Below, piece by piece: positions 1 to 64,000 of a stretch of DNA of 64,000 nt. The notes under the pieces were generated by a model, which made no database searches, had not been told where the DNA came from, and saw nothing but the letters and a program-made list of their open reading frames with translations. The position numbers were made by a program, and so were the translations under genes. The stretch comes from Methanosarcinaceae archaeon UBA470. Lineage in GTDB: Archaea > Halobacteriota > Methanosarcinia > Methanosarcinales > Methanosarcinaceae. The DNA is taken from assembly GCA_002508425.1 (NCBI GenBank), contig DAKU01000147.1, positions 44,458 through 108,457 of the forward strand. The letters are read 5' to 3'. Within the stretch, counting starts at the first letter, position 1. Every line of letters begins with the position of its first letter.

Positions 1-851
1 GTTTTGCGGATAAATTCTATGTCAGCTTTTTCCATTCTTGCCTTGGCTGCGGGAGGACTGGTATTCGCTTTTTTCTTTGAATAGATGGCTCCTCCTGTCA
101 TACCAGCACCTACATAGCCTTTTGCGCTCGTAAAGAGCAACTTCCCATTTTTCATATATGCGCCTGAGAATTCTCCTACATCGCCATGTACCACAATTGT
201 TCCTCCATTAAGGTGCGAACCTGTGTTCATACCAGCATTTCCGTTGATTGTTATAGTTCCCTGTTGCATAAGCACGCCAGTGCCGTTATAGACATCTCCT
301 TCTACAACAATAGTACCTTGCCAGTTGCACCTTGCTCCTATTGTTCCTCGCAGAATGCCATCATTCAATTTAAGAATGCCTTCGACAAGTGAGTTGCCTT
401 TTAGAGTATCTTTGCCGGGTCCATTAGAGAGTATATCAGTTATGGAACGGAATTTCCTGTAGCCCTCTACATCAGAAGTTACCTCTAAGATGTTTCCAAA
501 TGGTTCTGTTATGTTACCCTTAACATAGAGGTTGCCGCCTGTCATTCCCATGCCGGCTTCAGATCCTATATCGCCTTCAACGAATATCTCTCCTGCTTTT
601 TCAGTCTCGCCAGTGCCTCCCAGGTGTTTCAGGTCAGTTCCCATGCTATAAGCGAGTCTTTTACCTACATTCCCATCTATGTGTACATCTATGCCTGCTT
701 TGAGCTCAGCTACAAGGTCTGCATATGTGAAAGATGTACCTTCCTGTGAAGGTATCACATCTTCAGGCTGCAGTTTGCTGTCGTTCCAGCAAAAATTGAA
801 TGTGTAATCGCAGAGGTTGTCTATTGGTTTGAGGATTTTTATCTTTAGCAT
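1..851 (-). CDS. GXGXG-motif beta-helix protein (glutamate synthase alpha-subunit C-terminal domain / FwdC family), 3' end cut by window edge
   Basis: Absent from the ORF track because it runs off the window. Manual translation from ATG at 851-849 stays open to position 1: MLKIKILKPIDNL...GDIGSEAGMGMTGGNLYVKGN...INGNAGMNTGSHLNGGTIVVHGDVGEFSGAYMKNGKLLF...GAGMTGGAIY, showing the repeated G-x-G-x-G turns of this fold. It starts 4 nt after the ferredoxin stop. Confidence 0.7.
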   Translation of the reverse strand, partial: MLKIKILKPIDNLCDYTFNFCWNDSKLQPEDVIPSQEGTSFTYADLVAELKAGIDVHIDGNVGKRLAYSMGTDLKHLGGTGETEKAGEIFVEGDIGSEAGMGMTGGNLYVKGNITEPFGNILEVTSDVEGYRKFRSITDILSNGPGKDTLKGNSLVEGILKLNDGILRGTIGARCNWQGTIVVEGDVYNGTGVLMQQGTITINGNAGMNTGSHLNGGTIVVHGDVGEFSGAYMKNGKLLFTSAKGYVGAGMTGGAIYSKKKANTSPPAAKARMEKADIEFIRK

Positions 852-855
852 GTTA

Positions 856-1224
856 TTATCCATGTATTAGTGATGGCAGGCAGCGTGTACACACCCAGAT
901 GCTTTCCATTTTATGGCGCAGGGGCATAAGATATCTCTCATCCTCTCCTTTTCCGCATTTGAAGCATTTTATAAATATATCCGTACTACGAGGTTGGGAC
1001 TCTGCTTTTTCCCTGTTGAATTCAACGGTCTGCCTTTGCTCAACTGAGATGGCTCCCTGTGGGCATACACCTATACAAAAGCCCATACCATCACAGAGTT
1101 CTTCTGATACGACTTTGGCTTTGCCATTAACAAGCTGGATAGCTCCTTCTGCGCAAGGAGAAATGCATTTTCCACAACCATTACATTTCTCTTCATCTAT
1201 TTTCACTATAGTTCTTATTACCAT
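856..1224 (-). CDS. 2x[4Fe-4S] ferredoxin-domain protein with extra C-terminal Cys pairs
   Basis: 122-aa ORF with two cluster motifs (CNGCGKCISPCAEG and CDGMGFCIGVCPQG). The C-terminal CFKCGK...CTRC pair looks zinc-ribbon-like. Confidence 0.8.
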   Translation of the reverse strand: MVIRTIVKIDEEKCNGCGKCISPCAEGAIQLVNGKAKVVSEELCDGMGFCIGVCPQGAISVEQRQTVEFNREKAESQPRSTDIFIKCFKCGKGEDERYLMPLRHKMESIWVCTRCLPSLIHG

Positions 1225-1240
1225 GAGTACTCAGTTCTCC

Positions 1241-1588
1241 TTAATGATGTGTGCCTTCCACAAGTTCCATGCCCGCATTTCTTAAGGTCTGTTTAATCTC
1301 TTCTATATGAGGGCATTTAGGATAGTTTTCCATCTGCATGCATGAACTGATATGTACCACATCTACTTTGAATTTCTCAAGTGATTTTAGGAGGCGATAC
1401 ACCCTGCGTCCGGAACATCCTCCGCAGGTAAAGAAGGCCACCATTTCAGTGTTACTTCCATATTCCTTGAAATGTTCCTTTCTCTTATTAAACGCCATGA
1501 AGCAACCGACACCCGGACAAGCTTCTGAAACTATGTCACATCTTATGATAGCTATCTTTTTAGGTTGGTCTCCTCCCATTTTTTTCAC
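1241..1588 (-). CDS. CGGC domain-containing protein
   Basis: 115-aa ORF with the FFTCGGCSGRRV motif plus additional Cys (CPGVGC, SSCM, CPH), typical of the CGGC domain family. Confidence 0.75.
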   Translation of the reverse strand: MKKMGGDQPKKIAIIRCDIVSEACPGVGCFMAFNKRKEHFKEYGSNTEMVAFFTCGGCSGRRVYRLLKSLEKFKVDVVHISSCMQMENYPKCPHIEEIKQTLRNAGMELVEGTHH

Positions 1589-1664
1589 TCCATTCAGTAT
1601 CTTTAGGATATTAAGTATAACTAAGATATTAATTTATATATTATGTAGTTTCTATCTGGATACT

Positions 1665-2021
1665 ATGAAGGATTGTACCGTCTATAAGACTGTGGATATA
1701 ATAGGCAAAAAATGGTCAGTATACATCTTATTTGAACTTCATAAGGGTGAAAAAGGAGAAAAGGGGTTCAATGAGCTTAAGCGCAAGTTAAAAGACATTA
1801 CCCCTAAAACTCTTTCGATCAGGCTGAAGGAACTGGAGGAGCAAGGTTTGATACAGAAAGTAATAGATGATTCTGTACTTCCGGTACGCTGTGAGTATTC
1901 ACTTACGGCCAGTGGGGAGGACTTTATATCAATAATAAAGGACATCAAGGCATGGGGTCTTAAGTGGAAATTTGGCAATAAGGCATGTGAAAGTTCCGTA
2001 TGCAGACTTTGTGAACTATAG
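1665..2021 (+). CDS. HxlR-family winged-helix transcriptional regulator
   Basis: Inner ATG at 1665 of ORF 1338..2021; the upstream part overlaps the opposite-strand CGGC gene. MKDCTVYKTVDIIGKKWSVYILFEL...FNELKRKLKDITPKTLSIRLKELEEQGLI is the HxlR signature, and about 118 aa is the usual size. Confidence 0.8.
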   Translation: MKDCTVYKTVDIIGKKWSVYILFELHKGEKGEKGFNELKRKLKDITPKTLSIRLKELEEQGLIQKVIDDSVLPVRCEYSLTASGEDFISIIKDIKAWGLKWKFGNKACESSVCRLCEL

Positions 2022-2331
2022 GCAGTTCCAGACATGTACTTCTAACTTCCATCTGTTTTTGGAAAACTATATATCCGAATAATTTAAGAAGATTTAAGTA
2101 GGGGGAACAAGGTATTTTCTGGCAAGTTTCCCACAGTGGCAATCTTTGAAGATAATGACTGGCTCTGAGAAGTCAGAACTGTCTTCTTGCTACTCATCGG
2201 TTTAGGGTCTGCATTGTTCCTGTCAGTAATAATTCAAGATCAGAAATGCAGGTTTACATTTCGGCAAAGTGAACATATGGAAAAGTAACGCAGGCAATCA
2301 ATTCGAACAGAGTTTATTGAGTGAATAGGTT

Positions 2332-3651
2332 ATGCACAATGGTCTAAAAGAAGATGCAGCTGAGATCCTTAAAAGTGCCATAGAGGCTGTGGAGCCTTCT
2401 GTTGCTGTCAAAAGGGCATTGACAAGAGATAAGAATACATTACAGGTAGGAAACCGTTCATACGATCTGGACAAGTATCAAAAGATATATGTCATGGCTT
2501 TTGGGAAAGCATCTGTGCCTATGGCAAAAGCTCTTGAAGAAATTCTCTATGATCTTCCATATCAGGGTGTAGCAATAACTAAATACGGCTCCTCAAGTCA
2601 GCTTGAAAGTATAGAGGTCTATGAAGCGGCTCATCCTGTTCCTGATGAGAACAGCCTTAAGGCCGGCCAGATGGTAAAAGAAATACTTACGAAAGCAGGT
2701 AAGAATGATCTTGTCATTTTTCTTATATCTGGTGGTGGCTCTTCCTTGCTCGCGCTTCCGCGCAAGGACGTATCTTTTAAGGATTTTGTTAAGCTCCATG
2801 AGACTTTGCTCCTCTGCGGTGCAACCATAAAAGAGATCAATATTGTAAGAAAGCATCTTTCGACGGTAAAGGGCGGGGGCCTTGCAAAAATGGCTTATCC
2901 TGCTGATTCCATCAGCCTTGTGCTTTCGGATGTGGTTGGTGATCATCTTGATATCGTTGCATCCGGGCCAACTGTTCCTGACTCTTCTACATTTGAAGAC
3001 TTCAACGATATTGTGGAGAGGTATCATATTACACTTCTTCCTTCCATAAGCCGTTTACTGGAGGATGGGTTGAACGGATTGGTGGAAGAAACTCTCAAAG
3101 CAGGAGATCCTGTTTTTGATATTTGCTACAACAAGCTGATAGGCACCAATTGCATTGCTCTTGATGCTGCTGCGAAAAAAGCATCAGAAATGGGCTACAA
3201 TACACTGTTGTTAAGTTCTTATATTACGGGTGAGTCTAAAGAGATAGCAAAAGTGTTCTCTGCTTTGGGAAGAAATGAACTTTTACACGGAAGGCCGATG
3301 TCAAGGCCAGCCTGTATTCTGGCAGGTGGAGAAGCTACTGTCACCGTAAAGAATGGTGGTAAGGGTGGAAGATGCCAGGAAATGGCACTTTCCTTTGCAA
3401 TAGAGGTAGAAGGTCTTGAAAATCTTTTATTCCTTGCAGCCGGTACTGATGGTATCGATGGTCCAACCGATGCAGCAGGAGCATTTGCTGACGGGAACAG
3501 TGTGGAAAAAGCCTCCATGTTAGGTATGGATGCAAGAGAAATGCTTAATGCACATGATTCATATGATTTCTTTAACAGCATTGGTGATCTGCATAAAATA
3601 GGTCAGACGGGTACGAATGTGATGGATATTTATATCCTGCTTGTGGAGTAA
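2332..3651 (+). CDS. glycerate 2-kinase / MOFRL family protein
   Basis: 439-aa ORF with family blocks FLISGGGSSLL, GGEATVTVKNGGKGGRCQE and GTDGIDGPTDAAGAF. Confidence 0.8.
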   Translation: MHNGLKEDAAEILKSAIEAVEPSVAVKRALTRDKNTLQVGNRSYDLDKYQKIYVMAFGKASVPMAKALEEILYDLPYQGVAITKYGSSSQLESIEVYEAAHPVPDENSLKAGQMVKEILTKAGKNDLVIFLISGGGSSLLALPRKDVSFKDFVKLHETLLLCGATIKEINIVRKHLSTVKGGGLAKMAYPADSISLVLSDVVGDHLDIVASGPTVPDSSTFEDFNDIVERYHITLLPSISRLLEDGLNGLVEETLKAGDPVFDICYNKLIGTNCIALDAAAKKASEMGYNTLLLSSYITGESKEIAKVFSALGRNELLHGRPMSRPACILAGGEATVTVKNGGKGGRCQEMALSFAIEVEGLENLLFLAAGTDGIDGPTDAAGAFADGNSVEKASMLGMDAREMLNAHDSYDFFNSIGDLHKIGQTGTNVMDIYILLVE

Positions 3652-3664
3652 TTGTACAAGTTTT

Positions 3665-4507
3665 TCAAAGATCAATGTCAACATCATATACAAGCTCGGG
3701 GTTTTCCTTATGGACCTTCCAAAAGGGCTCTTCCCCATACTCTTCGGCAAGTTTTAATGTTCTTTTTGGTATGGTTTTTGGTCCAAGCACAGTTCCAGGT
3801 CTTTGTGGATCGTCTATGTAATCTGTTTCCATCATGAACCTGGTGCCTTGGGTGAGTGCTTCTTCTATGGCTCCCTTGCCTGCCAGTACTCCTGGGAATA
3901 TTCCAAGCCTTTCACATACGCTCACCAGGGGGGGTGCATAATGTTTAACCACTTTGTTAAGTTTTATCCCTGTTTTTTTTGCTCGGGAGGTAATGTCCTC
4001 AAGTTCAATTTCGCCAACACTTTCTGTGTGTAATTGCACCGCACAGTTCAGATCTTTTGCCAGTGTAAAAGCATGCTCCATTATTTCATTGGAAGCCTCC
4101 CACACTTCTTGCGTAACCGGATAGTGTGGTCTCCCGCTTTTTAGGCCCACTGCGAGTCCTTTCTCAACATACTCTGCAGCTATGTCCAGTCCACCTTTCA
4201 TAGTCTTAACCGCAGTAGAAAGGTCCATATAGTCTATAAGGTGTGTGATCTCTGCAGGATGCACTCCGAGCACTGGAAAAGATTTAACTCCGGTTTCGTT
4301 GATTTGCCTTGAGATCTCAACAGTTTCATCAAAAACAGCCTTTTGGTCTTCAGGCTTGGTGACCCTTATACCAAGAGTCCAGGATGGCTTCATCACAAGG
4401 AATATGTGCGTTCCCCCTGCCTGCTGGAACTCTTTTACAGCTACAAGTCCTTTGCTTCTGGGATCGATATGCATGTGTTCGTCTGTTATGGGGAAATTGC
4501 CTTTCAT
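3665..4507 (-). CDS. TatD-related metal-dependent hydrolase
   Basis: 280-aa ORF with an N-terminal ITDEHMHID (HxH) metal motif and an amidohydrolase/TatD-like pattern. Assigned by family resemblance only. Confidence 0.6.
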   Translation of the reverse strand: MKGNFPITDEHMHIDPRSKGLVAVKEFQQAGGTHIFLVMKPSWTLGIRVTKPEDQKAVFDETVEISRQINETGVKSFPVLGVHPAEITHLIDYMDLSTAVKTMKGGLDIAAEYVEKGLAVGLKSGRPHYPVTQEVWEASNEIMEHAFTLAKDLNCAVQLHTESVGEIELEDITSRAKKTGIKLNKVVKHYAPPLVSVCERLGIFPGVLAGKGAIEEALTQGTRFMMETDYIDDPQRPGTVLGPKTIPKRTLKLAEEYGEEPFWKVHKENPELVYDVDIDL

Positions 4508-4602
4508 AAATGAATTATATATGCCACGCTGGGATTAAAGTTTCGCATTTTATGGCGAAGGCTTAAAAATGAGATATGCCTTTAGGTGGTCGGTGATTAA
4601 TA

Positions 4603-5631
4603 GTGAGCAAGACTGCAGCAGTAATTAAAGGAGATGGCGTAGGTCCCGAACTTGTGGATGCGATGTTTAAGGTAATGGAAGCTGCCGGAACTGGTGTGGA
4701 GTTCATAACCTGTGATGCAGGTTCTACATGGTGGGAGCAGCATGGAGGAAATTCCCTTATCCCTGATGAAACCTGGGATATTCTTGATAGTTCTGATGCA
4801 TGCTACAAGGGTCCAACCACCACTCCAGGTATAGTGGGTGCACCAAGAAGTGTGGCTGTCTCAATAAGGCAGAAATATGACCTCTATGCGAACGTCCGTC
4901 CTATCAAGACATTCCCCAATACTCCCAGGCCACTTGGAGATGTGGATTTCGTGTGTGTGCGTGAAGGAACAGAAGGGCTCTACATAGGTGAAGAGGTACG
5001 CCTTACTGATGATGTGGCTATAGCTATCCGAAAGATCACACGCACAGCAAGCGGAAAAGTTGCAAGATACGCTTTTGAAGAGGCAAAAAGAAGAAAATAT
5101 GATGCAGTTGTCCCTATTCATAAAAGCAATATTCTCAGAAGAACATGCGGTCTTTTCCTGGAAGAAGTGAACAAGGCAGCTGCGAACTATCCAGACATTG
5201 AGGTATGGGAATACCACATCGATAATATCGCACAGCAGCTGATCAAAAATCCCCAGATATTCAACAACAAGATCTTACTATCAACTAACTTGTTCATGGA
5301 TGTGCTCAGTGAGGAGTGCTCTGCATTAGTGGGAAGTATTGGCCTGATATATTCTGCAAATATCGGTGATAACTTTGCCATGTTCGAACCAGCTCATGGT
5401 TCTGCTCCAAAGTACGCAGGAATGGACAAAGTGAACCCTGTAGCAACAGTGCTTGCAGGTGCATGGATGCTTGGGTACCTCGGTGAATCAGAGCAGTCAG
5501 CAGCTATATTCAGAGCTACAGAACGTGTTATATCCGAAGGCAAGTATCTAACTTATGACCTGGGAGGCAATGCAAAGCTCAGTGAAATGACGGATGTAAT
5601 TGCTAAGTATACGATAGAGGAGCTAAAGTAA
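4603..5631 (+). CDS. isocitrate dehydrogenase-like beta-decarboxylating dehydrogenase (isocitrate/isopropylmalate DH family)
   Basis: 342-aa ORF with a GTG start 8 nt after GGTGA. VIKGDGVGPE at the N-terminus; YKGPTTTPG...RSVAVSIRQKYDLYANVRPIK resembles the ICDH KGPLTTP...LR..LDLY.N.RP block rather than the LeuB type. Confidence 0.75.
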   Translation: MSKTAAVIKGDGVGPELVDAMFKVMEAAGTGVEFITCDAGSTWWEQHGGNSLIPDETWDILDSSDACYKGPTTTPGIVGAPRSVAVSIRQKYDLYANVRPIKTFPNTPRPLGDVDFVCVREGTEGLYIGEEVRLTDDVAIAIRKITRTASGKVARYAFEEAKRRKYDAVVPIHKSNILRRTCGLFLEEVNKAAANYPDIEVWEYHIDNIAQQLIKNPQIFNNKILLSTNLFMDVLSEECSALVGSIGLIYSANIGDNFAMFEPAHGSAPKYAGMDKVNPVATVLAGAWMLGYLGESEQSAAIFRATERVISEGKYLTYDLGGNAKLSEMTDVIAKYTIEELK

Positions 5632-5758
5632 TAGCTTCTCTTATTTTTAAATCGGTCTTAAAAAACTGTTTTTAGTTTGGGCCTTCAAAAAAGAAGGGTT
5701 GTGGCAGACTGAACACTTATCATTCTTTATTATTTTAACGCCTGCCTTTTTATTACAT

Positions 5759-7108
5759 TTAGTCTACTTCATCATGCATACGTGCTTTAATATCGCGCTG
5801 TTTGCTTCCCGCAGCATTATCCTGGCTTTCATCGTCCTCTCTGCGGTGCAGTTCCTGGTCCACTAGGGGGTTGAACATGAAGTACTTCTTTACATATGCG
5901 CGAATCTCTTCATCTGAAATGCAGGAAACCCTCTTTTCCTCGTTGAAAAGTTTCTGGATGTCGGCTTGTATATTCCTGAGGCGTTTATCGTTCTTGTCTA
6001 CCTCTATATTTACATCCATCATTTCTTTAAGTGTTTCCTGTATCTTAAACTTCAGTACCTCTATACCCGAAGAATCTCCAATGAGGAAGTTTCTCTGGCC
6101 TCCAACTATTTCAGGTGGATATGGTTCGTATGTGAAGGGGTTCTTAATGACACCTGCGGTATGGATGCCCGACTCATGGGCAAATACATTCTGGCCTACC
6201 ACTGATTTATTTCTGGGTATCCTTATGCCTATTTCTCTTTCCATGAATTTGGCGAATTCTACCAGACAGCTCAGGTCGTATTTCTCAAAGCCCTTGATGC
6301 GCCTTTTCAGGAAGACCAGCAGCTTTTCCATCTCTGCATTGCCTGCTCTCTCACCAATACCCAGATAGGTTACATTGGACCAATTTGCACCATGCCAATA
6401 GCCTGCCAGTGAGTTTGCAACTGCAAGTCCGAAGTCATCATGGCAATGGGTTTCTATGTTCTTTGCACCTAGTTCATTTTTGAGATATTTGACAATAGTG
6501 GGGATTCCATAAGGCTCATCCACGTTCATGAAAGGAATTCCATATCCTATGGTATCACAGATACGGAGGGTACAGTCTGGATCAACCTCAAGTATCTTTT
6601 CTACCAGAGGGAACACGAAATTGTAATTGTCGGCACGTGTCATATCTTCGATGTGAGCACGTGTTCTCAGTCCATGATCAACTGCATATTGCAATGCAGT
6701 AAGATATTTTTCCTGGGCTGCTTCCCTGGTGGGAAGTTTCATTTTATCGTAGATATGCGGATCGGATACGGACATGAGAATGCCTGTTTCCTCTATACCA
6801 TCAACTTTGAGGACCATATCAATATCTGCTGGGTTTGCACGTGCCCATCCAGTGATCTCCGGGAATTCATATCCTCTGTCCTGCATGAGTTTGATAGCCT
6901 TTCTATCCCTTTCATTGTAGACAAAAGTCTCCAGCTTTTCAATGCCGATCTTATGTAAATACTCGTATATCTGCACCTTGTGCTTGCTTTTTATAACAAT
7001 GCCCGGCATCTGGGCACCATCTCTTATAGTACTGTCACTGATCGACACCTCCTGTCCATGGGGAAGTTCTATCTTAGGCAGATCATCATAGTCCCGGTAT
7101 GTTTTCAT
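5759..7108 (-). CDS. HMGL-like / 2-isopropylmalate-homocitrate-citramalate synthase family protein (atypical subfamily)
   Basis: 449-aa ORF with a DRE-TIM metallolyase pattern. ISDSTIRDGAQMPGI replaces the canonical TTLRDGEQ, and ETHCHDDFGLAVANSLAG replaces the canonical H.HND.G.A.AN. Confidence 0.75.
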   Translation of the reverse strand: MKTYRDYDDLPKIELPHGQEVSISDSTIRDGAQMPGIVIKSKHKVQIYEYLHKIGIEKLETFVYNERDRKAIKLMQDRGYEFPEITGWARANPADIDMVLKVDGIEETGILMSVSDPHIYDKMKLPTREAAQEKYLTALQYAVDHGLRTRAHIEDMTRADNYNFVFPLVEKILEVDPDCTLRICDTIGYGIPFMNVDEPYGIPTIVKYLKNELGAKNIETHCHDDFGLAVANSLAGYWHGANWSNVTYLGIGERAGNAEMEKLLVFLKRRIKGFEKYDLSCLVEFAKFMEREIGIRIPRNKSVVGQNVFAHESGIHTAGVIKNPFTYEPYPPEIVGGQRNFLIGDSSGIEVLKFKIQETLKEMMDVNIEVDKNDKRLRNIQADIQKLFNEEKRVSCISDEEIRAYVKKYFMFNPLVDQELHRREDDESQDNAAGSKQRDIKARMHDEVD

Positions 7109-7319
7109 GTATTTCCTCCAACTGTGCCAAACTCACCATAATCAAGTAAATAGTACGTTTTGAACTTTGCCTTTAAGTATATATCTCACAGTTTTTATGA
7201 GACTAATCGGACCATCTGGCAAGTGTGCACAAAGGTATTCTACATGTACGTTCAGATTAAAAGGTTTTCTTCCTTGATTTGCCTTAAAGATTTATAATTT
7301 AAAAACTAATCTATAACCC

Positions 7320-7823
7320 ATGTGGAGCGCGATAATGCAAAAATTCGAAAAACATCCAGCTCAGCAGAAAGTTATCAAATTACTTTTTGAGCGGGGTTTT
7401 CAGGTTAATGAAGAGGGAAAAGTCACATCCGGTAAGATTGAGATTCCCCATACTCAGCTTGCGCGGGAGGTGGGAGTTGACAGGCGGGTGGTGGACTCGA
7501 CTACGGAGGCTATACTTGAAGATCCTCTTCTGAAGAACATATTCCAGAAAGTTCATTCCATTCCTTTTCTAAGGGATGTTGCTCCTTCTCTTGGTCTTGG
7601 AGTAATTATCATAATCCCCGATGATGCGGTACATACAGGCATAATTGCCGATGTTACAGGTGTGATCTCCAACCATGGTGTAAGCATCAGACAGGCTGTC
7701 TCAGATGATCCCTATTTTACCAATGAGCCGCGCCTTACAATTGTCACCGACAGTAAAGTTTCAGGTGAGGTAGTAGAAGAGCTGCTGAAATTAAAAAGCG
7801 TAAAAGGAGTAAGTGTTTCCTGA
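7320..7823 (+). CDS. ACT-domain putative regulator of amino-acid metabolism
   Basis: 167-aa ORF (alternative ATG at 7335). The N-terminal helix-turn-helix-like part and the C-terminal GVIIIIPDDAVHTGIIADVTGVISNHGVSIRQ ACT-like fold match the archaeal COG2150-type family. Confidence 0.6.
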   Translation: MWSAIMQKFEKHPAQQKVIKLLFERGFQVNEEGKVTSGKIEIPHTQLAREVGVDRRVVDSTTEAILEDPLLKNIFQKVHSIPFLRDVAPSLGLGVIIIIPDDAVHTGIIADVTGVISNHGVSIRQAVSDDPYFTNEPRLTIVTDSKVSGEVVEELLKLKSVKGVSVS

Positions 7824-7852
7824 TCTTTATATTTGATAATGGAAATAGAATT

Positions 7853-9046
7853 TTAGAGGACAGCCTTTGCAAAGGCTGAGAATACCTTCAGCATTTGCTT
7901 TGACTTCCTTGGGTCAAGCATTTTCCGGATGAGCACTGAAGGATGGTCCATGTCTCCATATTCAGTTATTGTGTCCAAAATAGAAGGAGTGTTCATTGAA
8001 CCCAACAGTTCATCCAATTCGTTATCATTAAGCCTTTTTATAAAATCATGGATCCTCATACCCATGCCAAGTTCTTTCCCAATGGCGGCTTTCCATTGTT
8101 TCTCATATTGTTGTAAACTGCCTGCAGAAGCATCATCTTCCAGGGAAGCTGCTACCTTTGCAGCGATCTTTGCACACAACGCACCTGTGTAAATACCGCC
8201 TCCTGAAGTAGGTTTTGTTTGCCCGGCAGCATCCCCTACTATTATTATACCATCCGCATAAGTCTTGTGCAGGGGTCCAATGGGTATGCCGCCAACTACC
8301 ATATCTGTTTGTCCGCCCGCATACCTGGAATTAATGTGTGGGTGATGTTGGAGCAGCCATTGAAGGCATTCATAAGGATTAGGACCATTGATAGAGTCGG
8401 TTGCCAGCCCAATCCTTGAAATGTTTTCATCTATTGGCACAGTCCAGGCAAAGAAACCAGGTACTCTGGAACCAACGAACAACTCCACAAAATCAGTATT
8501 TTCAGAACGATATGGGGCTTCTATCTGTATGCCGGGCAAGATCCTCTGGACTCTTCCAAGACCTGCCATCTTTGCCATATTGCTACGTACTCCATCTGCG
8601 GCTATGATCACTTTAGACTGGATATTTCTCAAGTTCCCATTTTCAAGCACAGTGAGGGTTTGTAATTTATTACTGCGCTCAATCCCGATGGCACGTGTTC
8701 TAAGCATGACATCTACTCCAGTATCTGTTGCCATCCTGAAAAGTGTTCTATCGAACATTTTCCTCGACACTACATAGGCTTTAGTTTTGCCTCCATCTAT
8801 GGGTAGTGGCCTTTCAGAAGGCGGATGAACATAAGCTCCTTTTACTGAGTTGAGGACAAAGTCTTCAGAAGGCTTTAAATCACATTCTTTTACTGCACGT
8901 GTGCTAAGCAGGCCGGTACATCCCACCGGTGAACCTATAAAAGCATGTTCTTCGACGAGCAGCACCTTTACTCCTTCCTGAGCTGCATAGCGTGCTGCTG
9001 TTGATCCAACAGGCCCTCCTCCTACAACAATGACATCGTACTGCAT
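7853..9046 (-). CDS. geranylgeranyl reductase family flavoprotein (likely digeranylgeranylglycerophospholipid reductase)
   Basis: 397-aa ORF with the N-terminal FAD fold YDVIVVGGGPVGSTAARYAAQEG..VLLVEE and the later GDAAGQTKPTSGGGI block typical of GGR. Confidence 0.8.
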   Translation of the reverse strand: MQYDVIVVGGGPVGSTAARYAAQEGVKVLLVEEHAFIGSPVGCTGLLSTRAVKECDLKPSEDFVLNSVKGAYVHPPSERPLPIDGGKTKAYVVSRKMFDRTLFRMATDTGVDVMLRTRAIGIERSNKLQTLTVLENGNLRNIQSKVIIAADGVRSNMAKMAGLGRVQRILPGIQIEAPYRSENTDFVELFVGSRVPGFFAWTVPIDENISRIGLATDSINGPNPYECLQWLLQHHPHINSRYAGGQTDMVVGGIPIGPLHKTYADGIIIVGDAAGQTKPTSGGGIYTGALCAKIAAKVAASLEDDASAGSLQQYEKQWKAAIGKELGMGMRIHDFIKRLNDNELDELLGSMNTPSILDTITEYGDMDHPSVLIRKMLDPRKSKQMLKVFSAFAKAVL

Positions 9047-9048
9047 AA

Positions 9049-9762
9049 TTATGCTCTTTTTCCAGGCTCTATTATGTCCAAGATTTCACTAATATTGTTC
9101 AATATAAAATCGGGAGACGTAGTTTCATGTTGTTTGTATGTATCGTTATTTCTGTCTCCGTAAGCTGCATAGGCTGTAAGCATCCCCAAAGTCTTTGAAG
9201 GTACAATGTCCCTACGCAGGCTGTCTCCCACGAAGAGAGTTTCACATGGCTGCAGTCCAAGTGATTCAAGAGCGAAAAGGAATGTTTTATGTGAAGGTTT
9301 ACTTGAACCTGTGATGTCTGCGCAGAAGAGGGCATCCAGCCATTGTGAAAGACCGATCTTTTCAACCCTCTTTTTTGCGTTGGTACTGTGTGCATCGGTG
9401 AGTATTGCAATTTTTAGACCCATTTTCTTGAGTTCCCGGATAGTAGGGATGGCATTAGGATAAGGATCTACTGCTTTTAACTTCTCTGTTTCATATATCT
9501 GACAGCACTCATCATATATGGACTGTGAGAATACTCCTATATCTGACATGTAGTCCTGGATATTGTTCCAGTTCTCAAATCCACGGCCTGGTCTTCTGAA
9601 GTATTGGAATAGATCAAGAGCTTCTCCGCATCCAATATGGTTCACGATCTCCTGGCAAGCTCTTGTCTTCGCTTCCACAAAATCAAAAAGCGTATTGTCC
9701 ATATCAAACATGACGCATGTAAGGTCTTCAGTACTGATTACAGCCTGTGTTTCAAACTTCAT
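9049..9762 (-). CDS. HAD-superfamily hydrolase
   Basis: 237-aa ORF with HAD motif I (VMFDMDNTLFDF) and motif IV (FVGDSLRRD). Confidence 0.8.
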   Translation of the reverse strand: MKFETQAVISTEDLTCVMFDMDNTLFDFVEAKTRACQEIVNHIGCGEALDLFQYFRRPGRGFENWNNIQDYMSDIGVFSQSIYDECCQIYETEKLKAVDPYPNAIPTIRELKKMGLKIAILTDAHSTNAKKRVEKIGLSQWLDALFCADITGSSKPSHKTFLFALESLGLQPCETLFVGDSLRRDIVPSKTLGMLTAYAAYGDRNNDTYKQHETTSPDFILNNISEILDIIEPGKRA

Positions 9763-10077
9763 GAATTTCCCCTTTCCATTTCAGGCTATGTCTAATAGTT
9801 AATCTATATTATAAATATGTATAATAGGCCAAGAGCGAGTTTTATATAGATCGAGTATATATTTAGTGGTCATTATATATTCGATCGGTGATTATCAAAT
9901 GTCTCTCAAGACTATTGAACTCAATAGACAAAGTAATTCTGGAAAAATAAACGATCTACAAGCTCATGACTCATGTGAAAGAAAAGATGGGTTTTATTCC
10001 TCATGTGGACAAGCCTTTATTCGCGTACCCACCAAGTAAATTCTATTAGGTGTTTTGTCTGAATTTCATCCGAATAA

Positions 10078-11049
10078 TTAATTGAGGATGTTTGCCAATT
10101 CTTTTTTCAATTCCTCTTTTGTAAATGAACTGTATCCATGGGTGGTTCCATTTACGGTATACATTGATTTTGGTTCGCTAGCCAATTCAAACGTTTTTTC
10201 AGCCATATCATAAGGAATTGTACTATCGTTAGTAGCATGGAACATGATCACTTTGCGGGGTGATATTGATGCTATGTAAGTTTCCGGATCAATAGATCTG
10301 TAGAACCTGTAAACATCTTCATCCACCATACTCTTATCAATAGAACCTGTTTGGTATCCTGATGTGCTGATTCCTACTACTCCTTTTATCTCAGAATCAA
10401 GAGCTGTTGCGATAATGGCAAATCTGCCACCATTACTAATTCCAAGCATGGCTATATTTTCAGGGTCCACTTCATTTTGATCTCTTAATACTTTAGCAGC
10501 CATGAGGGCATCATATATCATACTATATTCCACAGGTTCTTTTCCTTTTTCAAAAAGTTCCAGGTCTGCTTCCGGGTTAATGGCTCCCCGATTCCGCTGA
10601 TCAATAGTGATCGTAGCATATCCCATATCTGCAAGGTCAGATGCAAGTCCCTGTTGATCTTCCTTAGTAACTCCTGCACCGGGAAGCACTACTATGCCAG
10701 GAACTTTTTCTTTAGATGGGGGAAAACGCATGAGACCTTGGATAATACCATCTGTGCTCCTGAATGTGATCCATTTGAGTATATTGCTGTTTTCTGTAGT
10801 ATTACTATTGGTAATGGAATAATCTATCTTCTCTGGCATATCGTAGGACAGTTTGCCCTCATTAGAGACAGACCAGTCTTCAGAGGTGCGCATGTTGTGT
10901 AATATTCCTATAACTCCCGTGATTATCAGAACAACACCTATTCCAATTGCTATACTACGTAATTGTATGTTCTTATTGGCAGTTTGCAGGGCATTGCCTT
11001 TTATTTTTTTATTCTTTTTCATGTCATCTTCCAACTGGTCTTTCATCAT
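10078..11049 (-). CDS. membrane-anchored alpha/beta hydrolase (dienelactone hydrolase-like)
   Basis: 323-aa ORF with an N-terminal hydrophobic anchor (IAIGIGVVLIITGVIGIL), a nucleophile elbow GISNGG and a late HG motif. Confidence 0.7.
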   Translation of the reverse strand: MMKDQLEDDMKKNKKIKGNALQTANKNIQLRSIAIGIGVVLIITGVIGILHNMRTSEDWSVSNEGKLSYDMPEKIDYSITNSNTTENSNILKWITFRSTDGIIQGLMRFPPSKEKVPGIVVLPGAGVTKEDQQGLASDLADMGYATITIDQRNRGAINPEADLELFEKGKEPVEYSMIYDALMAAKVLRDQNEVDPENIAMLGISNGGRFAIIATALDSEIKGVVGISTSGYQTGSIDKSMVDEDVYRFYRSIDPETYIASISPRKVIMFHATNDSTIPYDMAEKTFELASEPKSMYTVNGTTHGYSSFTKEELKKELANILN

Positions 11050-11195
11050 TCACTACTCTAAATACTTATATTGTTTCCCGCTGAAGCTGCAAGAGAGTTG
11101 CAATTATCTATAGTGTTACTCTTTTCAATTTATTCTTCTCCGTCGCATGATTTAATGTTAAAAACAAATTTTTAGGTGTAGAATAATATATATAT

Positions 11196-13115
11196 GTGAA
11201 TGGAGAGTATGTTGATATCATGACAGTTGATCAAAAGCACAAAAAAGAGTATCTTCTGTCTGGAGGGTACGTTTCAGATGTTTTATCTGAAGGTACGTTC
11301 ATTTTTTTTACAAATGGTACATTTCTTCCATTTGAGTCTATTAATTTGGGTTATTTTTGTACGTTGCATGAAAACTGTGCTGTAAGATCGGATGCAGTAC
11401 CAGATCTATGTAATAATATCAAGTGGCCTTTTCATATACGAATGCCTGCAGCAGCAAAAGGCATTACAGATGTTATGTCCGGTAGGGAAGCGTATTTCGG
11501 ATTAGAATATTCATATGAAGGACAAGAAGGCATTTGCTGGTTCTTTATGAAAGTCTTTCCTCTATCTAGCAACTTTCCAAGCCCCGTATTTGTGTGTAAT
11601 ATGGATATCACGGAACGCAAGTCTGCAGAAATGGAAATGAGTATACTCAAGAACATGGCGAAACAGTCCATGGACAGTATGATCTACCTGGACAGAGAGT
11701 TTCGGATATTATATGTGAATAAAGCTGCAGAAGATCTTTTTGGTTGGAAGTTAGAGGAGTTGAAAGGCAAATCACTTGATCTTTTAGAAGTGGACTGTCT
11801 CAGTGAAGAAATAAAGGGTAAATTAAAAGATATCTTATTTAATGGCGGAAGGCATTCCATCGAATCTTTGTCCAAAAAAAAAGAAGGTACTACTTTCTTT
11901 TGTGAATTGGATTTTTCTCCATTTTTTGATGATGCTGGAAATATGTGTGGTTTTCTCAGCTCACAGCGGGATCTTACTCAATGGAAGCTTGCAGAAGTAA
12001 CCTTAAAAGAAAGTGAAGAAAAATTCCAGGCTCTGTATGAGAACATTCCTAGTGGTACTCTAATCATTGGACGGGATTATATTATTGAGGACGTCAATCA
12101 TAAAACTTGTGAGATCACGGGTTATTCAAGGGAAGAACTTGTAGGCCAGTTATGTGATATTCTGTGTCCAAAGGGATCTAATTCTAAAAAATGTCCTATA
12201 TGGGTTGAAGGACTTAATGGATTTCAAGGTATGGATACTACTATTAAATGCAAGGATGGCAGAAAGAATCCAATTCTCAAGAATACGAAAAGGATCAACA
12301 TTCACGGTAAACAATATATCCTTGAGAGCTTTCAGGATATCAATGAACGTAAACAGGCAGAAGAGGCAATGTTACACGCGAAGCTGGTGGCAGAGGAGGC
12401 TAGCAAGACAAAGTCCGAGTTCCTGGCGAATATGAGTCATGAACTGAGAACCCCACTTAACTCTATAATTGGTTTTTCTCAGATGTTGCATGAAGGGACA
12501 TTTGGAGATGTGAATGAAAAGCAAGATAAATATGTTCTTAACATCTTAAACAGTGGGAAACATTTACTACACCTAATCAATACAATATTAGATCTTTCTA
12601 AGGTAGAAGCAGGAAAAATGGAATTGTATTGTGAAACTTTTTATATCCAAGAGGTATTGCAAGATTTAAGGATGATCATACATCCTATGGCAATTAGGAA
12701 GAACATTCGATTTGAGATAAATGAGCTTACTAGTAATGCACAGCTATGTCTAGATAAGACAAAATTCAGACAAATAATGTATAACTTGCTTGATAACGCG
12801 GTAAAATTTACTCCATCTGAGGGATTAGTAACACTTACTGTAGAACTTGTTGATACTGAATTCCGAGCATCTATCTCAGACACCGGTATCGGAATCCCTC
12901 AACATGCTATAGATACTATATTCAAACCATTCAAGCAAGTTGATTCTTCCACTTCAAGGCTTTACGGTGGTACTGGACTGGGGCTTGCACTTGTAAAAGA
13001 GTTTGTGGGAATGCACAAAGGCAAAGTATGGGTGGAAAGTGAGGAAGGCAATGGGTCTACTTTCAAATTAATCCTTCCACAACAAGAACCATACAAAAAG
13101 GAAGTTTGCTCTTGA
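11196..13115 (+). CDS. PAS-domain sensor histidine kinase (cytoplasmic, no adjacent response regulator)
   Basis: 639-aa ORF (GTG at 11196; ATG alternative at 11220). It has repeated PAS S-box segments (DITERK, FQDINERK), the HisKA H-box FLANMSHELRTPLN, and the HATPase N/G boxes LLDNAVKFT and GGTGLGLALVKE. Confidence 0.9.
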   Translation: MNGEYVDIMTVDQKHKKEYLLSGGYVSDVLSEGTFIFFTNGTFLPFESINLGYFCTLHENCAVRSDAVPDLCNNIKWPFHIRMPAAAKGITDVMSGREAYFGLEYSYEGQEGICWFFMKVFPLSSNFPSPVFVCNMDITERKSAEMEMSILKNMAKQSMDSMIYLDREFRILYVNKAAEDLFGWKLEELKGKSLDLLEVDCLSEEIKGKLKDILFNGGRHSIESLSKKKEGTTFFCELDFSPFFDDAGNMCGFLSSQRDLTQWKLAEVTLKESEEKFQALYENIPSGTLIIGRDYIIEDVNHKTCEITGYSREELVGQLCDILCPKGSNSKKCPIWVEGLNGFQGMDTTIKCKDGRKNPILKNTKRINIHGKQYILESFQDINERKQAEEAMLHAKLVAEEASKTKSEFLANMSHELRTPLNSIIGFSQMLHEGTFGDVNEKQDKYVLNILNSGKHLLHLINTILDLSKVEAGKMELYCETFYIQEVLQDLRMIIHPMAIRKNIRFEINELTSNAQLCLDKTKFRQIMYNLLDNAVKFTPSEGLVTLTVELVDTEFRASISDTGIGIPQHAIDTIFKPFKQVDSSTSRLYGGTGLGLALVKEFVGMHKGKVWVESEEGNGSTFKLILPQQEPYKKEVCS

Positions 13116-13263
13116 AAATAAAATCTAAAGTAGGTTTTCTTAAGAGCCTATTTTTGAAAAGTAGCTCTCGTGTAAAGTGAATTATAATTATCAATAATTA
13201 CAATTCTCCAAAAAGATTATTTATTAAAATTTTATTTATATATCATAACAATGTTTTCCTTTT

Positions 13264-13431
13264 ATGCTTGAAAAATACTGGTCACTATTCCTTGTGGCAG
13301 CTATTGGACTGATAATTGTTGAATATTCTTATCTGGGAATCGGATTGTCCTTTGTGGGTTTCGCTTTAGCGAGGCACAAAGAAGATTATGTGCACATGGA
13401 CACATTCCTCCTAGATTTACAAAAACACTAG
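13264..13431 (+). CDS. candidate small membrane protein (55 aa)
   Basis: Below the ORF-track cutoff. ATG 13264 to TAG 13431 gives MLEKYWSLFLVAAIGLIIVEYSYLGIGLSFVGFALARHKEDYVHMDTFLLDLQKH with two hydrophobic helix-like stretches. A TTTATATAT TATA-like element lies about 25-30 nt upstream. No homology evidence is available. Confidence 0.3.
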   Translation: MLEKYWSLFLVAAIGLIIVEYSYLGIGLSFVGFALARHKEDYVHMDTFLLDLQKH

Positions 13432-13707
13432 TCTGTGAAGTCCATGTCAGTATCCAGTAAATAACAGATATGATAGCATGTAGTACTTGTGAGCCACTAA
13501 TCCATAGCAAGTCAATAAAGTTACTACATCGGGATAACCAGTCTGATTCTTCTTTTAAAAGGCAATTGTTATCCATACATATTCCTGCTGGATACATCAT
13601 GTCTGCCTAAAGGTGGCTTTTTAGAAGTGGTTAGCAGGAGCATGTTGTACGAATATAAGATAAGTGAAATAAACAGCAACAGCTTAGAACTATTAAATGT
13701 TTTTCAA

Positions 13708-13779
13708 CGGACCTGCCGGGACTCGAACCCGGGTTCTAAGCTCCGGAGGCTTAAGTGATATCCGCTACACTACAGGTCC
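13708..13779 (-). tRNA. tRNA-Arg (anticodon CCG)
   Basis: The reverse complement GGACCTGTAGTGTAGCGGATATCACTTAAGCCTCCGGAGCTTAGAACCCGGGTTCGAGTCCCGGCAGGTCCG folds as a cloverleaf: 7-bp acceptor GGACCTG/CAGGTCC, anticodon stem TAAGC/GCTTA with loop CTCCGGA, and T-loop TTCGAGT. No CCA is encoded. Confidence 0.9.
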
Positions 13780-13843
13780 AGAGAGTGAATACCGATAAGG
13801 TATTCATCACTGATAAATGTGCTGTTGGTGTTATTTTCAGAGG

Positions 13844-15106
13844 TCAGCGGCCTCTTGAAGGGCGCTGACTCCTTGGTCCAGATCGTTGTTTGTTCTGTGG
13901 CCGTGGCCTATCTCCAGCTCCACGCTGTTTCCTTGGAGCGGGTTTTGCTGCATCACCTGTGGCATTTTTAGCTTTCTCTGAGTGATAGTGGTGCTCTGCA
14001 ACCTCTATTTCCTGACGTGTGAGCTTTTCAATGCTTCGGAGGTAATCACGCTCATCTGCCGCACAGAATGAATAAGCTGTACCATCTGATCCTGCTCTTG
14101 CAGTACGTCCTATGCGATGCACATAATTCTCAGGTTCATTAGGAAGATCGTAATTTACAACGTGGGATATATCCTCAATATCAATTCCACGTGCAGCAAT
14201 ATCTGTTGCTACTAATACTCTTAAATTTCCGGACCTGAAGTCATCCATAGCTTTAGTTCGCTGGTTCTGCGATTTATTTCCATGAATTGCGTCTGCTTCG
14301 ATCTTATTCTTGTTAAGCATTAAGGCTATTTTGTTCGCACGGTGTTTTGTGCGAGTGAATACTAAAACACACTTTAAATGCTTATGTTGCAGAAGACCAA
14401 GCAAGAGATTATCTTTGTTTTCCTGGTCCACAAAGAAAATGAATTGATCTATTTTTTCTACTGTTGTTGCCTGCGGGGAAACTTCCACATGTACGGGGCT
14501 GGTAAGAAGTTTCCGGGCAAGTTCTGCTATCTGCGGGGACATAGTAGCAGAGAAGAAAAGTGATTGCCTTTTTACAGGAAGTAAAGAAACTATCTTGTAC
14601 ACGTCTTTGATAAATCCCATGTCTAACATTCTATCGGCTTCATCAAGTACAAAGAACTCAACACCATTTAGTTTTACGTATCCTTGGTCTATGAGGTCAA
14701 GAAGTCTTCCAGGGGTAGCTATAAGAACGTCAACACCTTGGGAAAGGGCTTTCACCTGAGGTCCCTGTCCTACACCACCAAATACAACAGTGTGTCTGAA
14801 TCTTATGAATTTTCCATAAGCGGAAAAACTGTCTCCAATCTGCGCTGCAAGTTCCCTCGTTGGTGCAAGTACAAGTACCCGTGGTAGTCCAGGTTTGGAG
14901 GGTTTATGGACATCTGATATTTTTTGGAGTATGGGTAATACGAATGCTGCAGTTTTGCCTGTACCGGTCTGGGCAATACCTATAAGGTCTCTGTTTTCCA
15001 ATAGGTGCGGTATAGCTTGTGTTTGTATAGGTGTAGGAGTGGTATATCCTTCGTTTTCAAGTGCTCTTTGAAGTGATTTTTTGAGCTTTAGGTTTTCAAA
15101 TGACAT
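13844..15106 (-). CDS. DEAD-box ATP-dependent RNA helicase with basic R/G/Q-rich C-terminal tail
   Basis: 420-aa ORF with motifs AQTGTGKT, PTRELA, VLDEADRMLDMGF, SAT and HRIGRTARAG. Confidence 0.95.
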   Translation of the reverse strand: MSFENLKLKKSLQRALENEGYTTPTPIQTQAIPHLLENRDLIGIAQTGTGKTAAFVLPILQKISDVHKPSKPGLPRVLVLAPTRELAAQIGDSFSAYGKFIRFRHTVVFGGVGQGPQVKALSQGVDVLIATPGRLLDLIDQGYVKLNGVEFFVLDEADRMLDMGFIKDVYKIVSLLPVKRQSLFFSATMSPQIAELARKLLTSPVHVEVSPQATTVEKIDQFIFFVDQENKDNLLLGLLQHKHLKCVLVFTRTKHRANKIALMLNKNKIEADAIHGNKSQNQRTKAMDDFRSGNLRVLVATDIAARGIDIEDISHVVNYDLPNEPENYVHRIGRTARAGSDGTAYSFCAADERDYLRSIEKLTRQEIEVAEHHYHSEKAKNATGDAAKPAPRKQRGAGDRPRPQNKQRSGPRSQRPSRGR

Positions 15107-15559
15107 TTTACCTCTTGATTTGATTTTACACAGAAATTAGTATAGTTTCAGACTCAAATTCAGGATAAATCAATTAAAGTGATGATCTTGTAAAATGCTC
15201 ATTGCAGAGCTTCACTTTAATCTCACAAATGTGATATATTTCCAGAACAAAAGAACCAAGTTCTTAATATTATTGCTATCTCTTTTTTTCTGTGTACGAA
15301 TAAATTTGATTATTATTTCGGCTAATTCTAATGAATGATTGCATTGAACGACTTTTTATTATTTTAATCTATTTGCGACTCAAAGACAAGGCAAATTTTG
15401 TAATCTCTTAAAATTACAGGTATACTTTCTACTTACCTATAATTATTCGTTACCATTCGACTATGGACTCTTAATATCTGCAAGATACTGATCTCATATC
15501 TCGAATAGCATCAAAAAGAATATTAACTTAAGAATATTAGTAGAAGTTGGAGGATTATC

Positions 15560-15781
15560 ATGACCCATACAGAAAAGACTGTATCTCACAGGAAAGCGTC
15601 CGTAGAGATAAGTAAAAATGGTCCTTATATAGTAAAGAATATGGATAATTTCATCAATTCACAAGGGGTTTCTTTAGCAACTCAGCCTGTAATGGCTTTG
15701 TGCAGATGCGGTGGGTCGAATAACAAACCCTTCTGTGATGGCACACACAGCTCTATTAATTTCGAAGATGATCAGAACTAG
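15560..15781 (+). CDS. CDGSH iron-sulfur domain protein
   Basis: 73-aa ORF with GGAGG 6 nt upstream and the [2Fe-2S] CDGSH-type signature CRCGGSNNKPFCDGTH. Confidence 0.85.
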   Translation: MTHTEKTVSHRKASVEISKNGPYIVKNMDNFINSQGVSLATQPVMALCRCGGSNNKPFCDGTHSSINFEDDQN

Positions 15782-15828
15782 ATAAGTCTGTTCATTATAT
15801 TTTATTGGGTTACAGTTTGAATAAAGGG

Positions 15829-15856
15829 GAAAAAGCTCTTTCAGAGCTTTTTTTTC
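15829..15856. terminator. bidirectional hairpin/oligo-T terminator between convergent genes
   Basis: AAAAAGCTCT-ttc-AGAGCTTTTTTTT forms a perfect 10-bp stem flanked by an A-run and a T-run, sitting exactly between the CDGSH stop and the DUF1641 stop. Confidence 0.5.
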
Positions 15857-16223
15857 AAGTATCTTTTGTTGCTCTTCCCATGGCTTTGAGTAACTCTATT
15901 GTTATACCCATCCCTCTTTGAAAGTCTTCATTTCCCATTTCTCTGAGAAGACCTGTAATGCCAATTTTATGCGGATCTATTAATGCTTTATCGAGCTGTG
16001 GATCTTGAATAGCTCTTTCCATTACGTCAACAAAATCTGTACTCATTATTGCATTGGTTATCTTTAACACGGTTGACATCAGTCGTGCAATACCATGGGC
16101 TGTCTCATCGTTTATATAGTTCTGCAGCATACCTACTGTCCGCGCAAGGTCCAGAATAGCTTCAATATCAGTTGGTGTCATTTCAATTCCTGATATCTTG
16201 TCTGTATTGTTTTCGCCTGTCAT
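15855..16223 (-). CDS. DUF1641 domain-containing protein
   Basis: 122-aa ORF immediately downstream of an FAD oxidoreductase (12-nt gap). I recall the size, helical character and this pairing as typical of DUF1641. Confidence 0.6.
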   Translation of the reverse strand: MTGENNTDKISGIEMTPTDIEAILDLARTVGMLQNYINDETAHGIARLMSTVLKITNAIMSTDFVDVMERAIQDPQLDKALIDPHKIGITGLLREMGNEDFQRGMGITIELLKAMGRATKDT

Positions 16224-16235
16224 ATTCCTGCCTCC

Positions 16236-17426
16236 TCAGAACATCCCCTTTACACTGATGTCCCAGTGTATGTGATAGTACATGCGGTAGAAGAACCAGC
16301 CCATCTTTGTGGTTGTGAAGGGAGCCGGGGGCACTCCGTATTTCCAGGTTGCGATGTAGCCTTTTCCCGGTGTGCCAGGTGATTCCAGTTCAGTGACAAT
16401 AGGACATCCTGTTTCTCCCCTATAGGGGGTCTTTATCTTATTTCCATAAATATCGTTGATGAGGTTCTGGCTCACAGCGATAGCCTGGTAATGGGCACCA
16501 AGCCCAGTTTTGAGGATTTCAGCAGGGCCAAGGTCCCCAAGGACATATACATTGTCATAGTTACCTGCGGGTCCTCTGTACTGAAGTGTGGCGTTGTCTG
16601 CAGCTAGCCAGCCATTCTCACCTGCAAGACCGGAATCTATCAGCACCTGTGGAGCCTTATGTGGCGGAACTGTGATCAAAATGTCATAGTTTATCTTATT
16701 CCCATTCTTTGATGTTATTTCCTTTTTATTTGCATCAACGCTAGCCAGCGGGAAATTCCTTATGACTTCAACATTCTTTTGGTTGAACTCTTCTGTAACA
16801 AGCTTGTTAAAAGCTGGTGGTCCTATAGGCTCCATGGGCCAGACAAGAGTCAGCTGTACATCATCCCTGTTCTTTTTAACGTTGCGCAGATAGCTGTCCA
16901 GCATAAACGTGAATTTCACTGGTGCTCCTGGACATGGCACGGGCATGGAGGCTACGGAAACTACAACTTTTCCACCATTTATGTTTTCTACCAGATCCCT
17001 TACCTTAAATGCGTCTTCTATTGATGTGTAGAAAGTGTTCAGATCATCTACAAGCCCTGGAACTGCATTAATGTCAGCTCTGCACCCCATTGCTATAACA
17101 AGGTGGTCATAACCATATTTTTTATCACTTCTTACAGTTACCTCTTTATTCTTAAGGTCTACTGCTGTCACTTCCCCGTCTTTTCCAAATAAAGCTTTCA
17201 CTCTAGGGCTTATAAGTTTCTTTCTTGGTCTTGTAATCTCTTCAGGCGTATAGAGTTCAAAAGGAATAAATGTAAAACCACCCTGGTTTATATTGAGATC
17301 ACTTTTGTCAAGAATCGTTATTTCTAGCTCTTCTCTGGCAATCTTATTCCTTAACTCTCTGGCTAATATATTTGCTACCACCGATCCGGCATAGCCTGCT
17401 CCCAAAATCAGTACTTTTTCTTTCAT
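16236..17426 (-). CDS. FAD-dependent pyridine nucleotide-disulfide oxidoreductase (SQR / type II NADH dehydrogenase-like)
   Basis: ORF 16236..17492. The inner ATG at 17426 is preferred because it is preceded by GGGAG and starts MKEKVLILGAGYAGSVVA (Rossmann GxGxxG). A second dinucleotide-fold region is present (LVIAMGC). Confidence 0.8.
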   Translation of the reverse strand: MKEKVLILGAGYAGSVVANILARELRNKIAREELEITILDKSDLNINQGGFTFIPFELYTPEEITRPRKKLISPRVKALFGKDGEVTAVDLKNKEVTVRSDKKYGYDHLVIAMGCRADINAVPGLVDDLNTFYTSIEDAFKVRDLVENINGGKVVVSVASMPVPCPGAPVKFTFMLDSYLRNVKKNRDDVQLTLVWPMEPIGPPAFNKLVTEEFNQKNVEVIRNFPLASVDANKKEITSKNGNKINYDILITVPPHKAPQVLIDSGLAGENGWLAADNATLQYRGPAGNYDNVYVLGDLGPAEILKTGLGAHYQAIAVSQNLINDIYGNKIKTPYRGETGCPIVTELESPGTPGKGYIATWKYGVPPAPFTTTKMGWFFYRMYYHIHWDISVKGMF

Positions 17427-17811
17427 GGTAACTCCCATTTTTATTATTAGTTCTTTTTTATATATGTTACGGTACTGATACTTTTTCTTCATAGTATTTA
17501 AGAAAATGGAAGTACTTCATAATAAGGACATTTAACAGCAGTTCTATAACAAAAATGGATCTCCACAACATTGAGTGGGTAAATTTGTATGGGATTTGGA
17601 ATAAAAGAATGTTCTAATTTACTGACCATATCTTGGCTGTAAGGATAAGCAATGTCACATGATTCAGATTCTAACTATCAACAAGCATTTAGTATGCAGA
17701 GAATTGTTCTCCTAAAGAAGGTTAGCGATATATTGGTGTTGAAATTACCCACACGATGTTGAAAAGACCCACAAAAATCTTTCACAGCTAACACTAGTGG
17801 CATGATGAAAT

Positions 17812-17852
17812 TGAATAAAGAAAAATAGAGGGTTACAGAATTGATCTGTAAC
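17812..17852 (-). terminator. hairpin + T-tract downstream of S10 (end of the rpo/str block)
   Basis: On the minus strand, GTTACAGA-tcaat-TCTGTAAC (8-bp stem) is followed by CCTCTATTTTTCTTTATT, beginning 10 nt after the S10 stop. Confidence 0.5.
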
Positions 17853-17861
17853 TTTATGTTT

Positions 17862-18206
<345 letters not shown>

Positions 18207-19475
18207 TTATTTCTGTTTGACACTCATGCACATGCCGGCAGCAATGGTCATTCCCATATCGCGGATGGCGAACCTTCCAAGCTGTGGAATGGTTTTTACT
18301 GGTTCAATACACATTGGCTTTGTCGGCCTGACGGTTACAATTGCCGCATCTCCAGCCTTTATGAAGGTTGGGTTCTCTTCCTTGACTTGTCCAGACTTGG
18401 GGTCAAGCTTCTTGTCGATTGACATCAGAGTACATGCGGTCTGTGTAGTGTGGCAGTGGAATACTGGTGTGTATCCAATAGTAATTGCAGATGGGTGCTG
18501 GAGTACCACAATCTGTGCAGTGAACTCTTCAGCAACGCTTGGTGGGTTGTCTGTGTGTCCGCATACGTCTCCTCTGCGTACGTCAGCCTTTCCTACGCCT
18601 CTTACGTTCCAGCCAATGTTGTCGCCTGGGGTAGCCTGTGGAATTTCTTCATGGTGCATTTCGATAGACTTTACTTCTCCACCTGCGCCGGTTGGCATGA
18701 ATACCACTTTGTCGCCCTTCTTCATTATACCGGTTTCTACTCTGCCTACTGGGACAGTTCCAATACCGGAAATGGTGTATGCATCCTGGACTGGAATCCT
18801 GAGTGGGAGTTTGTCTGGCTTCTCTGGTGTCTTAAGAGCGTTAAGAGCATCAAGGATGGATGGTCCCTTGTACCATGGTGTGTTCGCGCTTGGGGATGTC
18901 TTTATGTTGTCGCCCTCAAATGCAGAGGTTGGGATGAATGGGATCTCAGATGCCTTGAAACCAACCATACCGAGTAACTGTGAAACCTGTTCCTTTACTT
19001 CTTTGTATCTTTCTTCGCTGTACTTTGAAGCGTCCATCTTGTTGACGGCAATAATCAGCTGGTTGATACCAAGGGTTCTGGAAAGGAATATGTGTTCTCT
19101 TGTCTGTGCCATTACACCGTCAGGTGCAGCTACTACAAGAATTGCTGCATCTGCCTGGGATGCGCCTGTGATCATGTTCTTAACGAAGTCACGGTGTCCA
19201 GGGCAGTCCACGACTGTAAAATAGAATTTGTCAGTGTCGAACCTTCTGTGGGCGATATCAATGGTGATACCTCTTTCTCTCTCCTCTTTAAGGGAGTCCA
19301 TAACCCATGCAAAGGCAAAGGATTCTTTTCCTTTCTCTTTTGCTTCCTGCTTGTACTTCTCTATCATGTGTGCAGGTACTGCTCCAGTATCGAACATCAA
19401 TCTTCCGACAAGTGTAGATTTGCCGTGGTCAATATGACCGATGACTGCTAAGTTCATGTGTGGTTTGTCAGCCAT
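18207..19475 (-). CDS. tuf: translation elongation factor 1-alpha (aEF-1A)
   Basis: 422-aa ORF with G-domain motifs [17 protein letters not shown] and NKMD. Confidence 0.97.
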
Positions 19476-19590
19476 TTTAATCGTCTCCTATTTGATATTG
19501 CTTAAGTATGATTTGTCCTAATGGTTTTTTCTACGTTTAAACCTTTCCAAAGCAAAGGTGAGAGGACTGAGGCATAAGCCTCTCCTCTAC

Positions 19591-21783
19591 TTACATTGAG
19601 AGGTAATCAGATGCCTGTGGTATCTCCTTCTTCAGACCCTTTCTTTGTCTGATGGTTCCTACTACCTCACTCAATAGGTTTGTTGGTAGTGTTTCAAAGC
19701 CAGCGAATTCTGTGCTCCACATTGCACGTCCCTCTGTTGCCGACCTGATGTCGCCGGCAAAACCAAACAGTGCAGCTACAGGCGCCCTTGATTCTATTAC
19801 TGTTGTGTCACCTTCAGTTTGCATATCCATAATTATGCCGCGGCGACCCTGTATTTCCTTTGTAGCTCCGCCCATCTGGTCCTGTGGTACCTGTATGAAC
19901 ACTTTCTGGTATGGTTCAAGGAGTGTATCGCCAGCCATAAGCATTGCTGCCTGTATGGACTGTCTTGAAGCAGGAATTACCTGTGCAGGTCCCCTGTGCA
20001 CTGCGTCTTCGTGCAATTTAGCATCCACTAATTTTACCTTAATTCCCATACATGGTTCTCTTGACAAAGGTCCGGCCTTCATAACTTCCTCGAATCCTTC
20101 GAGAATAAGCTCCATAGTTTCGTTAAGGTACTGAATACCTTTTGTCATATCTATATAGACATTGGACTCAAATATCTCAACTATGCCCTTCGCCTCATCC
20201 TTGCTCATTCCGGCGGCCATGAGCTTCTCACGGCGTTCCAGCTCCTGCATGGTCATGGAAACGTCGCCATTACGGATAAGTTCCAGTACTTCCGGTTCAA
20301 GAGATTCGATCTCCACATAGAACCTGTTGTGCCTGTTGGGTGATTTTCCTTCCACAGGGCCTGCCTTACCACGAATTGTCTCACGGTATACTACTATCGG
20401 GGGTGTGGTGGTGATCTCTACTCCCTTGTCACGCTGTATTCTGTGTGCAATGACTTCGAGGTGCAGCTCGCCCATACCTGCCATCAGGTGTTCACCTGTT
20501 TCTTCATCAAGGGTTATCTTGAGTGTCGGGTCTTCTTTTGCCACCTGTCTCAGTACCTCAACGAGTTTTGGCAGGTCTTTCATGTGTTTTGCTTCCACTG
20601 CCACTGTTACTACAGGTTCACTGCCATGTTTTATGCTTTCAAATGGCGTCATGTTTTCCAGAGTGGTCACTGTGGAACCGACGATTGCATCCCTAAGGCC
20701 TGTAACGGCTGCAATGTTACCTGCAGGTATCTTTTCTACTTCGAGCCTCTCAGGACCCATGAAAATACCTACTTGCTGTATCCTGTTCTTCTTTGCAGCA
20801 CCGGATACATAAACTTCCATACCACGTGTCAGGCTTCCACTGAAAAGCCTTCCGGTGGCTACTTCTCCTGCATGTGGGTCCATTGATATGTCTGTGACCA
20901 TGAATGTAAGATCCGCAGAAGCGTCAGCGGTCATCATGGCTTTCCCAATTGGTGATTCTTTATCCCCATGCCAGATAGCTGCTACTCTTCCCTTCTGTGC
21001 CTGAAGTGGATTTGGCAGGAATCTTACAACCATGTCGTTTACTACTTCATGCAAGGGACATTTTTCAGCAAGAGCCTTCATGTCTTCTTTCTTACAGTAG
21101 TCGTAGACCTGATTGAAACTGATCCCAGTCCTTTTCATCATTGGTACACTGATTGCCCAGTTATAGAGCGCAGAACCGAAAGCTACAGTACCTGCAGCAG
21201 CATCAACTTTCCAGCCTGCCTTATATCTCTCTTCGTTCATGCCTTTGATGAGTTTGTTGACGTGGTCGATAAGTTTTCCCAATCTTACCTGCATTTCCTG
21301 AGAGTCAACCTGCAGCTCATTTATGAGGCGGTCTACCTTATTAATGAAGAGTACGGGCTTGACATGCTCTCTTAGGGCCTGCCTCAGCACTGTCTCTGTC
21401 TGTGGCATTGTACCCTCTACTGCATCAATAACTACTACTGCACCATCTACTGCACGCATTGCACGGGTAACGTCTCCGCCGAAGTCAACGTGGCCAGGTG
21501 TGTCTATAAGGTTAATGAGGTATTCCTGTCCATCGTACTCGTGTACCATTGAGACGTTGGATGCATCGATGGTAATTCCTCTTGCCTGTTCTTCTTCATC
21601 AGAATCCATGAAGAGCTGCCGACCTGCCAGCTCTTTGGATATCATTCCGGCTCCTGCCAGCAGGTTATCCGATAGTGTGGTTTTACCGTGATCGATATGT
21701 GCAACTATACCAATGTTGCGTATTTTTTCAGGTGTGCCCATCAACGAAGTGACGCGCTCCACCATCTTCTTTCTTCTTCCCAT
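19591..21783 (-). CDS. fusA: translation elongation factor 2 (aEF-2)
   Basis: 730-aa ORF with [17 protein letters not shown] and NKVDR, plus the diphthamide-region [11 protein letters not shown]. Confidence 0.97.
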
Positions 21784-21825
21784 AATACTACCCTGTAATC
21801 ACTATTATTTTCAGTAATGAACAGC

Positions 21826-22386
21826 TTAACGTGCTGCCTTTGCAACTCTTTCTTTAGCATCTTTCCTGTTAATGGAGAAACACTTTGCATCACGATTTGC
21901 TGCAGCTATTAGTTCTGCTGCAAGACATTCAGCCAAGGATTTTCTTGATTTGAATGCTGCCTGGCTTGCTCCCATGGATATATATCTCAGAGCGCTGTCA
22001 ACACGTCTCTGTGGTGCAGTGTCCACTGCTTTAGGAACAGAGATACCTCCGTACTTAAGCCTGACTACCTCTTCTCTGGGGCCAGCATTAGCAATAGCCT
22101 CTAAAAGCACCTGTACAGGGTTCTTCTTGGTCTTTTTATTAATTATCTCAAGAGCCTCATCCACTGTGCGCATTGCGAGCTGCTTCTTGCCTGTGTTCTT
22201 TTGACTTCTCATCATACTGTTGACAAGACGCTCAACTATTAACATATTTGATTTGTTGAACTGTTGACGTGCGTGTCTGCCACTTGAATGTGGCAATATG
22301 ACTGGGTCTAGGTTTGCATACCTTTTAAGTCCAAGGTCTACCACCTCTACCTCTGCAAGGTCCCATTTCCCGTATAGTTTGTACAT
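21826..22386 (-). CDS. rps7: 30S ribosomal protein S7 (uS7)
   Basis: 186-aa ORF in the conserved S12-S7-EF2 order, with typical archaeal uS7 sequence ([16 protein letters not shown]). Confidence 0.95.
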
Positions 22387-22392
22387 TGACGA

Positions 22393-22821
22393 TTATCTCC
22401 TTGGTTTCTCTTTACGGCCAATGACCATCTGGTTCAGGGACACGTTGTTGACTGCGATTACTTTGAAACGTACTCCGGGAATATCTCCCATTGCACCACC
22501 CATGCGTCCTCCGATTCTCTCTACTGTCACTTCATCGTGTTCATCAATAAAGTTGATAGCACCATCTCCAGGGCAGAATGCAGATACCTGACGACCATTC
22601 TTGATCAACTGTATCCTTACACATTTCCTTATGGCAGAGTTTGGCTGTTTTGCTTCTACTCCTATCTTCTCAAGTACTATTCCTCTTCCCTGTGGAGCTC
22701 CTCCAAGGGGGTCGGCCTTTACGTCCAAACCAAGCGTACGCCTGTTATACTGGGTGTCTTTCCACCTAGCACTTTGGCGAATGCTCTTTAAGGTATGAGC
22801 TGCATATTTTCCATTTGGCAT
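22393..22821 (-). CDS. rps12: 30S ribosomal protein S12 (uS12)
   Basis: 142-aa ORF with the uS12 core [34 protein letters not shown]. Confidence 0.95.
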
Positions 22822-22880
22822 AATATTTCCTCTAAGATTTTATCACAATAATGTTTGCGCTTTGCCCTTATTTCTACAAG

Positions 22881-23315
22881 TCACTGAAGTATAACATCAT
22901 TTATGTCATGGTGCCTCTGAGCAACCATTTTCACTTTTTCGATGTTTTTTCCCTCACGCCCAATAGCTAGTCCCTTTTCTTTGTTCGAGACCTCTACATA
23001 AGCCAGACGTCTATCATTTTTTGTAGTAATATTAACTGTTTTCACAGTTACAGGACCAAAAGCATTCTTTATGAATATGACCGGATCATCTGAATATTCC
23101 ACGAGTTCAACATGCTTATCAACAGTTTTCTTTATACGGTTTATGTGGTCGCCATTTCTACCAATGGCTGCTCCCATGTCACCTGCTTTCACCACATATA
23201 TTATGCGATCTTCCTCAACAATGCAATCCTTTACGGTTGCACCTGTAACACTTTCAAATAATGCGATGTATCTTATTCCTTCTGTTGAAAGCCTGATCTC
23301 GCCCAAGTCAAGCAA
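22881..23315 (-). CDS. nusA: NusA-like KH-domain transcription termination/antitermination factor
   Basis: 144-aa ORF with two KH GxxG motifs (AAIGRNG, LAIGREGKN), at the conserved position between L30e and S12. Confidence 0.9.
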   Translation of the reverse strand: MLDLGEIRLSTEGIRYIALFESVTGATVKDCIVEEDRIIYVVKAGDMGAAIGRNGDHINRIKKTVDKHVELVEYSDDPVIFIKNAFGPVTVKTVNITTKNDRRLAYVEVSNKEKGLAIGREGKNIEKVKMVAQRHHDINDVILQ

Positions 23316-23321
23316 CTCCTT

Positions 23322-23609
23322 TTAAACTGCTGCCAGTATATCGGACTCGCCCGTTTCCAGGACCGCAAGGGCAGCGATTACAAAAGGTTTTCCACAAACG
23401 GGGCCAAGTTCCATGTTAGTACCGGTATATTTGAGTACAGGTACATTTGTAGACTCAATCTGTGCTCTTATTTCTGTCGGGCAGTTGGAAGCAAGAACTA
23501 CTATTTTAGCATTTCCACTAACAGCAGCGTCGATGGTGCTCTTTGAGCCGATCACCACCTTTCCTGTCCTGATTGCCTTGATTAATGCTTTGTCGATATT
23601 AATATCCAT
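23322..23609 (-). CDS. rpl30e: 50S ribosomal protein L30e (eL30)
   Basis: 95-aa ORF with L7Ae/L30e-fold sequence ([11 protein letters not shown]...[11 protein letters not shown]), at the conserved position after rpoA''. Confidence 0.9.
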
Positions 23610-23718
23610 ATATTACCATCTCTTATGCAATTTGAACCTAAGGTCTGTATTCTAATAAGTGAATCCTTATATCTACTTTCTGGTTGTTCTTCTGTAATCC
23701 GTATATCATTTTGATATC

Positions 23719-24861
23719 TTACTTGGCGATAAGGTGTACATCTCCGGTTCCGAGTTTAATCGGTTGTCCGACTATGATATTCTCAGTAACACCATTAAGT
23801 TCGTCAACATCACCACGCATCCCGGCATCAAGCAAGTGGTTTACAGTAACCTCAAAAGCAGCACGTGCAAATACACTGGCTTTTTCACCTGAAATTCCAT
23901 GACGGCCAATTTGCTTAACTTCTCCGTCACAGCACATGATATCGGAAACTAACATTATGTGCCTGATATCTACTGTAAGACCCTGTTCTCCCAGTGTGCT
24001 GGTTGCTTCTTTAATAATAGCATTCCTTGCAGCCTCTATCCCAAATACCTCATATATCTCACCAATATTGTTGGTATAGGTGCGGCTGATGTCCACTCCT
24101 TCTACTTCCAGCACTTTCTTTAATTGAGAACCTTCGGTATAGAGCATATATTCGTTTCCATCTTTGCGTATGACAACTCTTTTGATGCCTTCTATTCCCT
24201 TCAAGGTGATACCATTGATGTTCTTTGCCATCTGTAATAATTCCCTGTATGAAGGTTCCTTTGGTTTCACAATGAGTTGGTTCTCAATGTTCTCTGACAG
24301 TTTCACCGGTACGCCCAATTCATCACTTAGTTTCTTGATCAGCTCATCTGCGGTTATACTTCTTTGCATCAGAGTCTTCTCATGCAGGTCAATTATTAGC
24401 TGCATGTTCAGCAGGTCAGTGGTAACATCCGCAAGCTGGTCTATATGTGTAGCTTCAATTTCCCATGCGAGTTTACGGGCTTTGTCTCTGTCTTGGGCAT
24501 ATTCTTCCAGAACAGCAATGGTCATTGTAGGAGTACTTGGTTCCTTTCTTGCATCAACTATCTCTATAAGACGTGGAAGTCCCAGTGTAACGTTGATTTC
24601 AGCCACACCGGCGTAGTGGAATGTACGCATCGTCATCTGAGTGCCTGGTTCTCCTATGGACTGGGCTGATACCACACCCACTGCTTCGCAGGGCTCTACC
24701 TTTGCGTACTCGTAGTTTTCCTTCACCTTTTCGATGATTTCTTCAAGCTCTTTCTTGTTAACTCCTGCTTTTATTACATCCTCTTTAAGAGTTTGGAGCA
24801 TGCTTAAGGGCAGATCAAGATTACTAAGCATTGAGTCTATAGTAGATTCAATCAGAGCCAT
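23719..24861 (-). CDS. rpoA2: DNA-directed RNA polymerase subunit A''
   Basis: 380-aa ORF with the [17 protein letters not shown] trigger-loop block, directly after A' (1-nt gap). Confidence 0.97.
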
Positions 24862-24862
24862 T

Positions 24863-27505
24863 TTAATTCACCTTCCGTCCTGTCACTGCTTCTACTATCT
24901 TATGCACATTGTCAGGCTTACTGTAATCGCTCTTTGTCGAGTCGATACCATCTTCTCCGTATTTGAACTGCACAATGACTCCTCTAGTTTCCCTTACGGT
25001 GCCATCATATTGCACTTCAAGATCTTGCAGAGCGTTGACAAGCCTTCTTTGCAGGTATCCTGATTGTGATGTACGCACGGCAGTATCCACAAGACCTTCA
25101 CGTCCTCCTATTGCGTGGAAGAAGTATTCTGTCGGGGACAATCCGCTCTTGTAGCTGGCTTTGACGAATCCGTGTGCATCGGCTCCAAGGTCACCTTTGT
25201 CAAAGTGAGGCAATGTTCTGCCTGCATATCCTCTTCTTATACGCTCACCACGAACTGCCTGTTGTCCAACACAGGCAGCCATCTGTGTAAGGTTAAGCAT
25301 GGATCCTCTTGCTCCCGACTTGGCCATTATAACCGCTGAGTTTTCCAGACCAAGTTGATTACCTGCAATGTTACCGGTTTGGTCCCTTGCCTTACCAAGT
25401 GTCTGCATAATCTTCATTTCAATAGTCTCATCGAGGGTTCTTCCTGGCAAAGGTTCCAGTTCTTTTGCCTCGTAAGCTGCGATCAGGTCCTTTACCTCGT
25501 TCTCAGCTTTATCCAGAACTTCCTTTATATTCTTCTTTGCAGTTTCAGGAATATCTTCGTCGCTGATACCAAAACTCAGACCGGTCTTCATAACGCCCCT
25601 TATGGCAAGTCTGGTAAAATCATCCACAAATTTTGCACCAGCTGTAGTACCGTATGTCTTCACGACCTTGTCAAGTATGATACCTTTGAAAGCCCCTATC
25701 GCCCTTTCGTCGATTGTGCCTTGTATCATCTCTCCATTGCGGATCACAACATAGGCGTTATATTCACAGGCTTCCTTCTTACAAACATCGCATTTAAAAC
25801 ACACTTCAGCAGGAAATTCTGCATTCAGTCCTTTGGGGAGAATCTGACTGAATATTTGCTTACCATTCCAATATGGGTCGCCATTTTCCTTATGTCCTGC
25901 AGGCTCTGGTAATTCTCTGATTTCTGCTTTTCTGAGAAGTTCCAGGGCTTCGTTTTTAGTAATACGGTTCTCGTTCCTTGTAAGCAGGAACATACCCGAT
26001 ATATGGTCGTGGATACCTCCTATGATAGGCCCACCGAAACGTGGTGAAAGGATGTTTTCCTGTACCTGCATGAGTATGCTTGCTTCAGCTCTTGATTCCT
26101 CAGTCTGCAGCACATGCATGTTCATCTCATCCCCATCAAAGTCAGCGTTATATGGCGGGCATACCGCAGGATTAAGTCTGAATGTTTTGTTCGGAAGGAC
26201 TTTGACTTGGTGAGCCATGATACTCATTTTGTGAAGGGATGGCTGCCTGTTAAACAGTACAATATCCCCATCCATGAGTTGTCTCTCAACTACCCATCCT
26301 TTCTCCAGCTTCTCAGCCAGTTCTTCCTTATTGTTCTCTGTGATCTTGATACGCCTTCCATCTTGACGGATGATATAGTTAGCCCCCGGGTGAACCTCGC
26401 TTCCCTTTAGGATGTACATCCTTAGAAGCTCTGTATTCCTTTCAATGACTCTCTCAGGGATGGTCATCTGAATAGCTATGGCTTCAGGTACTCCTACCTC
26501 ATTGATACTAAGGTTTGGGTCTGGGGATACTACGGTACGTGCAGAGAAATTAACACGTTTACCTGACAAGCTTCCTCTGAAACGTCCTTCTTTTCCTTTG
26601 AGACGCTGAGTAAGTGTTTTTAATGGTCTTCCTGATCTGTGCCTTGCAGGTGGTACTCCGGATACTTCGTTATCGAAGAAGGTCGTCACGTGGTATTGTA
26701 GCAATTCCCATAGATCCTCTATGATCAGCTGTGGGGCCCCTGCATCCCTGTTCTCCTGGAAGCGCTGGTTTATACGTATGATATCCACAAGTTTGTGAGT
26801 CAGATCATCTTCACTTCTCTGACCGGATTCAAGTGTAATAGAAGGCCTAACTGTTACCGGTGGTACGGGTAATACAGTAAGGATCATCCACTCTGGCCTT
26901 GCACATGATGGATCCATTCCGAGCACTTTTACATCATCGTCTGATATGTTCTCAAACCTATCCCTAATTTCAGTAGGTGTAAGTTTGTGCCCATCCTCTA
27001 TGTATTCAGTTGGTTTTTCAAACTTAATCTCCAACTGCTCGGCTCCACAATATGGACAAACCTTTGTCTTTCTCGCTTCTTTGAACACCTCATTGATTGC
27101 AGGATCGGGAAGGTGTCCCATTTCGTGAAGTTTATTGATCTGGGCAAGGAAATCCTTTTTCTTCGGAGGTTCCAGCAAAAGGGCACTGCAATTGCGACAT
27201 ATTGAACGCAAAGTCTTACGAATGGTCTTGTTAAAACCAACATGTACTACCGGTGCAACTAATTCAATATGTCCAAAGTGTCCAGGACATTCTCCTGCTC
27301 TACTTCCACAAGTCTTACATTTAAGTCCGGGATCTATAACTCCAAGTCTAAGATCCATTAATCCCATGTCTATAGGGTAACCATCATCATCGTAGGTATC
27401 TGCAGTAATGATGTTGGTGACACTCATTTTTCTGACCTCTCTTGGAGAGATCAGGCCAAATTGTATTGCAGATATCCTTTTAGGTATGGAAGGTATTGTA
27501 TCCAT
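24863..27505 (-). CDS. rpoA1: DNA-directed RNA polymerase subunit A'
   Basis: 880-aa ORF with the Zn motif [20 protein letters not shown] and the catalytic [11 protein letters not shown]. Confidence 0.97.
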
Positions 27506-27517
27506 TTTCTATCCCCT

Positions 27518-29332
27518 TCACACAGCATCGTCCAATTTTAGTCTCGGTGCTACTCCAAGCGACTTGATTTCATCAAGTAGCAGCTTGAAAGCATAGCTCA
27601 TTTCCACCGGGTGAATATCAGTTTCAGCACCACAGCTTGCGCAGTATCTAATGTTCCTCTTACGGTCAAAGGTTGCTATCATACCGCAGTGTCCACAAAC
27701 AAGCTCTACTACCTTGTCGGACTCATCAAGCAATCTTTCCTTCAGTGTCATGGCAGCTCCATGTCCAATAAGAACATCACGCTCCATTTCTCCGAACCTC
27801 AGACCTCCTTCCCTTGCCCTACCTTCAGTTGGCTGGCGGGTAAGCACCTGTACGGGTCCACGGGACCTGGCATGCATCTTGGAGGCGACCATGTGGTGTA
27901 GTTTCTGATAAAGAATCACGCCAACGAACACATCTGCAGGTATTCTTTTTCCAGTGACACCATCGAAGAATACCTCTTTACCTGTGTGGGCAAATCCTTG
28001 TCTTTTAAGGCCTGCACGCAGATCCTCTTCGTTCTCTCCTGCGAATACAGTTGCATCGATACGTCTGCCTTCCATGCTGCCTACTTTACCTCCTATCATT
28101 TCAAGCACATGTCCAACTGTCATACGAGAGGGGATAGCATGTGGGTTTATGACAAGGTCTGGAACCGTTCCGTTTTCCGTAAAAGGCATGTCTTGGTATG
28201 GTACTATAAGTCCAATAACTCCTTTCTGTCCATGCCTGGATGCGAACTTGTCCCCAATTTCGGGTACCCTTTGGTCCCTTATCTTTACTTTTGCAAGGCG
28301 AGTACCGTTTATTGACTCTGTGAGAATGACAGTGTCTACAATGCCTTTCTCATTGGAACGCATTGTTATTGCGCTTTCTCTACGCTGTTCTACGGTGATG
28401 CCGAAATCAGATTGCTCTTCAAGGAAACGTGGCGGGCTGGTCTTGCCTATCAGCACATCGTTTGGACCAACCAATGTTTCAGGGTTCACAAGTCCATCTA
28501 CATCAAGGTTGGAATATGCTTCAGGACTACGTGCTCCTCTGTATTCAGAGTCAGGTATTTCGAATTTGTCTTCCTGACCTCCCGGGTATCTTCTTTCTTC
28601 TCCTTCAAAAGTCCTAATGAAATGGCTTCTTCCAAGTCCTCTTTCAATGGAACCTTTGTTAAAGACAAGTGCATCTTCAATATTGTGACCTTCAAATGAC
28701 ATTACGGCTACTACGAAGTTCTGTCCAGCGGGTCTGTCATCAAAAGCAATGTTCTCGCATGTCATGGTCCTTACAAGTGCTTTCTGAGGGTAGTGAAGGA
28801 CATGTGCACGAGTATCAGGTCTAAGCTTTGTGTTTGATGTGGATACGCCTATACACTGCTTAACCATGGCTGCTCCCATTGTATTACGGGGAGAAGCATT
28901 ATGTTCGGGGTAAGGTACCATGCCAGTACAAATACCCAGAATAAGGCTTGGGTCTATTTCGAGGTGTGTATTGTTTGGAACAATCCCAGCCTCTGTAAGG
29001 GCGATAAAAGCGTTTTCTTCTTCTTCGGCATCCAGGTATTCAACAATTCCTTCCTTTACAAGATCGTCATAGGTAATCTCTCCCTTCTTCAGAGGCTCCA
29101 TATACTCTTCAGTTAAAAGCGATCTGCCATTCTCAACTACTATTAAAGGTCTCCTTGCCCTTCCAATATCGGAGTTAATGATGACCTCATGAATATCCTC
29201 ATTGAGGGTAACGTTCACTTGTCTGGATATTACGCCGCTTCTCCGTTGTTTGCGAATGCTCTCCACAAGATCTTGTGGATTGCTGTGGGTACCGATGAGT
29301 TCCCCGTCCAAAAAAACTTTTGCTTCAGTCAT
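27518..29332 (-). CDS. rpoB1: DNA-directed RNA polymerase subunit B'
   Basis: ORF 27518..29356. The ATG at 29332 ([14 protein letters not shown]) is preferred. Conserved blocks [13 protein letters not shown] and GEMERD plus the C-terminal Zn motif CGHCG...CASCG are present. Confidence 0.95.
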
Positions 29333-30941
29333 CTGCAAAGCCTCCCATGCTATCATCCATATCTGAATAGTCGCTATATCCTAGATCGGGCTTCTCTTCT
29401 TCATGCGGAACTGTGTCAAATTCTTCAGTATACTCTTCAAGTTCTGCGTCATATTCCACTACTTTCTCCAGACGATGATGTGGAATGTTCGGTTTTACGT
29501 CCAGGTCCACTAATATCTTCTTTAGAATACTTTTCTCATCCACTCCAGTGGATAGCTCCACCATCTGTGCAAAGTTTTTCACCAGTCCACAATTTGGTCC
29601 TTCAGGAGTTTCGGATGGGCATAATCTTCCCCATTGTGTGGGGTGCAGGTCACGGGCCTCAAAGTGTGGTTGCGCCCTTGAAAGAGGGGATATCACACGT
29701 CTGAGGTGTGAGAGAGTTGAAATGTAATCCGTCCTGTCCAAAAGCTGAGATACACCAGTTCTGCCTCCAACCCAGTTACCTGTAGCAAGAGGGTGTTGTA
29801 ACCTATCAGTAAGTACGTCAGCTCTGACAAGAGTAACTACGTTCAGTTCACGGTTCCTCATGTTGGCTCTTTCAAGCTGATACTTCACATCTCTGGCCAA
29901 GCGGTTGAAAGCTACTCTGAATAGATCTTCCATCAGGTCGCCTGTCAGTTTAAGCCTCTTATTAGAATAGTGGTCTTTATCATCTTCAGAACGTTTCCCA
30001 AGAGCAAGCTCAAAACAGGATTCTGCCATTCTTCCAAGGAAATATGCCTTTGCAAATCTGTCCTTTGGTTCATTTCCAAGGTGAGGCAACAAATATCGAT
30101 CCATTACATAGTTGGCACGTTTCATCTGGTAGTCACGTGCCTGTCCTGCTGCGACCCTGGTACCTATTTTCTCAATAGCTTCGCGGATAGTGGCTACTTC
30201 GGCTTCTTCCAGGTTCTCGAGCATGAATTTCATAATTTCAGGGTCATTGGATACTGTGTTAACCAGGTCTTCATCAGTTTCCACACCCAATGCTCTCATC
30301 AGCGTTATGAAGTTGATACGGCCAGAGATAGATGGGAATGATACTTCAAGCAGGGATTTGCGTCCTCTTTCTACAACTACAAGTGCTCTATATCCTCTTC
30401 TTTGTGAGAACACCTTGGCAACTTCTATCATGTCGCCATATCTCTCCCCAAACTCAGTCAGTATTTTGTTAGGGGCAAGGTCCTCAAGGGTCATGACAAC
30501 CCTTTCGGTTCCATTTACAATAAAATATCCTCCGGGGTCCAGTGGATCCTCGCCAAAGTCTATCATCTCTTTCTCATTGAGGTCCACAAGATTACATATT
30601 GAGGATTTAATCATTACAGGTAACTGTCCGATCTTTGCCTCCACAGGTTCAGATTCTTCTTCGCCCTGCACTACATTCATCTGCAAGTATATGGGGGCTG
30701 AATAGGAAAGATTACGTAATCTTGCTTCGTTCGGATATAGCTTTTCGATAGCTCCATCTGCCTCTTTTACAACAGGCTTCTCCACCCTGATGTTCCCTAG
30801 CTTTATATATACGTCCTCTATATCGGTCTCAATAATTCCTTGTTCGTTAATTATGTTCTGTAGGCCACTTTCAAGGAATTTGTTGTATGAGTCGATATGG
30901 TGCTGGACGATCTTGTCCCTGGTAAAATATGCCGCTAACAC
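29325..30941 (-). CDS. rpoB2: DNA-directed RNA polymerase subunit B''
   Basis: 538-aa ORF with N-terminal beta-subunit blocks ([34 protein letters not shown]). Its TGA stop lies inside codons 2-3 of B' (8-nt overlap). It ends in an acidic tail. Confidence 0.95.
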
Positions 30942-31064
30942 TTTACTGCCCTCTGAAGTGATAATTACACCTAATTAGTTGATGGAAGGTATGAAGAACA
31001 TTACATAGCATAGCCACCGCAAAAGTGGCAATATAAAAAATAAACGCTCTCATTTGATATTATT

Positions 31065-31301
31065 TCACTCTATTACAAGCCTGTAATAAAGTGCCTGTCC
31101 AGCCGTTTGGCTTATCCTGTTTATCTTAACAACATCTCCAACCGATGCGCCAATTTCTTTCACTACAGGATCATTGATCTTGATTTTTGGGAATTGTTCC
31201 TTCTCTATCTTGTAGCGTTTTAAAACAGATTTCAACTCGTCATCACCCAAAATCTCGTGTTTTGGGATCAGTTCATTGTCGAGCAGGTTGAATTTATTCA
31301 A
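31065..31301 (-). CDS. rpoH: DNA-directed RNA polymerase subunit H (Rpo5)
   Basis: ORF 31065..31331. The inner TTG at 31301 is preferred because GGGAGGAG lies 6 nt upstream and the product (M)NKFNLLDNELIPKHEIL...YYRLVIE is 78 aa, the usual RpoH size. The ATG at 31331 remains possible. Confidence 0.85.
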   Translation of the reverse strand: MNKFNLLDNELIPKHEILGDDELKSVLKRYKIEKEQFPKIKINDPVVKEIGASVGDVVKINRISQTAGQALYYRLVIE

Positions 31302-31385
31302 ATTTTCTCCTCCCTCAAAAAGTGTGCACATGAATTGTTAATTAATTAGCAAAAAACATATACTAATGTAACGCCACGAGTTTCA

Positions 31386-31462
31386 TGGCGGGCTCGTAGG
31401 GATTTGAACCCTAGGCCGTCTGGTTAAAAGCCAGACGCTCTGCCTGACTGAGCTACGAGCCC
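31386..31462 (-). tRNA. tRNA-Lys (anticodon UUU), CCA encoded
   Basis: The reverse complement GGGCTCGTAGCTCAGTCAGGCAGAGCGTCTGGCTTTTAACCAGACGGCCTAGGGTTCAAATCCCTACGAGCCCGCCA has acceptor GGGCTCG/CGAGCCC, anticodon stem TCTGG/CCAGA with loop CTTTTAA, and T-arm TAGGG-TTCAAAT-CCCTA. Confidence 0.92.
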
Positions 31463-31732
31463 ATTATGTTTGTATGATTCTTTGCTGCTTACTTCCACAT
31501 CAGTTCGGTGTAGCCCTCAAAAACGTACTCAACATATATATACGTTTCGCAGGCACATTATAGGGTTAAACAGGTTTGGGATATTTCTATTCTTTGAATA
31601 TCCCATGTCGTTAAAAAAATGTATCCATAGGTTAGATGTATTTACATGATAACCTATTTATACTAAGTTTTCCTCAATTTTAAATCAAGTTCGGTTATTT
31701 CTCCTCTTTCATAATATGCGTTCTCAGGAGTT

Positions 31733-32968
31733 TTATGTTCCTGATTTCCATCCGCACATGTACTCGCATTGTCCCTTGCTTAAGGAATCAATGCTAACAC
31801 CCATTGATTTGAGCTTCAGCTCAGCTACATGCATATCTATTTCATGGGGCACGGCATGTACTCCGTTTGCAAGCTTGTTCTCAGCTATATGTCTTACACA
31901 CAAAGCCTGGTTAGCGAAACTCATATCCATCACTTCAGCCGGATGACCGTCGCCTGCAGCAAGATTCACAAGCCGTCCTTCTGCAAGCACGTATACTTTC
32001 CTGTCGCCGATGTCATATTCTTTAATGTTCTTACGCACAGTGCGCACACCTTTGGCCATACTCTCCAGATCTTCAAGATTAATCTCAACATTAAAATGTC
32101 CTGAGTTGGAGAGGATCGCTCCATCCTTTATTACTTTAAAATGTTCTTTCGTAAGGATATCACAGTTCCCCGTAGTAGTAACAAATATATCTCCTATCTT
32201 TGCTGCCTCTTTCATGGGCATGACCAGATTTCCATCCATCTTTGCTTCAAGGGCACGTATAGGGTCTATTTCCGTGACGATTACATTAGCTCCAAGACCT
32301 CTTGCACGCATGGCAACTCCCTTGCCGCACCATCCATATCCTCCAACTACAACGTTCTTACCAGCTACCAGCAGGTTTGTGGTCCTCATGATTCCATCCC
32401 AGGATGATTGACCGGTTCCATACCTGTTATCGAACATGAACTTTGTCATAGCATCGTTGACTGCCATTACTGGCATTTTCAAGGCTCCGTCTTTTTCCAT
32501 AGCTTTCAGCCTGTGTATGCCTGTAGTGGTTTCCTCGCATCCTCCAAGTATGGTGGGTAGTAGGTCCTGTCTTTCTGTGTGCAGTTTGAATATAAGGTCT
32601 GCACCGTCATCTATTGTGATATCAGGTTTTATATCCAGTACCTTGTCCATTGCAGCGTAATACTCATCATTGCTACATTCATATTTAGCACATGAGAGTA
32701 TATTATCGCGTGTGCACAAGGCTACAGACACATCATCCTGTGTGCTTAAAGGGTTGCATCCCGTTATTGCTACTTCTGCGCCTCCAGCAGCCAATGTTTC
32801 CACCAGCACTGCAGTCTTTGCTTCCACGTGCAAAGCCATTGCAATTCTATGCCCTTCCAAGGGCTTCTCTTTTTCAAAACTTTTTCTGATTATATCCAAC
32901 ACTGGCATGTGAGCCCTGGCCCACCCAATTTTCTGATCACCGGATTCAATTAATTCTGTTTTGTCCAT
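31733..32968 (-). CDS. ahcY: adenosylhomocysteinase family enzyme (possibly the S-inosyl-L-homocysteine hydrolase type)
   Basis: 411-aa ORF with AhcY blocks (GCNPLSTQDDV, DDGADL, ETTTG, NAD fold VVGGYGWCGKGVA, GHFNVEI). Confidence 0.9.
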   Translation of the reverse strand: MDKTELIESGDQKIGWARAHMPVLDIIRKSFEKEKPLEGHRIAMALHVEAKTAVLVETLAAGGAEVAITGCNPLSTQDDVSVALCTRDNILSCAKYECSNDEYYAAMDKVLDIKPDITIDDGADLIFKLHTERQDLLPTILGGCEETTTGIHRLKAMEKDGALKMPVMAVNDAMTKFMFDNRYGTGQSSWDGIMRTTNLLVAGKNVVVGGYGWCGKGVAMRARGLGANVIVTEIDPIRALEAKMDGNLVMPMKEAAKIGDIFVTTTGNCDILTKEHFKVIKDGAILSNSGHFNVEINLEDLESMAKGVRTVRKNIKEYDIGDRKVYVLAEGRLVNLAAGDGHPAEVMDMSFANQALCVRHIAENKLANGVHAVPHEIDMHVAELKLKSMGVSIDSLSKGQCEYMCGWKSGT

Positions 32969-33006
32969 TCTTATATCTCCATAAAATTCGTTTAATTGGC
33001 TATTTG

Positions 33007-34305
33007 TTACTTTACTCTTGCTATAAGATTCTCTGCAGCTATGCTTGCCTGTTCTATAGTTTTCATTTCATCCATGCAGAGTACTTTATAATCCTGCATT
33101 AGCAGTTTTCCATTAACGATGTTTGTCATTACGTCCTGTCCATTAGCAGCATATACCAGGTGCGAGGAAGCATCGTAGAATGGTCTCGTATGAGCTTTAT
33201 TTTTGTCAACTATTATTACGTCCGCAAGTGCTCCTTTGCATATCCTGCCTGCATTTATACCCAGTGCTTTAGCACCGTTTACTGTTGCCATCTTAAGCAC
33301 TTCTTTTGCAGGCAGTGCTGTCGGGTCCATGGTGCTGACCTTCTGTAGTAATGCTGCGATTTTCATTTCCTCAAACATATCAAGGTTATTGTTTGAGGCG
33401 CATCCATCAGTTCCTAGGCACATATTTGCTCCATTTTGCAGAAGCTTTGTCACAGGTGCAATTCCAGATGCAAGTTTCATGTTGCTTACAGGATTATGGG
33501 ATATATTCACTCCCCGTTCTGCCAATATCTTAATATCTCCATCAGATAACCAAACACAATGAGCGGCTACCACATTACTGTCAAAAAAGTCAATATTGTT
33601 TAGCATGTGTATAGAGCACATACCATATTTTTCTTTCATCTCTTTCAGTTCAGCTTCTGTTTCCAGCACATGGATGTGTACCCTCACACCATCTTCTCTT
33701 GCCTTGTCCCTTACTCTCACCAGGAATTCCTGGGAGCAGGTGTTAGGTGCATGTGGCCCATACATTGCTGTGATCCTGCCACCTGCTTTTCCATGCCATT
33801 TCTGCACAAATCGGCTACCTTCATTCAATTCAGCATCTGCCTTATCCTTATTTCCAAAATCTATCATCCCATAAGATAAAGCAGCCCTAATTCCTGTTTC
33901 TTCTACTGCTTTTGCCGTTTCATCTTCATGGATGTACATATCATTGAAACAAGTAGTACCGTTTTTTATCATCTCAAGGCAGGCCAGCATACTACCGTTA
34001 TATATGTCGCTTTCAGTAAGTTTTGCTTCCGCCGGCCAGATATGCTGTTGGAGCCACTGTGAAAGGGGCAGATCATCTGCATATCCTCTAAACAATGTCA
34101 TAGCTGCATGAGTGTGTGTGTTTACCAGCCCAGGCATAACAATGCCTCCGTGCGCATCCACTACTGTTTCTGCAGTTTCATAAGTCTTTTCTCCAACTTC
34201 TGTGATGAGCCCATCTTCTATAACCACCACTCCGTTCTTGAACTCATGTTCCTTGCCGGGTTCCATTGTAAGGATATGCCCATTCTTTATGATTATATCA
34301 GCCAT
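33007..34305 (-). CDS. mtaD: 5'-methylthioadenosine / S-adenosylhomocysteine deaminase (amidohydrolase)
   Basis: ORF 33007..34314 (GTG start). The ATG at 34305 (MADIIIKNGHILTM) is preferred. It has the amidohydrolase metal motif NTHTHAAMT, HVLETE and GTDGCASNN. Confidence 0.85.
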   Translation of the reverse strand: MADIIIKNGHILTMEPGKEHEFKNGVVVIEDGLITEVGEKTYETAETVVDAHGGIVMPGLVNTHTHAAMTLFRGYADDLPLSQWLQQHIWPAEAKLTESDIYNGSMLACLEMIKNGTTCFNDMYIHEDETAKAVEETGIRAALSYGMIDFGNKDKADAELNEGSRFVQKWHGKAGGRITAMYGPHAPNTCSQEFLVRVRDKAREDGVRVHIHVLETEAELKEMKEKYGMCSIHMLNNIDFFDSNVVAAHCVWLSDGDIKILAERGVNISHNPVSNMKLASGIAPVTKLLQNGANMCLGTDGCASNNNLDMFEEMKIAALLQKVSTMDPTALPAKEVLKMATVNGAKALGINAGRICKGALADVIIVDKNKAHTRPFYDASSHLVYAANGQDVMTNIVNGKLLMQDYKVLCMDEMKTIEQASIAAENLIARVK

Positions 34306-34310
34306 AGTTA

Positions 34311-34952
34311 TCACTTGATGTAGCAGGTTTCTTCTTGAAGTGCATTAAGATACAACTGCATAAGTTTTAGTCTTTCCTTTGCTATCTCTCTGGCAGTGCC
34401 AGTGTTAAGCCTTTCTAATATTTTGAAAGGTTTCTTTTCCATATATTCGTAAAAACCCTCAAGAGGGTCTTCTGTATAAGCGTTCATAGATGTCTCTTTC
34501 ACAGTTCCTATGGTGGACCTCAAGGCACGCAAAGTGCCCATAGAAACCAGGGACCTGAAAATACCCACAGCACCAAGGGCATCTATCCTGTCAGCATCCT
34601 GTAATATCTTTGCTTCCAGTGTCTGTGCCTCAAGCCCGCGGCTGAATCTGTGGGACCGGATGCAAGCTGTCACATGTTCTATTACGTCTTTGTTAGCACC
34701 TGCAACTGTAAGGAATTCCTGTGCGATCTCGGCGCTGTATTGGGCATGGTCACCTCCTTCCTGATGCTCTTTCACGATACCTACATCATGAAGGAGTGCA
34801 GCAAGGCGAAGGACCAGTTCATTGCCTCCCTCTTTTTCCCTTATACGCATACATACGTCTTCTACGCGCTCTATGTGGGACATATCGTGGGTACTGGGCT
34901 CATCTGCGAGCACTTCTGATACATATTCTCTTGTCTGCTCGATCAGATCCAT
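34311..34952 (-). CDS. HD-domain metal-dependent phosphohydrolase
   Basis: 213-aa ORF with H...HD signature residues (HIERV...LLHDVG...H...D). Its start overlaps the upstream PPS stop by 10 nt. Confidence 0.75.
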   Translation of the reverse strand: MDLIEQTREYVSEVLADEPSTHDMSHIERVEDVCMRIREKEGGNELVLRLAALLHDVGIVKEHQEGGDHAQYSAEIAQEFLTVAGANKDVIEHVTACIRSHRFSRGLEAQTLEAKILQDADRIDALGAVGIFRSLVSMGTLRALRSTIGTVKETSMNAYTEDPLEGFYEYMEKKPFKILERLNTGTAREIAKERLKLMQLYLNALQEETCYIK

Positions 34953-35713
34953 TCGATACCCTCACGTCCTGCCTGGTTCTTGAGATGTTCCTGAATAGCA
35001 TACATGGCATCAGCAAGAACTTTCCTGTTATCGTAGGAATCAATGATTTCATGGAGTTGTTCTTTACTATCCTTTTTCATCTCTTTTGTGAAATGGATCA
35101 TATTCTCCAATGCCCTGGTCACGTTATCGACGATTGTCACAGCTGCAGAAAGAGATGTTCTTGAAAGGGGATTAAGATCTACTGCTATGACTATCTTTCC
35201 CATTTCTACAAGTTTTTGGCATCTATCTCCGTCTTCCAGGGGTACCAGCACCACATCGGCTGCGTATATACCTTCCTGGTCGACTATAGCCCTATCGTGG
35301 GGCAAATCAAGTCTTGCATCACCTTTTGAACCAAGGACGCTTCCTGCTCCGTGTGCTTTCAGGTGTTCGATTATCTTGTGCACCCTGGCGTCGCTGCGGT
35401 GGAATAGATTAACTTCCAGTTGTGCTCCGGTGACGTCTGCTAGCGATACAAGCGCTCCTGGTACAAGAGCAGCCGTGTTTCCATTAATGGATATTACGGG
35501 TTTTTGTGCAGTGAGCAGATAGGCCACTGCCACACGTTCTGCAATTACTGCAGACTCGATTGTACGCTCACCAATAAGATAATCAAAGGTTTCACCCCTG
35601 CCCTGGGCCACAAGGCCTTGCTGGCTGGTGATACCCATCTGCACACCCTCAACTATCTTCTCTCTGGTTATCAGAGATGCATATCTTGGATGATCTTCAG
35701 GGATATGTGTCAC
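34943..35713 (-). CDS. 4-phosphopantoate--beta-alanine ligase (archaeal phosphopantothenate synthetase)
   Basis: 256-aa ORF. N-terminal IPEDHPRYASLITREKIVEG...GLVAQGRGETFDYLIGE matches my recollection of the COG1701 PPS family. It is clustered with pantoate kinase and CoaBC. Confidence 0.8.
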   Translation of the reverse strand: MTHIPEDHPRYASLITREKIVEGVQMGITSQQGLVAQGRGETFDYLIGERTIESAVIAERVAVAYLLTAQKPVISINGNTAALVPGALVSLADVTGAQLEVNLFHRSDARVHKIIEHLKAHGAGSVLGSKGDARLDLPHDRAIVDQEGIYAADVVLVPLEDGDRCQKLVEMGKIVIAVDLNPLSRTSLSAAVTIVDNVTRALENMIHFTKEMKKDSKEQLHEIIDSYDNRKVLADAMYAIQEHLKNQAGREGIEWI

Positions 35714-35814
35714 TATCTTCTATCTCCCGTTATTCTATCTTCTTTCCCTTTTCTATAATTCAGGTTATATTTGCTTGAGAGTTTAATGCAGTAACATACT
35801 AAATAGGCTTTTTG

Positions 35815-36696
35815 TCACAAAAGTCCTGCTCTGCAGTTATTAAGGTAATATGCTAATGGCTGGCCAAACTCAGAGAGTGTTTCTATCACTGCATCTCGTC
35901 TTTCGGGTTCTACTATTGCAAAAACAGATTCTCCTAACATGGCTTGGGATGCCATGCCGCCGGCAGATTCCACAGCTTCGATAGCATCTATTATGGCATC
36001 TGAGGCAAGTCCGGTACCCAGCGCAAAATCTCTGGAGCACTGCATGAAAGTCTTAAAAGTAGGCGAAGTCATGAGTCTTTTCATTGCACCTTTTCCCATA
36101 GAAGTTATGCGCCAGGCAAAATCGGGATCCGATATGACAGAGCCAGTATCAAGTTCTCCAAGCGTCAGGCAGAGTACTTCTTTCCCTGCAACCGGTATCC
36201 AGTCAACACTACCGTATTCAGGTGCTCCTGGTGCAGTGCGGATGACAACACCGCCATATGATTGTGCTATTACGTCCCCAAGCCCGCTCCTGTTTACTAC
36301 CTCTGCCACATGTGCTGTTTCAATTAACTTGGCCGAGGTAAGGTTAAGGGGCAGTGCATCGTTCAATGCATAAGCCGTACTAAGAGCTCCGGCAGCGGAT
36401 GCTCCAAACCCGCATCCAATCGGGATGTTCGCTACACTTTCTACAAGCAACGGTGAATTTGTAAGCATATCTATTACAGTTCTTGTAGTGTATCCTCCTA
36501 CGTGCTCCCCATTAAGGATTATCCGGGTCTCTTCCAGTTCTTCTGCAGAGGTCACAGTGGTGACAACTCCCCCGTCAAGGACTATGCCACAACCAGTGGA
36601 ACCTTTTTTGCGTGGATCTTCATGGTCGTGTATACAAAAAAAGCCGGTTATGTGTGCAGGAGCAAAAGCTCGGGCAAACTGTTTTCTTTCTTGCAT
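35815..36696 (-). CDS. pantoate kinase (GHMP-kinase family, archaeal CoA pathway)
   Basis: 293-aa ORF with the N-terminal FAPAHITGFF motif and the GHMP phosphate loop IPIGCGFGASAAGA. It starts 4 nt after the coaBC stop. Confidence 0.8.
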   Translation of the reverse strand: MQERKQFARAFAPAHITGFFCIHDHEDPRKKGSTGCGIVLDGGVVTTVTSAEELEETRIILNGEHVGGYTTRTVIDMLTNSPLLVESVANIPIGCGFGASAAGALSTAYALNDALPLNLTSAKLIETAHVAEVVNRSGLGDVIAQSYGGVVIRTAPGAPEYGSVDWIPVAGKEVLCLTLGELDTGSVISDPDFAWRITSMGKGAMKRLMTSPTFKTFMQCSRDFALGTGLASDAIIDAIEAVESAGGMASQAMLGESVFAIVEPERRDAVIETLSEFGQPLAYYLNNCRAGLL

Positions 36697-36700
36697 GGTT

Positions 36701-37936
36701 TCACTTCCTTGACATCAGCAGGTGACTGATCTCATCCAGCAATGCCGAGGCTATCACTCTTTTTGATCCTTTTAGATGGATGTGGCCGGGACCTTCTACA
36801 GTAAGGATGTATACTTCATTATCCTCTGTACCAATTCCACTACCACTCACGTCATTTGCAACTATCAGATCGAGTTTTGAATTTACCAGGGTATGCGTTG
36901 CTCTTTTAAGCAGTTCATCTATATTTGTTCCCGTTTCAGCTTTGAAACCTGCAATGAGTAATTTTGGATGTTCGTCCCTTGCTTTACCAATAAGCTTGGC
37001 AGTAGGTCTCAGATGAAGGGTCAACTCTCCGCCGGATTTAATTTTCGTATCAGCCGGGTCCAGGGTGTAATCAGCTATCGCTGCTGCACTAATAAGTATA
37101 TCATAGCCACAGGTTAGTTCTCGAAGTACTGTTTCTGTCATCTGTGCAGCGCTTTCCGCATAGATCTCTTTGATGCCGGCGAATCCCACCTTGTTGCGGT
37201 GTACTATTGTTACTTCCGCTGAGCGGCGGTATGCTTCCAGAGCAAGTTCCACACCAGTTTTACCTGATGCTCTGTTAGTAAGTATCCTGATAGGGTCGAT
37301 AGCTTCTGCATTGGAGCCACTGGTTATGATGATCTTTCTGCCTGCAAGTTCTTTACTACCCAATTGTCTTTCGACGTGCAGTACTATTTCTTCATTTGAA
37401 GCTATTTTTGCAATGCCTTCCTTGATGTCCGGCCCAATGAAGTCTATTCCCCAGGATCTCATCTTTTCCATATTTTCAGCCAAGGCAGAATGATTGTACA
37501 TGGCTTCATGCATTGCAGGCACTACCATCACAGGTATGCCTGATCCAATGGCTGTGGTGGCGAAGGTTGTCACAGGTGTATCATCGACTCCGGAGGCTAT
37601 TTTTCCAATGGTATTGGCTGTTGCTGGGGCTATAAGTAGCAGGTCGGCTTTTCCGCTCATTCCGCAAAATTCCACATGCTCCACGGCTCCGGTTATTTTG
37701 GTAATGGCTTCATGACCGGTGGCGTAGTGCAGGGCCATGGGGTTGAGTATCCATGAGGCGGCCTCACTCATTACAGCATATACTTCGGCACCTCTGCGTA
37801 TTAATTCTCTGGCAAGTTCCACAGTACGTACAGCTGCGATGCTTCCGGTGACTGCAAGCAATATGGTCTTGCCCTCAAGTGAAGCTGAAGTACTGCCCTT
37901 TATCCAGAGTGTGGGATGGTCACGCATAGTTTGCAT
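36701..37936 (-). CDS. coaBC: bifunctional phosphopantothenoylcysteine decarboxylase / phosphopantothenate--cysteine ligase
   Basis: 411-aa ORF with an N-terminal flavoprotein domain (ILLAVTGSIAAV, PAMH..M) and a C-terminal CoaB domain (ITSG...E.IDP.R..TN.SSG). Confidence 0.9.
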   Translation of the reverse strand: MQTMRDHPTLWIKGSTSASLEGKTILLAVTGSIAAVRTVELARELIRRGAEVYAVMSEAASWILNPMALHYATGHEAITKITGAVEHVEFCGMSGKADLLLIAPATANTIGKIASGVDDTPVTTFATTAIGSGIPVMVVPAMHEAMYNHSALAENMEKMRSWGIDFIGPDIKEGIAKIASNEEIVLHVERQLGSKELAGRKIIITSGSNAEAIDPIRILTNRASGKTGVELALEAYRRSAEVTIVHRNKVGFAGIKEIYAESAAQMTETVLRELTCGYDILISAAAIADYTLDPADTKIKSGGELTLHLRPTAKLIGKARDEHPKLLIAGFKAETGTNIDELLKRATHTLVNSKLDLIVANDVSGSGIGTEDNEVYILTVEGPGHIHLKGSKRVIASALLDEISHLLMSRK

Positions 37937-38023
37937 GGGTTAAAAAGGTCTTTTTTGATATTAAAAGTTGGTCTATGGTCTCTTTAGGGGACCATGTTTC
38001 CAACTTTTTCCACTATACGAAAG

Positions 38024-39520
38024 TCATGCTGAAGAGCTTTTTGATGCTTCGTCAGTGTTTCCATATCTGCCGATGTTAATTCTATCGCCATTGGGATCAG
38101 GCTCATGAACAAAGCTCGATTGAGGATATCCTGCATCAATAAGCGGACTTGTTACGGAATCTGTGACCCATGCTTTACCAGACCATCGGCCTGCAGCACT
38201 TTTCAGATGATAATCGTGTTTTTCAGAATCTGCAAATAATGGATCAACATAGATATCATTTGCCCGATTGATGCCATTTCCATTGTAGTTCTGATCTACA
38301 TTGTAGATACAGTTGTTATTTGATATGAATGTATGATTTAAACCATCTGTATTCCATAATCCGTAGGAATCATATTTATCGGATCCAATTATTATGTTGT
38401 TCTTCACAATAGTTGTAAAGTTTGCATCCATTGTAATTGACTTAGGATATTTGTAGTATTTTATTCCAGCTTCGCCACTACCATCTATAACATTATTCTC
38501 TATTCTCGTATTATTGAACTGTCCTATCACAATTCCTGCATTGCTATATCCGGTATTCTTATCGTATTGGCCAACATCATAAATTATGTTGTGGTGGATG
38601 TAGACATCTTTTCCGCGTATTTCATTATCTGAGTCTTCTCCATCTATCCAGATGGCTGCACCATTAAGAGTTCGAATTTTGTTTTTATATATCTCAATAT
38701 CTTCGGATTCGTACCCATCGCTCTTGTCGATCTCGATACCTGGACCTGTTGACCAGTCCTCTATTTCCGAATATATTAGATTTTTGTAGATCTTTGCATG
38801 GCCTGAACTTGATAACCTGAAAGCTGTATTTGTTCTTGTAAATACTTGATTGTTGGCTACTGTGATGCCATTGACTCCCAATGTATACAGGGCTTCGTGC
38901 CCAAGCTTATATACTGAATTATTTTCAAAAACGATGTTTGAAGTAGGCTCATAGAAATAATTCCTTACGATCAGTCCATCACTGGTTCCCCATTCTAGGC
39001 GCATGTTTGTAACAGTGATGTCGGTACACTTGTAGAAGTATATCATGTCATAGTATCCTGAACCGCGGGGAACGGACTGGTTTTCACTATTTCCGTCTAT
39101 CTCAAATCCCTTTATTGTAAAGTTCTCTTTTGCATCTTCCATATTCGTGATCAATGGTTCATAGTCGCCCCACCCGGCATCTGGTACTAACTTGATACAT
39201 GCATCCTCATCTCCAGTGAGGATAGTATTCTCTCCCATCTTCAAGGTACCGTCTATCCAGTAAGTGGTTGGACCTTTCAGGTACACTGTTCCTCCGCCTA
39301 TACTGTTGACATATTCCAGTGCTTTATTGATCTCAACATGGTCATTTACCCCATCGCAATTATAATTTCCAGTTCCGTTGATACCAACGTATGCAATTGA
39401 TCCGGTTGGTTCATTGACTTCTGTAGCAGTGTCAACACCCTGGTCACCGGGTGAAACACACCCTGAAACTGAAAGACTTATAACTAAAAGTAAGAACTTT
39501 ATTAATAGAGGAATTACCAT
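38024..39520 (-). CDS. secreted right-handed parallel beta-helix repeat protein (pectate-lyase fold, disaggregatase-like) with lipobox
   Basis: 498-aa ORF. The N-terminus MVIPLLIKFLLLVISLSVSGC is a signal peptide plus lipobox-like V-S-G-C. Repeated PbH1-type turns are present (NNSVY, NNQVF, HHNIIYD, NNVIDGSGEAGI, NNIIIGS). Confidence 0.75.
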   Translation of the reverse strand: MVIPLLIKFLLLVISLSVSGCVSPGDQGVDTATEVNEPTGSIAYVGINGTGNYNCDGVNDHVEINKALEYVNSIGGGTVYLKGPTTYWIDGTLKMGENTILTGDEDACIKLVPDAGWGDYEPLITNMEDAKENFTIKGFEIDGNSENQSVPRGSGYYDMIYFYKCTDITVTNMRLEWGTSDGLIVRNYFYEPTSNIVFENNSVYKLGHEALYTLGVNGITVANNQVFTRTNTAFRLSSSGHAKIYKNLIYSEIEDWSTGPGIEIDKSDGYESEDIEIYKNKIRTLNGAAIWIDGEDSDNEIRGKDVYIHHNIIYDVGQYDKNTGYSNAGIVIGQFNNTRIENNVIDGSGEAGIKYYKYPKSITMDANFTTIVKNNIIIGSDKYDSYGLWNTDGLNHTFISNNNCIYNVDQNYNGNGINRANDIYVDPLFADSEKHDYHLKSAAGRWSGKAWVTDSVTSPLIDAGYPQSSFVHEPDPNGDRINIGRYGNTDEASKSSSA

Positions 39521-39619
39521 ACAACGTCATAGTAGTCAATATTATATTAACGTTTTACGTCACTCTTGTTTTAAATCTCACCTATTGTACGTCTAATGTA
39601 TCCGATCTCAGGAACTTCA

Positions 39620-40102
39620 TCAATTCAGTGCCCATATCGAGTAGTTCAGTACCGCTGCAAACGATACCCATAGGATGTATGGCACAAGCAGCAACCCTGC
39701 TGTTTTTGATACCCTGTAGAACATCCAGATGTTCACAAGTATCACTATCCACAAAACAACTATCTCCACAAGTCCAAATAGGGGCGATCGCAGGCCAAAG
39801 AACAGCACAGACCACATGAAGTTCAGGAAAAGCTGTATCCCAAACACACCCATGGCTTTTCTTACATCAGCTTGTTCCCATCCCTTCTCCCATACAAGAT
39901 ACAGGGCAATGCCCATCAGCAGGTAGAGTAGAGTCCATACTACCGGAAAAGCCCAGTTAGGAGGTCCAAAGGTAGGCTTTTCGAGTGTAGCGTACCATAT
40001 AGGTATTGCGGGCGTTGTGAATATAGAACCCAGTGAACCGATTACCTGGCAGAGAAGTATTGAGATGAGCAGATGCTTCCAGTTGATTTTAGATGGAGTC
40101 AT
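39620..40102 (-). CDS. tspO: TspO/MBR tryptophan-rich sensory protein (tetrapyrrole-binding membrane protein)
   Basis: ORF 39620..40153. The ATG at 40102 is preferred (160 aa). It has five hydrophobic segments and Trp-rich motifs (WYATLEKPTFGPPNWAFPVVWTLLY, NFMWSVLFF, VPYILWVSFAAVLN). Confidence 0.85.
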   Translation of the reverse strand: MTPSKINWKHLLISILLCQVIGSLGSIFTTPAIPIWYATLEKPTFGPPNWAFPVVWTLLYLLMGIALYLVWEKGWEQADVRKAMGVFGIQLFLNFMWSVLFFGLRSPLFGLVEIVVLWIVILVNIWMFYRVSKTAGLLLVPYILWVSFAAVLNYSIWALN

Positions 40103-40278
40103 AGCAAATTCTCTATTTATGCTGAGGTGGGATGTATAAAAGATGTACTTCATTGATAAAATGTTTGTCGCGGTTTATCTAGAAAATTCTTTTCAATTGT
40201 TAGGAAAGTATGGCATGCTTAACTCTAAAACATAATTAAGTTTCAATAGATGTTATCCTAAAAGTAGTAAATAAATAC

Positions 40279-41754
40279 TCATCTATTTTTTCCCACAAAA
40301 TCCACAAAACTCCTCGCGAATTCTTCATAAGAGCTTGCCACAAGATGAGCATAGCTGCCCAGTGTGTTCTTTACTATGAGTCCGTCCCAGCCGTCGATGA
40401 TGCCGGTGCCACGGGAGAGTTTAATGGCGAATTGTGCATCTGCGGGCAGTTCTGTGACCTCAGAGTGGTGGAATTCGTGGGCTCGGAAGTTGTTCCCAGT
40501 TTTACCTATTACAGTATCAAGAGCTAGGGAACCGATATTGTAGCTTACCACGCGTTTGTGTCCCATGAGAGTATGTCCCGGGAGTGCGCCTACCATTTCG
40601 TGGGTGGATTCGGGCATCTCTGCCATATGGTATGCACCTTTTCCCTTCACTCCGGTTGTGAGCTTTTTGGTAAGGTACATCAGACCGCCACATTCTCCAT
40701 ATATGGGAAGTCCAGCCTCAGATGCTGCTTTTATATCTTCGCGCATGGATGCATTTGCCTCAAGCTCTGCAGCGAACAGTTCAGGATAACCGCCGCCAAT
40801 GTATATTCCATCCACATCCGGCAGATGTTTGTCATGCACCGGGCTGAAATACTTGAGTTGTGCTCCTGCAAGCTCCAGCAGCTCAAGGTTATCATGATAA
40901 TAAAAGTTGAAAGCCTCGTCCAGAGCAATACCGATGACTGGCTTCTCTGCTACTTCTCTCTTTATGAAGGTCGTGTTTTCCGGTCTTGGAAGCGGAGCTG
41001 CCTGCCTGGCAATGTCCAGCACTTTCTCTATGTCCACGTCCTCTGAGATAACATCCCTGATGGTGCTGATCCTGGCATCGAAATCAGGGGATCTGCGGCG
41101 CTCTTCGATGGCAGGCACAAGTCCCAGGTGGCGCATGGAGATCATCATCTCGTTGTTGCGGTGGATGATTCCTATTATGGGTACGCCGGTATAGTGTTCG
41201 ATGGCTTCCTTTGCCTTCATGGCATGCCGCTGACCACCGATATTATTCAATATCACACCTGCAATGTTCACCTGCGGATCAAAAGCCTTGAAACCCGATA
41301 CAATGGCAGCAGCCGAGCGTGTAATGCTGCGCGCGTTAAGTACAAGAATAACAGCACAATTCAGGATCTTCGCTATCTGTGCAGTGCTGCCAATGTCACT
41401 CAAACTCTCCAGGCCCTCATACAGCCCCCGCACACCCTCAATAATGGCAATATCAGCCTCTCCGTCCACTTCACATCCGTGCAGGAACACATCACGCACT
41501 CTCTCCTCATCCATCAGGTAGCCATCGATGTTCCGCGCCCGGTGTCCTGTGATCTCAGTATAGTAGCTGGGGTCGATGTAATCCAGTCCCACCTTGAACG
41601 GCTGCACCTTATGTCCGGCTTTTGAGAGGGCAGCCAGAAGGCCAATAGTAACAGTGGTCTTACCTGAAGAAGAGCTTCCTGCAGAGATGAGAACTCTGGG
41701 AATGTGTTTCTCCCTGTCGGATGCCATAGGTTGCATGTTGGGGGGAGTGCTCAT
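40279..41754 (-). CDS. cfbB: Ni-sirohydrochlorin a,c-diamide synthase (CbiA/CobB-family amidotransferase)
   Basis: 491-aa ORF with the P-loop ISAGSSSSGKTTV, the C-terminal GATase motif GECGGLMYL, and placement next to NifH/NifD-like and Mur-ligase-like genes. Confidence 0.85.
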   Translation of the reverse strand: MSTPPNMQPMASDREKHIPRVLISAGSSSSGKTTVTIGLLAALSKAGHKVQPFKVGLDYIDPSYYTEITGHRARNIDGYLMDEERVRDVFLHGCEVDGEADIAIIEGVRGLYEGLESLSDIGSTAQIAKILNCAVILVLNARSITRSAAAIVSGFKAFDPQVNIAGVILNNIGGQRHAMKAKEAIEHYTGVPIIGIIHRNNEMMISMRHLGLVPAIEERRRSPDFDARISTIRDVISEDVDIEKVLDIARQAAPLPRPENTTFIKREVAEKPVIGIALDEAFNFYYHDNLELLELAGAQLKYFSPVHDKHLPDVDGIYIGGGYPELFAAELEANASMREDIKAASEAGLPIYGECGGLMYLTKKLTTGVKGKGAYHMAEMPESTHEMVGALPGHTLMGHKRVVSYNIGSLALDTVIGKTGNNFRAHEFHHSEVTELPADAQFAIKLSRGTGIIDGWDGLIVKNTLGSYAHLVASSYEEFARSFVDFVGKNR

Positions 41755-41759
41755 GTGGA

Positions 41760-42560
41760 TCAGCGTGTAAGTTCTCTCAATCTTTCATCATCCAGTGATG
41801 TTGGCAATGCAGAATCTGAATTTGACATGATCGCCCGGGCAAGATCACGGTAAACCTGTGAAATGTCCGAATCAGGGGCTTTTTCAAGCACAGAGAAACC
41901 ATCTCTTTCACAGTCCTGCACTATCTGCTCTTTAGGAATGAAAGCAACTAGTTTGCTCCCAATTTCCTCGGCGAACCTGCGCACGATATCCTCTTCCCTT
42001 GTAACGCTTCGAGAGTTGCAGATAACACCGCTAAGACGGGTATCAATCTTGCTAAGTCCCTTGCAGATATTATTTGCAGCGTACAGCGGCATGTATTCGC
42101 CTGATGTCAGCACGTATGCGTCGTTCACAAGCCCTTTCTTGATAGGGGCTACAAAGCCACCACATACGATATCTCCGGGTACGTCATAGATGATAAGGTC
42201 CATCTCATCCATTTCCTTGCACATATCCCTAAGTGTCTTTATGGCCACGATGATGCCACGCCCGGCACATCCAATACCAGGTTCGGGACCACCGACTTCC
42301 ACGCACCTTACATCCCTGTATCCGTGGAAAACAATGTCCCCTTCCTTCACTTTTACACCCTGCCTTAGCAGGTCCAGGATGGTGGGTATTCGTCTGCCGC
42401 CCAAAAGCGTGATGGATGAATCACTCTTTGGGTCACATCCTATAATCATTACTTTGTACCCTTCCTCGGCACATGCGGCAGCAACATTGGATGCAGTGCT
42501 AGATTTCCCAATGCCTCCCTTGCCATAGATAGCTATACGTTTCTGTTTTTCCATATACAT
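41760..42560 (-). CDS. cfbC: Ni-sirohydrochlorin a,c-diamide reductive cyclase, NifH-like ATPase component
   Basis: ORF 41760..42614. The ATG at 42560 removes the overlap with cfbD. It has [12 protein letters not shown] and the cluster ligands CAGRG and CGGF. It is not a nitrogenase: no nifK/nifEN context. Confidence 0.85.
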
Positions 42561-42564
42561 CGCC

Positions 42565-43704
42565 TCATGCAGAACCATCTGACATCTCTCTTGCCATTTC
42601 CCGAAGCGTTGCACCCAGTTCGGACTCCACGATGTGGTTCACTCCTAAAGTCTTTGGATGTAGGTCTATCTCCACTACCACGTGCTTGTGACCCATTTCC
42701 TTCAGAGGCAGCACCTGCCGGGGACCATTTGTAACCGAAATAATTTCCATGTTGCTGATGTGCTCCATGGGTATTGCATGAGGAACGCCGGTGATCACGG
42801 CAAAATCATACTCCGCATATTTCTTAACTATCAGGTCGTCAACCACATTGCCTGCAATGGGATATTCGTCCAGTCCTCCGGTTATTTCGTGTATCTGTAT
42901 ACCTTTTTCCTTCAGGTCGCTCATAATATTGCGGGCATGGTCCCTTACACGCGGCAGGCCAAGTGATTCATCCAGGTTTGCCATGTTAACTACATTTGCG
43001 GAAACTCCCATCAGGGATGCAACTTCGTGTAAAGCCAGTGTGATGTCTGCGAACATATAGCCCGTTTCCTTCTTAGCGTTCATTATCACAATGCCTTTCT
43101 TGCCTTCCCTAAGCAACTCGATGATGCGCTGTGCCACCTTGTACTTCAGGTCTCCTCTTGATGGAGCCAGGTATTCCTTGCTGGCGGCACCGTGGCGTTT
43201 TTCCACTTCCGTTGCCTCTTCCAGGAGCACTTTCTGGCGCTCGAACTCTTCTCTGTCTATAACTCCTACGTCCAGCGCAGATTCCAGGGTGATCAGCACA
43301 CCTTTTGTATTATTTGCATATCCTGCATGCACCTCAACCTCTATGACCGGTACATCAAGGTTGGCATCCATCACCGGCTCATGCAGTTCCTCTCCAATAA
43401 TCATGCTGGCGCACGTCCCAACAACGCCTATCAACTTTGGGTGGAACATCTCATTGACCTTTTCAAGCACTGAAGAAAGCTCCCTGCGCCCTCCGAATAC
43501 AAAACCGTTTTCATCAAGGGCCGTGGTAACTACATGTATCCCATCTTCTTCCAGAAGCCTCGCATGCTTAAAAGAACATCCAGGTGGTCCATGCAATATA
43601 GCAACATCCACATTCAGATCCCTTAGGGTGTACAACGCAGCAACTATCGAACTCGGTCTGGGGTGTATTATAGATATGTCCTTCGCAGCCATGCTATTCT
43701 CCAT
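42565..43704 (-). CDS. cfbD: Ni-sirohydrochlorin a,c-diamide reductive cyclase, NifD/NifE-like component
   Basis: 379-aa ORF with an oxidoreductase/nitrogenase component 1-like pattern (ILHGPPGC), immediately upstream of cfbC. Confidence 0.8.
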
Positions 43705-43833
43705 GGTGTCATATGATTGTTATGATATTTCCTTAAAGAAGTATGATTTTTTACACTTAGTCAAATGCTACTTTTGCATATACTACAGCCTTCTGATATA
43801 AAAGGGCTATTTTATGGGACAGCCCCCATCTTT

Positions 43834-45255
43834 TCAGCGGAAGCACTTCACGCATAGAACAATAATAACTTCAGCAGTACTCTTTTTCCGGGCAAGTTCC
43901 ATTGCACATGTCTTTCCAATGTCAAAACTCTTTGTATAATGGATATTTCCAGTTGCTAGGAGCTTCATCCTCTCGCCCACAAGTATCAGCTCATCCATAT
44001 CCTCCAACCTGCGCCCAACCAGATCGGCAACATCCTCCGGTGGCAGTCCTTCACATACCTGTGCAGCTTCTTCTCCCAGCACCATAATGACCCTTTTCCT
44101 GCTTTTTAAACAATGGTCAAGTGCTTTTTCCACTGAAACTATATCCATTCCAGAGTTAGAGTTATCCAGGAGTCTTATGTCCTCTTCTACCATCTCCTGC
44201 ATCCTTCCCTGCAAACCTCTGAACTGCTGTATTGTTTCTTTCACATTTTTCAGTGGTATCGATATTTCAAAGGCTGCTGCACAGGATGCGGCAAAAGCTG
44301 TCATGTATGACTTTGCATCATATCCCTCTACAAGACAGAATTCAATTATTTCTTCCCCGCATATTATGGAAAAATTATTATTGTGCACGTTCAGGCAATA
44401 ATCACTATTATGAGTTTCATTTTCACCCTTATTCACTATGCTGAATGTACTGATGTTTTCTGATGCAAGTGGTAGGTCCAATTGTTTCAATGCTTTTTTG
44501 CAGTTTTCATTGAGCACAAAGAGTGTATTCTCAGAGCAGTTGAGCAAAGACTTTACCTTTGCTTCACTTGCCATGGATGTTTTGCCTGCGATCATGTAAT
44601 CCATGTCAAAGGTTGTGATTATACCAACACTTCCACATCCTGTGACTCCAAGGGATATCTCGAATATGTATGCTTCTATCTTCTTGTCTAGTGATCCTGC
44701 AATATCCATCACCTGCAGGATGCTCCCCGGAGCAATGCTCAAGCCTTTATGGATCAGCTGGCATACGCCGTCCTCCCATAGTTCCAGCCCCCTGGAAGTG
44801 TGCAGCACAACAGTAAGTTTTCTTGAGATCATATCCGCCAGCAAGGATGCGGTACTAGTCTTTGCCTTGGTGCCTGTAACTTCTATTATAAGGGGGCAGT
44901 TGCCCGTATCTGTGCATGCCAGGATCTCTCCTACGGCTCTGTGATGAGATATTGACGGAATATGTTTATCCCTTGTCTGTCGGAGCATGACATGGTCCGG
45001 ATATAGGTGCACAGGGCTTATCAACAGGTCAAAATCATCAATAAGGCAGCTTTTTTCCATCATCCGGATGCCATCTGCTTCCAGATAACTGCATTGCTCT
45101 ACGGAGAGTGTTCCGTAAACATCCACTCCTGTCACATTGAATTCAAGCTCTTTGAGCTTACGGGCAATGATAACCCCTCCATGTGTCATATCGAGAACAG
45201 CTATATTTTTTATTGCCGGATCGGTAAGGTGACAGTACATGCCCCGAAAAAGCAC
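43834..45255 (-). CDS. cfbE: coenzyme F430 synthetase (Mur-ligase-like)
   Basis: 473-aa ORF with the Mur ligase P-loop VTGTKAKTSTASLL. It heads the cfbE-D-C-B gene string. The exact start is uncertain (several early Met). Confidence 0.8.
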   Translation of the reverse strand: MLFRGMYCHLTDPAIKNIAVLDMTHGGVIIARKLKELEFNVTGVDVYGTLSVEQCSYLEADGIRMMEKSCLIDDFDLLISPVHLYPDHVMLRQTRDKHIPSISHHRAVGEILACTDTGNCPLIIEVTGTKAKTSTASLLADMISRKLTVVLHTSRGLELWEDGVCQLIHKGLSIAPGSILQVMDIAGSLDKKIEAYIFEISLGVTGCGSVGIITTFDMDYMIAGKTSMASEAKVKSLLNCSENTLFVLNENCKKALKQLDLPLASENISTFSIVNKGENETHNSDYCLNVHNNNFSIICGEEIIEFCLVEGYDAKSYMTAFAASCAAAFEISIPLKNVKETIQQFRGLQGRMQEMVEEDIRLLDNSNSGMDIVSVEKALDHCLKSRKRVIMVLGEEAAQVCEGLPPEDVADLVGRRLEDMDELILVGERMKLLATGNIHYTKSFDIGKTCAMELARKKSTAEVIIVLCVKCFR

Positions 45256-45354
45256 TTAAAAATAGATAAGTTCAACGATTATAAAACGCACTAAAAGATA
45301 AAGATTGGCCGGTCAAGACCGATCTAAGTCAAATTACAATCTGTATATGAGATA

Positions 45355-45981
45355 TTAGTTTTCATCATCAGCTTCATCGTTCTTATAGCTGTCACTTCCC
45401 ATCATGGCGGCGGCAATGGAGTCTATACCGTCCATCCACTCAGCTACAAGTCCATAAGGGATATCTTCCATTATGTCATCCGGCAATTTACGCCCGTTGA
45501 TGATCAGTGCACCCATTTCTGCTACCTTATCCAGTGAGATCTCTATACTATCTGCTGCCTCTGCTTCGAGTGCCTGCTTTAGCAGAGTGGGTATTCTTGA
45601 TTTCTTATTAAAATCTTGTCCAATGTAGCATTCAAAGGCAGCAAAAGTCCCTATTAGTGACGTCTGCATTGAAGCTATCATCAAATCTATATCATCGGAT
45701 ATGGGATCGATTTCTGCAAGGGCGATATCCTTTATCTGAGAGATCAAATGGAAAGCAGATTCTGCGGAGATGAGTTTCTTATCGAACTTTGCTACTACTT
45801 TCAGGCATGCAAGTATGATGTCATCTTCCATGTTGATGAAAACTGCACTGTCTTTATCCTGTAGTTCATCAGATTCCTTGAACTCAAAACCGCTCTCTTT
45901 AACCTGGGTTATCCAGTTGTTCCACCTTTCCATGGTATAAAAATCATGGGATAGGATCTCTGTTTCCATATCAGACATCAA
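45355..45981 (-). CDS. conserved acidic hypothetical protein (possibly DUF2150 family)
   Basis: 208-aa ORF, strongly acidic (D/E-rich termini), with no recognisable catalytic motif. The family name is from memory only. Confidence 0.5.
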   Translation of the reverse strand: MMSDMETEILSHDFYTMERWNNWITQVKESGFEFKESDELQDKDSAVFINMEDDIILACLKVVAKFDKKLISAESAFHLISQIKDIALAEIDPISDDIDLMIASMQTSLIGTFAAFECYIGQDFNKKSRIPTLLKQALEAEAADSIEISLDKVAEMGALIINGRKLPDDIMEDIPYGLVAEWMDGIDSIAAAMMGSDSYKNDEADDEN

Positions 45982-46061
45982 ACACCTCTTTTAGGTTACG
46001 CTATGTTCTTAGCATTCTGCTAGTAGTATAAAAGACATTCGCATTAATCTCTGTTCAAATT

Positions 46062-46523
46062 TCATAACTGTAATTCTACCTTCTTCATTGGAGAGGCGCA
46101 CATGCCCTCACTTTCAATGTTCTCAAAGATATTAGTTATAGTACATTTATCTCCGGTACGCAGTCCTTGTGGGAAGAATAAATCATACAAGTTATCAGGA
46201 ATCTCTTTACATTTTGGGGGTTCATAGCTGATCTTGGCACCTTTTATAGCTTTTCTAGAATCCAGAATCGCCAGTACGGGAGATTTCACTACTTCTACTG
46301 CTATTACTCCCCCGTCATGAAGGAAACATTCATGCACAGAAGGGGCTTTTATTTTAACTACCTTGTATCTGCGTCCTTTTTCGAGGTTTAAACATGTGTT
46401 TTTGAGTTTACATTTATTGCACTCATTAGATTCACCTTCAAAGATGAAGTCCATGCCTTCTTTGGCAAGCCTTGATCCAATAAGAGTTATTGTAGTATCG
46501 ATTTCGACCATATCATCACACAC
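46062..46523 (-). CDS. UPF0179 family protein
   Basis: 153-aa ORF. ITLIGSRLAKEG..FIFEGESNECNKCKLKNTCLNLEKGRRYKVVKI matches the archaeal UPF0179 pattern as I recall it. Confidence 0.65.
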   Translation of the reverse strand: MCDDMVEIDTTITLIGSRLAKEGMDFIFEGESNECNKCKLKNTCLNLEKGRRYKVVKIKAPSVHECFLHDGGVIAVEVVKSPVLAILDSRKAIKGAKISYEPPKCKEIPDNLYDLFFPQGLRTGDKCTITNIFENIESEGMCASPMKKVELQL

Positions 46524-46541
46524 CTGAATCTAAATTATGTA

Positions 46542-47624
46542 TTACTCTATTATTTTAGTAATCTTTGCCACTCTCTCGGCTGCTTCGGGGGTAAGGCCTG
46601 AACCGAGTATAGTATATCTTTCCGGACGGATTGTATGTGCTAGAAGCAGAGCCTCCAATATATATTTATCTTCAATGCCAAGCTCTGCAGCAGTGGTAGG
46701 GGCATGCAATTTTCTTAGTCCATTTCTTATGCGCTCCCAGTCCCCTCCATGTAGGTACATCATCATGATAGTCCCTACTCCACACTGTTCTCCGTGCAGT
46801 GCAGGCTTTGGAGCCACCATATCAAGTGCATGGCTGAACATATGTTCAGAACCTGAAGCAGGTCTTGATGAGCCTGCTATGCTCATGGCAACGCCACTTG
46901 ATACCAGTGCTTTGACCACAATGCGTACTGAACTTTCAAGATCAGGTTTTATGGAATCTACAGAGTCCAGCACTATTTTAGCAGTCATCCGTGAAAGTGC
47001 GGCCGCATACTCACTGAATGGTTCGTCCCGAAGTCTGTAAGCTAATTCCCAGTCGCTCACTGCAGTGTAATTTGAGATAATATCTGCACAACCAGCTGCA
47101 AGCAGCCGGTATGGAGCATTTGCGATAATTTCTGTATCTGCAATGACTGCCATGGGGGCATTTGCTTCTACGGAAGTGACTCTTTTACCATCGTGTATAG
47201 ATGCCCTTGAAGATACTATTCCGTCATGTGAAGCTGCAGTTGGAACACTAATGAATGGAATCTTCAATTCCGTGGCTGCGAGCTTTGTCACATCTATGGA
47301 CTTCCCGCTGCCAACTCCCAATAGATAATTGGAGTCATTCTTTATAGCACATTCTTTTACGTGCTCAACTTCTTCTGTTGTAGCCGATTCCACCGTTGTC
47401 ACGTATGGATTGAGCCCGGCATCTGTAAGAATATCACATACGATATTTCCGGCTATATCCCGGGTATGCTTCCCTGTTACTATCAGAGGATTATTTCCAA
47501 ACTTTAGGTCGTCACAGACACTTTTTACTTCTCTTATTACTCCATGTCCTATTACAATATCTCTGGGTAATTGCATCCATTTTGCGTTCTCTTCTCTGGG
47601 TGGGATCACTTTGAATACCTGCAA
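46542..47624 (-). CDS. egsA: sn-glycerol-1-phosphate dehydrogenase
   Basis: 360-aa ORF of the iron-containing alcohol/glycerol dehydrogenase fold ([37 protein letters not shown]). The size and [11 protein letters not shown] start are typical of archaeal G1PDH. Confidence 0.85.
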
Positions 47625-47740
47625 TAATTTTGTGATTAAATTATATTAAATGTACTTGGAATGTTCTCGATGACATAAGTTATTAAACATTAATTCTATT
47701 AAGGATATTCCTGTAGCATCGCATAAACATTTGAGGTTCA

Positions 47741-48592
47741 ATGACTTCGTATATAGATAAGGTTTCAGGATTTATAAACACATATTATATAGACCCGATC
47801 CTGCAAGATGAAGGTTATAACATAGTTAATACCCTTACATGGGCTATCATACTCGGGCTATGTATATTTGCTGTTGTCAGGTTACTTAAAAAATTGGATA
47901 TACAGGCAAACAACCGATTCATAGCGGCAATAGTGCCCTTTGTGCTTGCGGGATCTTCTATGCGGGTTTATGAAGATGCAGGAATTATACAATATCCTTT
48001 CAATTTGCTCCTGATAACTCCTATTATCTATTTTGTTGTTTTCTTTATCACGCTGGTATGTCTAATTATAGCTAAAGCAATCAGCAAAAAGTGGGCAGGA
48101 AAAAGCACGGAATCCATTTTTGCATCCATGGGAGCTCTCTGGTTCATTTGTAATATATCTTTGCTTCTTAGTTTTCAAAGAATCGTTCTTCCAATGGTAT
48201 TGGTATACATCCTTGGCCTGGGGGCATTGGCAACACTTTTTGTTTACTTTGTAGCAAACAAAGTAGGTTTTGGAGTACTTACGGACAAGTTGAATTTATC
48301 CATACTTGGTGCTCACATGCTGGATGCTTCTTCAACGTTCATAGGAGTGGATTTTCTGGGATACTATGAAAAGCATGTATTGCCCTCTTATCTCATTGAT
48401 TTGACAGGGACAGCATTTGTGATGTATCCGTTGAAGCTAGCCATATTTATCCCTGTGCTGTACATAATAGATACTAATTTCGATGAAGATGCCGAGTCGC
48501 GCAACCTTAGGACATTTGTAAAGTTAGTGATCCTTGTGCTCGGGCTCTCACCTGCATGCAGGAACACTATACGCATGGTTTTCGGGATATGA
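47741..48592 (+). CDS. DUF63 family integral membrane protein
   Basis: 283-aa ORF with about 7 hydrophobic segments and the conserved-looking HMLDASSTFIGVDFLGYYEKHVLP block. Confidence 0.6.
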   Translation: MTSYIDKVSGFINTYYIDPILQDEGYNIVNTLTWAIILGLCIFAVVRLLKKLDIQANNRFIAAIVPFVLAGSSMRVYEDAGIIQYPFNLLLITPIIYFVVFFITLVCLIIAKAISKKWAGKSTESIFASMGALWFICNISLLLSFQRIVLPMVLVYILGLGALATLFVYFVANKVGFGVLTDKLNLSILGAHMLDASSTFIGVDFLGYYEKHVLPSYLIDLTGTAFVMYPLKLAIFIPVLYIIDTNFDEDAESRNLRTFVKLVILVLGLSPACRNTIRMVFGI

Positions 48593-49203
48593 TTAATATG
48601 TACAATGTTAGCAACAAGGAACAAGCGCTACAATATATAAAGGATATACGCAGAGAAATAGGACTCGTATCCATATTGTTCGTATTATCTATGGTCATAG
48701 GATATGTGGTTGCCATTATGTACCCTGACATGGTAATGCAATCGTTGGAGGAACTTGAAGGGGTTGTGGAGTTATTAAAACACCTTTCTCTAATACAGAT
48801 AATGTTTCTTATCTTCCTGAACAATGCCCTTAAGAGCTTACTTATATTGGTACTTGGTATCGGCTTTGGTATAGTGCCATTGCTTTTTATTGCGTATAAT
48901 GGATATTTCCTGGGTATTTTCAGTCATAAAATCCTGATGGAGCAAAGTCTTCTTTATTTAATGGGTGGCCTTCTTCCACATGGTATTATTGAAATTCCTA
49001 TGGTGGTGATCTCAGCTGCTATAGGCGTAAGATTGGGACTTAAAGGACTTGCTTCCCTTAAGGGAGAACAAGTGTACTTAAAGGAAGAAATGATCACAGG
49101 TATCAAATTCTTCTTTTACTGGATCATGCCACTGCTTTTCATAGCTGCTGTTGTTGAAACATTTCTCACTTCAGCTATCATAGGCGTGTTGAGCCAACTG
49201 TAA
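48589..49203 (+). CDS. SpoIIM-like (DUF95) membrane protein
   Basis: ORF 48556..49203. The ATG at 48589 is preferred because it forms an ATGA overlap with the DUF63 stop. LPHGIIEIPMVVISAAIG is the family motif. Confidence 0.65.
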   Translation: MINMYNVSNKEQALQYIKDIRREIGLVSILFVLSMVIGYVVAIMYPDMVMQSLEELEGVVELLKHLSLIQIMFLIFLNNALKSLLILVLGIGFGIVPLLFIAYNGYFLGIFSHKILMEQSLLYLMGGLLPHGIIEIPMVVISAAIGVRLGLKGLASLKGEQVYLKEEMITGIKFFFYWIMPLLFIAAVVETFLTSAIIGVLSQL

Positions 49204-49275
49204 TAAAATATTAAAAAGATTGACACAAAGCCTATATATTTCATTGATATGTGTGAAGACAAGAGAGGGTATAAG

Positions 49276-50433
49276 ATGATAGACAGAAAAGAGATTGTAG
49301 ATATCGTTCAAGATTATAATCCCGAAAAGATCAAGATCGGAGCAATTGCTTCTCATTCCGCATTAGACGTATTTGATGGTGCAGTAGAAGAGGATTTCCG
49401 CACTTTTGCCATATGCCAGCAGGGAAGAGAGAAAACGTATTCTCATTATTTCAAAGCTCAAAGGGACGCTTACGGAAAGGTAAAGCGTGGCATTGTCGAT
49501 GAATCTGTGATGCTCAAGAAGTTCAATGAGGTACTGCTTCCTCAAAATCAGCAGATGTTGCGTGACAACAATATTCTTTTCATTCCAAACAGGTCATTTA
49601 CTTCATACTGCGGAATAGATGAGGTAGAGAATGATTTTGCTGTGCCTATAGTAGGCAGCAGGAACATGCTCAGAAGTGAAGAAAGAGGTATTGACCGCGA
49701 TTATTACTGGCTGCTGGAGAAAGCTGGTCTTCCCTTCCCCGAAAGGATCAATCATCCTCAGGATATAGAAGAGCTTTCAATAGTGAAACTTCCACATGCT
49801 GTCAAGAAGCTGGAGAGGGGTTTTTTCACAGCTGCAACCTATGAGGAATATTTGAAGAAATCGGAAGCATTGCTTAAGCAAGGCGTGATCACGCGGGAAG
49901 CTCTGGACAATGCGAGGATTGAGAGATACGTTATCGGTCCGGTGTTCAACTTTGATATGTTCTACTCTCCCATTGAGGAAGAAATGAGCAAACTTGAGAT
50001 CCTTGGTATAGACTGGCGCTTTGAGACCAGCCTAGACGGTCATGTACGTCTGCCTGCACCCCAGCAGATAACTCTTGCAGAGCACCAGCTTACTCCTGAA
50101 TACACTGTATGTGGGCACAATTCTTCCACATTGCGCGAATCCCTGTTGGAGGATGTTTTCATGCTGGCTGAGAAGTACATTGATGCAGCCAGTAAGCACT
50201 ATGATCCAGGGGTCATAGGACCTTTCTGCCTGCAAACATGTATCGATAAGGATCTTAATTTCCACATATATGATGTTGCACCCAGAGTTGGCGGCGGCAC
50301 CAATGTGCACATGTCAGTGGGCCACCCCTACGGTAACACCATATGGCGAAAGAACATGAGTACTGGAAGACGTATAGCTTTTGAGATAAGAAGAGCTATT
50401 GAGATGGGAGAGTTGGGTCGTATTGTGACCTAA
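49276..50433 (+). CDS. purP: 5-formaminoimidazole-4-carboxamide ribonucleotide (FAICAR) synthetase PurP
   Basis: ORF 49249..50433. The ATG at 49276 is preferred (GAGGG upstream). IKIGAIASHSALDV and an ATP-grasp-like C-terminal half are typical of archaeal PurP. Confidence 0.85.
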   Translation: MIDRKEIVDIVQDYNPEKIKIGAIASHSALDVFDGAVEEDFRTFAICQQGREKTYSHYFKAQRDAYGKVKRGIVDESVMLKKFNEVLLPQNQQMLRDNNILFIPNRSFTSYCGIDEVENDFAVPIVGSRNMLRSEERGIDRDYYWLLEKAGLPFPERINHPQDIEELSIVKLPHAVKKLERGFFTAATYEEYLKKSEALLKQGVITREALDNARIERYVIGPVFNFDMFYSPIEEEMSKLEILGIDWRFETSLDGHVRLPAPQQITLAEHQLTPEYTVCGHNSSTLRESLLEDVFMLAEKYIDAASKHYDPGVIGPFCLQTCIDKDLNFHIYDVAPRVGGGTNVHMSVGHPYGNTIWRKNMSTGRRIAFEIRRAIEMGELGRIVT

Positions 50434-50785
50434 CTTTTTCGTCAGTTATACTAAATATTTACAATTATGCAGATAGATTATGCAATGATTGTTGTGGGTG
50501 TATTCTTGCTGCAGGGATGTTGGTTATGTCTTTGAAGACTTCAATATACGGTTCCACCCAGAATATATTTACATGATTTGTTGTATATCTGTATGAGTTT
50601 AGATTCTATCTACTATAGATAAGTAGGTTTAATACGTAGATATTACTAAAACGTTGAAATCATTTAAATACCAGAAACCAAATGATAACAACGGTCTGGA
50701 GCAAAATATCATCCGGTCATTAGACCGATTGCACGTATTGCTACGTACTTTTATTATTATTTGCCCATCGGAGGGAAATCAGGAA

Positions 50786-52012
50786 TTGAGTCAACCTTGT
50801 GTTAATATCGGCATGGTAGGTCATGTCGACCATGGAAAAACCACTTTAGTGAGCGCATTATCAGGCGTGTGGACTGATACCCACAGTGAAGAGATGAAGC
50901 GCGGAATATCTATCAGGTTAGGATATGCAGATACTACTATCAGAAAATGCCCCAACTGCCCTGAGCCACAATGTTATACTGTACAAGATACCTGTCCGGG
51001 ATGTGGCGAGCCTTCAGAAGAAGTGCGTACTATTTCTTTTGTAGATGCTCCCGGTCACGAGACCCTGATGGCAACAATGCTTTCCGGAGCGGCTATTATG
51101 GATGGTGCCATACTTGTGATAGCTGCAAACGAGGAATGCCCCCAGCCACAGACAAAGGAACATCTGATGGCTTTGAACATCATAGGTATAAAGAATCTTC
51201 TCATTGTCCAGAATAAGATCGATCTTGTATCCAAGGAAGAGGTCATAGATCATTACAAGCAGATAAAGAGGTTTGTGAAAGGTACTGTAGCTGAAAATGC
51301 TCCTATCATCCCCGTATCTGCTCAGCAGAATATCAATATCGATGCTCTTCTTCAGGCTATGGAGGAGCACATCCCAACTCCGGAATATAAGATCGACAAA
51401 CCGGCACAAATGCTCATTGCACGTTCTTTTGATATAAACAAGCCAGGAACCCCTATAGATAAAATAAGGGGTGGTGTGATTGGTGGAACCCTTACAGAAG
51501 GCGTTCTCTCAACTGATGATGAACTTGAGATAAGGCCGGGATATAAGCTGGAAAGCGAAGGAACTACAAGATGGGTTCCAATCTTCACCAAGACTTCCAT
51601 GATATTTGCAGGTAAGGATTCTGTGGATAAAGCAACTCCTGGGGGGCTGCTTGCTGTAGGTACTACATTGGATCCTGCTATTACTAAGAGTGATTCTCTT
51701 GTGGGGCAGGTAGCCGGAAAACCTGGAACATTGCCACCAACTCGTGATATATTTACTCTTGAGCTTAATCTGCTTGAAAGGGTAGTAGGTGTGATCGATG
51801 AGGCAGAGATCGGTTCTATCAGGACAAGTGAGCCTCTTATGCTTAACGTAGGTACAGCCACTACTGTAGGTGTGGTCACCAGTGCAAGGAAGAATGTTGC
51901 TGAAGTAAAGCTGAAAAGGCCGGTATGTGCAAGTGCCGGTTCAATGGTGGCTATCAGCAGAAGAATTGGTTCAAGATGGCGCCTGATTGGTGTGGGAGTC
52001 ATAAAGTCTTGA
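50786..52012 (+). CDS. eif2g: translation initiation factor aIF-2 subunit gamma
   Basis: ORF 50654..52012. The in-frame TTG at 50786 is preferred because GGAGGG lies about 12 nt upstream and the product is 408 aa, starting (M)[20 protein letters not shown]. It has the Zn knuckle CPNCPEP...CPGCG, plus DAPGHE and NKID. Confidence 0.9.
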
Positions 52013-52374
52013 AGGTGATAATCGACACGAATGCTCTGATGATACCTGTGCAATTCAACGTAGATATATTCAGTGAATTGCACAGGCTGGGTTTTGACCA
52101 TTTCATAGTTCCTTCGGCTGTGCTGGTAGAGCTTGATAGGCTCATTGTGCTAGCCCGGGGCCAGGACCGGATGGCTGCAAAAGTAGGAAAGTCTCTGGCA
52201 CAGAGGTGTGAACTTGTTTCTCTGGAAGGGCATGCTGATGATATCATCGTGTCCCTTGCAAAGGATACAGGGGCTGCTGTTTTGACAAATGATATTGGGT
52301 TAAAGAAACGGCTGTTGGAATTGGGCATCAGGGTAATATCTCTCAGGCAAAAGACTCGTCTGGAAATACTGTGA
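52009..52374 (+). CDS. PIN-domain protein (Fcf1/Utp24-like, COG1412 type)
   Basis: Inner TTG at 52009 overlaps the aIF2-gamma TGA; GTG 52015 is an alternative. [10 protein letters not shown] and [12 protein letters not shown] supply the PIN acidic residues. The position between aIF2-gamma and rpoE' is conserved. Confidence 0.75.
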
Positions 52375-52445
52375 TGATTAATAGTAAAAATTATAACATA
52401 TAAATAAGTTTATAGCACAATAACTGGGCTTTTGGAGATAATCGC

Positions 52446-53015
52446 ATGTACAAGAAAATGAAACTTTCTGATACCATCCGGGTAGCTCCTACTCTTTTGG
52501 GCGGGGATGTTCAGGTCAATGTGAAAAATGCACTGAAGGAAAAGCTTGAAGGCAGGCTTGATAAACAGCTTGGTGCGATAGTTGCTGTCACTGGAATTGA
52601 ATCAGTAGGCGAGGGCCACATCCTAGTGGGTGATGGTGCAGTTTACTATGATGTTAATTTTTATGCTATCGTATTTTCACCCATGATACAGGAAGTAGTT
52701 GAAGGAGAGGTTGTTGAAACTGTTGATTTCGGGGCTTTTGTGAGTATAGGTGCCATGGATGGTCTCTTACATGTTAGCCAGATCACAGATGATTTCATGT
52801 CATATGATGGGAAAAATGGCAGGCTCATGAGCAAAACCGGTCCACGTTCCCTTGGAGAAGGTGACAAGGTAAGGGCCAGGATAGTTGCGCTCAGTATTAA
52901 TGAAAGGGAACCAAGGGAGAGTAAGATTGGTCTTACTATGAGGCAGAGTGCCTTGGGTAAACTGGAGTGGCTTGAAGAAGAGAGAACGAAATCCAACGTG
53001 CAAGAAGAGGGTTGA
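52446..53015 (+). CDS. rpoE: DNA-directed RNA polymerase subunit E' (Rpo7)
   Basis: 189-aa ORF with an N-terminal Rpb7-like fold and a C-terminal S1 domain (GEVVETVDFGAFVSIG.MDGLLHVSQI). Confidence 0.9.
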   Translation: MYKKMKLSDTIRVAPTLLGGDVQVNVKNALKEKLEGRLDKQLGAIVAVTGIESVGEGHILVGDGAVYYDVNFYAIVFSPMIQEVVEGEVVETVDFGAFVSIGAMDGLLHVSQITDDFMSYDGKNGRLMSKTGPRSLGEGDKVRARIVALSINEREPRESKIGLTMRQSALGKLEWLEEERTKSNVQEEG

Positions 53016-53017
53016 AC

Positions 53018-53203
53018 ATGGCAGATCAGGTTTGTAGGGAATGCCACAGAATAGTTACAGGTCAAACATGTCTAATATGCAGTTCCAGCAATCTTAGCAG
53101 TGATTGGAGCGGCATGGTCATTATTGTAGATCCCGAAAATTCCGAAATAGCCCAGAAAATGGAGATAAAAGTAGCCGATCGATATGCACTGAAGGTGCGT
53201 TAA
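53018..53203 (+). CDS. spt4: transcription elongation factor Spt4 / RpoE''
   Basis: 61 aa from ATG 53018 (GAGGG 7 nt upstream; the ORF track starts at TTG 53012). It has the zinc ribbon CRECHRIV...CLICSS, directly after rpoE'. Confidence 0.85.
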   Translation: MADQVCRECHRIVTGQTCLICSSSNLSSDWSGMVIIVDPENSEIAQKMEIKVADRYALKVR

Positions 53204-53785
53204 TTGGTAAAAACAATTCACCTCCCGGAAGAACTGCGTCCTTTGTTAAGGAAAACCTTTGGTGTTCTTTACACAGGTGTAGGGGATGACACCATTCAGA
53301 AGCTTTCCAAAGACCTGGGAAGCCCCACAAAACTTATATCGGTGGGTGATGTTACTACATTCCACTTGCTCAATTCAAATATTATTCCGGACATCCTTAT
53401 CGTTGATGACCGGACAAAACGCGGGCCTGCGTCAGCCAGCGTAGTAGTAGGCACAAAGCATACAGGGTTCTGTGAAATATTCGTGGATAATCCTCCAGGG
53501 GTCATAACCGAGGATTTGATCGATGTGGTCCATGACGCAATAAAATCAGAGGACCATGTGCGAATATTCGTGCGCGGCGAAGAGGACCTTGCGGCATTGC
53601 CTGCAATCCTACTGGCACCCGAAGGTTCGGTTGTGCTATATGGGCAACCGGATGAAGGTGTGGTGTTTGTCAATATCACAAAATCCAAAAAGGAAGAGAT
53701 CCTTGACCTGCTTGATAAAATAATTGGCGGGCAGGAAGATAGGAACAATATGATAGATATTCGGAGGAAATTCAATGGATATTAA
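53204..53785 (+). CDS. GTP-dependent dephospho-CoA kinase (DUF359 family)
   Basis: 193-aa ORF with a TTG start abutting the spt4 TAA. ISVGDVTT...PDILIVDDRTKR is the DUF359 pattern, and the position before S24e is conserved. Confidence 0.75.
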   Translation: MVKTIHLPEELRPLLRKTFGVLYTGVGDDTIQKLSKDLGSPTKLISVGDVTTFHLLNSNIIPDILIVDDRTKRGPASASVVVGTKHTGFCEIFVDNPPGVITEDLIDVVHDAIKSEDHVRIFVRGEEDLAALPAILLAPEGSVVLYGQPDEGVVFVNITKSKKEEILDLLDKIIGGQEDRNNMIDIRRKFNGY

Positions 53786-54089
53786 GATTATTGAGGATAA
53801 GAATAATGTACTTATAAAAAGGCGTGAGCTTAAGTTCGAGGTAACCTTTGAAGGGCCCACTCCTACAAGAATGGATGTAAAAAATAAAATGGCTGCATTA
53901 CTGAACGTACCACTGGAACTTGTGGTCATCCAGAGGATGAAGAACGACTTCGGGAGACAGCTAGTCAATGGATATGCAAAGATCTATGAGGATCCTGCCC
54001 GTATGAAACAGGTGGAAAAGGATCATATCATTGAGCGGAACAAGCTGCCAGAGGCACCAGAGGAAAAGGCAGAAGCAGCGGAAGAATAA
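53775..54089 (+). CDS. rps24e: 30S ribosomal protein S24e
   Basis: 104-aa ORF. MDIKIIEDKNNVLIKRRELKFEV.FEG.TP.R..V..K.A is typical of eS24. It overlaps the preceding gene by 11 nt. Confidence 0.9.
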   Translation: MDIKIIEDKNNVLIKRRELKFEVTFEGPTPTRMDVKNKMAALLNVPLELVVIQRMKNDFGRQLVNGYAKIYEDPARMKQVEKDHIIERNKLPEAPEEKAEAAEE

Positions 54090-54101
54090 GTAGGTGTAAC
54101 A

Positions 54102-54251
54102 ATGGCAGTAAAAGATTACTATAAGGTTAGCGGCGACAAACTAGAAAGGACACACCAGGCCTGCCCCAGATGCGGAGAAGGTGTATTCCTTGCTGAACAC
54201 AAGGACAGGCGTACCTGCGGCAAATGCGGTTACACCGAGTTCAAGAAATAA
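54102..54251 (+). CDS. rps27ae: 30S ribosomal protein S27ae
   Basis: Below the ORF-track cutoff. Manual translation gives [49 protein letters not shown] (49 aa) with a C4 zinc ribbon, directly after S24e as in other archaea. Confidence 0.9.
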
Positions 54252-54265
54252 ATTTTAATATCACC

Positions 54266-54295
54266 TTCTTTTTTCTTTCTTTTTTTTATTTTTGT
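54266..54295 (+). terminator. oligo-T terminator region after the S27ae operon
   Basis: CTTCTTTTTTCTTTCTTTTTTTTATTTTTG starts 15 nt after the stop. Archaeal termination uses T-tracts. Confidence 0.5.
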
Positions 54296-54613
54296 TCTAT
54301 CCTATATTATCTTTAGTTGTATCTATTTGCCAAACAGAAGAATTACGAAATGTTTTTAACTCATGGTAATGTACCTGCCATATATTAGGTGCAGATATAA
54401 CAATTGTTAAATATGCATCTATTCAAATTTATTACTAGGTAATAAATCTGAGCATATACCTTGCAAATGAAGTGGTACGAATAAATAAAAGACAAGGCGA
54501 AACTACAATTATCTCTATGATTGATAGTTGTTTTTCCATTTACCTGAATACGGTTAGGATTTATGAGTCCCTCTTATTGTGTATCGATAAATAACCAAAA
54601 AATGATGAAATAG

Positions 54614-54683
54614 AGATGTGTGAGCACTCCTGCCCGCCGCCAAGCAAGAACAGGAGTGCTTTGCATATTATCGGGGAGATAAC
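54614..54683 (+). promoter_or_regulatory. conserved leader with 10-bp hairpin upstream of CobN-like gene 1
   Basis: Positions 54614-54687 match 59621-59694 at 73 of 74 positions. The stem AGCACTCCTG (54623-54632) / CAGGAGTGCT (54651-54660) encloses the 18-nt loop CCCGCCGCCAAGCAAGAA. The SD GGGGAG at 54673-54678 lies 5 nt before the ATG. Confidence 0.6.
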
Positions 54684-57600
54684 ATGCGACAATATCATGC
54701 GTTGACATTAGCATTAAGCCTTTTGTTGTTAGCGTTGCTGACAACTGTTGCATCGGCAGACGAAAATACACTTACTTTTGTGCTGGGAACATCTGAAAAC
54801 CAGCAATCTTTGGCAAATGCAAGTCTTAGCAGTCAGGCGAACATCCTAATATATAATTATCAGGATGTGCCTGATCTATCAGATTCGAGTATTGTGTTCT
54901 TTGCTTCGATTAACGACAGTGCATATTCAAATCTGACAGTAAATAGCAGTGCCGTCATTTGTGGATACAACCTTACAAATACCTCACTTGTAAACACAGA
55001 AAACGACAATATTACAAAGTATTGGGTATATGGTGGAGACTCCAACATAGCCAATATGATCAGTTACATGGAAAATCAGTTTCTAGATTATTCTTCAACG
55101 GTCTATAATCCCCCGGTAACATCTGAAAATCGAATTAACGTAACCATTATTACCGGAAGCAGTGGAGTAAAATCTGGTTTACTTCTGGCAAATGATGATC
55201 CTTTGGTGAGTAAATACGCTCGGGTCAATGTGGTCAACTCAGTTGATGAGATGCCAATAAGTCTGGTCGCAGAAGACATCATTATGCTTGAAATGCTAAG
55301 TTCCGACTGGATATCATCAGCAACAGAACTTTCTACAGAAGCTATGGAACAAAATAATGCCACTGTATTGACTTTGCACACCAGCTTAATAGAAGGCTTT
55401 GGTAACGTCAATGTGTCATCCGCAGAATATGCAACCATTGGCAAGTACTGGGAGTATAAAGGTGATGAGAACATGCGCCGCCTTGTATTATTCCTTGCTG
55501 CTACCTATAAAGATCCCTCAATACCAGTACTTGATCCTGTTGCAAGATCTGTATACGGTTTTTATCACCCTGATGCCCCTGATATATTTGAAACCACTGC
55601 AGAATATCTGGAATGGTATAATTCGACTGGCAAATATAACCCCAATAACATTACGGTGGGAATACTGGAATATCAAGTTCCTACGGCAGAACTAACATCC
55701 AAGGTGGAAGATGCTCTTATTAGAGAGATAGAGTCAAAAGGATGTAATGCAATGTTCGCCTCCTTTTATGTAAAGGACCCGAATTCAACGGAATATTTCA
55801 TGCCAAATGGTACTCCTGTTGTTGATGTAGTTATTTCACTTAGAAGTTATTCACTGGGACAACCCGATACAAACCTTACTCCTGAAATGGCACTTGAATT
55901 CCTGAAAGAACTTAATGTACCGGTGTTGCATGGCACTACCTGTTATTATGACACTGAAGGTATCACATATAAGGGGTCACAGGCAGAATGGGAAAATACC
56001 AGTATAGGTCTTTCTTCGGGTGACATTGCCCGCAACGTCGTCCTACCTGAGTTTGATGGCATATTTGACCCAATCATCTTAAGCTGGAAGAATAAAGATG
56101 AAAACGGTGTTGCATATAATGTAGACCCTCTTGAAGAGCATGTTGAATGGCTGGTTTCCCGTAGTATCAATCATGCACAGTTGGGTGAAATTCCAAATTC
56201 AGAAAAGAAAGTTGCTGTCCTTTATTACAACCACGGAGGAGGTAAAAATAACTTTGCTGCAGTTTATCTCGATGTTCCGGAAAGCCTTAGTAATTTTGTC
56301 GAAGCTATGAACGCTTCAGGTTATAATACTGGAACAGGGCCAATTCCAAACGAAACAGAACTTTTAGACCTGATGGTCCTTCAGGGTCGAAATGTAGGTA
56401 CTTGGGCACCGGGTGAACTTGAAAGCATGGTTGCTACCGGGAAAGTAGTGCTATGGCCTGTTGAAGAATACATGGAATGGTTCAACGCTCTTCCCAAAGA
56501 AAACAGGGATGAGGTTATTGAGCAATGGGGTCCTGCACCCGGAGAGATAATGGTATATGAAAACTCCTCTGGTAGCTATTTCGTTATTCCACGCATAGAG
56601 TTTGGAAATGTAATACTGGGCCCGCAGCCGACACGTGGATGGGAGCAGAATGAAGAGGCTATGTACCATAATTCTTCACTTCCGCCGCATCATCAATACC
56701 TGGCTTATTATCTGTGGCTCCAGCACGAGTATGGGGCAGATGCTATTGTACATTTCGGAACACATGGTACACAGGAGTGGCTTCCAGGAAAAAATGTAGC
56801 ATTATCCAGATATGACTGGCCTTCAGTTATGGTTGGTGACATGCCTGTGATCTACCCATACATAATGGATGACGTGGGTGAAGGAATACAGGCAAAAAGA
56901 CGTGGTAATGCGCTTATTGTAGACCATTTGACTTCTCCTATAATTGAAGCCGGATTATACGGAGGTTATGAAAACATTTCTGATTACATTACTCAGTACA
57001 ATGATGTGAGCATTGCTGAAAATGTAAAAGCCGAATACAAGGCTCTGATAATTCAGGAATATGCTGAACTTGCTTTGGTAGATGCGCTCGGTCTTGATTC
57101 AGCATATTTGAGTAACACAACTGAAGACCAGTTCGATATATTCCTCGAAGATTCTCTTGAACCTTATTTGGAATCACTCGAAACGGCAAGTATGCCTTAT
57201 GGTATGCACGTTATTGGAGAGCAACCTCCTGCTGAACAAATAATTGGAATGATACGCTTAATGCTCGGTGATGACTATATTGCTCTTATCGAGTCTATTA
57301 ACGGCTCTGCGAATGTATCTACTCGTTTACTGGAAAATGTTCTTCTGAATGGTACATCTATAACTGATGCCCAGGAAGAGATGCTTGGAACAAATAATTC
57401 AAATGTGACGGCTTATCTCGAAGAGGGTGAAACATACTATCAGAATATCTTGGATTGTGATCAGGAAATTCCAAACATATTGCGTGCACTGAATGGTGAA
57501 TATATTTTGCCTGACAGTGGTAACGATCCAATCAGAAGTCCAGGTTCTTTACCAACAGGTATCGATTTCTATTCAATTGATCCACGTACAGTTCCGGGAG

Positions 57601-59228
57601 AAGCCGAGTGGCTGGCAGGTGCAAAGGTTGCTAATCAGACACTTAAATTATATAAGGAAGGCCATGATGGTGCATATCCGGAAACCATATCTTTTATAGC
57701 TTTCTCAACAGAACTTATTCGCAATAGGGGAGTCACTGAATCAGAAGTATTGTATTTACTTGGTGTTGAACCTGCATGGGATTCAAACGGCAGAGTTGAT
57801 CTAGAGGCCTTCAGTGTTATTCCTGAAAGTGAACTAGGAAGACCAAGAATTGATATCCTGTATGTGGCGTCTGGATTGTACAGGGACATGTATCCTGATA
57901 AGCTGGAAATGATAGATTATGCTGTGAGGCTTGCATCTAATGCATCGAACTCCACATATCCGAACTATGTTAAGCAGCATTCTGAATTAATATACCAACA
58001 GTTAATTGCCCAGAATTATACGGCAGAAGAAGCAAAGTTGCTTTCTGAGTCAAGGGTAGTTAGTCGTCAATCAGGAGTTTATGGAACGGGACTTGAAGAT
58101 GCGATCGGTGCAAGCAATACATGGGAAAATGAATCAAAACTTGCAGAATTATACATAGACAATCTGGACAACTTCTATGGAGCAGATATCTGGGATGAAT
58201 CTAATACTGATGTATTTGAAGCTATCCTTGGAACTGTGGATGTTGCTGTAAAGTCAGATTCCACTAACCTGCTGGGTCTTATGGATAATGATGATTTTGT
58301 ATCGTGGTTTGGAGGACTTGCACTTGCAGTTAGGGATGTGTCAGGTGAGACCCCTGAATTGTATGTTAATGACTTCACTGATCCTGAGAACCTATTGACA
58401 GAATCATTGAATACGGTGTTGAGCCGGGAGCTGACTGCCCGTTACTTTAATCCAAGCTGGATCGGAGGAATGATGGGAAGTGGCTATGCAGGAGCCCAGG
58501 AAATGGATAGGTTTGTGGAATTCCTTTGGATGTGGGAAGTTACTACCCCTGATGTTGTCTCGGATGCGTCTTGGGATCAAGTCTATGAGACCTATGTTCT
58601 GGATTCAAAGAACCTTGGGCTTGACGAATTCTTTAGTGAAAATGCATATTCCTATCAGTCTATCGCTGCACAGCTGATTGAAACATCTCGAAAAGGCTAC
58701 TGGGATGCATCAGACGAAGTTGTCCAGAACTTGGTGAAAGAATATGTTGAATCCGTGGTAGAAGATGGTGTAACATGTTGTCACCACACATGCGGTAACC
58801 CCTTGTTGGATGACTACATACAGGGTGTCATGTCTGTTCCGGGTGTTGTGGATGAAGAAACCGCAGCTCAGTACAAACAACTCATGGAAGAAGCAACTAC
58901 AGCGACTGAAACTGAAAGTAGTTCCAGTCACAGCAGCAGTTCCAGTGATAAGAAACTGGAAGTTACCAACCAGGACACAAGCTCTAGATCAAACCAGACT
59001 ACTAGTTCACAGGTAGGTGCAGGTGCAGATCTTAGCAAGCAGGCGCCTGAAACATCCAAGTCAACTCCAGATAACTATGTAGAAGGCTATGAGATGACAA
59101 AAGAAACTGTTTCTCAACCTGAAAGCAACAGCAACAAGTTCTCTGGTTCAGACATAGTAGCCTTTGTATTGGTAGTAGTTGCAGCAGGAGCAGTATTCCT
59201 TGGATTCATGAGAAAGAAGAAAATGTAA
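54684..59228 (+). CDS. secreted, C-terminally membrane-anchored CobN/ChlH (class I chelatase large subunit)-like protein, copy 1
   Basis: 1514-aa ORF with the signal peptide MRQYHALTLALSLLLLALLTTVASA/DE. CobN/ChlH family blocks are HFGTHGTQEWLPGK, LPTGIDFYSIDPR and MPYGMHVIGE. It carries more than two dozen N-x-S/T sequons, a Ser/Thr-rich linker, and a C-terminal TM helix IVAFVLVVVAAGAVFLGF followed by MRKKKM. Confidence 0.85.
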   Translation: MRQYHALTLALSLLLLALLTTVASADENTLTFVLGTSENQQSLANASLSSQANILIYNYQDVPDLSDSSIVFFASINDSAYSNLTVNSSAVICGYNLTNTSLVNTENDNITKYWVYGGDSNIANMISYMENQFLDYSSTVYNPPVTSENRINVTIITGSSGVKSGLLLANDDPLVSKYARVNVVNSVDEMPISLVAEDIIMLEMLSSDWISSATELSTEAMEQNNATVLTLHTSLIEGFGNVNVSSAEYATIGKYWEYKGDENMRRLVLFLAATYKDPSIPVLDPVARSVYGFYHPDAPDIFETTAEYLEWYNSTGKYNPNNITVGILEYQVPTAELTSKVEDALIREIESKGCNAMFASFYVKDPNSTEYFMPNGTPVVDVVISLRSYSLGQPDTNLTPEMALEFLKELNVPVLHGTTCYYDTEGITYKGSQAEWENTSIGLSSGDIARNVVLPEFDGIFDPIILSWKNKDENGVAYNVDPLEEHVEWLVSRSINHAQLGEIPNSEKKVAVLYYNHGGGKNNFAAVYLDVPESLSNFVEAMNASGYNTGTGPIPNETELLDLMVLQGRNVGTWAPGELESMVATGKVVLWPVEEYMEWFNALPKENRDEVIEQWGPAPGEIMVYENSSGSYFVIPRIEFGNVILGPQPTRGWEQNEEAMYHNSSLPPHHQYLAYYLWLQHEYGADAIVHFGTHGTQEWLPGKNVALSRYDWPSVMVGDMPVIYPYIMDDVGEGIQAKRRGNALIVDHLTSPIIEAGLYGGYENISDYITQYNDVSIAENVKAEYKALIIQEYAELALVDALGLDSAYLSNTTEDQFDIFLEDSLEPYLESLETASMPYGMHVIGEQPPAEQIIGMIRLMLGDDYIALIESINGSANVSTRLLENVLLNGTSITDAQEEMLGTNNSNVTAYLEEGETYYQNILDCDQEIPNILRALNGEYILPDSGNDPIRSPGSLPTGIDFYSIDPRTVPGEAEWLAGAKVANQTLKLYKEGHDGAYPETISFIAFSTELIRNRGVTESEVLYLLGVEPAWDSNGRVDLEAFSVIPESELGRPRIDILYVASGLYRDMYPDKLEMIDYAVRLASNASNSTYPNYVKQHSELIYQQLIAQNYTAEEAKLLSESRVVSRQSGVYGTGLEDAIGASNTWENESKLAELYIDNLDNFYGADIWDESNTDVFEAILGTVDVAVKSDSTNLLGLMDNDDFVSWFGGLALAVRDVSGETPELYVNDFTDPENLLTESLNTVLSRELTARYFNPSWIGGMMGSGYAGAQEMDRFVEFLWMWEVTTPDVVSDASWDQVYETYVLDSKNLGLDEFFSENAYSYQSIAAQLIETSRKGYWDASDEVVQNLVKEYVESVVEDGVTCCHHTCGNPLLDDYIQGVMSVPGVVDEETAAQYKQLMEEATTATETESSSSHSSSSSDKKLEVTNQDTSSRSNQTTSSQVGAGADLSKQAPETSKSTPDNYVEGYEMTKETVSQPESNSNKFSGSDIVAFVLVVVAAGAVFLGFMRKKKM

Positions 59229-59248
59229 GAAGACTACAAGGTATCTTT

Positions 59249-59312
59249 GGACAATCCATGATCTTATTGTAGGTTCTGGATTGTTCAATGTATTTTTTAT
59301 TTTCTGTTTTTA
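59249..59312 (+). terminator. 3' hairpin + T-tracts after CobN-like gene 1
   Basis: GGACAATCCA (59249-59258) pairs with TGGATTGTTC (59277-59286), 10 bp including one G-U, followed by AATGTATTTTTTATTTTCTGTTTTT. Confidence 0.55.
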
Positions 59313-59620
59313 AATAATCCTTATTCCTATTGTTTATCGCCCGATTAATTACGAAAGGTTTTTAATACTATGGTATATACCATTCAATTAATAGGATAAA
59401 TACTAACAGTTAATAGTATATACTCGACATATATCCTATAAATACTAATATTACTAAGTATATCTCTATTTGCTTTAAGGTGGTACAATGATAAATGCAA
59501 GCAAAAATATGACAAGCAATCCAAATTTACCTAGCTACACCTACTACACTTTTCTATTTGTCAGAATATGCTTAGCTTTTTCAAGTACCTCTTATTGCTA
59601 ATCGAGAGATAAATGAAAAA

Positions 59621-59690
59621 AGATGTGTGAGCACTCCTGCCCGCCACCAAGCAAGAACAGGAGTGCTTTGCATATTATCGGGGAGATAAC
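59621..59690 (+). promoter_or_regulatory. conserved leader with 10-bp hairpin upstream of CobN-like gene 2
   Basis: Same element as 54614-54683. The stem is 59630-59639 / 59658-59667. The single difference (A at 59646 versus G at 54639) lies in the loop. The SD GGGGAG precedes ATG 59691. Confidence 0.6.
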
Positions 59691-62600
59691 ATGCAACGAA
59701 AATATGTATTTACCTTTATCTTAAGCGTTTTGTTGTTAGCGTTGCTGACAACTGTTGTATCGGCAGATGAACAACAAATAAACACGACTTTCAGTATCAA
59801 TGATGGTTCAAACTTTACAGTTACATCGGCTTTAGGCGATGAAAACGCATCTCTCAATGCATCGCTCATTTCTGAGGCCGGGAATACTATACCAAAAATA
59901 GCTTATGTAGTATCAAGGCCTTACGAAGTAACTTATCTGGAAAAAGTAGCATCTTATCCGGAAATAAGTTCACAGATGAATATTAGTGTATACCTTGGTG
60001 TCTCTTATTCAGATTTAAGTTTTGATCTTAGTGGCAATGACATGATTGTTATGTCAAATCTTGATTCCTATGTAGTCGATAAGATCACTTCAACAGTGAA
60101 CGATGCCAAAACAGATGGTGCGTATATCATCTCAGTTGGAGATACCTTAAAAGGCTATGGTCTGCATAACGTAAATACGTCTGCTCCAGAGTATTCCGAT
60201 ATTGAGCTGTACCTAAAATATGCATCAGAAACAAATTTCTATCACTTGGATACTTATCTTGGGTCAACATTCTTCGGGTTGAATTATTCAATCGAGTCTC
60301 CTCAGGAAAGACCAATATATGGTATTTATCATCCTGCTGCACCCCAAATATATGAAAATCTGACAGATTATCTTTCCTGGTATGATGAGAATGGGGTTTA
60401 CAGTTCCGAAAATTCCACCATTGCTATAATATTTGATAGTTACAGTTATGTGGAAAGGGATATGCCATTGCTTGATTCACTTGTCGAGGAAATCGAAAGT
60501 AATGGGTGCAATGTGATTGTAACAACATACTCTTACAAGGATAATAATTCAATGAGTTACCTGACGATGGATAACAAGTCCATAGCCGATGTAGCCATTG
60601 TAGTTTCCCGTGGATCTCGCCTGCATTATGCTGAGAATGAGCAGGGAATCGCTGATCTTGAGACTTTGAACATTACTGTTATGAACGGTATCCGTTTGTT
60701 CTCCGGTGTCGGTGTGGGGGAATGGGAAAATAGCATTCACGGAGTACCACCTGACCAACAGTATCAGGTAGCATATGCAGAACTTGATGGATTAATCGAA
60801 CCTATTGTCATTAGCGGTAAGGCTACCGATGAAGCAACTGGCATCGAATACAATCAACCTATAGATTATCAGATTGACTGGCTGGTCAAAAGGGCAATAT
60901 CCTGGGCAGAACTGCACGAAAAAGAAAATTCCCAGAAAAATATTATTATTCCCTATTATAATCCTGAAGGTGGTAAAGCCGATGTGGGAGCAGATATTGA
61001 TTACTATCTAGATGCGCAGGCAAGCCTTGCAAACCTGCTGCAGGCCATGAAGGATAGAGGTTATAACACCGGGGAAGCAGAACTACCCAATTCCACAGAA
61101 CTTGCTACCATGATGGTCGAAAAAGGTCATAACGTAGGTAACTGGGCTCCCGGAGAACTTGAAAAATGTGTCGAGAATGGCAGTGCTATACTCATACCTG
61201 AATCTCAGTACATGAGCTGGTTCGAAGAACTTCCGCAAGAGAAACAGGATGAAATGGTCTCAATGTGGGGGGAGGCACCCGGAGACCTCATGGTTTATGA
61301 GAATTCCTCTGGCAAGTATCTGGTCATACCGGTGCTTCAATTTGGTAACATACTTCTTGCACCGGATCCACAAAACGGTTGGTCTTCAAGTGAAGAAGCA
61401 ATGTACAATGATGGCTCATACCCCCCAACTCACCAGTGTTTTGCCTTTTATAAGTACATGTCCAGGGAATACAACGCAGATGCAATGTTCACTATATTCT
61501 CAAGTATTGAACTAATGCCCGGTAAAGAATGCGGACTTTCTGCCAAGGACTGGGGAGCATTATTGATGGAAGATATGCCACAGGTACATGTTCTTCCAAT
61601 GGATGCAGAAGGCGTCTTTGACAAAAGAAGAGCTAATATGCTCATCGTTGACTTCATGACTCCAACACTGGTGCCTGCAGGTCTTTATGAAGAACTTGCT
61701 AACCTGCAACAGGATATCACTTTGTTCAACCAGGCCTCTGATACTGCAGTAAAAGAAACCTATAGGCAGAACATCCTTAACCAGACAGCAGAGCTGAACC
61801 TTGATAGTGACTTGGGTGTTGATCTTGGAGAAATATCCGGCAATACAACTCTAACGGATTCATTCATAGTTGATTTGTCGGATTATTTGCAGGAATTAAA
61901 GACAGCGTATATGCCCTATGGATCTCATGTGCTAGGTGAGGTTCCAGAAGGTGAAAGCCTTATCATGCTCATTAAAGGCATGTTAGGGGACGAGTTCATA
62001 GAACATGTGAACGCTTCAGGCGGAAATGAAGATCTTGCAGTCGCACTTTTGAATGAAACGATATTGAATTCTACTTTTCCTTACGATGCACAAATGATGG
62101 TGTTAGGTCAGAACTCCACGGATGTTGGGAATGACCTCAACTTGTCATTGGAGTATCTGGAAAGGATAAAAGACTGCGATTGTGAAATCACAAAGATACT
62201 GGATGCTCTTGACGGTACTTACATTACACCAGGACCTTCGGGTGATCCTATAAGAAATCCGGATGCTTTGCCAACAGGCAGGGATCTATACACTTTCGAT
62301 GACAGGCTCATTCCAACAAGTGCAGCGTGGACAGTTGGTTCACAGCTTGCGGAAGAATTGCTTGCAACTAAACTTCAGGAAGACGGAGGATATCCAGAGA
62401 AGATCGCCTTCCTATTATGGTCTGTGGAAACCACGCGTAACCAAGGAGTAATGGAATCAGAGATATTCAAACTTCTTGGAGTGGAACCCCAATATGATAG
62501 CAAGAATAGAGTTTCAGGCCTCAGGCTCATAAATTCCACTGAACTTGGCAGGTCAAGGATAGATGTGATGGTAGTTACATCCGGTTTATATCGTGATGTC

Positions 62601-63938
62601 TATCCAAACCAGATACAGCTCCTCGATGAAGCAATAAGGCTGGCTGCATCTGCAGAGAATGATACCTATCCGAATTATGTAAGAGAACATTCCGCTGCAA
62701 CCTATGAGAGCCTTATAGACAACGGATACAATGAAACACTGGCATACAACCTCTCAGTTTCAAGGGTATTCAGTCCATCTTCCGGAGCATATACGCCCGG
62801 CATCCAGGAAGCAATAATGAGTGATACATGGGATAATGCAGATGATATAGCTGATCTCTATATAGACAGGATGGGTTACGTCTATGGTCAGGATATATGG
62901 GGAGAACAATATTCTGATGTTTTCGAAATGAACCTTGCAGATGTGGAAACTGCTATATTCAGCCGTACATCGAATGTTTATGGTGTACTTGACCATACAA
63001 TGGTAGCAGCCTATTTCGGCGGTTTGAGTCTGGCAGTTGAAGAAGCAGGTGGCATTGCACCGGATATGTATATCAATGATCTCAGCAGCTCTGCAGAGAT
63101 AGAAACTTTGAGTGAGTTCTTAAGCAAGGACTTGCGTTCACGTTACTTGAACCCAAGCTGGATAGAGGGTATGATGGGCAACGGGTTTGATGGTACAAGG
63201 TACATGGATTCTGTCTTTGAGGTCATGCGTGTATGGGATGTAGCAACTCCTGAACTGGTCACAGATGATATGTGGAATGAGCTATATGGTACATATTTCG
63301 AGGATCAGTATGAAACAGGAGTTACTGAGTATCTAAAGTCCACAAATCCTTATGCATATGAATCAATGGCTGCAACTGCACTGGAATCTGCCAGGACAGG
63401 TTATTGGGACACATCCGAGGATGTAGTTCAGGATCTTGTGAAAGAATATGTGGAAACAGTTGTTGAAAATGGAGTAACGTGCTGCCATCATACTTGTGGC
63501 AATCCTTCACTGGATGAATTTGTACAGGGTGTAATGTCTGTTCCCGGTGTGGTGGATGAGCAAACCGCTGTTGCATACAAGAATATCGTGGAGGAAGCAA
63601 CTGGACGTGAATCTGTAGAAGGAAGCACTTCCAGTCACAGCAGCAGTAGTTCCAGCGATAAGAAACTGGAAATTACCAACCAGGCTAAAACTTCCGGATC
63701 TAACCAGACTACTGAATCAAAGGTAGGAGCAGGTACAGACCTTAGCCAGCCAGAACCTGAAGGCCAAAAGTCAACTCCTGAGGACTATGTGGAAGGATAT
63801 GAAATGACAACGGAATCTCCCTCCCAGCCGGAAAGCAATAGTTCCACCTTCTCAAGTTCTGATATAGTCGCTATTGTTCTGGTAGCTGGTGCCGCAGGGG
63901 CAGTATTCATCGGATTCACGAGAAGGAGGAAAATATAA
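59691..63938 (+). CDS. secreted, C-terminally membrane-anchored CobN/ChlH-like protein, copy 2 (signature His motif degenerate)
   Basis: 1415-aa ORF with the signal peptide MQRKYVFTFILSVLLLALLTTVVSA/DE. It retains LPTGRDLYTFDDR, MPYGSHVLGE and CCHHTCGNP but has MFTIFSSIELMPGK where copy 1 has HFGTHGTQEWLPGK. It has the same Ser-rich linker and a TM helix IVAIVLVAGAAGAVFIGF followed by TRRRKI. Confidence 0.85.
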   Translation: MQRKYVFTFILSVLLLALLTTVVSADEQQINTTFSINDGSNFTVTSALGDENASLNASLISEAGNTIPKIAYVVSRPYEVTYLEKVASYPEISSQMNISVYLGVSYSDLSFDLSGNDMIVMSNLDSYVVDKITSTVNDAKTDGAYIISVGDTLKGYGLHNVNTSAPEYSDIELYLKYASETNFYHLDTYLGSTFFGLNYSIESPQERPIYGIYHPAAPQIYENLTDYLSWYDENGVYSSENSTIAIIFDSYSYVERDMPLLDSLVEEIESNGCNVIVTTYSYKDNNSMSYLTMDNKSIADVAIVVSRGSRLHYAENEQGIADLETLNITVMNGIRLFSGVGVGEWENSIHGVPPDQQYQVAYAELDGLIEPIVISGKATDEATGIEYNQPIDYQIDWLVKRAISWAELHEKENSQKNIIIPYYNPEGGKADVGADIDYYLDAQASLANLLQAMKDRGYNTGEAELPNSTELATMMVEKGHNVGNWAPGELEKCVENGSAILIPESQYMSWFEELPQEKQDEMVSMWGEAPGDLMVYENSSGKYLVIPVLQFGNILLAPDPQNGWSSSEEAMYNDGSYPPTHQCFAFYKYMSREYNADAMFTIFSSIELMPGKECGLSAKDWGALLMEDMPQVHVLPMDAEGVFDKRRANMLIVDFMTPTLVPAGLYEELANLQQDITLFNQASDTAVKETYRQNILNQTAELNLDSDLGVDLGEISGNTTLTDSFIVDLSDYLQELKTAYMPYGSHVLGEVPEGESLIMLIKGMLGDEFIEHVNASGGNEDLAVALLNETILNSTFPYDAQMMVLGQNSTDVGNDLNLSLEYLERIKDCDCEITKILDALDGTYITPGPSGDPIRNPDALPTGRDLYTFDDRLIPTSAAWTVGSQLAEELLATKLQEDGGYPEKIAFLLWSVETTRNQGVMESEIFKLLGVEPQYDSKNRVSGLRLINSTELGRSRIDVMVVTSGLYRDVYPNQIQLLDEAIRLAASAENDTYPNYVREHSAATYESLIDNGYNETLAYNLSVSRVFSPSSGAYTPGIQEAIMSDTWDNADDIADLYIDRMGYVYGQDIWGEQYSDVFEMNLADVETAIFSRTSNVYGVLDHTMVAAYFGGLSLAVEEAGGIAPDMYINDLSSSAEIETLSEFLSKDLRSRYLNPSWIEGMMGNGFDGTRYMDSVFEVMRVWDVATPELVTDDMWNELYGTYFEDQYETGVTEYLKSTNPYAYESMAATALESARTGYWDTSEDVVQDLVKEYVETVVENGVTCCHHTCGNPSLDEFVQGVMSVPGVVDEQTAVAYKNIVEEATGRESVEGSTSSHSSSSSSDKKLEITNQAKTSGSNQTTESKVGAGTDLSQPEPEGQKSTPEDYVEGYEMTTESPSQPESNSSTFSSSDIVAIVLVAGAAGAVFIGFTRRRKI

Positions 63939-63960
63939 GGCCACTTAATTTCATATTTTG

Positions 63961-64000
63961 GACAATCCCTGATCTTATTGTAGGAACTAACTGGATTGTC
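63961..64000 (+). terminator. 3' hairpin after CobN-like gene 2 (partial)
   Basis: GACAATCC (63961-63968) pairs with GGATTGTC (63993-64000). It is homologous to the copy-1 hairpin, and the window ends at the stem. Confidence 0.4.

Follow-up and report, generated by a model that had tools for sequence, protein, structure and literature searches.

The secreted CobN-like genes

The window, a stretch of 64,000 nucleotides, belongs to a Methanomethylovorans genome and carries two secreted CobN-like paralogues whose proteins are 45% identical. A copy of the leader described here lies upstream of each of them.

54684-59228, plus strand: CobN-like gene 1, 1514 amino acids (sequence; Pfam PF02514, E = 0)
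59691-63938, plus strand: CobN-like gene 2, 1415 amino acids, of a paralogue family other than that of gene 1

The product of gene 1 carries a signal peptide at its N-terminus and a hydrophobic anchor at its C-terminus, and its orthologues show 73-91% identity. Genes neighbouring the CobN-like genes include CbiMNQ, ZIP, cation-efflux, FecCD-type ABC and NifH/nitrogenase-like genes. The role of secreted CobN/HmuS-like proteins in methanogens is explicitly given as unknown (PMC12583661). In kind of gene, the loci resemble the hmuYRSTUV operon of Bacteroidota, which encodes the de-chelatase HmuS (PMC12583661), in that an extracytoplasmic CobN-family protein is clustered with MotA/ExbB-like and DUF2149 proteins. 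This comparison concerns genes only and does not extend to RNA, the hmu operon having no described leader of such a kind.

Two leader copies and their predicted fold

The blocks at 54614-54687 and 59621-59694 are identical at 73 of 74 positions, and none of 100 shuffles gave a comparable 74-nt match. The single difference reported by the initial annotation is exact and falls in the loop (G at 54639, A at 59646). The same annotation had described a 10-bp stem with a closing G-U pair, an 18-nt loop, a GGGGAG motif 5 nt before the ATG and complementary CCCG and CGGG tetranucleotides, and all are found as described. In copy 1, AGCACTCCTG (54623-54632) pairs perfectly with CAGGAGTGCT (54651-54660) over 10 bp, and closure by G54622-U54661 extends this stem to an 11-bp inner helix; CCCG occupies 54633-54636, CGGG 54672-54675, and the Shine-Dalgarno (SD) sequence GGGGAG 54673-54678, upstream of the ATG at 54684. 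The modelled RNA fold is a long, slightly irregular hairpin, in which the 11-bp inner helix (P1) is prolonged by about six outer pairs (P0).

54616-54668, plus strand: long hairpin of copy 1 (sequence, minimum-free-energy folds and type-1 covariation in alignment A6)
54616-54621 with 54663-54668, plus strand: outer helix P0 of copy 1, U54662 bulged (same basis)
54622-54632 with 54651-54661, plus strand: inner helix P1 of copy 1 (same basis)
54633-54650, plus strand: loop of copy 1, 18 nt, CCCGCCGCCAAGCAAGAA (sequence)
54662-54688, plus strand: small alternative hairpin HP2 of copy 1 (folds)
59623-59675, plus strand: long hairpin of copy 2 (sequence; covariance-model score 101 bits)
59623-59628 with 59670-59675 and 59629-59639 with 59658-59668, plus strand: P0 and P1 of copy 2
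59640-59657, plus strand: loop of copy 2, with A at 59646 (sequence)
59669-59695, plus strand: HP2 of copy 2, with the SD at 59680-59685 and the start codon at 59691-59693 (fold)

Folding z-scores of the two copies are -2.9 and -3.6. Six loci of the window have a perfect hairpin with a stem of 10 bp or more and a loop of 4-30 nt, against about 1.5 expected, and the two leader copies are two of these six. The alternative hairpin HP2 of copy 1 (UGCAU-A-UUAUC / GGGGA loop / GAUAA-C-AUGCG) holds the SD in its loop and the start codon (54684-54686) in its 3′ arm. The 5′ arm of HP2 shares nucleotides with P0 on the 3′ side, so that P0 and HP2 are mutually exclusive in the window copies; in copy 1 the combination of P1 and HP2 is predicted at -26.0 kcal/mol, versus -21.3 kcal/mol for P0 and P1. 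The AUG is buried by HP2 in the predicted folds of the window copies. Little covariation is seen in HP2, and no conserved occlusion of the ribosome site arises from it.

Gene conversion between the paralogues

The near-identity of the two window copies comes, to judge from its mosaic pattern, from recent gene conversion, and one further block shows the same pattern.

54714-54764, plus strand: block encoding the hydrophobic region of the signal peptide, 48/51 identical to 59721-59771

Between leader and block, the first 27 coding bases of gene 2 match those of gene 1 at only 14-17 positions and are nearer another paralogue family (24/27), whereas the gene-2 leader matches the gene-1 leader at 69 of 70. 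The strong divergence initially reported for the downstream coding regions is borne out by these 27 bases; it does not extend to the 48/51 block, nor to the final ~100 codons and the flanking DNA 3′ of them, where the two genes are unusually similar, synonymous sites included. Conversion keeps the paralogues alike in their leaders, in the cores of their signal peptides and at their 3′ ends. The ends of paralogues (leader, signal peptide, anchor and 3′ flank) can undergo concerted evolution even as the catalytic part between them diverges.

The apparent conservation of leaders is inflated by the frequency of conversion.

It might be argued that the block has no function and is kept only by repeated conversion copying between paralogues. 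The mosaic conversion in the window would fit, as would the chimeric, decayed 5′ ends found elsewhere, for example upstream of L008 15197. This explanation is nevertheless very improbable, since conversion cannot account for compensatory changes within one genome (L005a versus L005b; L007b versus L007c), for conservation across genera or for the G-U bias described below. The initial annotation had itself named a recent conversion tract, with no structural covariation elsewhere, as grounds for abandoning the leader: the 73/74 identity does stem from conversion, but covariation exists elsewhere.

Recurrence and covariation among relatives

A hairpin occurs at the matching position before CobN genes in 19 leaders representing four paralogue families. 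These leaders come from the Methanomethylovorans genome of the window, from Methanosarcina-type loci, from two Methanolobus-type loci and from metagenomic relatives. They were sampled on 12 contigs; a peptide-pattern scan of genomes gave one close relative and a DNA scan of metagenomes one true match.

Two types of leader are distinguished. For type 1 (11 sequences, including those of the window), plain MAFFT placed the arms one column out of register and RNAalifold was unsuccessful, so that a model-guided alignment was used. In this alignment (A6), which was fitted to a covariance model and consequently leans towards structure, 88% of the cells of 17 pairs are paired and 10 of the 17 pairs have changed on both sides; none of 500 shuffles reaches the observed covariation values, and slid controls are 30-53% paired. 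Type 2, the Methanosarcina-type variant (eight sequences), was aligned with plain MAFFT and gives 24 pairs with 87% of cells paired. Across 358 kb the covariance model (R1) matches only CobN leaders, and within the window only the two copies. On this sequence evidence, the 74-nt block forms the core of a folded RNA leader, conserved in evolution and not described before, which precedes secreted CobN-like metal-chelatase genes in methane-producing archaea. The proposal of a conserved structured leader is upheld: in Methanosarcina-type, Methanolobus and metagenomic loci such a leader recurs ahead of CobN orthologues and paralogues, with compensatory changes in the stem.

Conservation is not confined to the stems. 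The loop and linker are 65-99% conserved across paralogues with only 40-45% protein identity, and a 14-nt loop core is identical in six type-1 leaders with differing stems. With indels at the loop edge counted, the loop is no more conserved than the stems. Its length varies from 13 to 21 nt, with a sequence typical of each lineage, and loops of three unrelated kinds plus one inverted kind are found. The loop core CCGCCGCCAAGCAA, common to most type-1 leaders, is reverse-complemented in the Methanolobus loci (L021 and L020), where the flipped 12-nt core remains conserved between fixed flanks. In the 3′ half of the leader, the Methanolobus-type L020 and L011 are identical at about 36 of 39 positions by eye, in spite of a protein identity of only 68% between L020 and L005b, the full-length orthologue of L011.

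Small inversions associated with hairpins are familiar from chloroplast non-coding DNA, in which the loops are neutral spacers. The likeness lies in a loop within a perfect inverted repeat that has the opposite orientation in a related lineage with fixed flanks; the difference is that the archaeal core remains conserved after the flip. A hairpin loop can change orientation and yet stay conserved.

Candidate promoter and predicted transcript start

54557-54571, plus strand: candidate promoter box GGATTTATGAGTCCC, inferred from its resemblance to the conserved GTTTTTATGCAAGTTCC box upstream of Methanosarcina-type leaders
59575-59589, plus strand: putative counterpart of this box before copy 2, GCTTTTTCAAGTACC

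A GATAAAT(A/G) motif had been proposed as a TATA-like element some 20-25 nt upstream of both blocks. Its distance is in fact 20 nt in copy 1 (54586-54593) and 5 nt in copy 2 (59608-59615), the 91% orthologue has GATAGAAC in its place, and in copy 2 a start directed by the motif would fall within the stem. Some 30 nt farther upstream is a TATA-like box with better conservation. Transcription is predicted to start near 54587 and 59605, 15-30 nt ahead of the hairpin. In a related methanogen, BRE/TATA lies ~19-22 nt from the transcription start site (PMC5378194), and no CobN gene is listed in the text consulted of the dRNA-seq paper on Methanolobus psychrophilus. Among relatives, the leader occurs either with its own promoter-like box or directly 3′ of an upstream gene (L005 16276, L011).

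RNA structure or DNA operator

An alternative is that the element acts in DNA, the inverted repeat and/or the loop core being an operator just 3′ of the promoter for a transcription factor such as the neighbouring ArsR/HTH_5 regulator, in either orientation. A loop core conserved in both orientations (window versus L020/L021) would be natural for double-stranded DNA, L007, L008 and L012 each have a divergent ArsR-like gene upstream, and HP2 contains half-sites (TTATC-N4/5-GATAA) matching those of the TTATC-N6-GATAA palindromes that mark DUF2162 promoters in the CobN clusters. The type-1 helices, moreover, show no excess of G-U over A-C cells (18 versus 16), a balance that is uninformative as to strand. 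In type 2, by contrast, G-U cells number 44 and A-C cells 6. For the five leaders of this type that were folded on both strands, the coding-strand RNA is 5-13 kcal/mol more stable than its complement, which points to RNA and not to a DNA palindrome. Given the type-1 balance and the leader L014, in which the opposite strand folds better, the strand argument rests on the type-2 relatives.

Other observations also weigh against DNA. The arms change in sequence yet stay complementary, unlike the half-sites of a shared factor; HP2 spacing is 4, 5 or 7 across the leaders, not the fixed N6 of the cluster promoters; and the distance to the ATG is conserved, whereas that to the upstream promoter-like boxes differs by 11 nt between the window copies. 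A palindromic transcription-factor operator was accordingly rejected, and a DNA-level operator in the wider sense is improbable.

Ribosome-site accessibility and known RNA classes

The initial annotation suggested that the leader might occlude the ribosome-binding site and act as a ligand-responsive translational switch. Opening energy from the SD to the AUG is 6.14 kcal/mol in the 19 leaders and 6.05 kcal/mol at 31 control gene starts; for the AUG only, the values are 1.41 and 1.59 kcal/mol. Since the accessibility of the ribosome site is ordinary, no switching is visible in the thermodynamics, and the occlusion proposal finds no backing. Neither of its two suggested pairings fares better, and no covariation accompanies the candidate arm/SD or loop/SD alternatives. 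Pairing of the left-arm CUCC with GGAG of the SD is no stronger for cognate (-5.3 kcal/mol) than for non-cognate combinations (-5.7 kcal/mol; permutation p = 0.84), and for the CCCG-CGGG pseudoknot, loop/SD pairing compared with shuffled loops gives a mean z of 0.06 over the 19 leaders. Nor does the loop pair with the initial 120 coding nucleotides, and elsewhere in the window it has no partner on either strand.

A scan of the whole window against Rfam with cmscan at the gathering score gave no match to the leader, in agreement with the earlier remark that it belongs to no recognised riboswitch class. At E <= 10, the window, L007 and L021 leaders match neither the cobalamin (RF00174) nor the NiCo (RF02683) riboswitch. 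The genomic logic of these riboswitches is similar, with a structured leader before CobN-family or metal genes, but the CobN leader is a single hairpin rather than a multi-helix aptamer and shows no conserved occlusion of the ribosome site.

A riboswitch sensing Ni2+, Co2+, corrinoid, haem or another tetrapyrrole and altering translation is thus distinctly improbable. The metal-related gene neighbourhood and the mutual exclusivity of P0 and HP2 would suit it, and, matching no known class, it would be new. Its simple architecture, lacking a multi-helix junction or conserved internal loop, does not favour ligand sensing; the loop differs wholly between lineages and is inverted in Methanolobus; and an SD and start codon no more sequestered than in controls also dismiss an RNA thermometer acting by occlusion.

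Several other known elements were considered and set aside. An iron-responsive element (RF00037) does not agree with loops of 13-21 nt of other sequences and without an Rfam match. A terminator hairpin is contradicted by the TTT (54660-54662) that alone follows the stem before the sequence runs into the SD and ATG, and REP-like dispersed palindromic repeats by the restriction of R1 matches to CobN leaders. A C/D box small RNA would draw on AUGAUGA (54602-54608), which copy 1 shares with L005a (L005 9567), its 91% orthologue, whereas copy 2 does not have it and inspection of other leaders did not show it; Rfam snoRNA scores are far below threshold. An upstream small open reading frame, starting at a UUG after the SD-like 3′ arm, is not conserved, since by eye L016 and L021 do not have it.

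A stabilising hairpin or the operator of a trans-acting factor

The main rival to a regulatory element is a hairpin that stabilises the mRNA constitutively, insulates the ribosome site and senses neither ligand nor factor. Placed close to the 5′ end, or between two cistrons, it would shield long (4.5-kb) mRNAs from exonucleases and keep upstream sequence off the ribosome-binding site. The hairpin is indeed stable (-21 to -28 kcal/mol) and lies between the predicted start site and the SD, its 3′ base ending 3-5 nt ahead of the latter. The ordinary accessibility of the ribosome site, the occurrence of the leader either behind its own promoter-like box or right after an upstream gene, and the tolerance of three unrelated loop kinds and an inverted one are all in keeping with such a role.

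The bacterial stabiliser hairpins of the ompA 5′ UTR and of the Bacillus aprE leader are located right at the 5′ terminus and are not known to form a family shared among paralogues and genera. The CobN leader has in common with them a stable hairpin, a downstream gene whose exported product is abundant, and an accessible ribosome site; it differs in its strong sequence conservation and in a 5′ end that is only predicted. A generic stabiliser, furthermore, needs no 65-99% conservation of loop and linker where proteins share 40-45% identity, would not keep to one gene family, and does not explain a 14-nt loop core unchanged despite stem differences. We regard this explanation as possible but unlikely.

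The best reading is that the leader is a cis-acting element of ~75-95 nt specific to the secreted CobN/HmuS-like paralogues of Methanosarcinaceae, and a candidate gene-control element. Concerning its mode of action, we tentatively favour, with somewhat less than even confidence, the view that the hairpin is an operator, to which a trans-acting factor peculiar to each lineage binds and so co-regulates the CobN paralogues. A putative factor, either a protein or a small RNA, would bind the hairpin and, because the hairpin abuts the ribosome-binding site, its binding would control ribosome loading and/or mRNA decay. All CobN paralogues of one genome would be co-regulated in this manner, probably by metal or tetrapyrrole supply. 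Leader type tracks genome lineage and not gene family, as is expected with a shared trans-acting partner. The inverted loop core of Methanolobus, for its part, is hard to square with a single conserved factor that recognises the RNA loop by its sequence.

A more elaborate version of the trans-acting operator, rather speculative in its details and on the unlikely side, is an archaeal post-transcriptional regulon of the iron-responsive kind. The loop would be read by an RNA-binding protein or a small RNA particular to the lineage, which would couple translation or stability of the mRNAs for all extracellular CobN/HmuS-like (de)chelatases to metal or tetrapyrrole status, loop and partner being exchanged or flipped between genera. 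As in the 5′-UTR type of the animal IRE/IRP system, a leader hairpin shared by several metal-related genes defines a regulon, the stems covary, the loop is characteristic, and the position near ribosome entry is such that a bound protein could block initiation. The leader differs from the IRE in lacking the CAGUGN loop, the C bulge and an Rfam match, and no sequence or structural homology is implied; its host is an archaeon with Shine-Dalgarno initiation, its loop varies with lineage, and its binder is only putative.

To our knowledge, few cis-regulatory mRNA structures have been described in archaea, and none for the metal- or tetrapyrrole-handling genes of methanogens, organisms that depend heavily on nickel (F430) and cobalt (corrinoids). 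An operator common to all CobN paralogues would provide an experimental handle on these proteins: identifying its binder, or the condition to which it responds, would reveal their role.

Structured leaders upstream of CobN-like genes

Both hairpin blocks lie upstream of large genes of the CobN/Mg-chelatase family (PF02514), whose products (1514 and 1415 aa, 45% identical) each carry a signal peptide and, at the C terminus, a hydrophobic anchor. Cluster-mates at at least 90% identity are annotated as Methanomethylovorans sp.

54614-54687: hairpin block, copy 1
54684-59228, forward strand: CobN-like gene 1
59621-59694: hairpin block, copy 2
59691-63938, forward strand: CobN-like gene 2

As initially described, the 74-nt blocks differ at a single base within the 18-nt loop (G54639 versus A59646), each forms a perfect 10-bp stem (AGCACTCCTG/CAGGAGTGCT) closed by a G-U pair, and the SD GGGGAG stands 5 nt upstream of the ATG. 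The three non-Watson-Crick pairs of the window hairpin are all G-U. Folding z-scores are -2.9 and -3.6, and the blocks are two of six loci in the 64-kb window with perfect hairpins of comparable size (∼1.5 expected). The strongest spaced hairpin of the window is a perfect 13-bp stem with a 16-nt loop (CCTGTGCAATTCA...TGAATTGCACAGG, 52045-52086), just past the eIF2-gamma gene and either within the PIN-domain gene or at its start. An 11-nt segment present in copy 1 and in its orthologue at 91% identity, but not in copy 2, contains a perfect C-box-like AUGAUGA (54602-54608), for which no matching D box was found at a suitable distance.

In related loci, CobN-like genes occur in tandem arrays with DUF2162, MotA/ExbB and DUF2149 genes, frequently near genes for an ArsR/HTH_5 regulator, ZIP, CbiMNQ, cation-efflux, FecCD-type ABC or NifH/nitrogenase-like proteins. 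This gene set has a parallel in Bacteroidota, the hmu operon, where the CobN-like protein HmuS takes iron out of haem; the role of archaeal homologues is given as unknown (PMC12583661). The cluster is inserted at the same site in the window (region 47741-54250), a close relative carrying the 91% orthologue (L005, 2660-9143), Methanolobus sp. ZRKC3 (L021, 415-7732) and a syntenic contig (L020, 456-7823), after the gene order AliA/SpoIIM/PurP-like/eIF2-gamma/PIN/Rpb7/Spt4/DUF359/S24e/S27ae. The stretch from S27ae to the first CobN gene lacks DUF2162-ExbB-DUF2149 in the window.

Covariation across relatives

The initial annotation proposed looking for covariation in relatives; the hairpin, with compensatory stem changes, recurs in 19 leaders from contigs encoding orthologues or paralogues. 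Type 1 leaders are window-like, with loop core CCGCCGCCAAGCAA, while type 2 leaders, from Methanosarcina-type loci, have loop AUUAUUUUUCCUC and a longer stem of ∼24 bp. One paralogue family is preceded by a third, shorter kind of hairpin. Stems differ yet remain complementary (GAGCACTCCTG/CAGGAGTGCT, GGGCACTCCTG/CAGGAGTGCC, GCACTTCGGTA/TACCCGAAGTGC, GACATCCCGG/CCGGGATGTC, AGCATCCGG/CTGGATGCT, GGGCATCCTG/CGGGGTGCCC). In type 1, where the model-guided alignment of 11 leaders leans towards structure, 88% of cells are paired and 10 of 17 pairs show changes on both sides; such values occur in none of 500 shuffles, and pairing in slid controls is 30-53%. For eight type 2 leaders, plain MAFFT alignment yields a 24-pair hairpin, 87% paired. 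The geometry is conserved: 3-5 nt separate the hairpin base from the SD, and 5 nt the SD from the AUG. In 358 kb the covariance model matches only CobN leaders, and an Rfam search of the window and of the leaders of the window, L007 and L021 gave no match, in keeping with the first impression that no known riboswitch class was recognisable. Computational support is moderate for a real, apparently undescribed family of structured leaders.

Concerted evolution of gene ends

Downstream coding had been thought strongly diverged. This holds for the first 27 coding bases, in which gene 2 matches another paralogue family at 24/27 versus 17/27 for gene 1. It does not hold for the next 51 nt (54714-54764 versus 59721-59771), encoding the signal peptide's hydrophobic core (48/51 identical to gene 1), nor for the last ∼100 codons (C-terminal anchor region) and the 3′ flank, which are unusually similar between the genes, synonymous sites included. 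The leaders themselves are 69/70 identical. Both paralogues share a 3′-flank block, TTTGGACAATCC(A/C)TGATCTTATTGTAGG (59229-59290, 63939-64000). Conserved ends around a catalytic body falling to 45% identity indicate concerted evolution of gene ends. Gene conversion is the cause of the near-identity of the two window copies, as the mosaic of leader, first 27 coding bases and following block shows. That near-identity is therefore in itself no evidence of constraint, which is found in cross-genus conservation and covariation; that the element has no function is highly improbable.

Across loci, leader type tracks genome lineage, not paralogue family, and some 5′ ends are chimeric or decayed. In one relative's contig (L022, 6174) ATA stands in the canonical start position after the leader and the ORF begins nine codons later; in another (L008) a decayed type 2 leader and a remnant signal-peptide start (∼15010-15140) lie upstream of the gene at 15197. 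Both cases point to recombination being frequent at the 5′ ends of CobN genes.

RNA structure or DNA palindrome

Type 2 helices contain 44 G-U against 6 A-C cells, and for the five type 2 leaders examined, folding of RNA from the coding strand is favoured over the opposite strand by 5-13 kcal/mol, which is the signature of structure in the mRNA as opposed to a palindrome in DNA. For type 1, window included, the counts are balanced (18 G-U, 16 A-C) and in one leader the opposite strand gives the better fold, so the strand argument for the window copies rests on homology.

An operator acting at the DNA level, improbable overall, accommodates one observation. In L021 and L020, the 12-nt core of the loop (TGCTTGGCGGCG) exactly reverse-complements that of the window, with stem flanks and SD region in unchanged orientation (loop ATATGCTTGGCGGCGATC in the hairpins at L021 9938-9977 and L020 9936-9977, against CCCGCCGCCAAGCAAGAA in that at window 54622-54661). 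This is a small hairpin-mediated inversion, still conserved in two paralogue families. Conservation after the flip fits recognition of double-stranded DNA or an element tolerating any loop; it does not fit a single conserved loop-reading factor.

Promoter and upstream motifs

An A/T-rich TATA-like stretch falls inside the type 2 outer helix, which requires the promoter to be located farther upstream. A box, GTTTTTATGCAAGTTCC, is conserved upstream of type 2 leaders, with a window counterpart, GGATTTATGAGTCCC, at 54557-54571. From the BRE/TATA spacing of ∼19-22 nt to the start site described for a related methanogen (PMC5378194), transcription is predicted to start near 54587 and 59605, 15-30 nt before the hairpin. 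The GATAAAT motif, initially placed at a like distance in both copies, actually precedes the block by 20 nt in copy 1 and by only 5 nt in copy 2.

Other motifs accompany these loci. TTATC-N6-GATAA palindromes, probably operators of the adjoining ArsR/HTH_5 regulator, lie just upstream of the TTTTTATTTAA box in DUF2162-ExbB-DUF2149 promoters of relatives' contigs:

L007 ∼2311
L008 ∼7602
L012 ∼7718
L020 ∼8048
L021 ∼8006 and 14479

The same half-sites at a spacing of 4-5 make up a small hairpin ahead of the CobN start codon. Each CobN intergenic region has a different long palindrome ∼270-330 nt upstream of the ATG (54386-54421, GATATAACAATTGTTAAATATGC; 59362-59391, ATGGTATATACCAT inside TTAATACTATGGTATATACCATTCAATTAA), a possible protein-binding site. 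AAG(G)TGGTAC, conserved ∼210 nt upstream of both genes (54470-54478, 59477-59486), resembles the SD-plus-start context GGTGGTACATG of DUF2162 and another CobN paralogue and is possibly a remnant of an older gene start.

Mode of action

A pseudoknot, or pairing of the left arm with the SD, was first proposed to occlude the ribosome site; this fails three comparative tests. A second, smaller hairpin in the window could bury the AUG. It competes with the long hairpin's outer helix (-26 versus -21 kcal/mol), shows little covariation and gives no conserved occlusion. A riboswitch is quite improbable, and a constitutive stabiliser or insulator somewhat unlikely. Given the failed occlusion tests and the conserved hairpin-SD-AUG geometry, the reading tentatively favoured for this CobN leader family is an operator hairpin adjoining the ribosome site, where a trans-acting factor would read it.

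Follow-up and report, generated by a model that had tools for sequence, protein, structure and literature searches.

Tandem CobN-like proteins of a methanogen, probably displayed outside the cell and linked in relatives to a MotA/ExbB-type membrane module

What could two giant chelatase-like proteins that appear to be built for the outside of the cell be doing in an archaeon? The question is raised by a window of 64,000 nucleotides from Methanosarcinaceae archaeon UBA470 (the whole stretch of DNA analysed here), in which two tandem reading frames lie where the initial annotation had placed them, on the + strand, as are all features of the two genes given below: ORF1 (54684..59228, 1514 aa) and ORF2 (59691..63938, 1415 aa). 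Their proposed membership of the CobN/ChlH superfamily was borne out by a Pfam profile search, in which PF02514 (CobN-Mg_chel) covers both from end to end, that is residues 254-1346 of ORF1 (55443..58721; E=0, profile positions 2-1089 of 1090) and residues 174-1244 of ORF2 (60210..63422; E=2e-294). The best sequence match among solved structures is for both the Bacteroidota haem dechelatase HmuS (9d26; 528 bits for ORF1, 436 bits for ORF2), with CobN and ChlH behind. The structural superposition that the annotation had proposed also put HmuS first: an AF2 model of ORF2 residues 95-1294 (pLDDT 90.1, pTM 0.88) has the six-domain fold of class I chelatases and matches, by Foldseek, HmuS 9d26 with a TM of 0.85, CobN with 0.82 and ChlH with ~0.72. 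Could the two then be ordinary cobaltochelatase subunits of cobalamin biosynthesis, whose terminal hydrophobic segments are irrelevant? Their homologues are named 'cobaltochelatase subunit CobN' in the source annotations, the NCBIfam CobN model NF004645 aligns with both end to end, and ORF1 carries the HxGxHG and CobN-like DxDD motifs. The scores of 1302 (ORF1) and 1192 (ORF2), however, fall below the cut-off of 1619, and neither protein reaches any of the NCBIfam CobN cut-offs. Moreover, CobN (M. tuberculosis 7c6o; P. denitrificans), the large subunit of the aerobic, ATP-dependent cobaltochelatase CobNST, which needs the AAA+ partners CobS/CobT, is a cytoplasmic, soluble protein of ~1250 residues without signal peptide, anchor or stalk, all of which are seen in ORF1 and ORF2 together with an enrichment in sequons. 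The Mg-chelatase H subunit ChlH/BchH (Synechocystis 4zhj/6ysg), which resides in the cytoplasm or plastid and acts together with ChlI/ChlD and ATP, shares the overall architecture, and its HFGTHG motif with ORF1, but differs from both ORFs by its own N-terminal domain (PF11965) and has no transmembrane segment, stalk or sequon enrichment. No ChlI/ChlD- or CobS/CobT-type gene was found among the scanned ORFs of the window, namely those of at least 150 aa minus seven, of which six were taken, from their N-termini and positions, as translation factors, RNA polymerase subunits and adenosylhomocysteinase, and the seventh is a 186-aa ORF at 21826-22386. Up to three to five paralogues stand at a single locus in relatives, and for their corrinoids methanogens follow the anaerobic early-cobalt route, in which the chelatases are of the CbiX type. 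The ordinary CobN reading is already contradicted and is highly improbable; cytoplasmic chelatases with AAA+ partners are very unlikely, in line with the non-canonical role proposed earlier.

A hydropathy scan detected only two hydrophobic segments in each protein. The first is signal-peptide-like and spans residues 1-25, with MRQYHALTLALSLLLLALLTTVASA followed by DE in ORF1 (54684..54758; predicted cleavage after A-S-A) and MQRKYVFTFILSVLLLALLTTVVSA, which ends in V-S-A, followed by DE in ORF2 (59691..59765); both are Sec-type, have small residues at -3/-1 and carry no twin-arginine motif. The second closes a tail that consists, in ORF1 (58905..59225), of a Ser/Thr-rich stalk (1408-1465), a juxtamembrane VEGYEM motif (1466-1471), a transmembrane helix (1491-1509) and RKKKM, and in ORF2 (63612..63935) of a Ser/Thr-rich stalk (1308-1366), VEGYEM (1367-1372), a helix (1392-1410) and RRRKI, so that the signal peptide, linker, single C-terminal helix and K/R cluster annotated at the outset are all recovered. 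The two dozen or more sequons announced for each protein amount to 33 N-x(not P)-S/T sites in ORF1 and 28 in ORF2, about twice the expectation from composition shuffles (14.7 +/- 3.4 and 11.9 +/- 3.1), none of which reached the observed value. Their density, 2.0-2.2 per 100 aa, compares with 0.50 in 21 other window ORFs; bacterial and cytoplasmic homologues reach 0.15-0.44, and only in the archaeal clade does the count exceed expectation (observed/expected 2.35, for those homologues <1). Among the best 150 cluster representatives, 124 are full-length proteins, 107 of them with an N-terminal hydrophobic segment, 89 with a C-terminal helix and basic tail, and a single one with neither; nearly all archaeal paralogues, the protein of Trichlorobacter (Geobacter) lovleyi and Bacteroides HmuS have the combined architecture. 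Judged from sequence rules, this family-wide conservation and the analogy with HmuS, ORF1 and ORF2 are very probably exported and tethered at the outer face of the membrane, as had been predicted. What does not hold is that such a location is exceptional: facing outside is the rule in a sizeable branch of the superfamily, to which bacterial HmuS/BtuS belong, and bacterial proteins with this topology have already been described and partly characterised (PMC12583661, PMC13227078, PMC6460266).

HmuS, also called BtuS1/BtuS2, with members in B. thetaiotaomicron (9d26/9p4s), P. gingivalis (PG1553) and B. fragilis, is reported to be membrane-anchored and exposed to the periplasm (PMC13227078, PMC12583661), and is a proven haem dechelatase facing that compartment. 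It resembles ORF1 and ORF2 in its N-terminal signal or anchor, its C-terminal helix, a body outside the cytoplasm (predicted for the two ORFs), a C-terminal extension past the Pfam domain and the lack of an AAA+ partner, and its neighbours, MotA/ExbB (HmuU) and DUF2149 (HmuV) genes, recur in relatives of the window. The two proteins might hence be straightforward archaeal HmuS orthologues that harvest iron from environmental haem, and homologues in M. barkeri do respond to the iron/sulfur source (PMC10846266). Of the HmuS residues, both ORFs retain the propionate-binding Ser-1014 and Ser-1067, and His-538, which has been reported to be invariant and essential (PMC12583661), has its counterpart in His694 of the ORF1 HFGTHG motif (residues 690-695, 56751..56768). 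By contrast, both ORFs lack LSLDHxxEFMGG (His-1209/Glu-1212), the Met-79/His-254 haem site and the Met-rich insertion, and ORF2 is without the catalytic histidines. At the His-1209 and Glu-1212 positions ORF1 has Asp1204 and Ser1207, within MDNDDFVSWFGG (58281..58316), a motif that is CobN-like (DSDD) and not HmuS-like; ORF2 has Met1104 at the His-1209 position, within LDHTMVAAYFGG (62988..63023), which also holds His1102. An HmuS-like motif, FDHVYEFFGG, does occur in archaea, but in a separate subfamily (L008_4265, L015_999) absent from the window. The archaeal proteins further differ from HmuS by their VEGYEM tail motif, by a CCHHTC cluster in the C-terminal extension (58776..58793 in ORF1) that is kept across the archaeal clade, by heavy sequon enrichment and by their multi-paralogue arrays; the outer-membrane parts HmuY and HmuR are without counterpart, because archaea have no outer membrane. 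Since the HmuS-specific haem ligands and the Met-rich insertion are absent, haem dechelation is not simply transferable to ORF1 and ORF2, and we regard plain HmuS orthology as unlikely.

The tree points to another relative. The archaeal clade groups, apart from Bacteroides HmuS, with T. lovleyi Glov_3671 ('BtuS'-type), its nearest bacterial relative, encoded on plasmid pGLOV01 of strain SZ in a cluster with a TonB-dependent receptor, DUF2162, MotA/ExbB and DUF2149. The ORF1 motif set recurs there as H(I)GTHG, DNDDFFQYLGG and CCDHTC, and the tail as VEGFEM, a transmembrane helix and RR; the T. lovleyi genome is without CobS/CobT (PMC3403914). Unlike the archaeal loci, in which no riboswitch was found, this cluster, whose function is putative, lies amid cobamide genes with two tandem cobalamin riboswitches upstream. 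The absence of the HmuS-specific haem ligands, together with the riboswitch control of the nearest bacterial relative, makes extracellular metallo-tetrapyrrole salvage by ORF1 and ORF2 likely, and the metal or tetrapyrrole capture put forward in the initial annotation is plausible; cobalt/corrinoid, nickel/F430 and iron/haem would be the candidate substrates. Other genomic links to metal are a ZIP transporter gene adjoining CobN-like genes at three loci (L004, L006, L023) and, in Methanosarcina, an adjacent ArsR-type regulator gene.

The two paralogues differ at the heart of the chelatase motif. The block HFGTHG..EWLPGK, annotated in both, is found in ORF1, a member of a subfamily seen only in Methanosarcinaceae, and not in ORF2, where FTIFSSIELMPGK (61488..61526) stands in its place, two residues shorter and without either histidine. 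The loss is shared by all 18 members of the ORF2-type subfamily, in which Q648, R651, Y724 and A737 (ORF1 numbering), conserved in at least 31 of the 34 other aligned family members, are altered too; in a wider alignment of 130 sequences (the 124 cluster representatives and six references, ORF2 among them) it concerns ~18. One or both proteins could accordingly be non-enzymes: receptors at the cell surface, hand-over proteins or scaffolds, which would bind a tetrapyrrole or metal and deliver it to a transporter or would do no more than build the envelope; the ORF2-type gene is also the CobN-like gene most often found directly beside the membrane module described below. Against this, ORF1 retains the catalytic motif, a six-domain fold of 1400 aa is costly for a mere scaffold, and the pocket region of the ORF2 subfamily is highly conserved with invariant residues of its own (His1102, Asp435, Arg456, Asp1167, Tyr1171), so that it looks like a remodelled active site and not like decay. 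The ORF2-type subfamily is old and conserved, having lost the HFGTHG histidines and kept the whole fold. That neither protein or only one has a catalytic part is, on balance, improbable, and nothing speaks for the purely structural envelope role once considered. ORF1 is a candidate enzyme; for ORF2 we favour the role of a binding or adaptor paralogue, or that of an enzyme whose ligand set is different.

The initial annotation had also noted the lack of a motor at the cell surface and of partner genes in the window. This agrees with the scan for AAA+ partners among the ORFs named above, but is otherwise an artefact of the window edge, since the window stops 62 nt after ORF2, and six related genomes run at this site (after rpS24e-rpS27ae) directly into DUF2162, MotA/ExbB, DUF2149 and another CobN-like gene. 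The proposed survey of signal-bearing CobN homologues found, besides their widespread topology, this three-gene module beside CobN-like genes in Methanomethylovorans, Methanosarcina (including M. acetivorans C2A), Methanolobus, Methanothrix, Methanocalculus, Archaeoglobaceae, Syntrophorhabdus and T. lovleyi. The module was not found within the window, and the last 62 nt gave no convincing alignment with relative L005; its presence in this genome therefore rests on synteny, by which we expect it immediately downstream. DUF2162, with an invariant PCPxC and His, is a candidate permease; it is the remaining member of the module and has no detectable relationship to Bacteroides HmuT of the hmu operon, in which HmuU is MotA/ExbB and HmuV is DUF2149 (PMC11681262). 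The MotA/TolQ/ExbB-family gene overlaps the start of the next one, which encodes a small single-helix protein (DUF2149) with an invariant Asp in its helix, an arrangement reminiscent of TonB-ExbB-ExbD and Tol-Pal, in which a long low-complexity linker likewise carries the client away from the membrane. Unlike those systems, archaea have no TonB, outer membrane or receptor, it is the C-terminus and not the N-terminus that anchors the putative client, and DUF2149 (AF2 model pLDDT 57) has no significant similarity to ExbD (hhalign probability 0.2%) and no PDB match. The module might then be only a co-regulated product transporter, the outside reaction being driven by a reductant: HmuS converts haem in vitro with NADH and membranes, a proton-motive requirement not having been demonstrated (PMC12583661, PMC13227078), and the invariant residues of DUF2162 are such as a metal permease might have. 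Yet the linkage of MotA/ExbB to CobN-like genes persists in archaea, which have neither outer membrane nor TonB-dependent receptor, and in T. lovleyi beside a separate, complete ExbB-ExbD-TonB set, while VEGYEM and the tail, common to all paralogues, suggest a shared membrane partner. We consider the reductant-driven scheme rather unlikely.

As a whole, the best explanation, to which we give a probability of about 0.6, is that ORF1 and ORF2 are paralogues in an archaeal branch of HmuS/BtuS-type extracytoplasmic class I chelatase large subunits, and that this Methanomethylovorans-like methanogen uses them to handle tetrapyrroles outside the cell with the membrane module. Each protein would be exported by Sec and N-glycosylated, and its C-terminal helix would hold it, on the Ser/Thr-rich stalk, at the outer face of the cytoplasmic membrane, where a metallated tetrapyrrole would be handled; the most likely reaction would be removal of the metal for salvage, as HmuS does with haem. 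The three-gene membrane module (the putative DUF2162 permease, a MotA/ExbB-type proton channel and the DUF2149 helix with its Asp) would serve as partner in place of AAA+ ATPases, making this probably a metal or tetrapyrrole cofactor salvage system that is proton-driven and not ATP-driven.

The two genes also share their upstream region. A conserved leader that ends at the ATG precedes ORF1 (54614..54686; 86 bits), and a copy differing by one base precedes ORF2 (59621..59693; 85 bits). It comprises a 10-bp hairpin P1, with GCCGCCAAGCAA in its loop, and a 5-bp hairpin P2 (TTATC/GATAA), whose loop contains a Shine-Dalgarno-like GGGGA. The minimum free energy fold of the ORF1 leader reproduces both hairpins (z=-2.9). 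Across the aligned leaders 93% of cells are paired, and both sides are changed in 8 of 15 pairs (0/500 shuffles); this covarying two-hairpin leader before both genes is previously undescribed.

ORF1 (54684-59228, forward strand, 1514 aa) and ORF2 (59691-63938, forward strand, 1415 aa), the two neighbouring giant genes, both encode members of the CobN family. Their products match the Pfam profile CobN-Mg_chel (PF02514, gathering cut-off 24.5 bits) over its full length and far above the cut-off, ORF1 with 1081 bits (profile positions 2-1089 of 1090, E=0) and ORF2 with 980 bits (positions 3-1088 of 1090, E=2e-294), as the initial annotation had proposed from recognised motif blocks. The best NCBIfam model is NF004645 ("CobN", 1597 positions), with an alignment that reaches the C-terminal tail; the scores of 1302 bits (ORF1) and 1192 bits (ORF2) are both under its cut-off of 1619, and both proteins are far under the cut-offs of the remaining NCBIfam CobN and BchH models. 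The two proteins share 45% identity overall, and their best homologues (91% identical for ORF1, 94% for ORF2) come from Methanomethylovorans assemblies with an identical upstream gene order; the host is a Methanomethylovorans-like member of the Methanosarcinaceae. Upstream of ORF1 lie the housekeeping genes eIF2-gamma, RpoE', DUF359, rpS24e and rpS27ae, and a megablast comparison of ORF1 with plasmids returned no match. Among solved structures, sequence search ranks HmuS of Bacteroides thetaiotaomicron (9d26), a periplasm-facing haem dechelatase, as the best match for both ORFs, followed by CobN and ChlH. The AF2 model of ORF2 residues 95-1294 (pLDDT 90.1, pTM 0.88) displays a six-domain head-neck-body fold, for which Foldseek gave a TM score of 0.85 to HmuS, 0.82 to CobN and about 0.72 to ChlH; the chelatase fold is intact in ORF2, and that of ORF1 is read from sequence evidence only. 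ORF1 and ORF2 are best filed as an archaeal variant of the HmuS/BtuS-type extracytoplasmic chelatase-like family.

The sequence features behind the surface topology proposed for both proteins are borne out by a hydropathy scan and by residue counts. Exactly two hydrophobic segments were found per protein. The first resembles a signal peptide: its n-region is positive, its core is rich in Leu, and A-S-A or V-S-A precedes Asp-Glu. The second is a helix at the C-terminus, with RKKKM (ORF1) or RRRKI (ORF2) after it; a Ser/Thr-rich stalk of about 60 residues lies between the catalytic body and this helix. N-x-S/T sequons number 33 in ORF1 and 28 in ORF2, which is 2.2-2.3 times the expectation from composition, above all 2000 shuffles; their density is four times that of 21 other window ORFs. 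Across the 44 proteins of the archaeal clade the mean is 1.89 sequons per 100 aa (observed/expected 2.35), an enrichment that neither the bacterial relatives with these anchors nor cytoplasmic CobN/ChlH show (0.15-0.44 per 100 aa). Such a pattern is what one would expect if an exposed archaeal surface protein were under selection for N-glycosylation. No PGF-CTERM/archaeosortase sorting signal was found, the NCBIfam scan of the tail returning the CobN model only and no PGF-type motif, and we treat the C-terminus as a putative plain tail anchor. Both proteins are predicted to be extracytoplasmic and membrane-anchored. Four elements define the clade and are present in both ORFs: the signal peptide, a CCHHxC-type cluster, a stalk with VEG(Y/F)EM and the C-terminal transmembrane helix with its basic tail. 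The same four occur in nearly all members, including those of T. lovleyi and Syntrophorhabdus, the clade being defined in this analysis as archaeal/deltaproteobacterial 'BtuS-like' proteins with DUF2162-MotA/ExbB-DUF2149. Another predicted surface protein of the window, a disaggregatase-related beta-helix protein (Disaggr_assoc, Beta_helix, NosD; 38024-39520, reverse strand), carries a signal or lipobox-like sequence at its N-terminus.

The surprise of this locus had been that the body of a class I chelatase would lie outside the cell. This has a precedent: HmuS is a membrane-bound CobN homologue that strips iron from haem (PMC12583661), and its signal peptide, terminal helices and periplasmic exposure have been described (PMC13227078). 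The family was named BtuS two decades ago, with a predicted role in "salvage of metalloporphyrins" (cited in PMC6460266); a proteome study lists homologues of M. barkeri under the name "CobN-like chelatase BtuS" and finds them responsive to the source of iron/sulfur (PMC10846266). The topology is in fact the rule for the whole branch. Of the CobN-like proteins collected from Methanosarcinales, ANME-2, Methanothrix, Methanocalculus, Archaeoglobaceae, Syntrophorhabdus and T. lovleyi, nearly all combine this signal peptide with the tail anchor. When the ORF2 domain was used in an exhaustive HMMER search, 4031 cluster representatives were recovered; among the 124 full-length proteins in the best 150 of these, 107 carry an N-terminal hydrophobic segment, 89 a C-terminal helix with a basic tail, and one neither terminal element. 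The initial observation stands, with one motif correction in ORF2; its interpretation is supported in part, the location not being exceptional. How archaea use their many HmuS/CobN/ChlH homologues was called unclear in the HmuS structure paper, which found complete hmu operons to be absent there (PMC12583661); the locus addresses this question, which the field has explicitly left open, although its central phenomenon is no longer surprising. Relative to the literature searched, the new elements are the archaeal linkage of HmuS/U/V-type genes (S-U-V), the subfamily without the histidines, the tail motif common to the paralogues, the variability of the first slot of the locus, and the leader RNA. 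The archaeal proteins have the predicted outside-facing anchored architecture in common and keep the S-U-V core of hmu without its outer-membrane parts; they are split into subfamilies, one of which lacks the supposedly essential histidine.

This residue, His-538 of HmuS, lies in the HFG(T/A)HG motif and was reported to be essential and invariant in the superfamily (PMC12583661). ORF1 keeps HFGTHG at residues 690-695, His694 being the equivalent of His-538. The initial annotation had listed this block for both proteins; it is present in ORF1 but not in ORF2, which has FTIFSS at the expected place. The replacement is shared by the whole ORF2-type subfamily, in which all 18 sequences change HFGTHG..EWL to F(T/S)IFSSIELM with a two-residue deletion, and loss of the histidine motif concerns about 18 of 130 aligned sequences (124 cluster representatives and six references, ORF2 included). 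Several further positions that at least 31 of 34 other aligned family members conserve are changed in the subfamily, while His1102, Asp435, Arg456, Asp1167 and Tyr1171 are invariant and specific to it. Its range covers Methanosarcinaceae, ANME-2, Methanothrix, Methanocalculus and Syntrophorhabdus. ORF2 is a case of conserved remodelling and not a pseudogene, which suggests that it functions in binding or as an adaptor, or else performs a different chemistry.

The two serines proposed to bind propionates in HmuS are kept in ORF1 as Ser1008 and Ser1063. At the position of LSLDHxxEFMGG (His-1209 and Glu-1212 of HmuS), ORF1 has MDNDDFVSWFGG, with Asp1204 and Ser1207, and ORF2 has LDHTMVAAYFGG, with Met1104 at the position of the histidine and His1102 two residues before; the DNDDFVSWFGG of ORF1 resembles the segment of bona fide CobN (DSDDYFQFHGG) and that of the T. 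lovleyi protein. The head/neck haem site (Met-79, His-254-Gly-Arg) is replaced by Leu/Ser-type residues in both ORFs, in a region where the alignment is less certain. The Met-rich insertion of HmuS (about 120 residues, domain IV) has no counterpart in ORF1, where residues 853-924 (about 70 residues, not Met-rich) span HmuS 690-930. Because the defining motifs of HmuS that we tested are missing, ORF1 and ORF2 are not HmuS in the strict sense; nor are they CobN in the functional sense. Both carry instead a CCHHTC cluster in the C-terminal extension that is conserved in the archaeal clade and absent from HmuS, with the variants CCC(M/V)VCC in Methanothrix and CCDHTC in T. lovleyi. A third archaeal subfamily, outside the window, has H(F/M)GRHG and the HmuS-type FDHVYEFFGG, in which His and Glu are kept. 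Its members were found in loci of related genomes (L008 4292-9550, L015 999-6600, L024, L025 996-6400 and L026 from 7487 onward); some have CarboxypepD_reg-like repeats at the N-terminus, and breaks in the tblastn alignments mark a large insertion, which may be analogous to the Met-rich insertion of HmuS.

No ChlI/ChlD/CobS/CobT-type gene was found among the scanned ORFs of the window, the few unscanned large ORFs resembling translation/transcription genes, and tblastn of DUF2162, MotA/ExbB, DUF2149 and ZIP proteins against the window returned nothing. The earlier statement that the window holds no partner genes agrees with this for the scanned ORFs, but the window ends (position 64000) only 62 nt past ORF2, and in six relatives the locus continues with a three-gene membrane module, DUF2162-MotA/ExbB-DUF2149. 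The site after rpS24e-rpS27ae (window 54252-64000) was compared with its counterparts in related genomes (L001 9144-24114, L005 9411-24248, L037 2733-15623, L038 6494-15630 and L040 8286-15695). In L001-L003 it holds an ORF1 orthologue, DUF2162, MotA/ExbB, DUF2149 and two CobN-like genes (1716 and 1753 aa); in L005, an ORF2 orthologue, the module and a CobN-like gene (1717 aa); in L037, a 1719-aa paralogue, the module and a CobN-like gene (1716 aa). L038 and L039 are without the first gene and have the leader, a two-hairpin element, with a signal-peptide remnant interrupted by a stop codon, then the module and a 1714-aa gene; Methanolobus mangrovi has the module and a 1696-aa gene at the same site. 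The module is the constant part, and the first slot is variable, with zero, one or two genes out of three subfamilies; the window represents the two-gene state. Among close relatives, this slot is occupied by an ORF1-type gene, an ORF2-type gene, the two together (the window), the 1719-aa type or no gene at all, while the module and the 1716-aa gene do not vary. Judging from the synteny in six relatives, the module probably follows ORF2 in this genome as well. The last 100 nt of the window are too divergent from the L005 region past the ORF2 orthologue to show continued synteny. The module also lies beside CobN-like genes in Methanosarcina (including M. acetivorans C2A), Methanothrix, Methanocalculus, Archaeoglobaceae and T. 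lovleyi; in Syntrophorhabdus, MotA/ExbB and DUF2149 adjoin the CobN-like gene and DUF2162 was not detected there.

Two of these genes have counterparts in the hmu operon of Bacteroidota, in which HmuU belongs to the MotA/TolQ/ExbB proteins and HmuV to DUF2149 (PMC11681262). Compared with the HmuS operon (hmuY, hmuR, hmuT, hmuU, hmuV), the orthologous loci of the relatives contain U/V-type genes, which the window lacks; hmuY and hmuR are absent from the archaeal loci, as expected without an outer membrane, and the T position is taken by DUF2162. We rejected the equation of Bacteroides HmuT with DUF2162 (no Pfam hit, hhalign probability 0.4%) and, HmuT not being detectably related to DUF2162, we do not equate the archaeal module as a whole with HmuTUV. 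In DUF2149, a single helix carries an invariant Asp (ANLFD), and a small domain lies on the outside. For an ExbD-like relationship, hhalign aligned the helix Asp region only, at a probability of 0.2%, and a PDB profile search found nothing; the AF2 model (pLDDT 57) is too poor for a fold search. A DUF2149 profile search gave archaeal matches only among the 120 listed, and tblastn against plasmids led to loci of Bacteroides, Prevotella and T. lovleyi. DUF2162, annotated as 'predicted transporter' (L005 14641-15327 and homologues), has PCPxC, His73 and Lys21 invariant across archaea and T. lovleyi, residues that are reminiscent of soft-metal sites in membrane transporters.

Archaea are not known to have an outer membrane or TonB-dependent receptors, and T. 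lovleyi possesses a complete ExbB-ExbD-TonB set right beside its DUF2162-MotA/ExbB-DUF2149-CobN-like genes. For these two reasons, it is unlikely that the MotA/ExbB-DUF2149 pair exists only to energise an outer-membrane receptor, the role in which the HmuS papers draw it, and more likely that it works for the CobN-like protein or for the uptake of that protein's product. Linkage of the pair without an outer membrane also bears on the Bacteroidota system. The tails of the CobN-like proteins are of interest here: paralogues that are otherwise 35-45% identical all have one tail design, namely the stalk, (Y)VEG(Y/F)EM about 20 residues before the helix, the helix and basic residues. The motif interrupts the low-complexity sequence of the stalk, occupies residues 1466-1471 of ORF1 (window 59079-59096) and 1367-1372 of ORF2 (window 63789-63806), and it is present in all archaeal subfamilies, in T. 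lovleyi (VEGFEM) and in Syntrophorhabdus, with the variants VEGQVM and VKGYKI in Methanothrix and Archaeoglobaceae. On the simplest reading, a common membrane partner would dock there. We rejected a recent gene conversion between the C-terminal tails, identity at third codon positions being only about 0.6; unlike the tails, the leader and signal-peptide regions of ORF1 and ORF2 are nearly identical. Ectodomains could be swapped by recombination between these near-identical 5' stretches on one side and the conserved 3' tails on the other.

Growth of methanogens requires large amounts of nickel (F430), cobalt (corrinoids) and iron. We consider extracellular salvage of metallo-tetrapyrroles to be the function of these proteins with a probability of roughly 60%. 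For ORF1, cobalt/corrinoid is somewhat ahead of iron/haem and nickel/F430 as the candidate substrate. In a neighbour-joining tree (a distance method with midpoint root, indicative only), the archaeal subfamilies group together in a single clade, the T. lovleyi protein is its neighbour, and Bacteroides HmuS, CobN and ChlH fall outside. The T. lovleyi cluster lies amid cobamide genes on pGLOV01 (L028), and two tandem cobalamin riboswitch aptamers (5005-5196 and 5297-5471; 107 and 65 bits) are found directly upstream of its TonB-dependent receptor-DUF2162-MotA/ExbB-DUF2149-CobN-like genes; this setting links the nearest relative among bacteria with the metabolism of corrinoids or cobalt. Genes for ZIP-family metal permeases and an ArsR-type regulator adjoin some archaeal and Syntrophorhabdus clusters. 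Since the third subfamily has the HmuS-type motif, the subfamilies may divide different metallo-tetrapyrroles among themselves. A wider scheme, which we regard as rather improbable, would make the system a pmf-driven extracellular chelatase/dechelatase of methanogens and some anaerobic bacteria. A MotA/ExbB-DUF2149 stator would replace the AAA+ motor (ChlI/ChlD or CobS/CobT), gripping the VEGYEM and transmembrane tails of interchangeable CobN-like ectodomains and driving the removal or insertion of a metal (Co, Ni or Fe) in corrinoids, F430 or haem from the environment; DUF2162 or ZIP would import the metal, ORF2-type proteins would be substrate-capturing partners, and a metal- or tetrapyrrole-responsive leader that hides the ribosome-binding site would set expression. 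An extracellular salvage route, if true, would be relevant to trace-metal ecology, digesters and methane mitigation, and the presence of the system in the genetically tractable M. acetivorans C2A makes the question directly testable. The F430 genes cfbB, cfbC, cfbD and cfbE (window 40279-45255, reverse strand, all above NCBIfam cut-offs) lie 9 kb upstream of ORF1, and a TspO-like gene, of a family of tryptophan-rich tetrapyrrole-binding membrane proteins, adjoins cfbB (39620-40153, reverse strand; E=9e-37, below cut-off). A functional link between the cfb and CobN-like genes by proximity was set aside, as housekeeping genes lie between them and they are on opposite strands.

The 73 nt before the ATG differ at one base between ORF1 and ORF2 (leader copies 54614-54686 and 59621-59693), and the similarity continues about 140 nt upstream. 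The leader forms two hairpins with covarying stems. One has 10 bp and a conserved loop of 18 nt (..GCCGCCAAGCAA..); the other has 5 bp, holds a Shine-Dalgarno-like GGGGA in its loop and ends three bases before the ATG. Further copies were located in L001 (9497-9569, 16203-16278), L005 (9931-10003, 16361-16436), L007 (3407-3478), L008 (4223-4294, 9767-9838), L009 (1742-1813), L016 (3060-3132, 9574-9645), L022 (5112-5184), L026 (7415-7489), L037 (3085-3157, 10400-10475) and L038 (6968-7040, 10413-10488). Across 13 copies from three genera, 93% of the cells of the comparison pair, as against 36-51% in slid controls, and 8 of the 15 pairs have changes on both sides, a level reached by none of 500 shuffles. 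A covariance model gave 23 clear matches in the loci and three in metagenomes (the metagenome scan for the motif contained 3 true instances among 8 hits), only before signal-peptide CobN-like genes or remnants, with no further matches in the window. Rfam has no known RNA family near ORF1/ORF2 or in the archaeal loci. The hosts are Methanomethylovorans, Methanolobus and Methanococcoides only, the leader not being detected in the Methanosarcina or Methanothrix loci. It is a candidate translational control element common to the paralogues. In Methanolobus, a short signal-peptide ORF that stops prematurely (MQCKYIICLILSF...*; L008 9836-9890, L016 9643-9750, L022 5182-5320) comes after the leader of ORF2-type genes, and the gene proper begins about 120 nt further on and has a different N-terminus; the short ORF may represent an upstream ORF or what a rearrangement has left behind.
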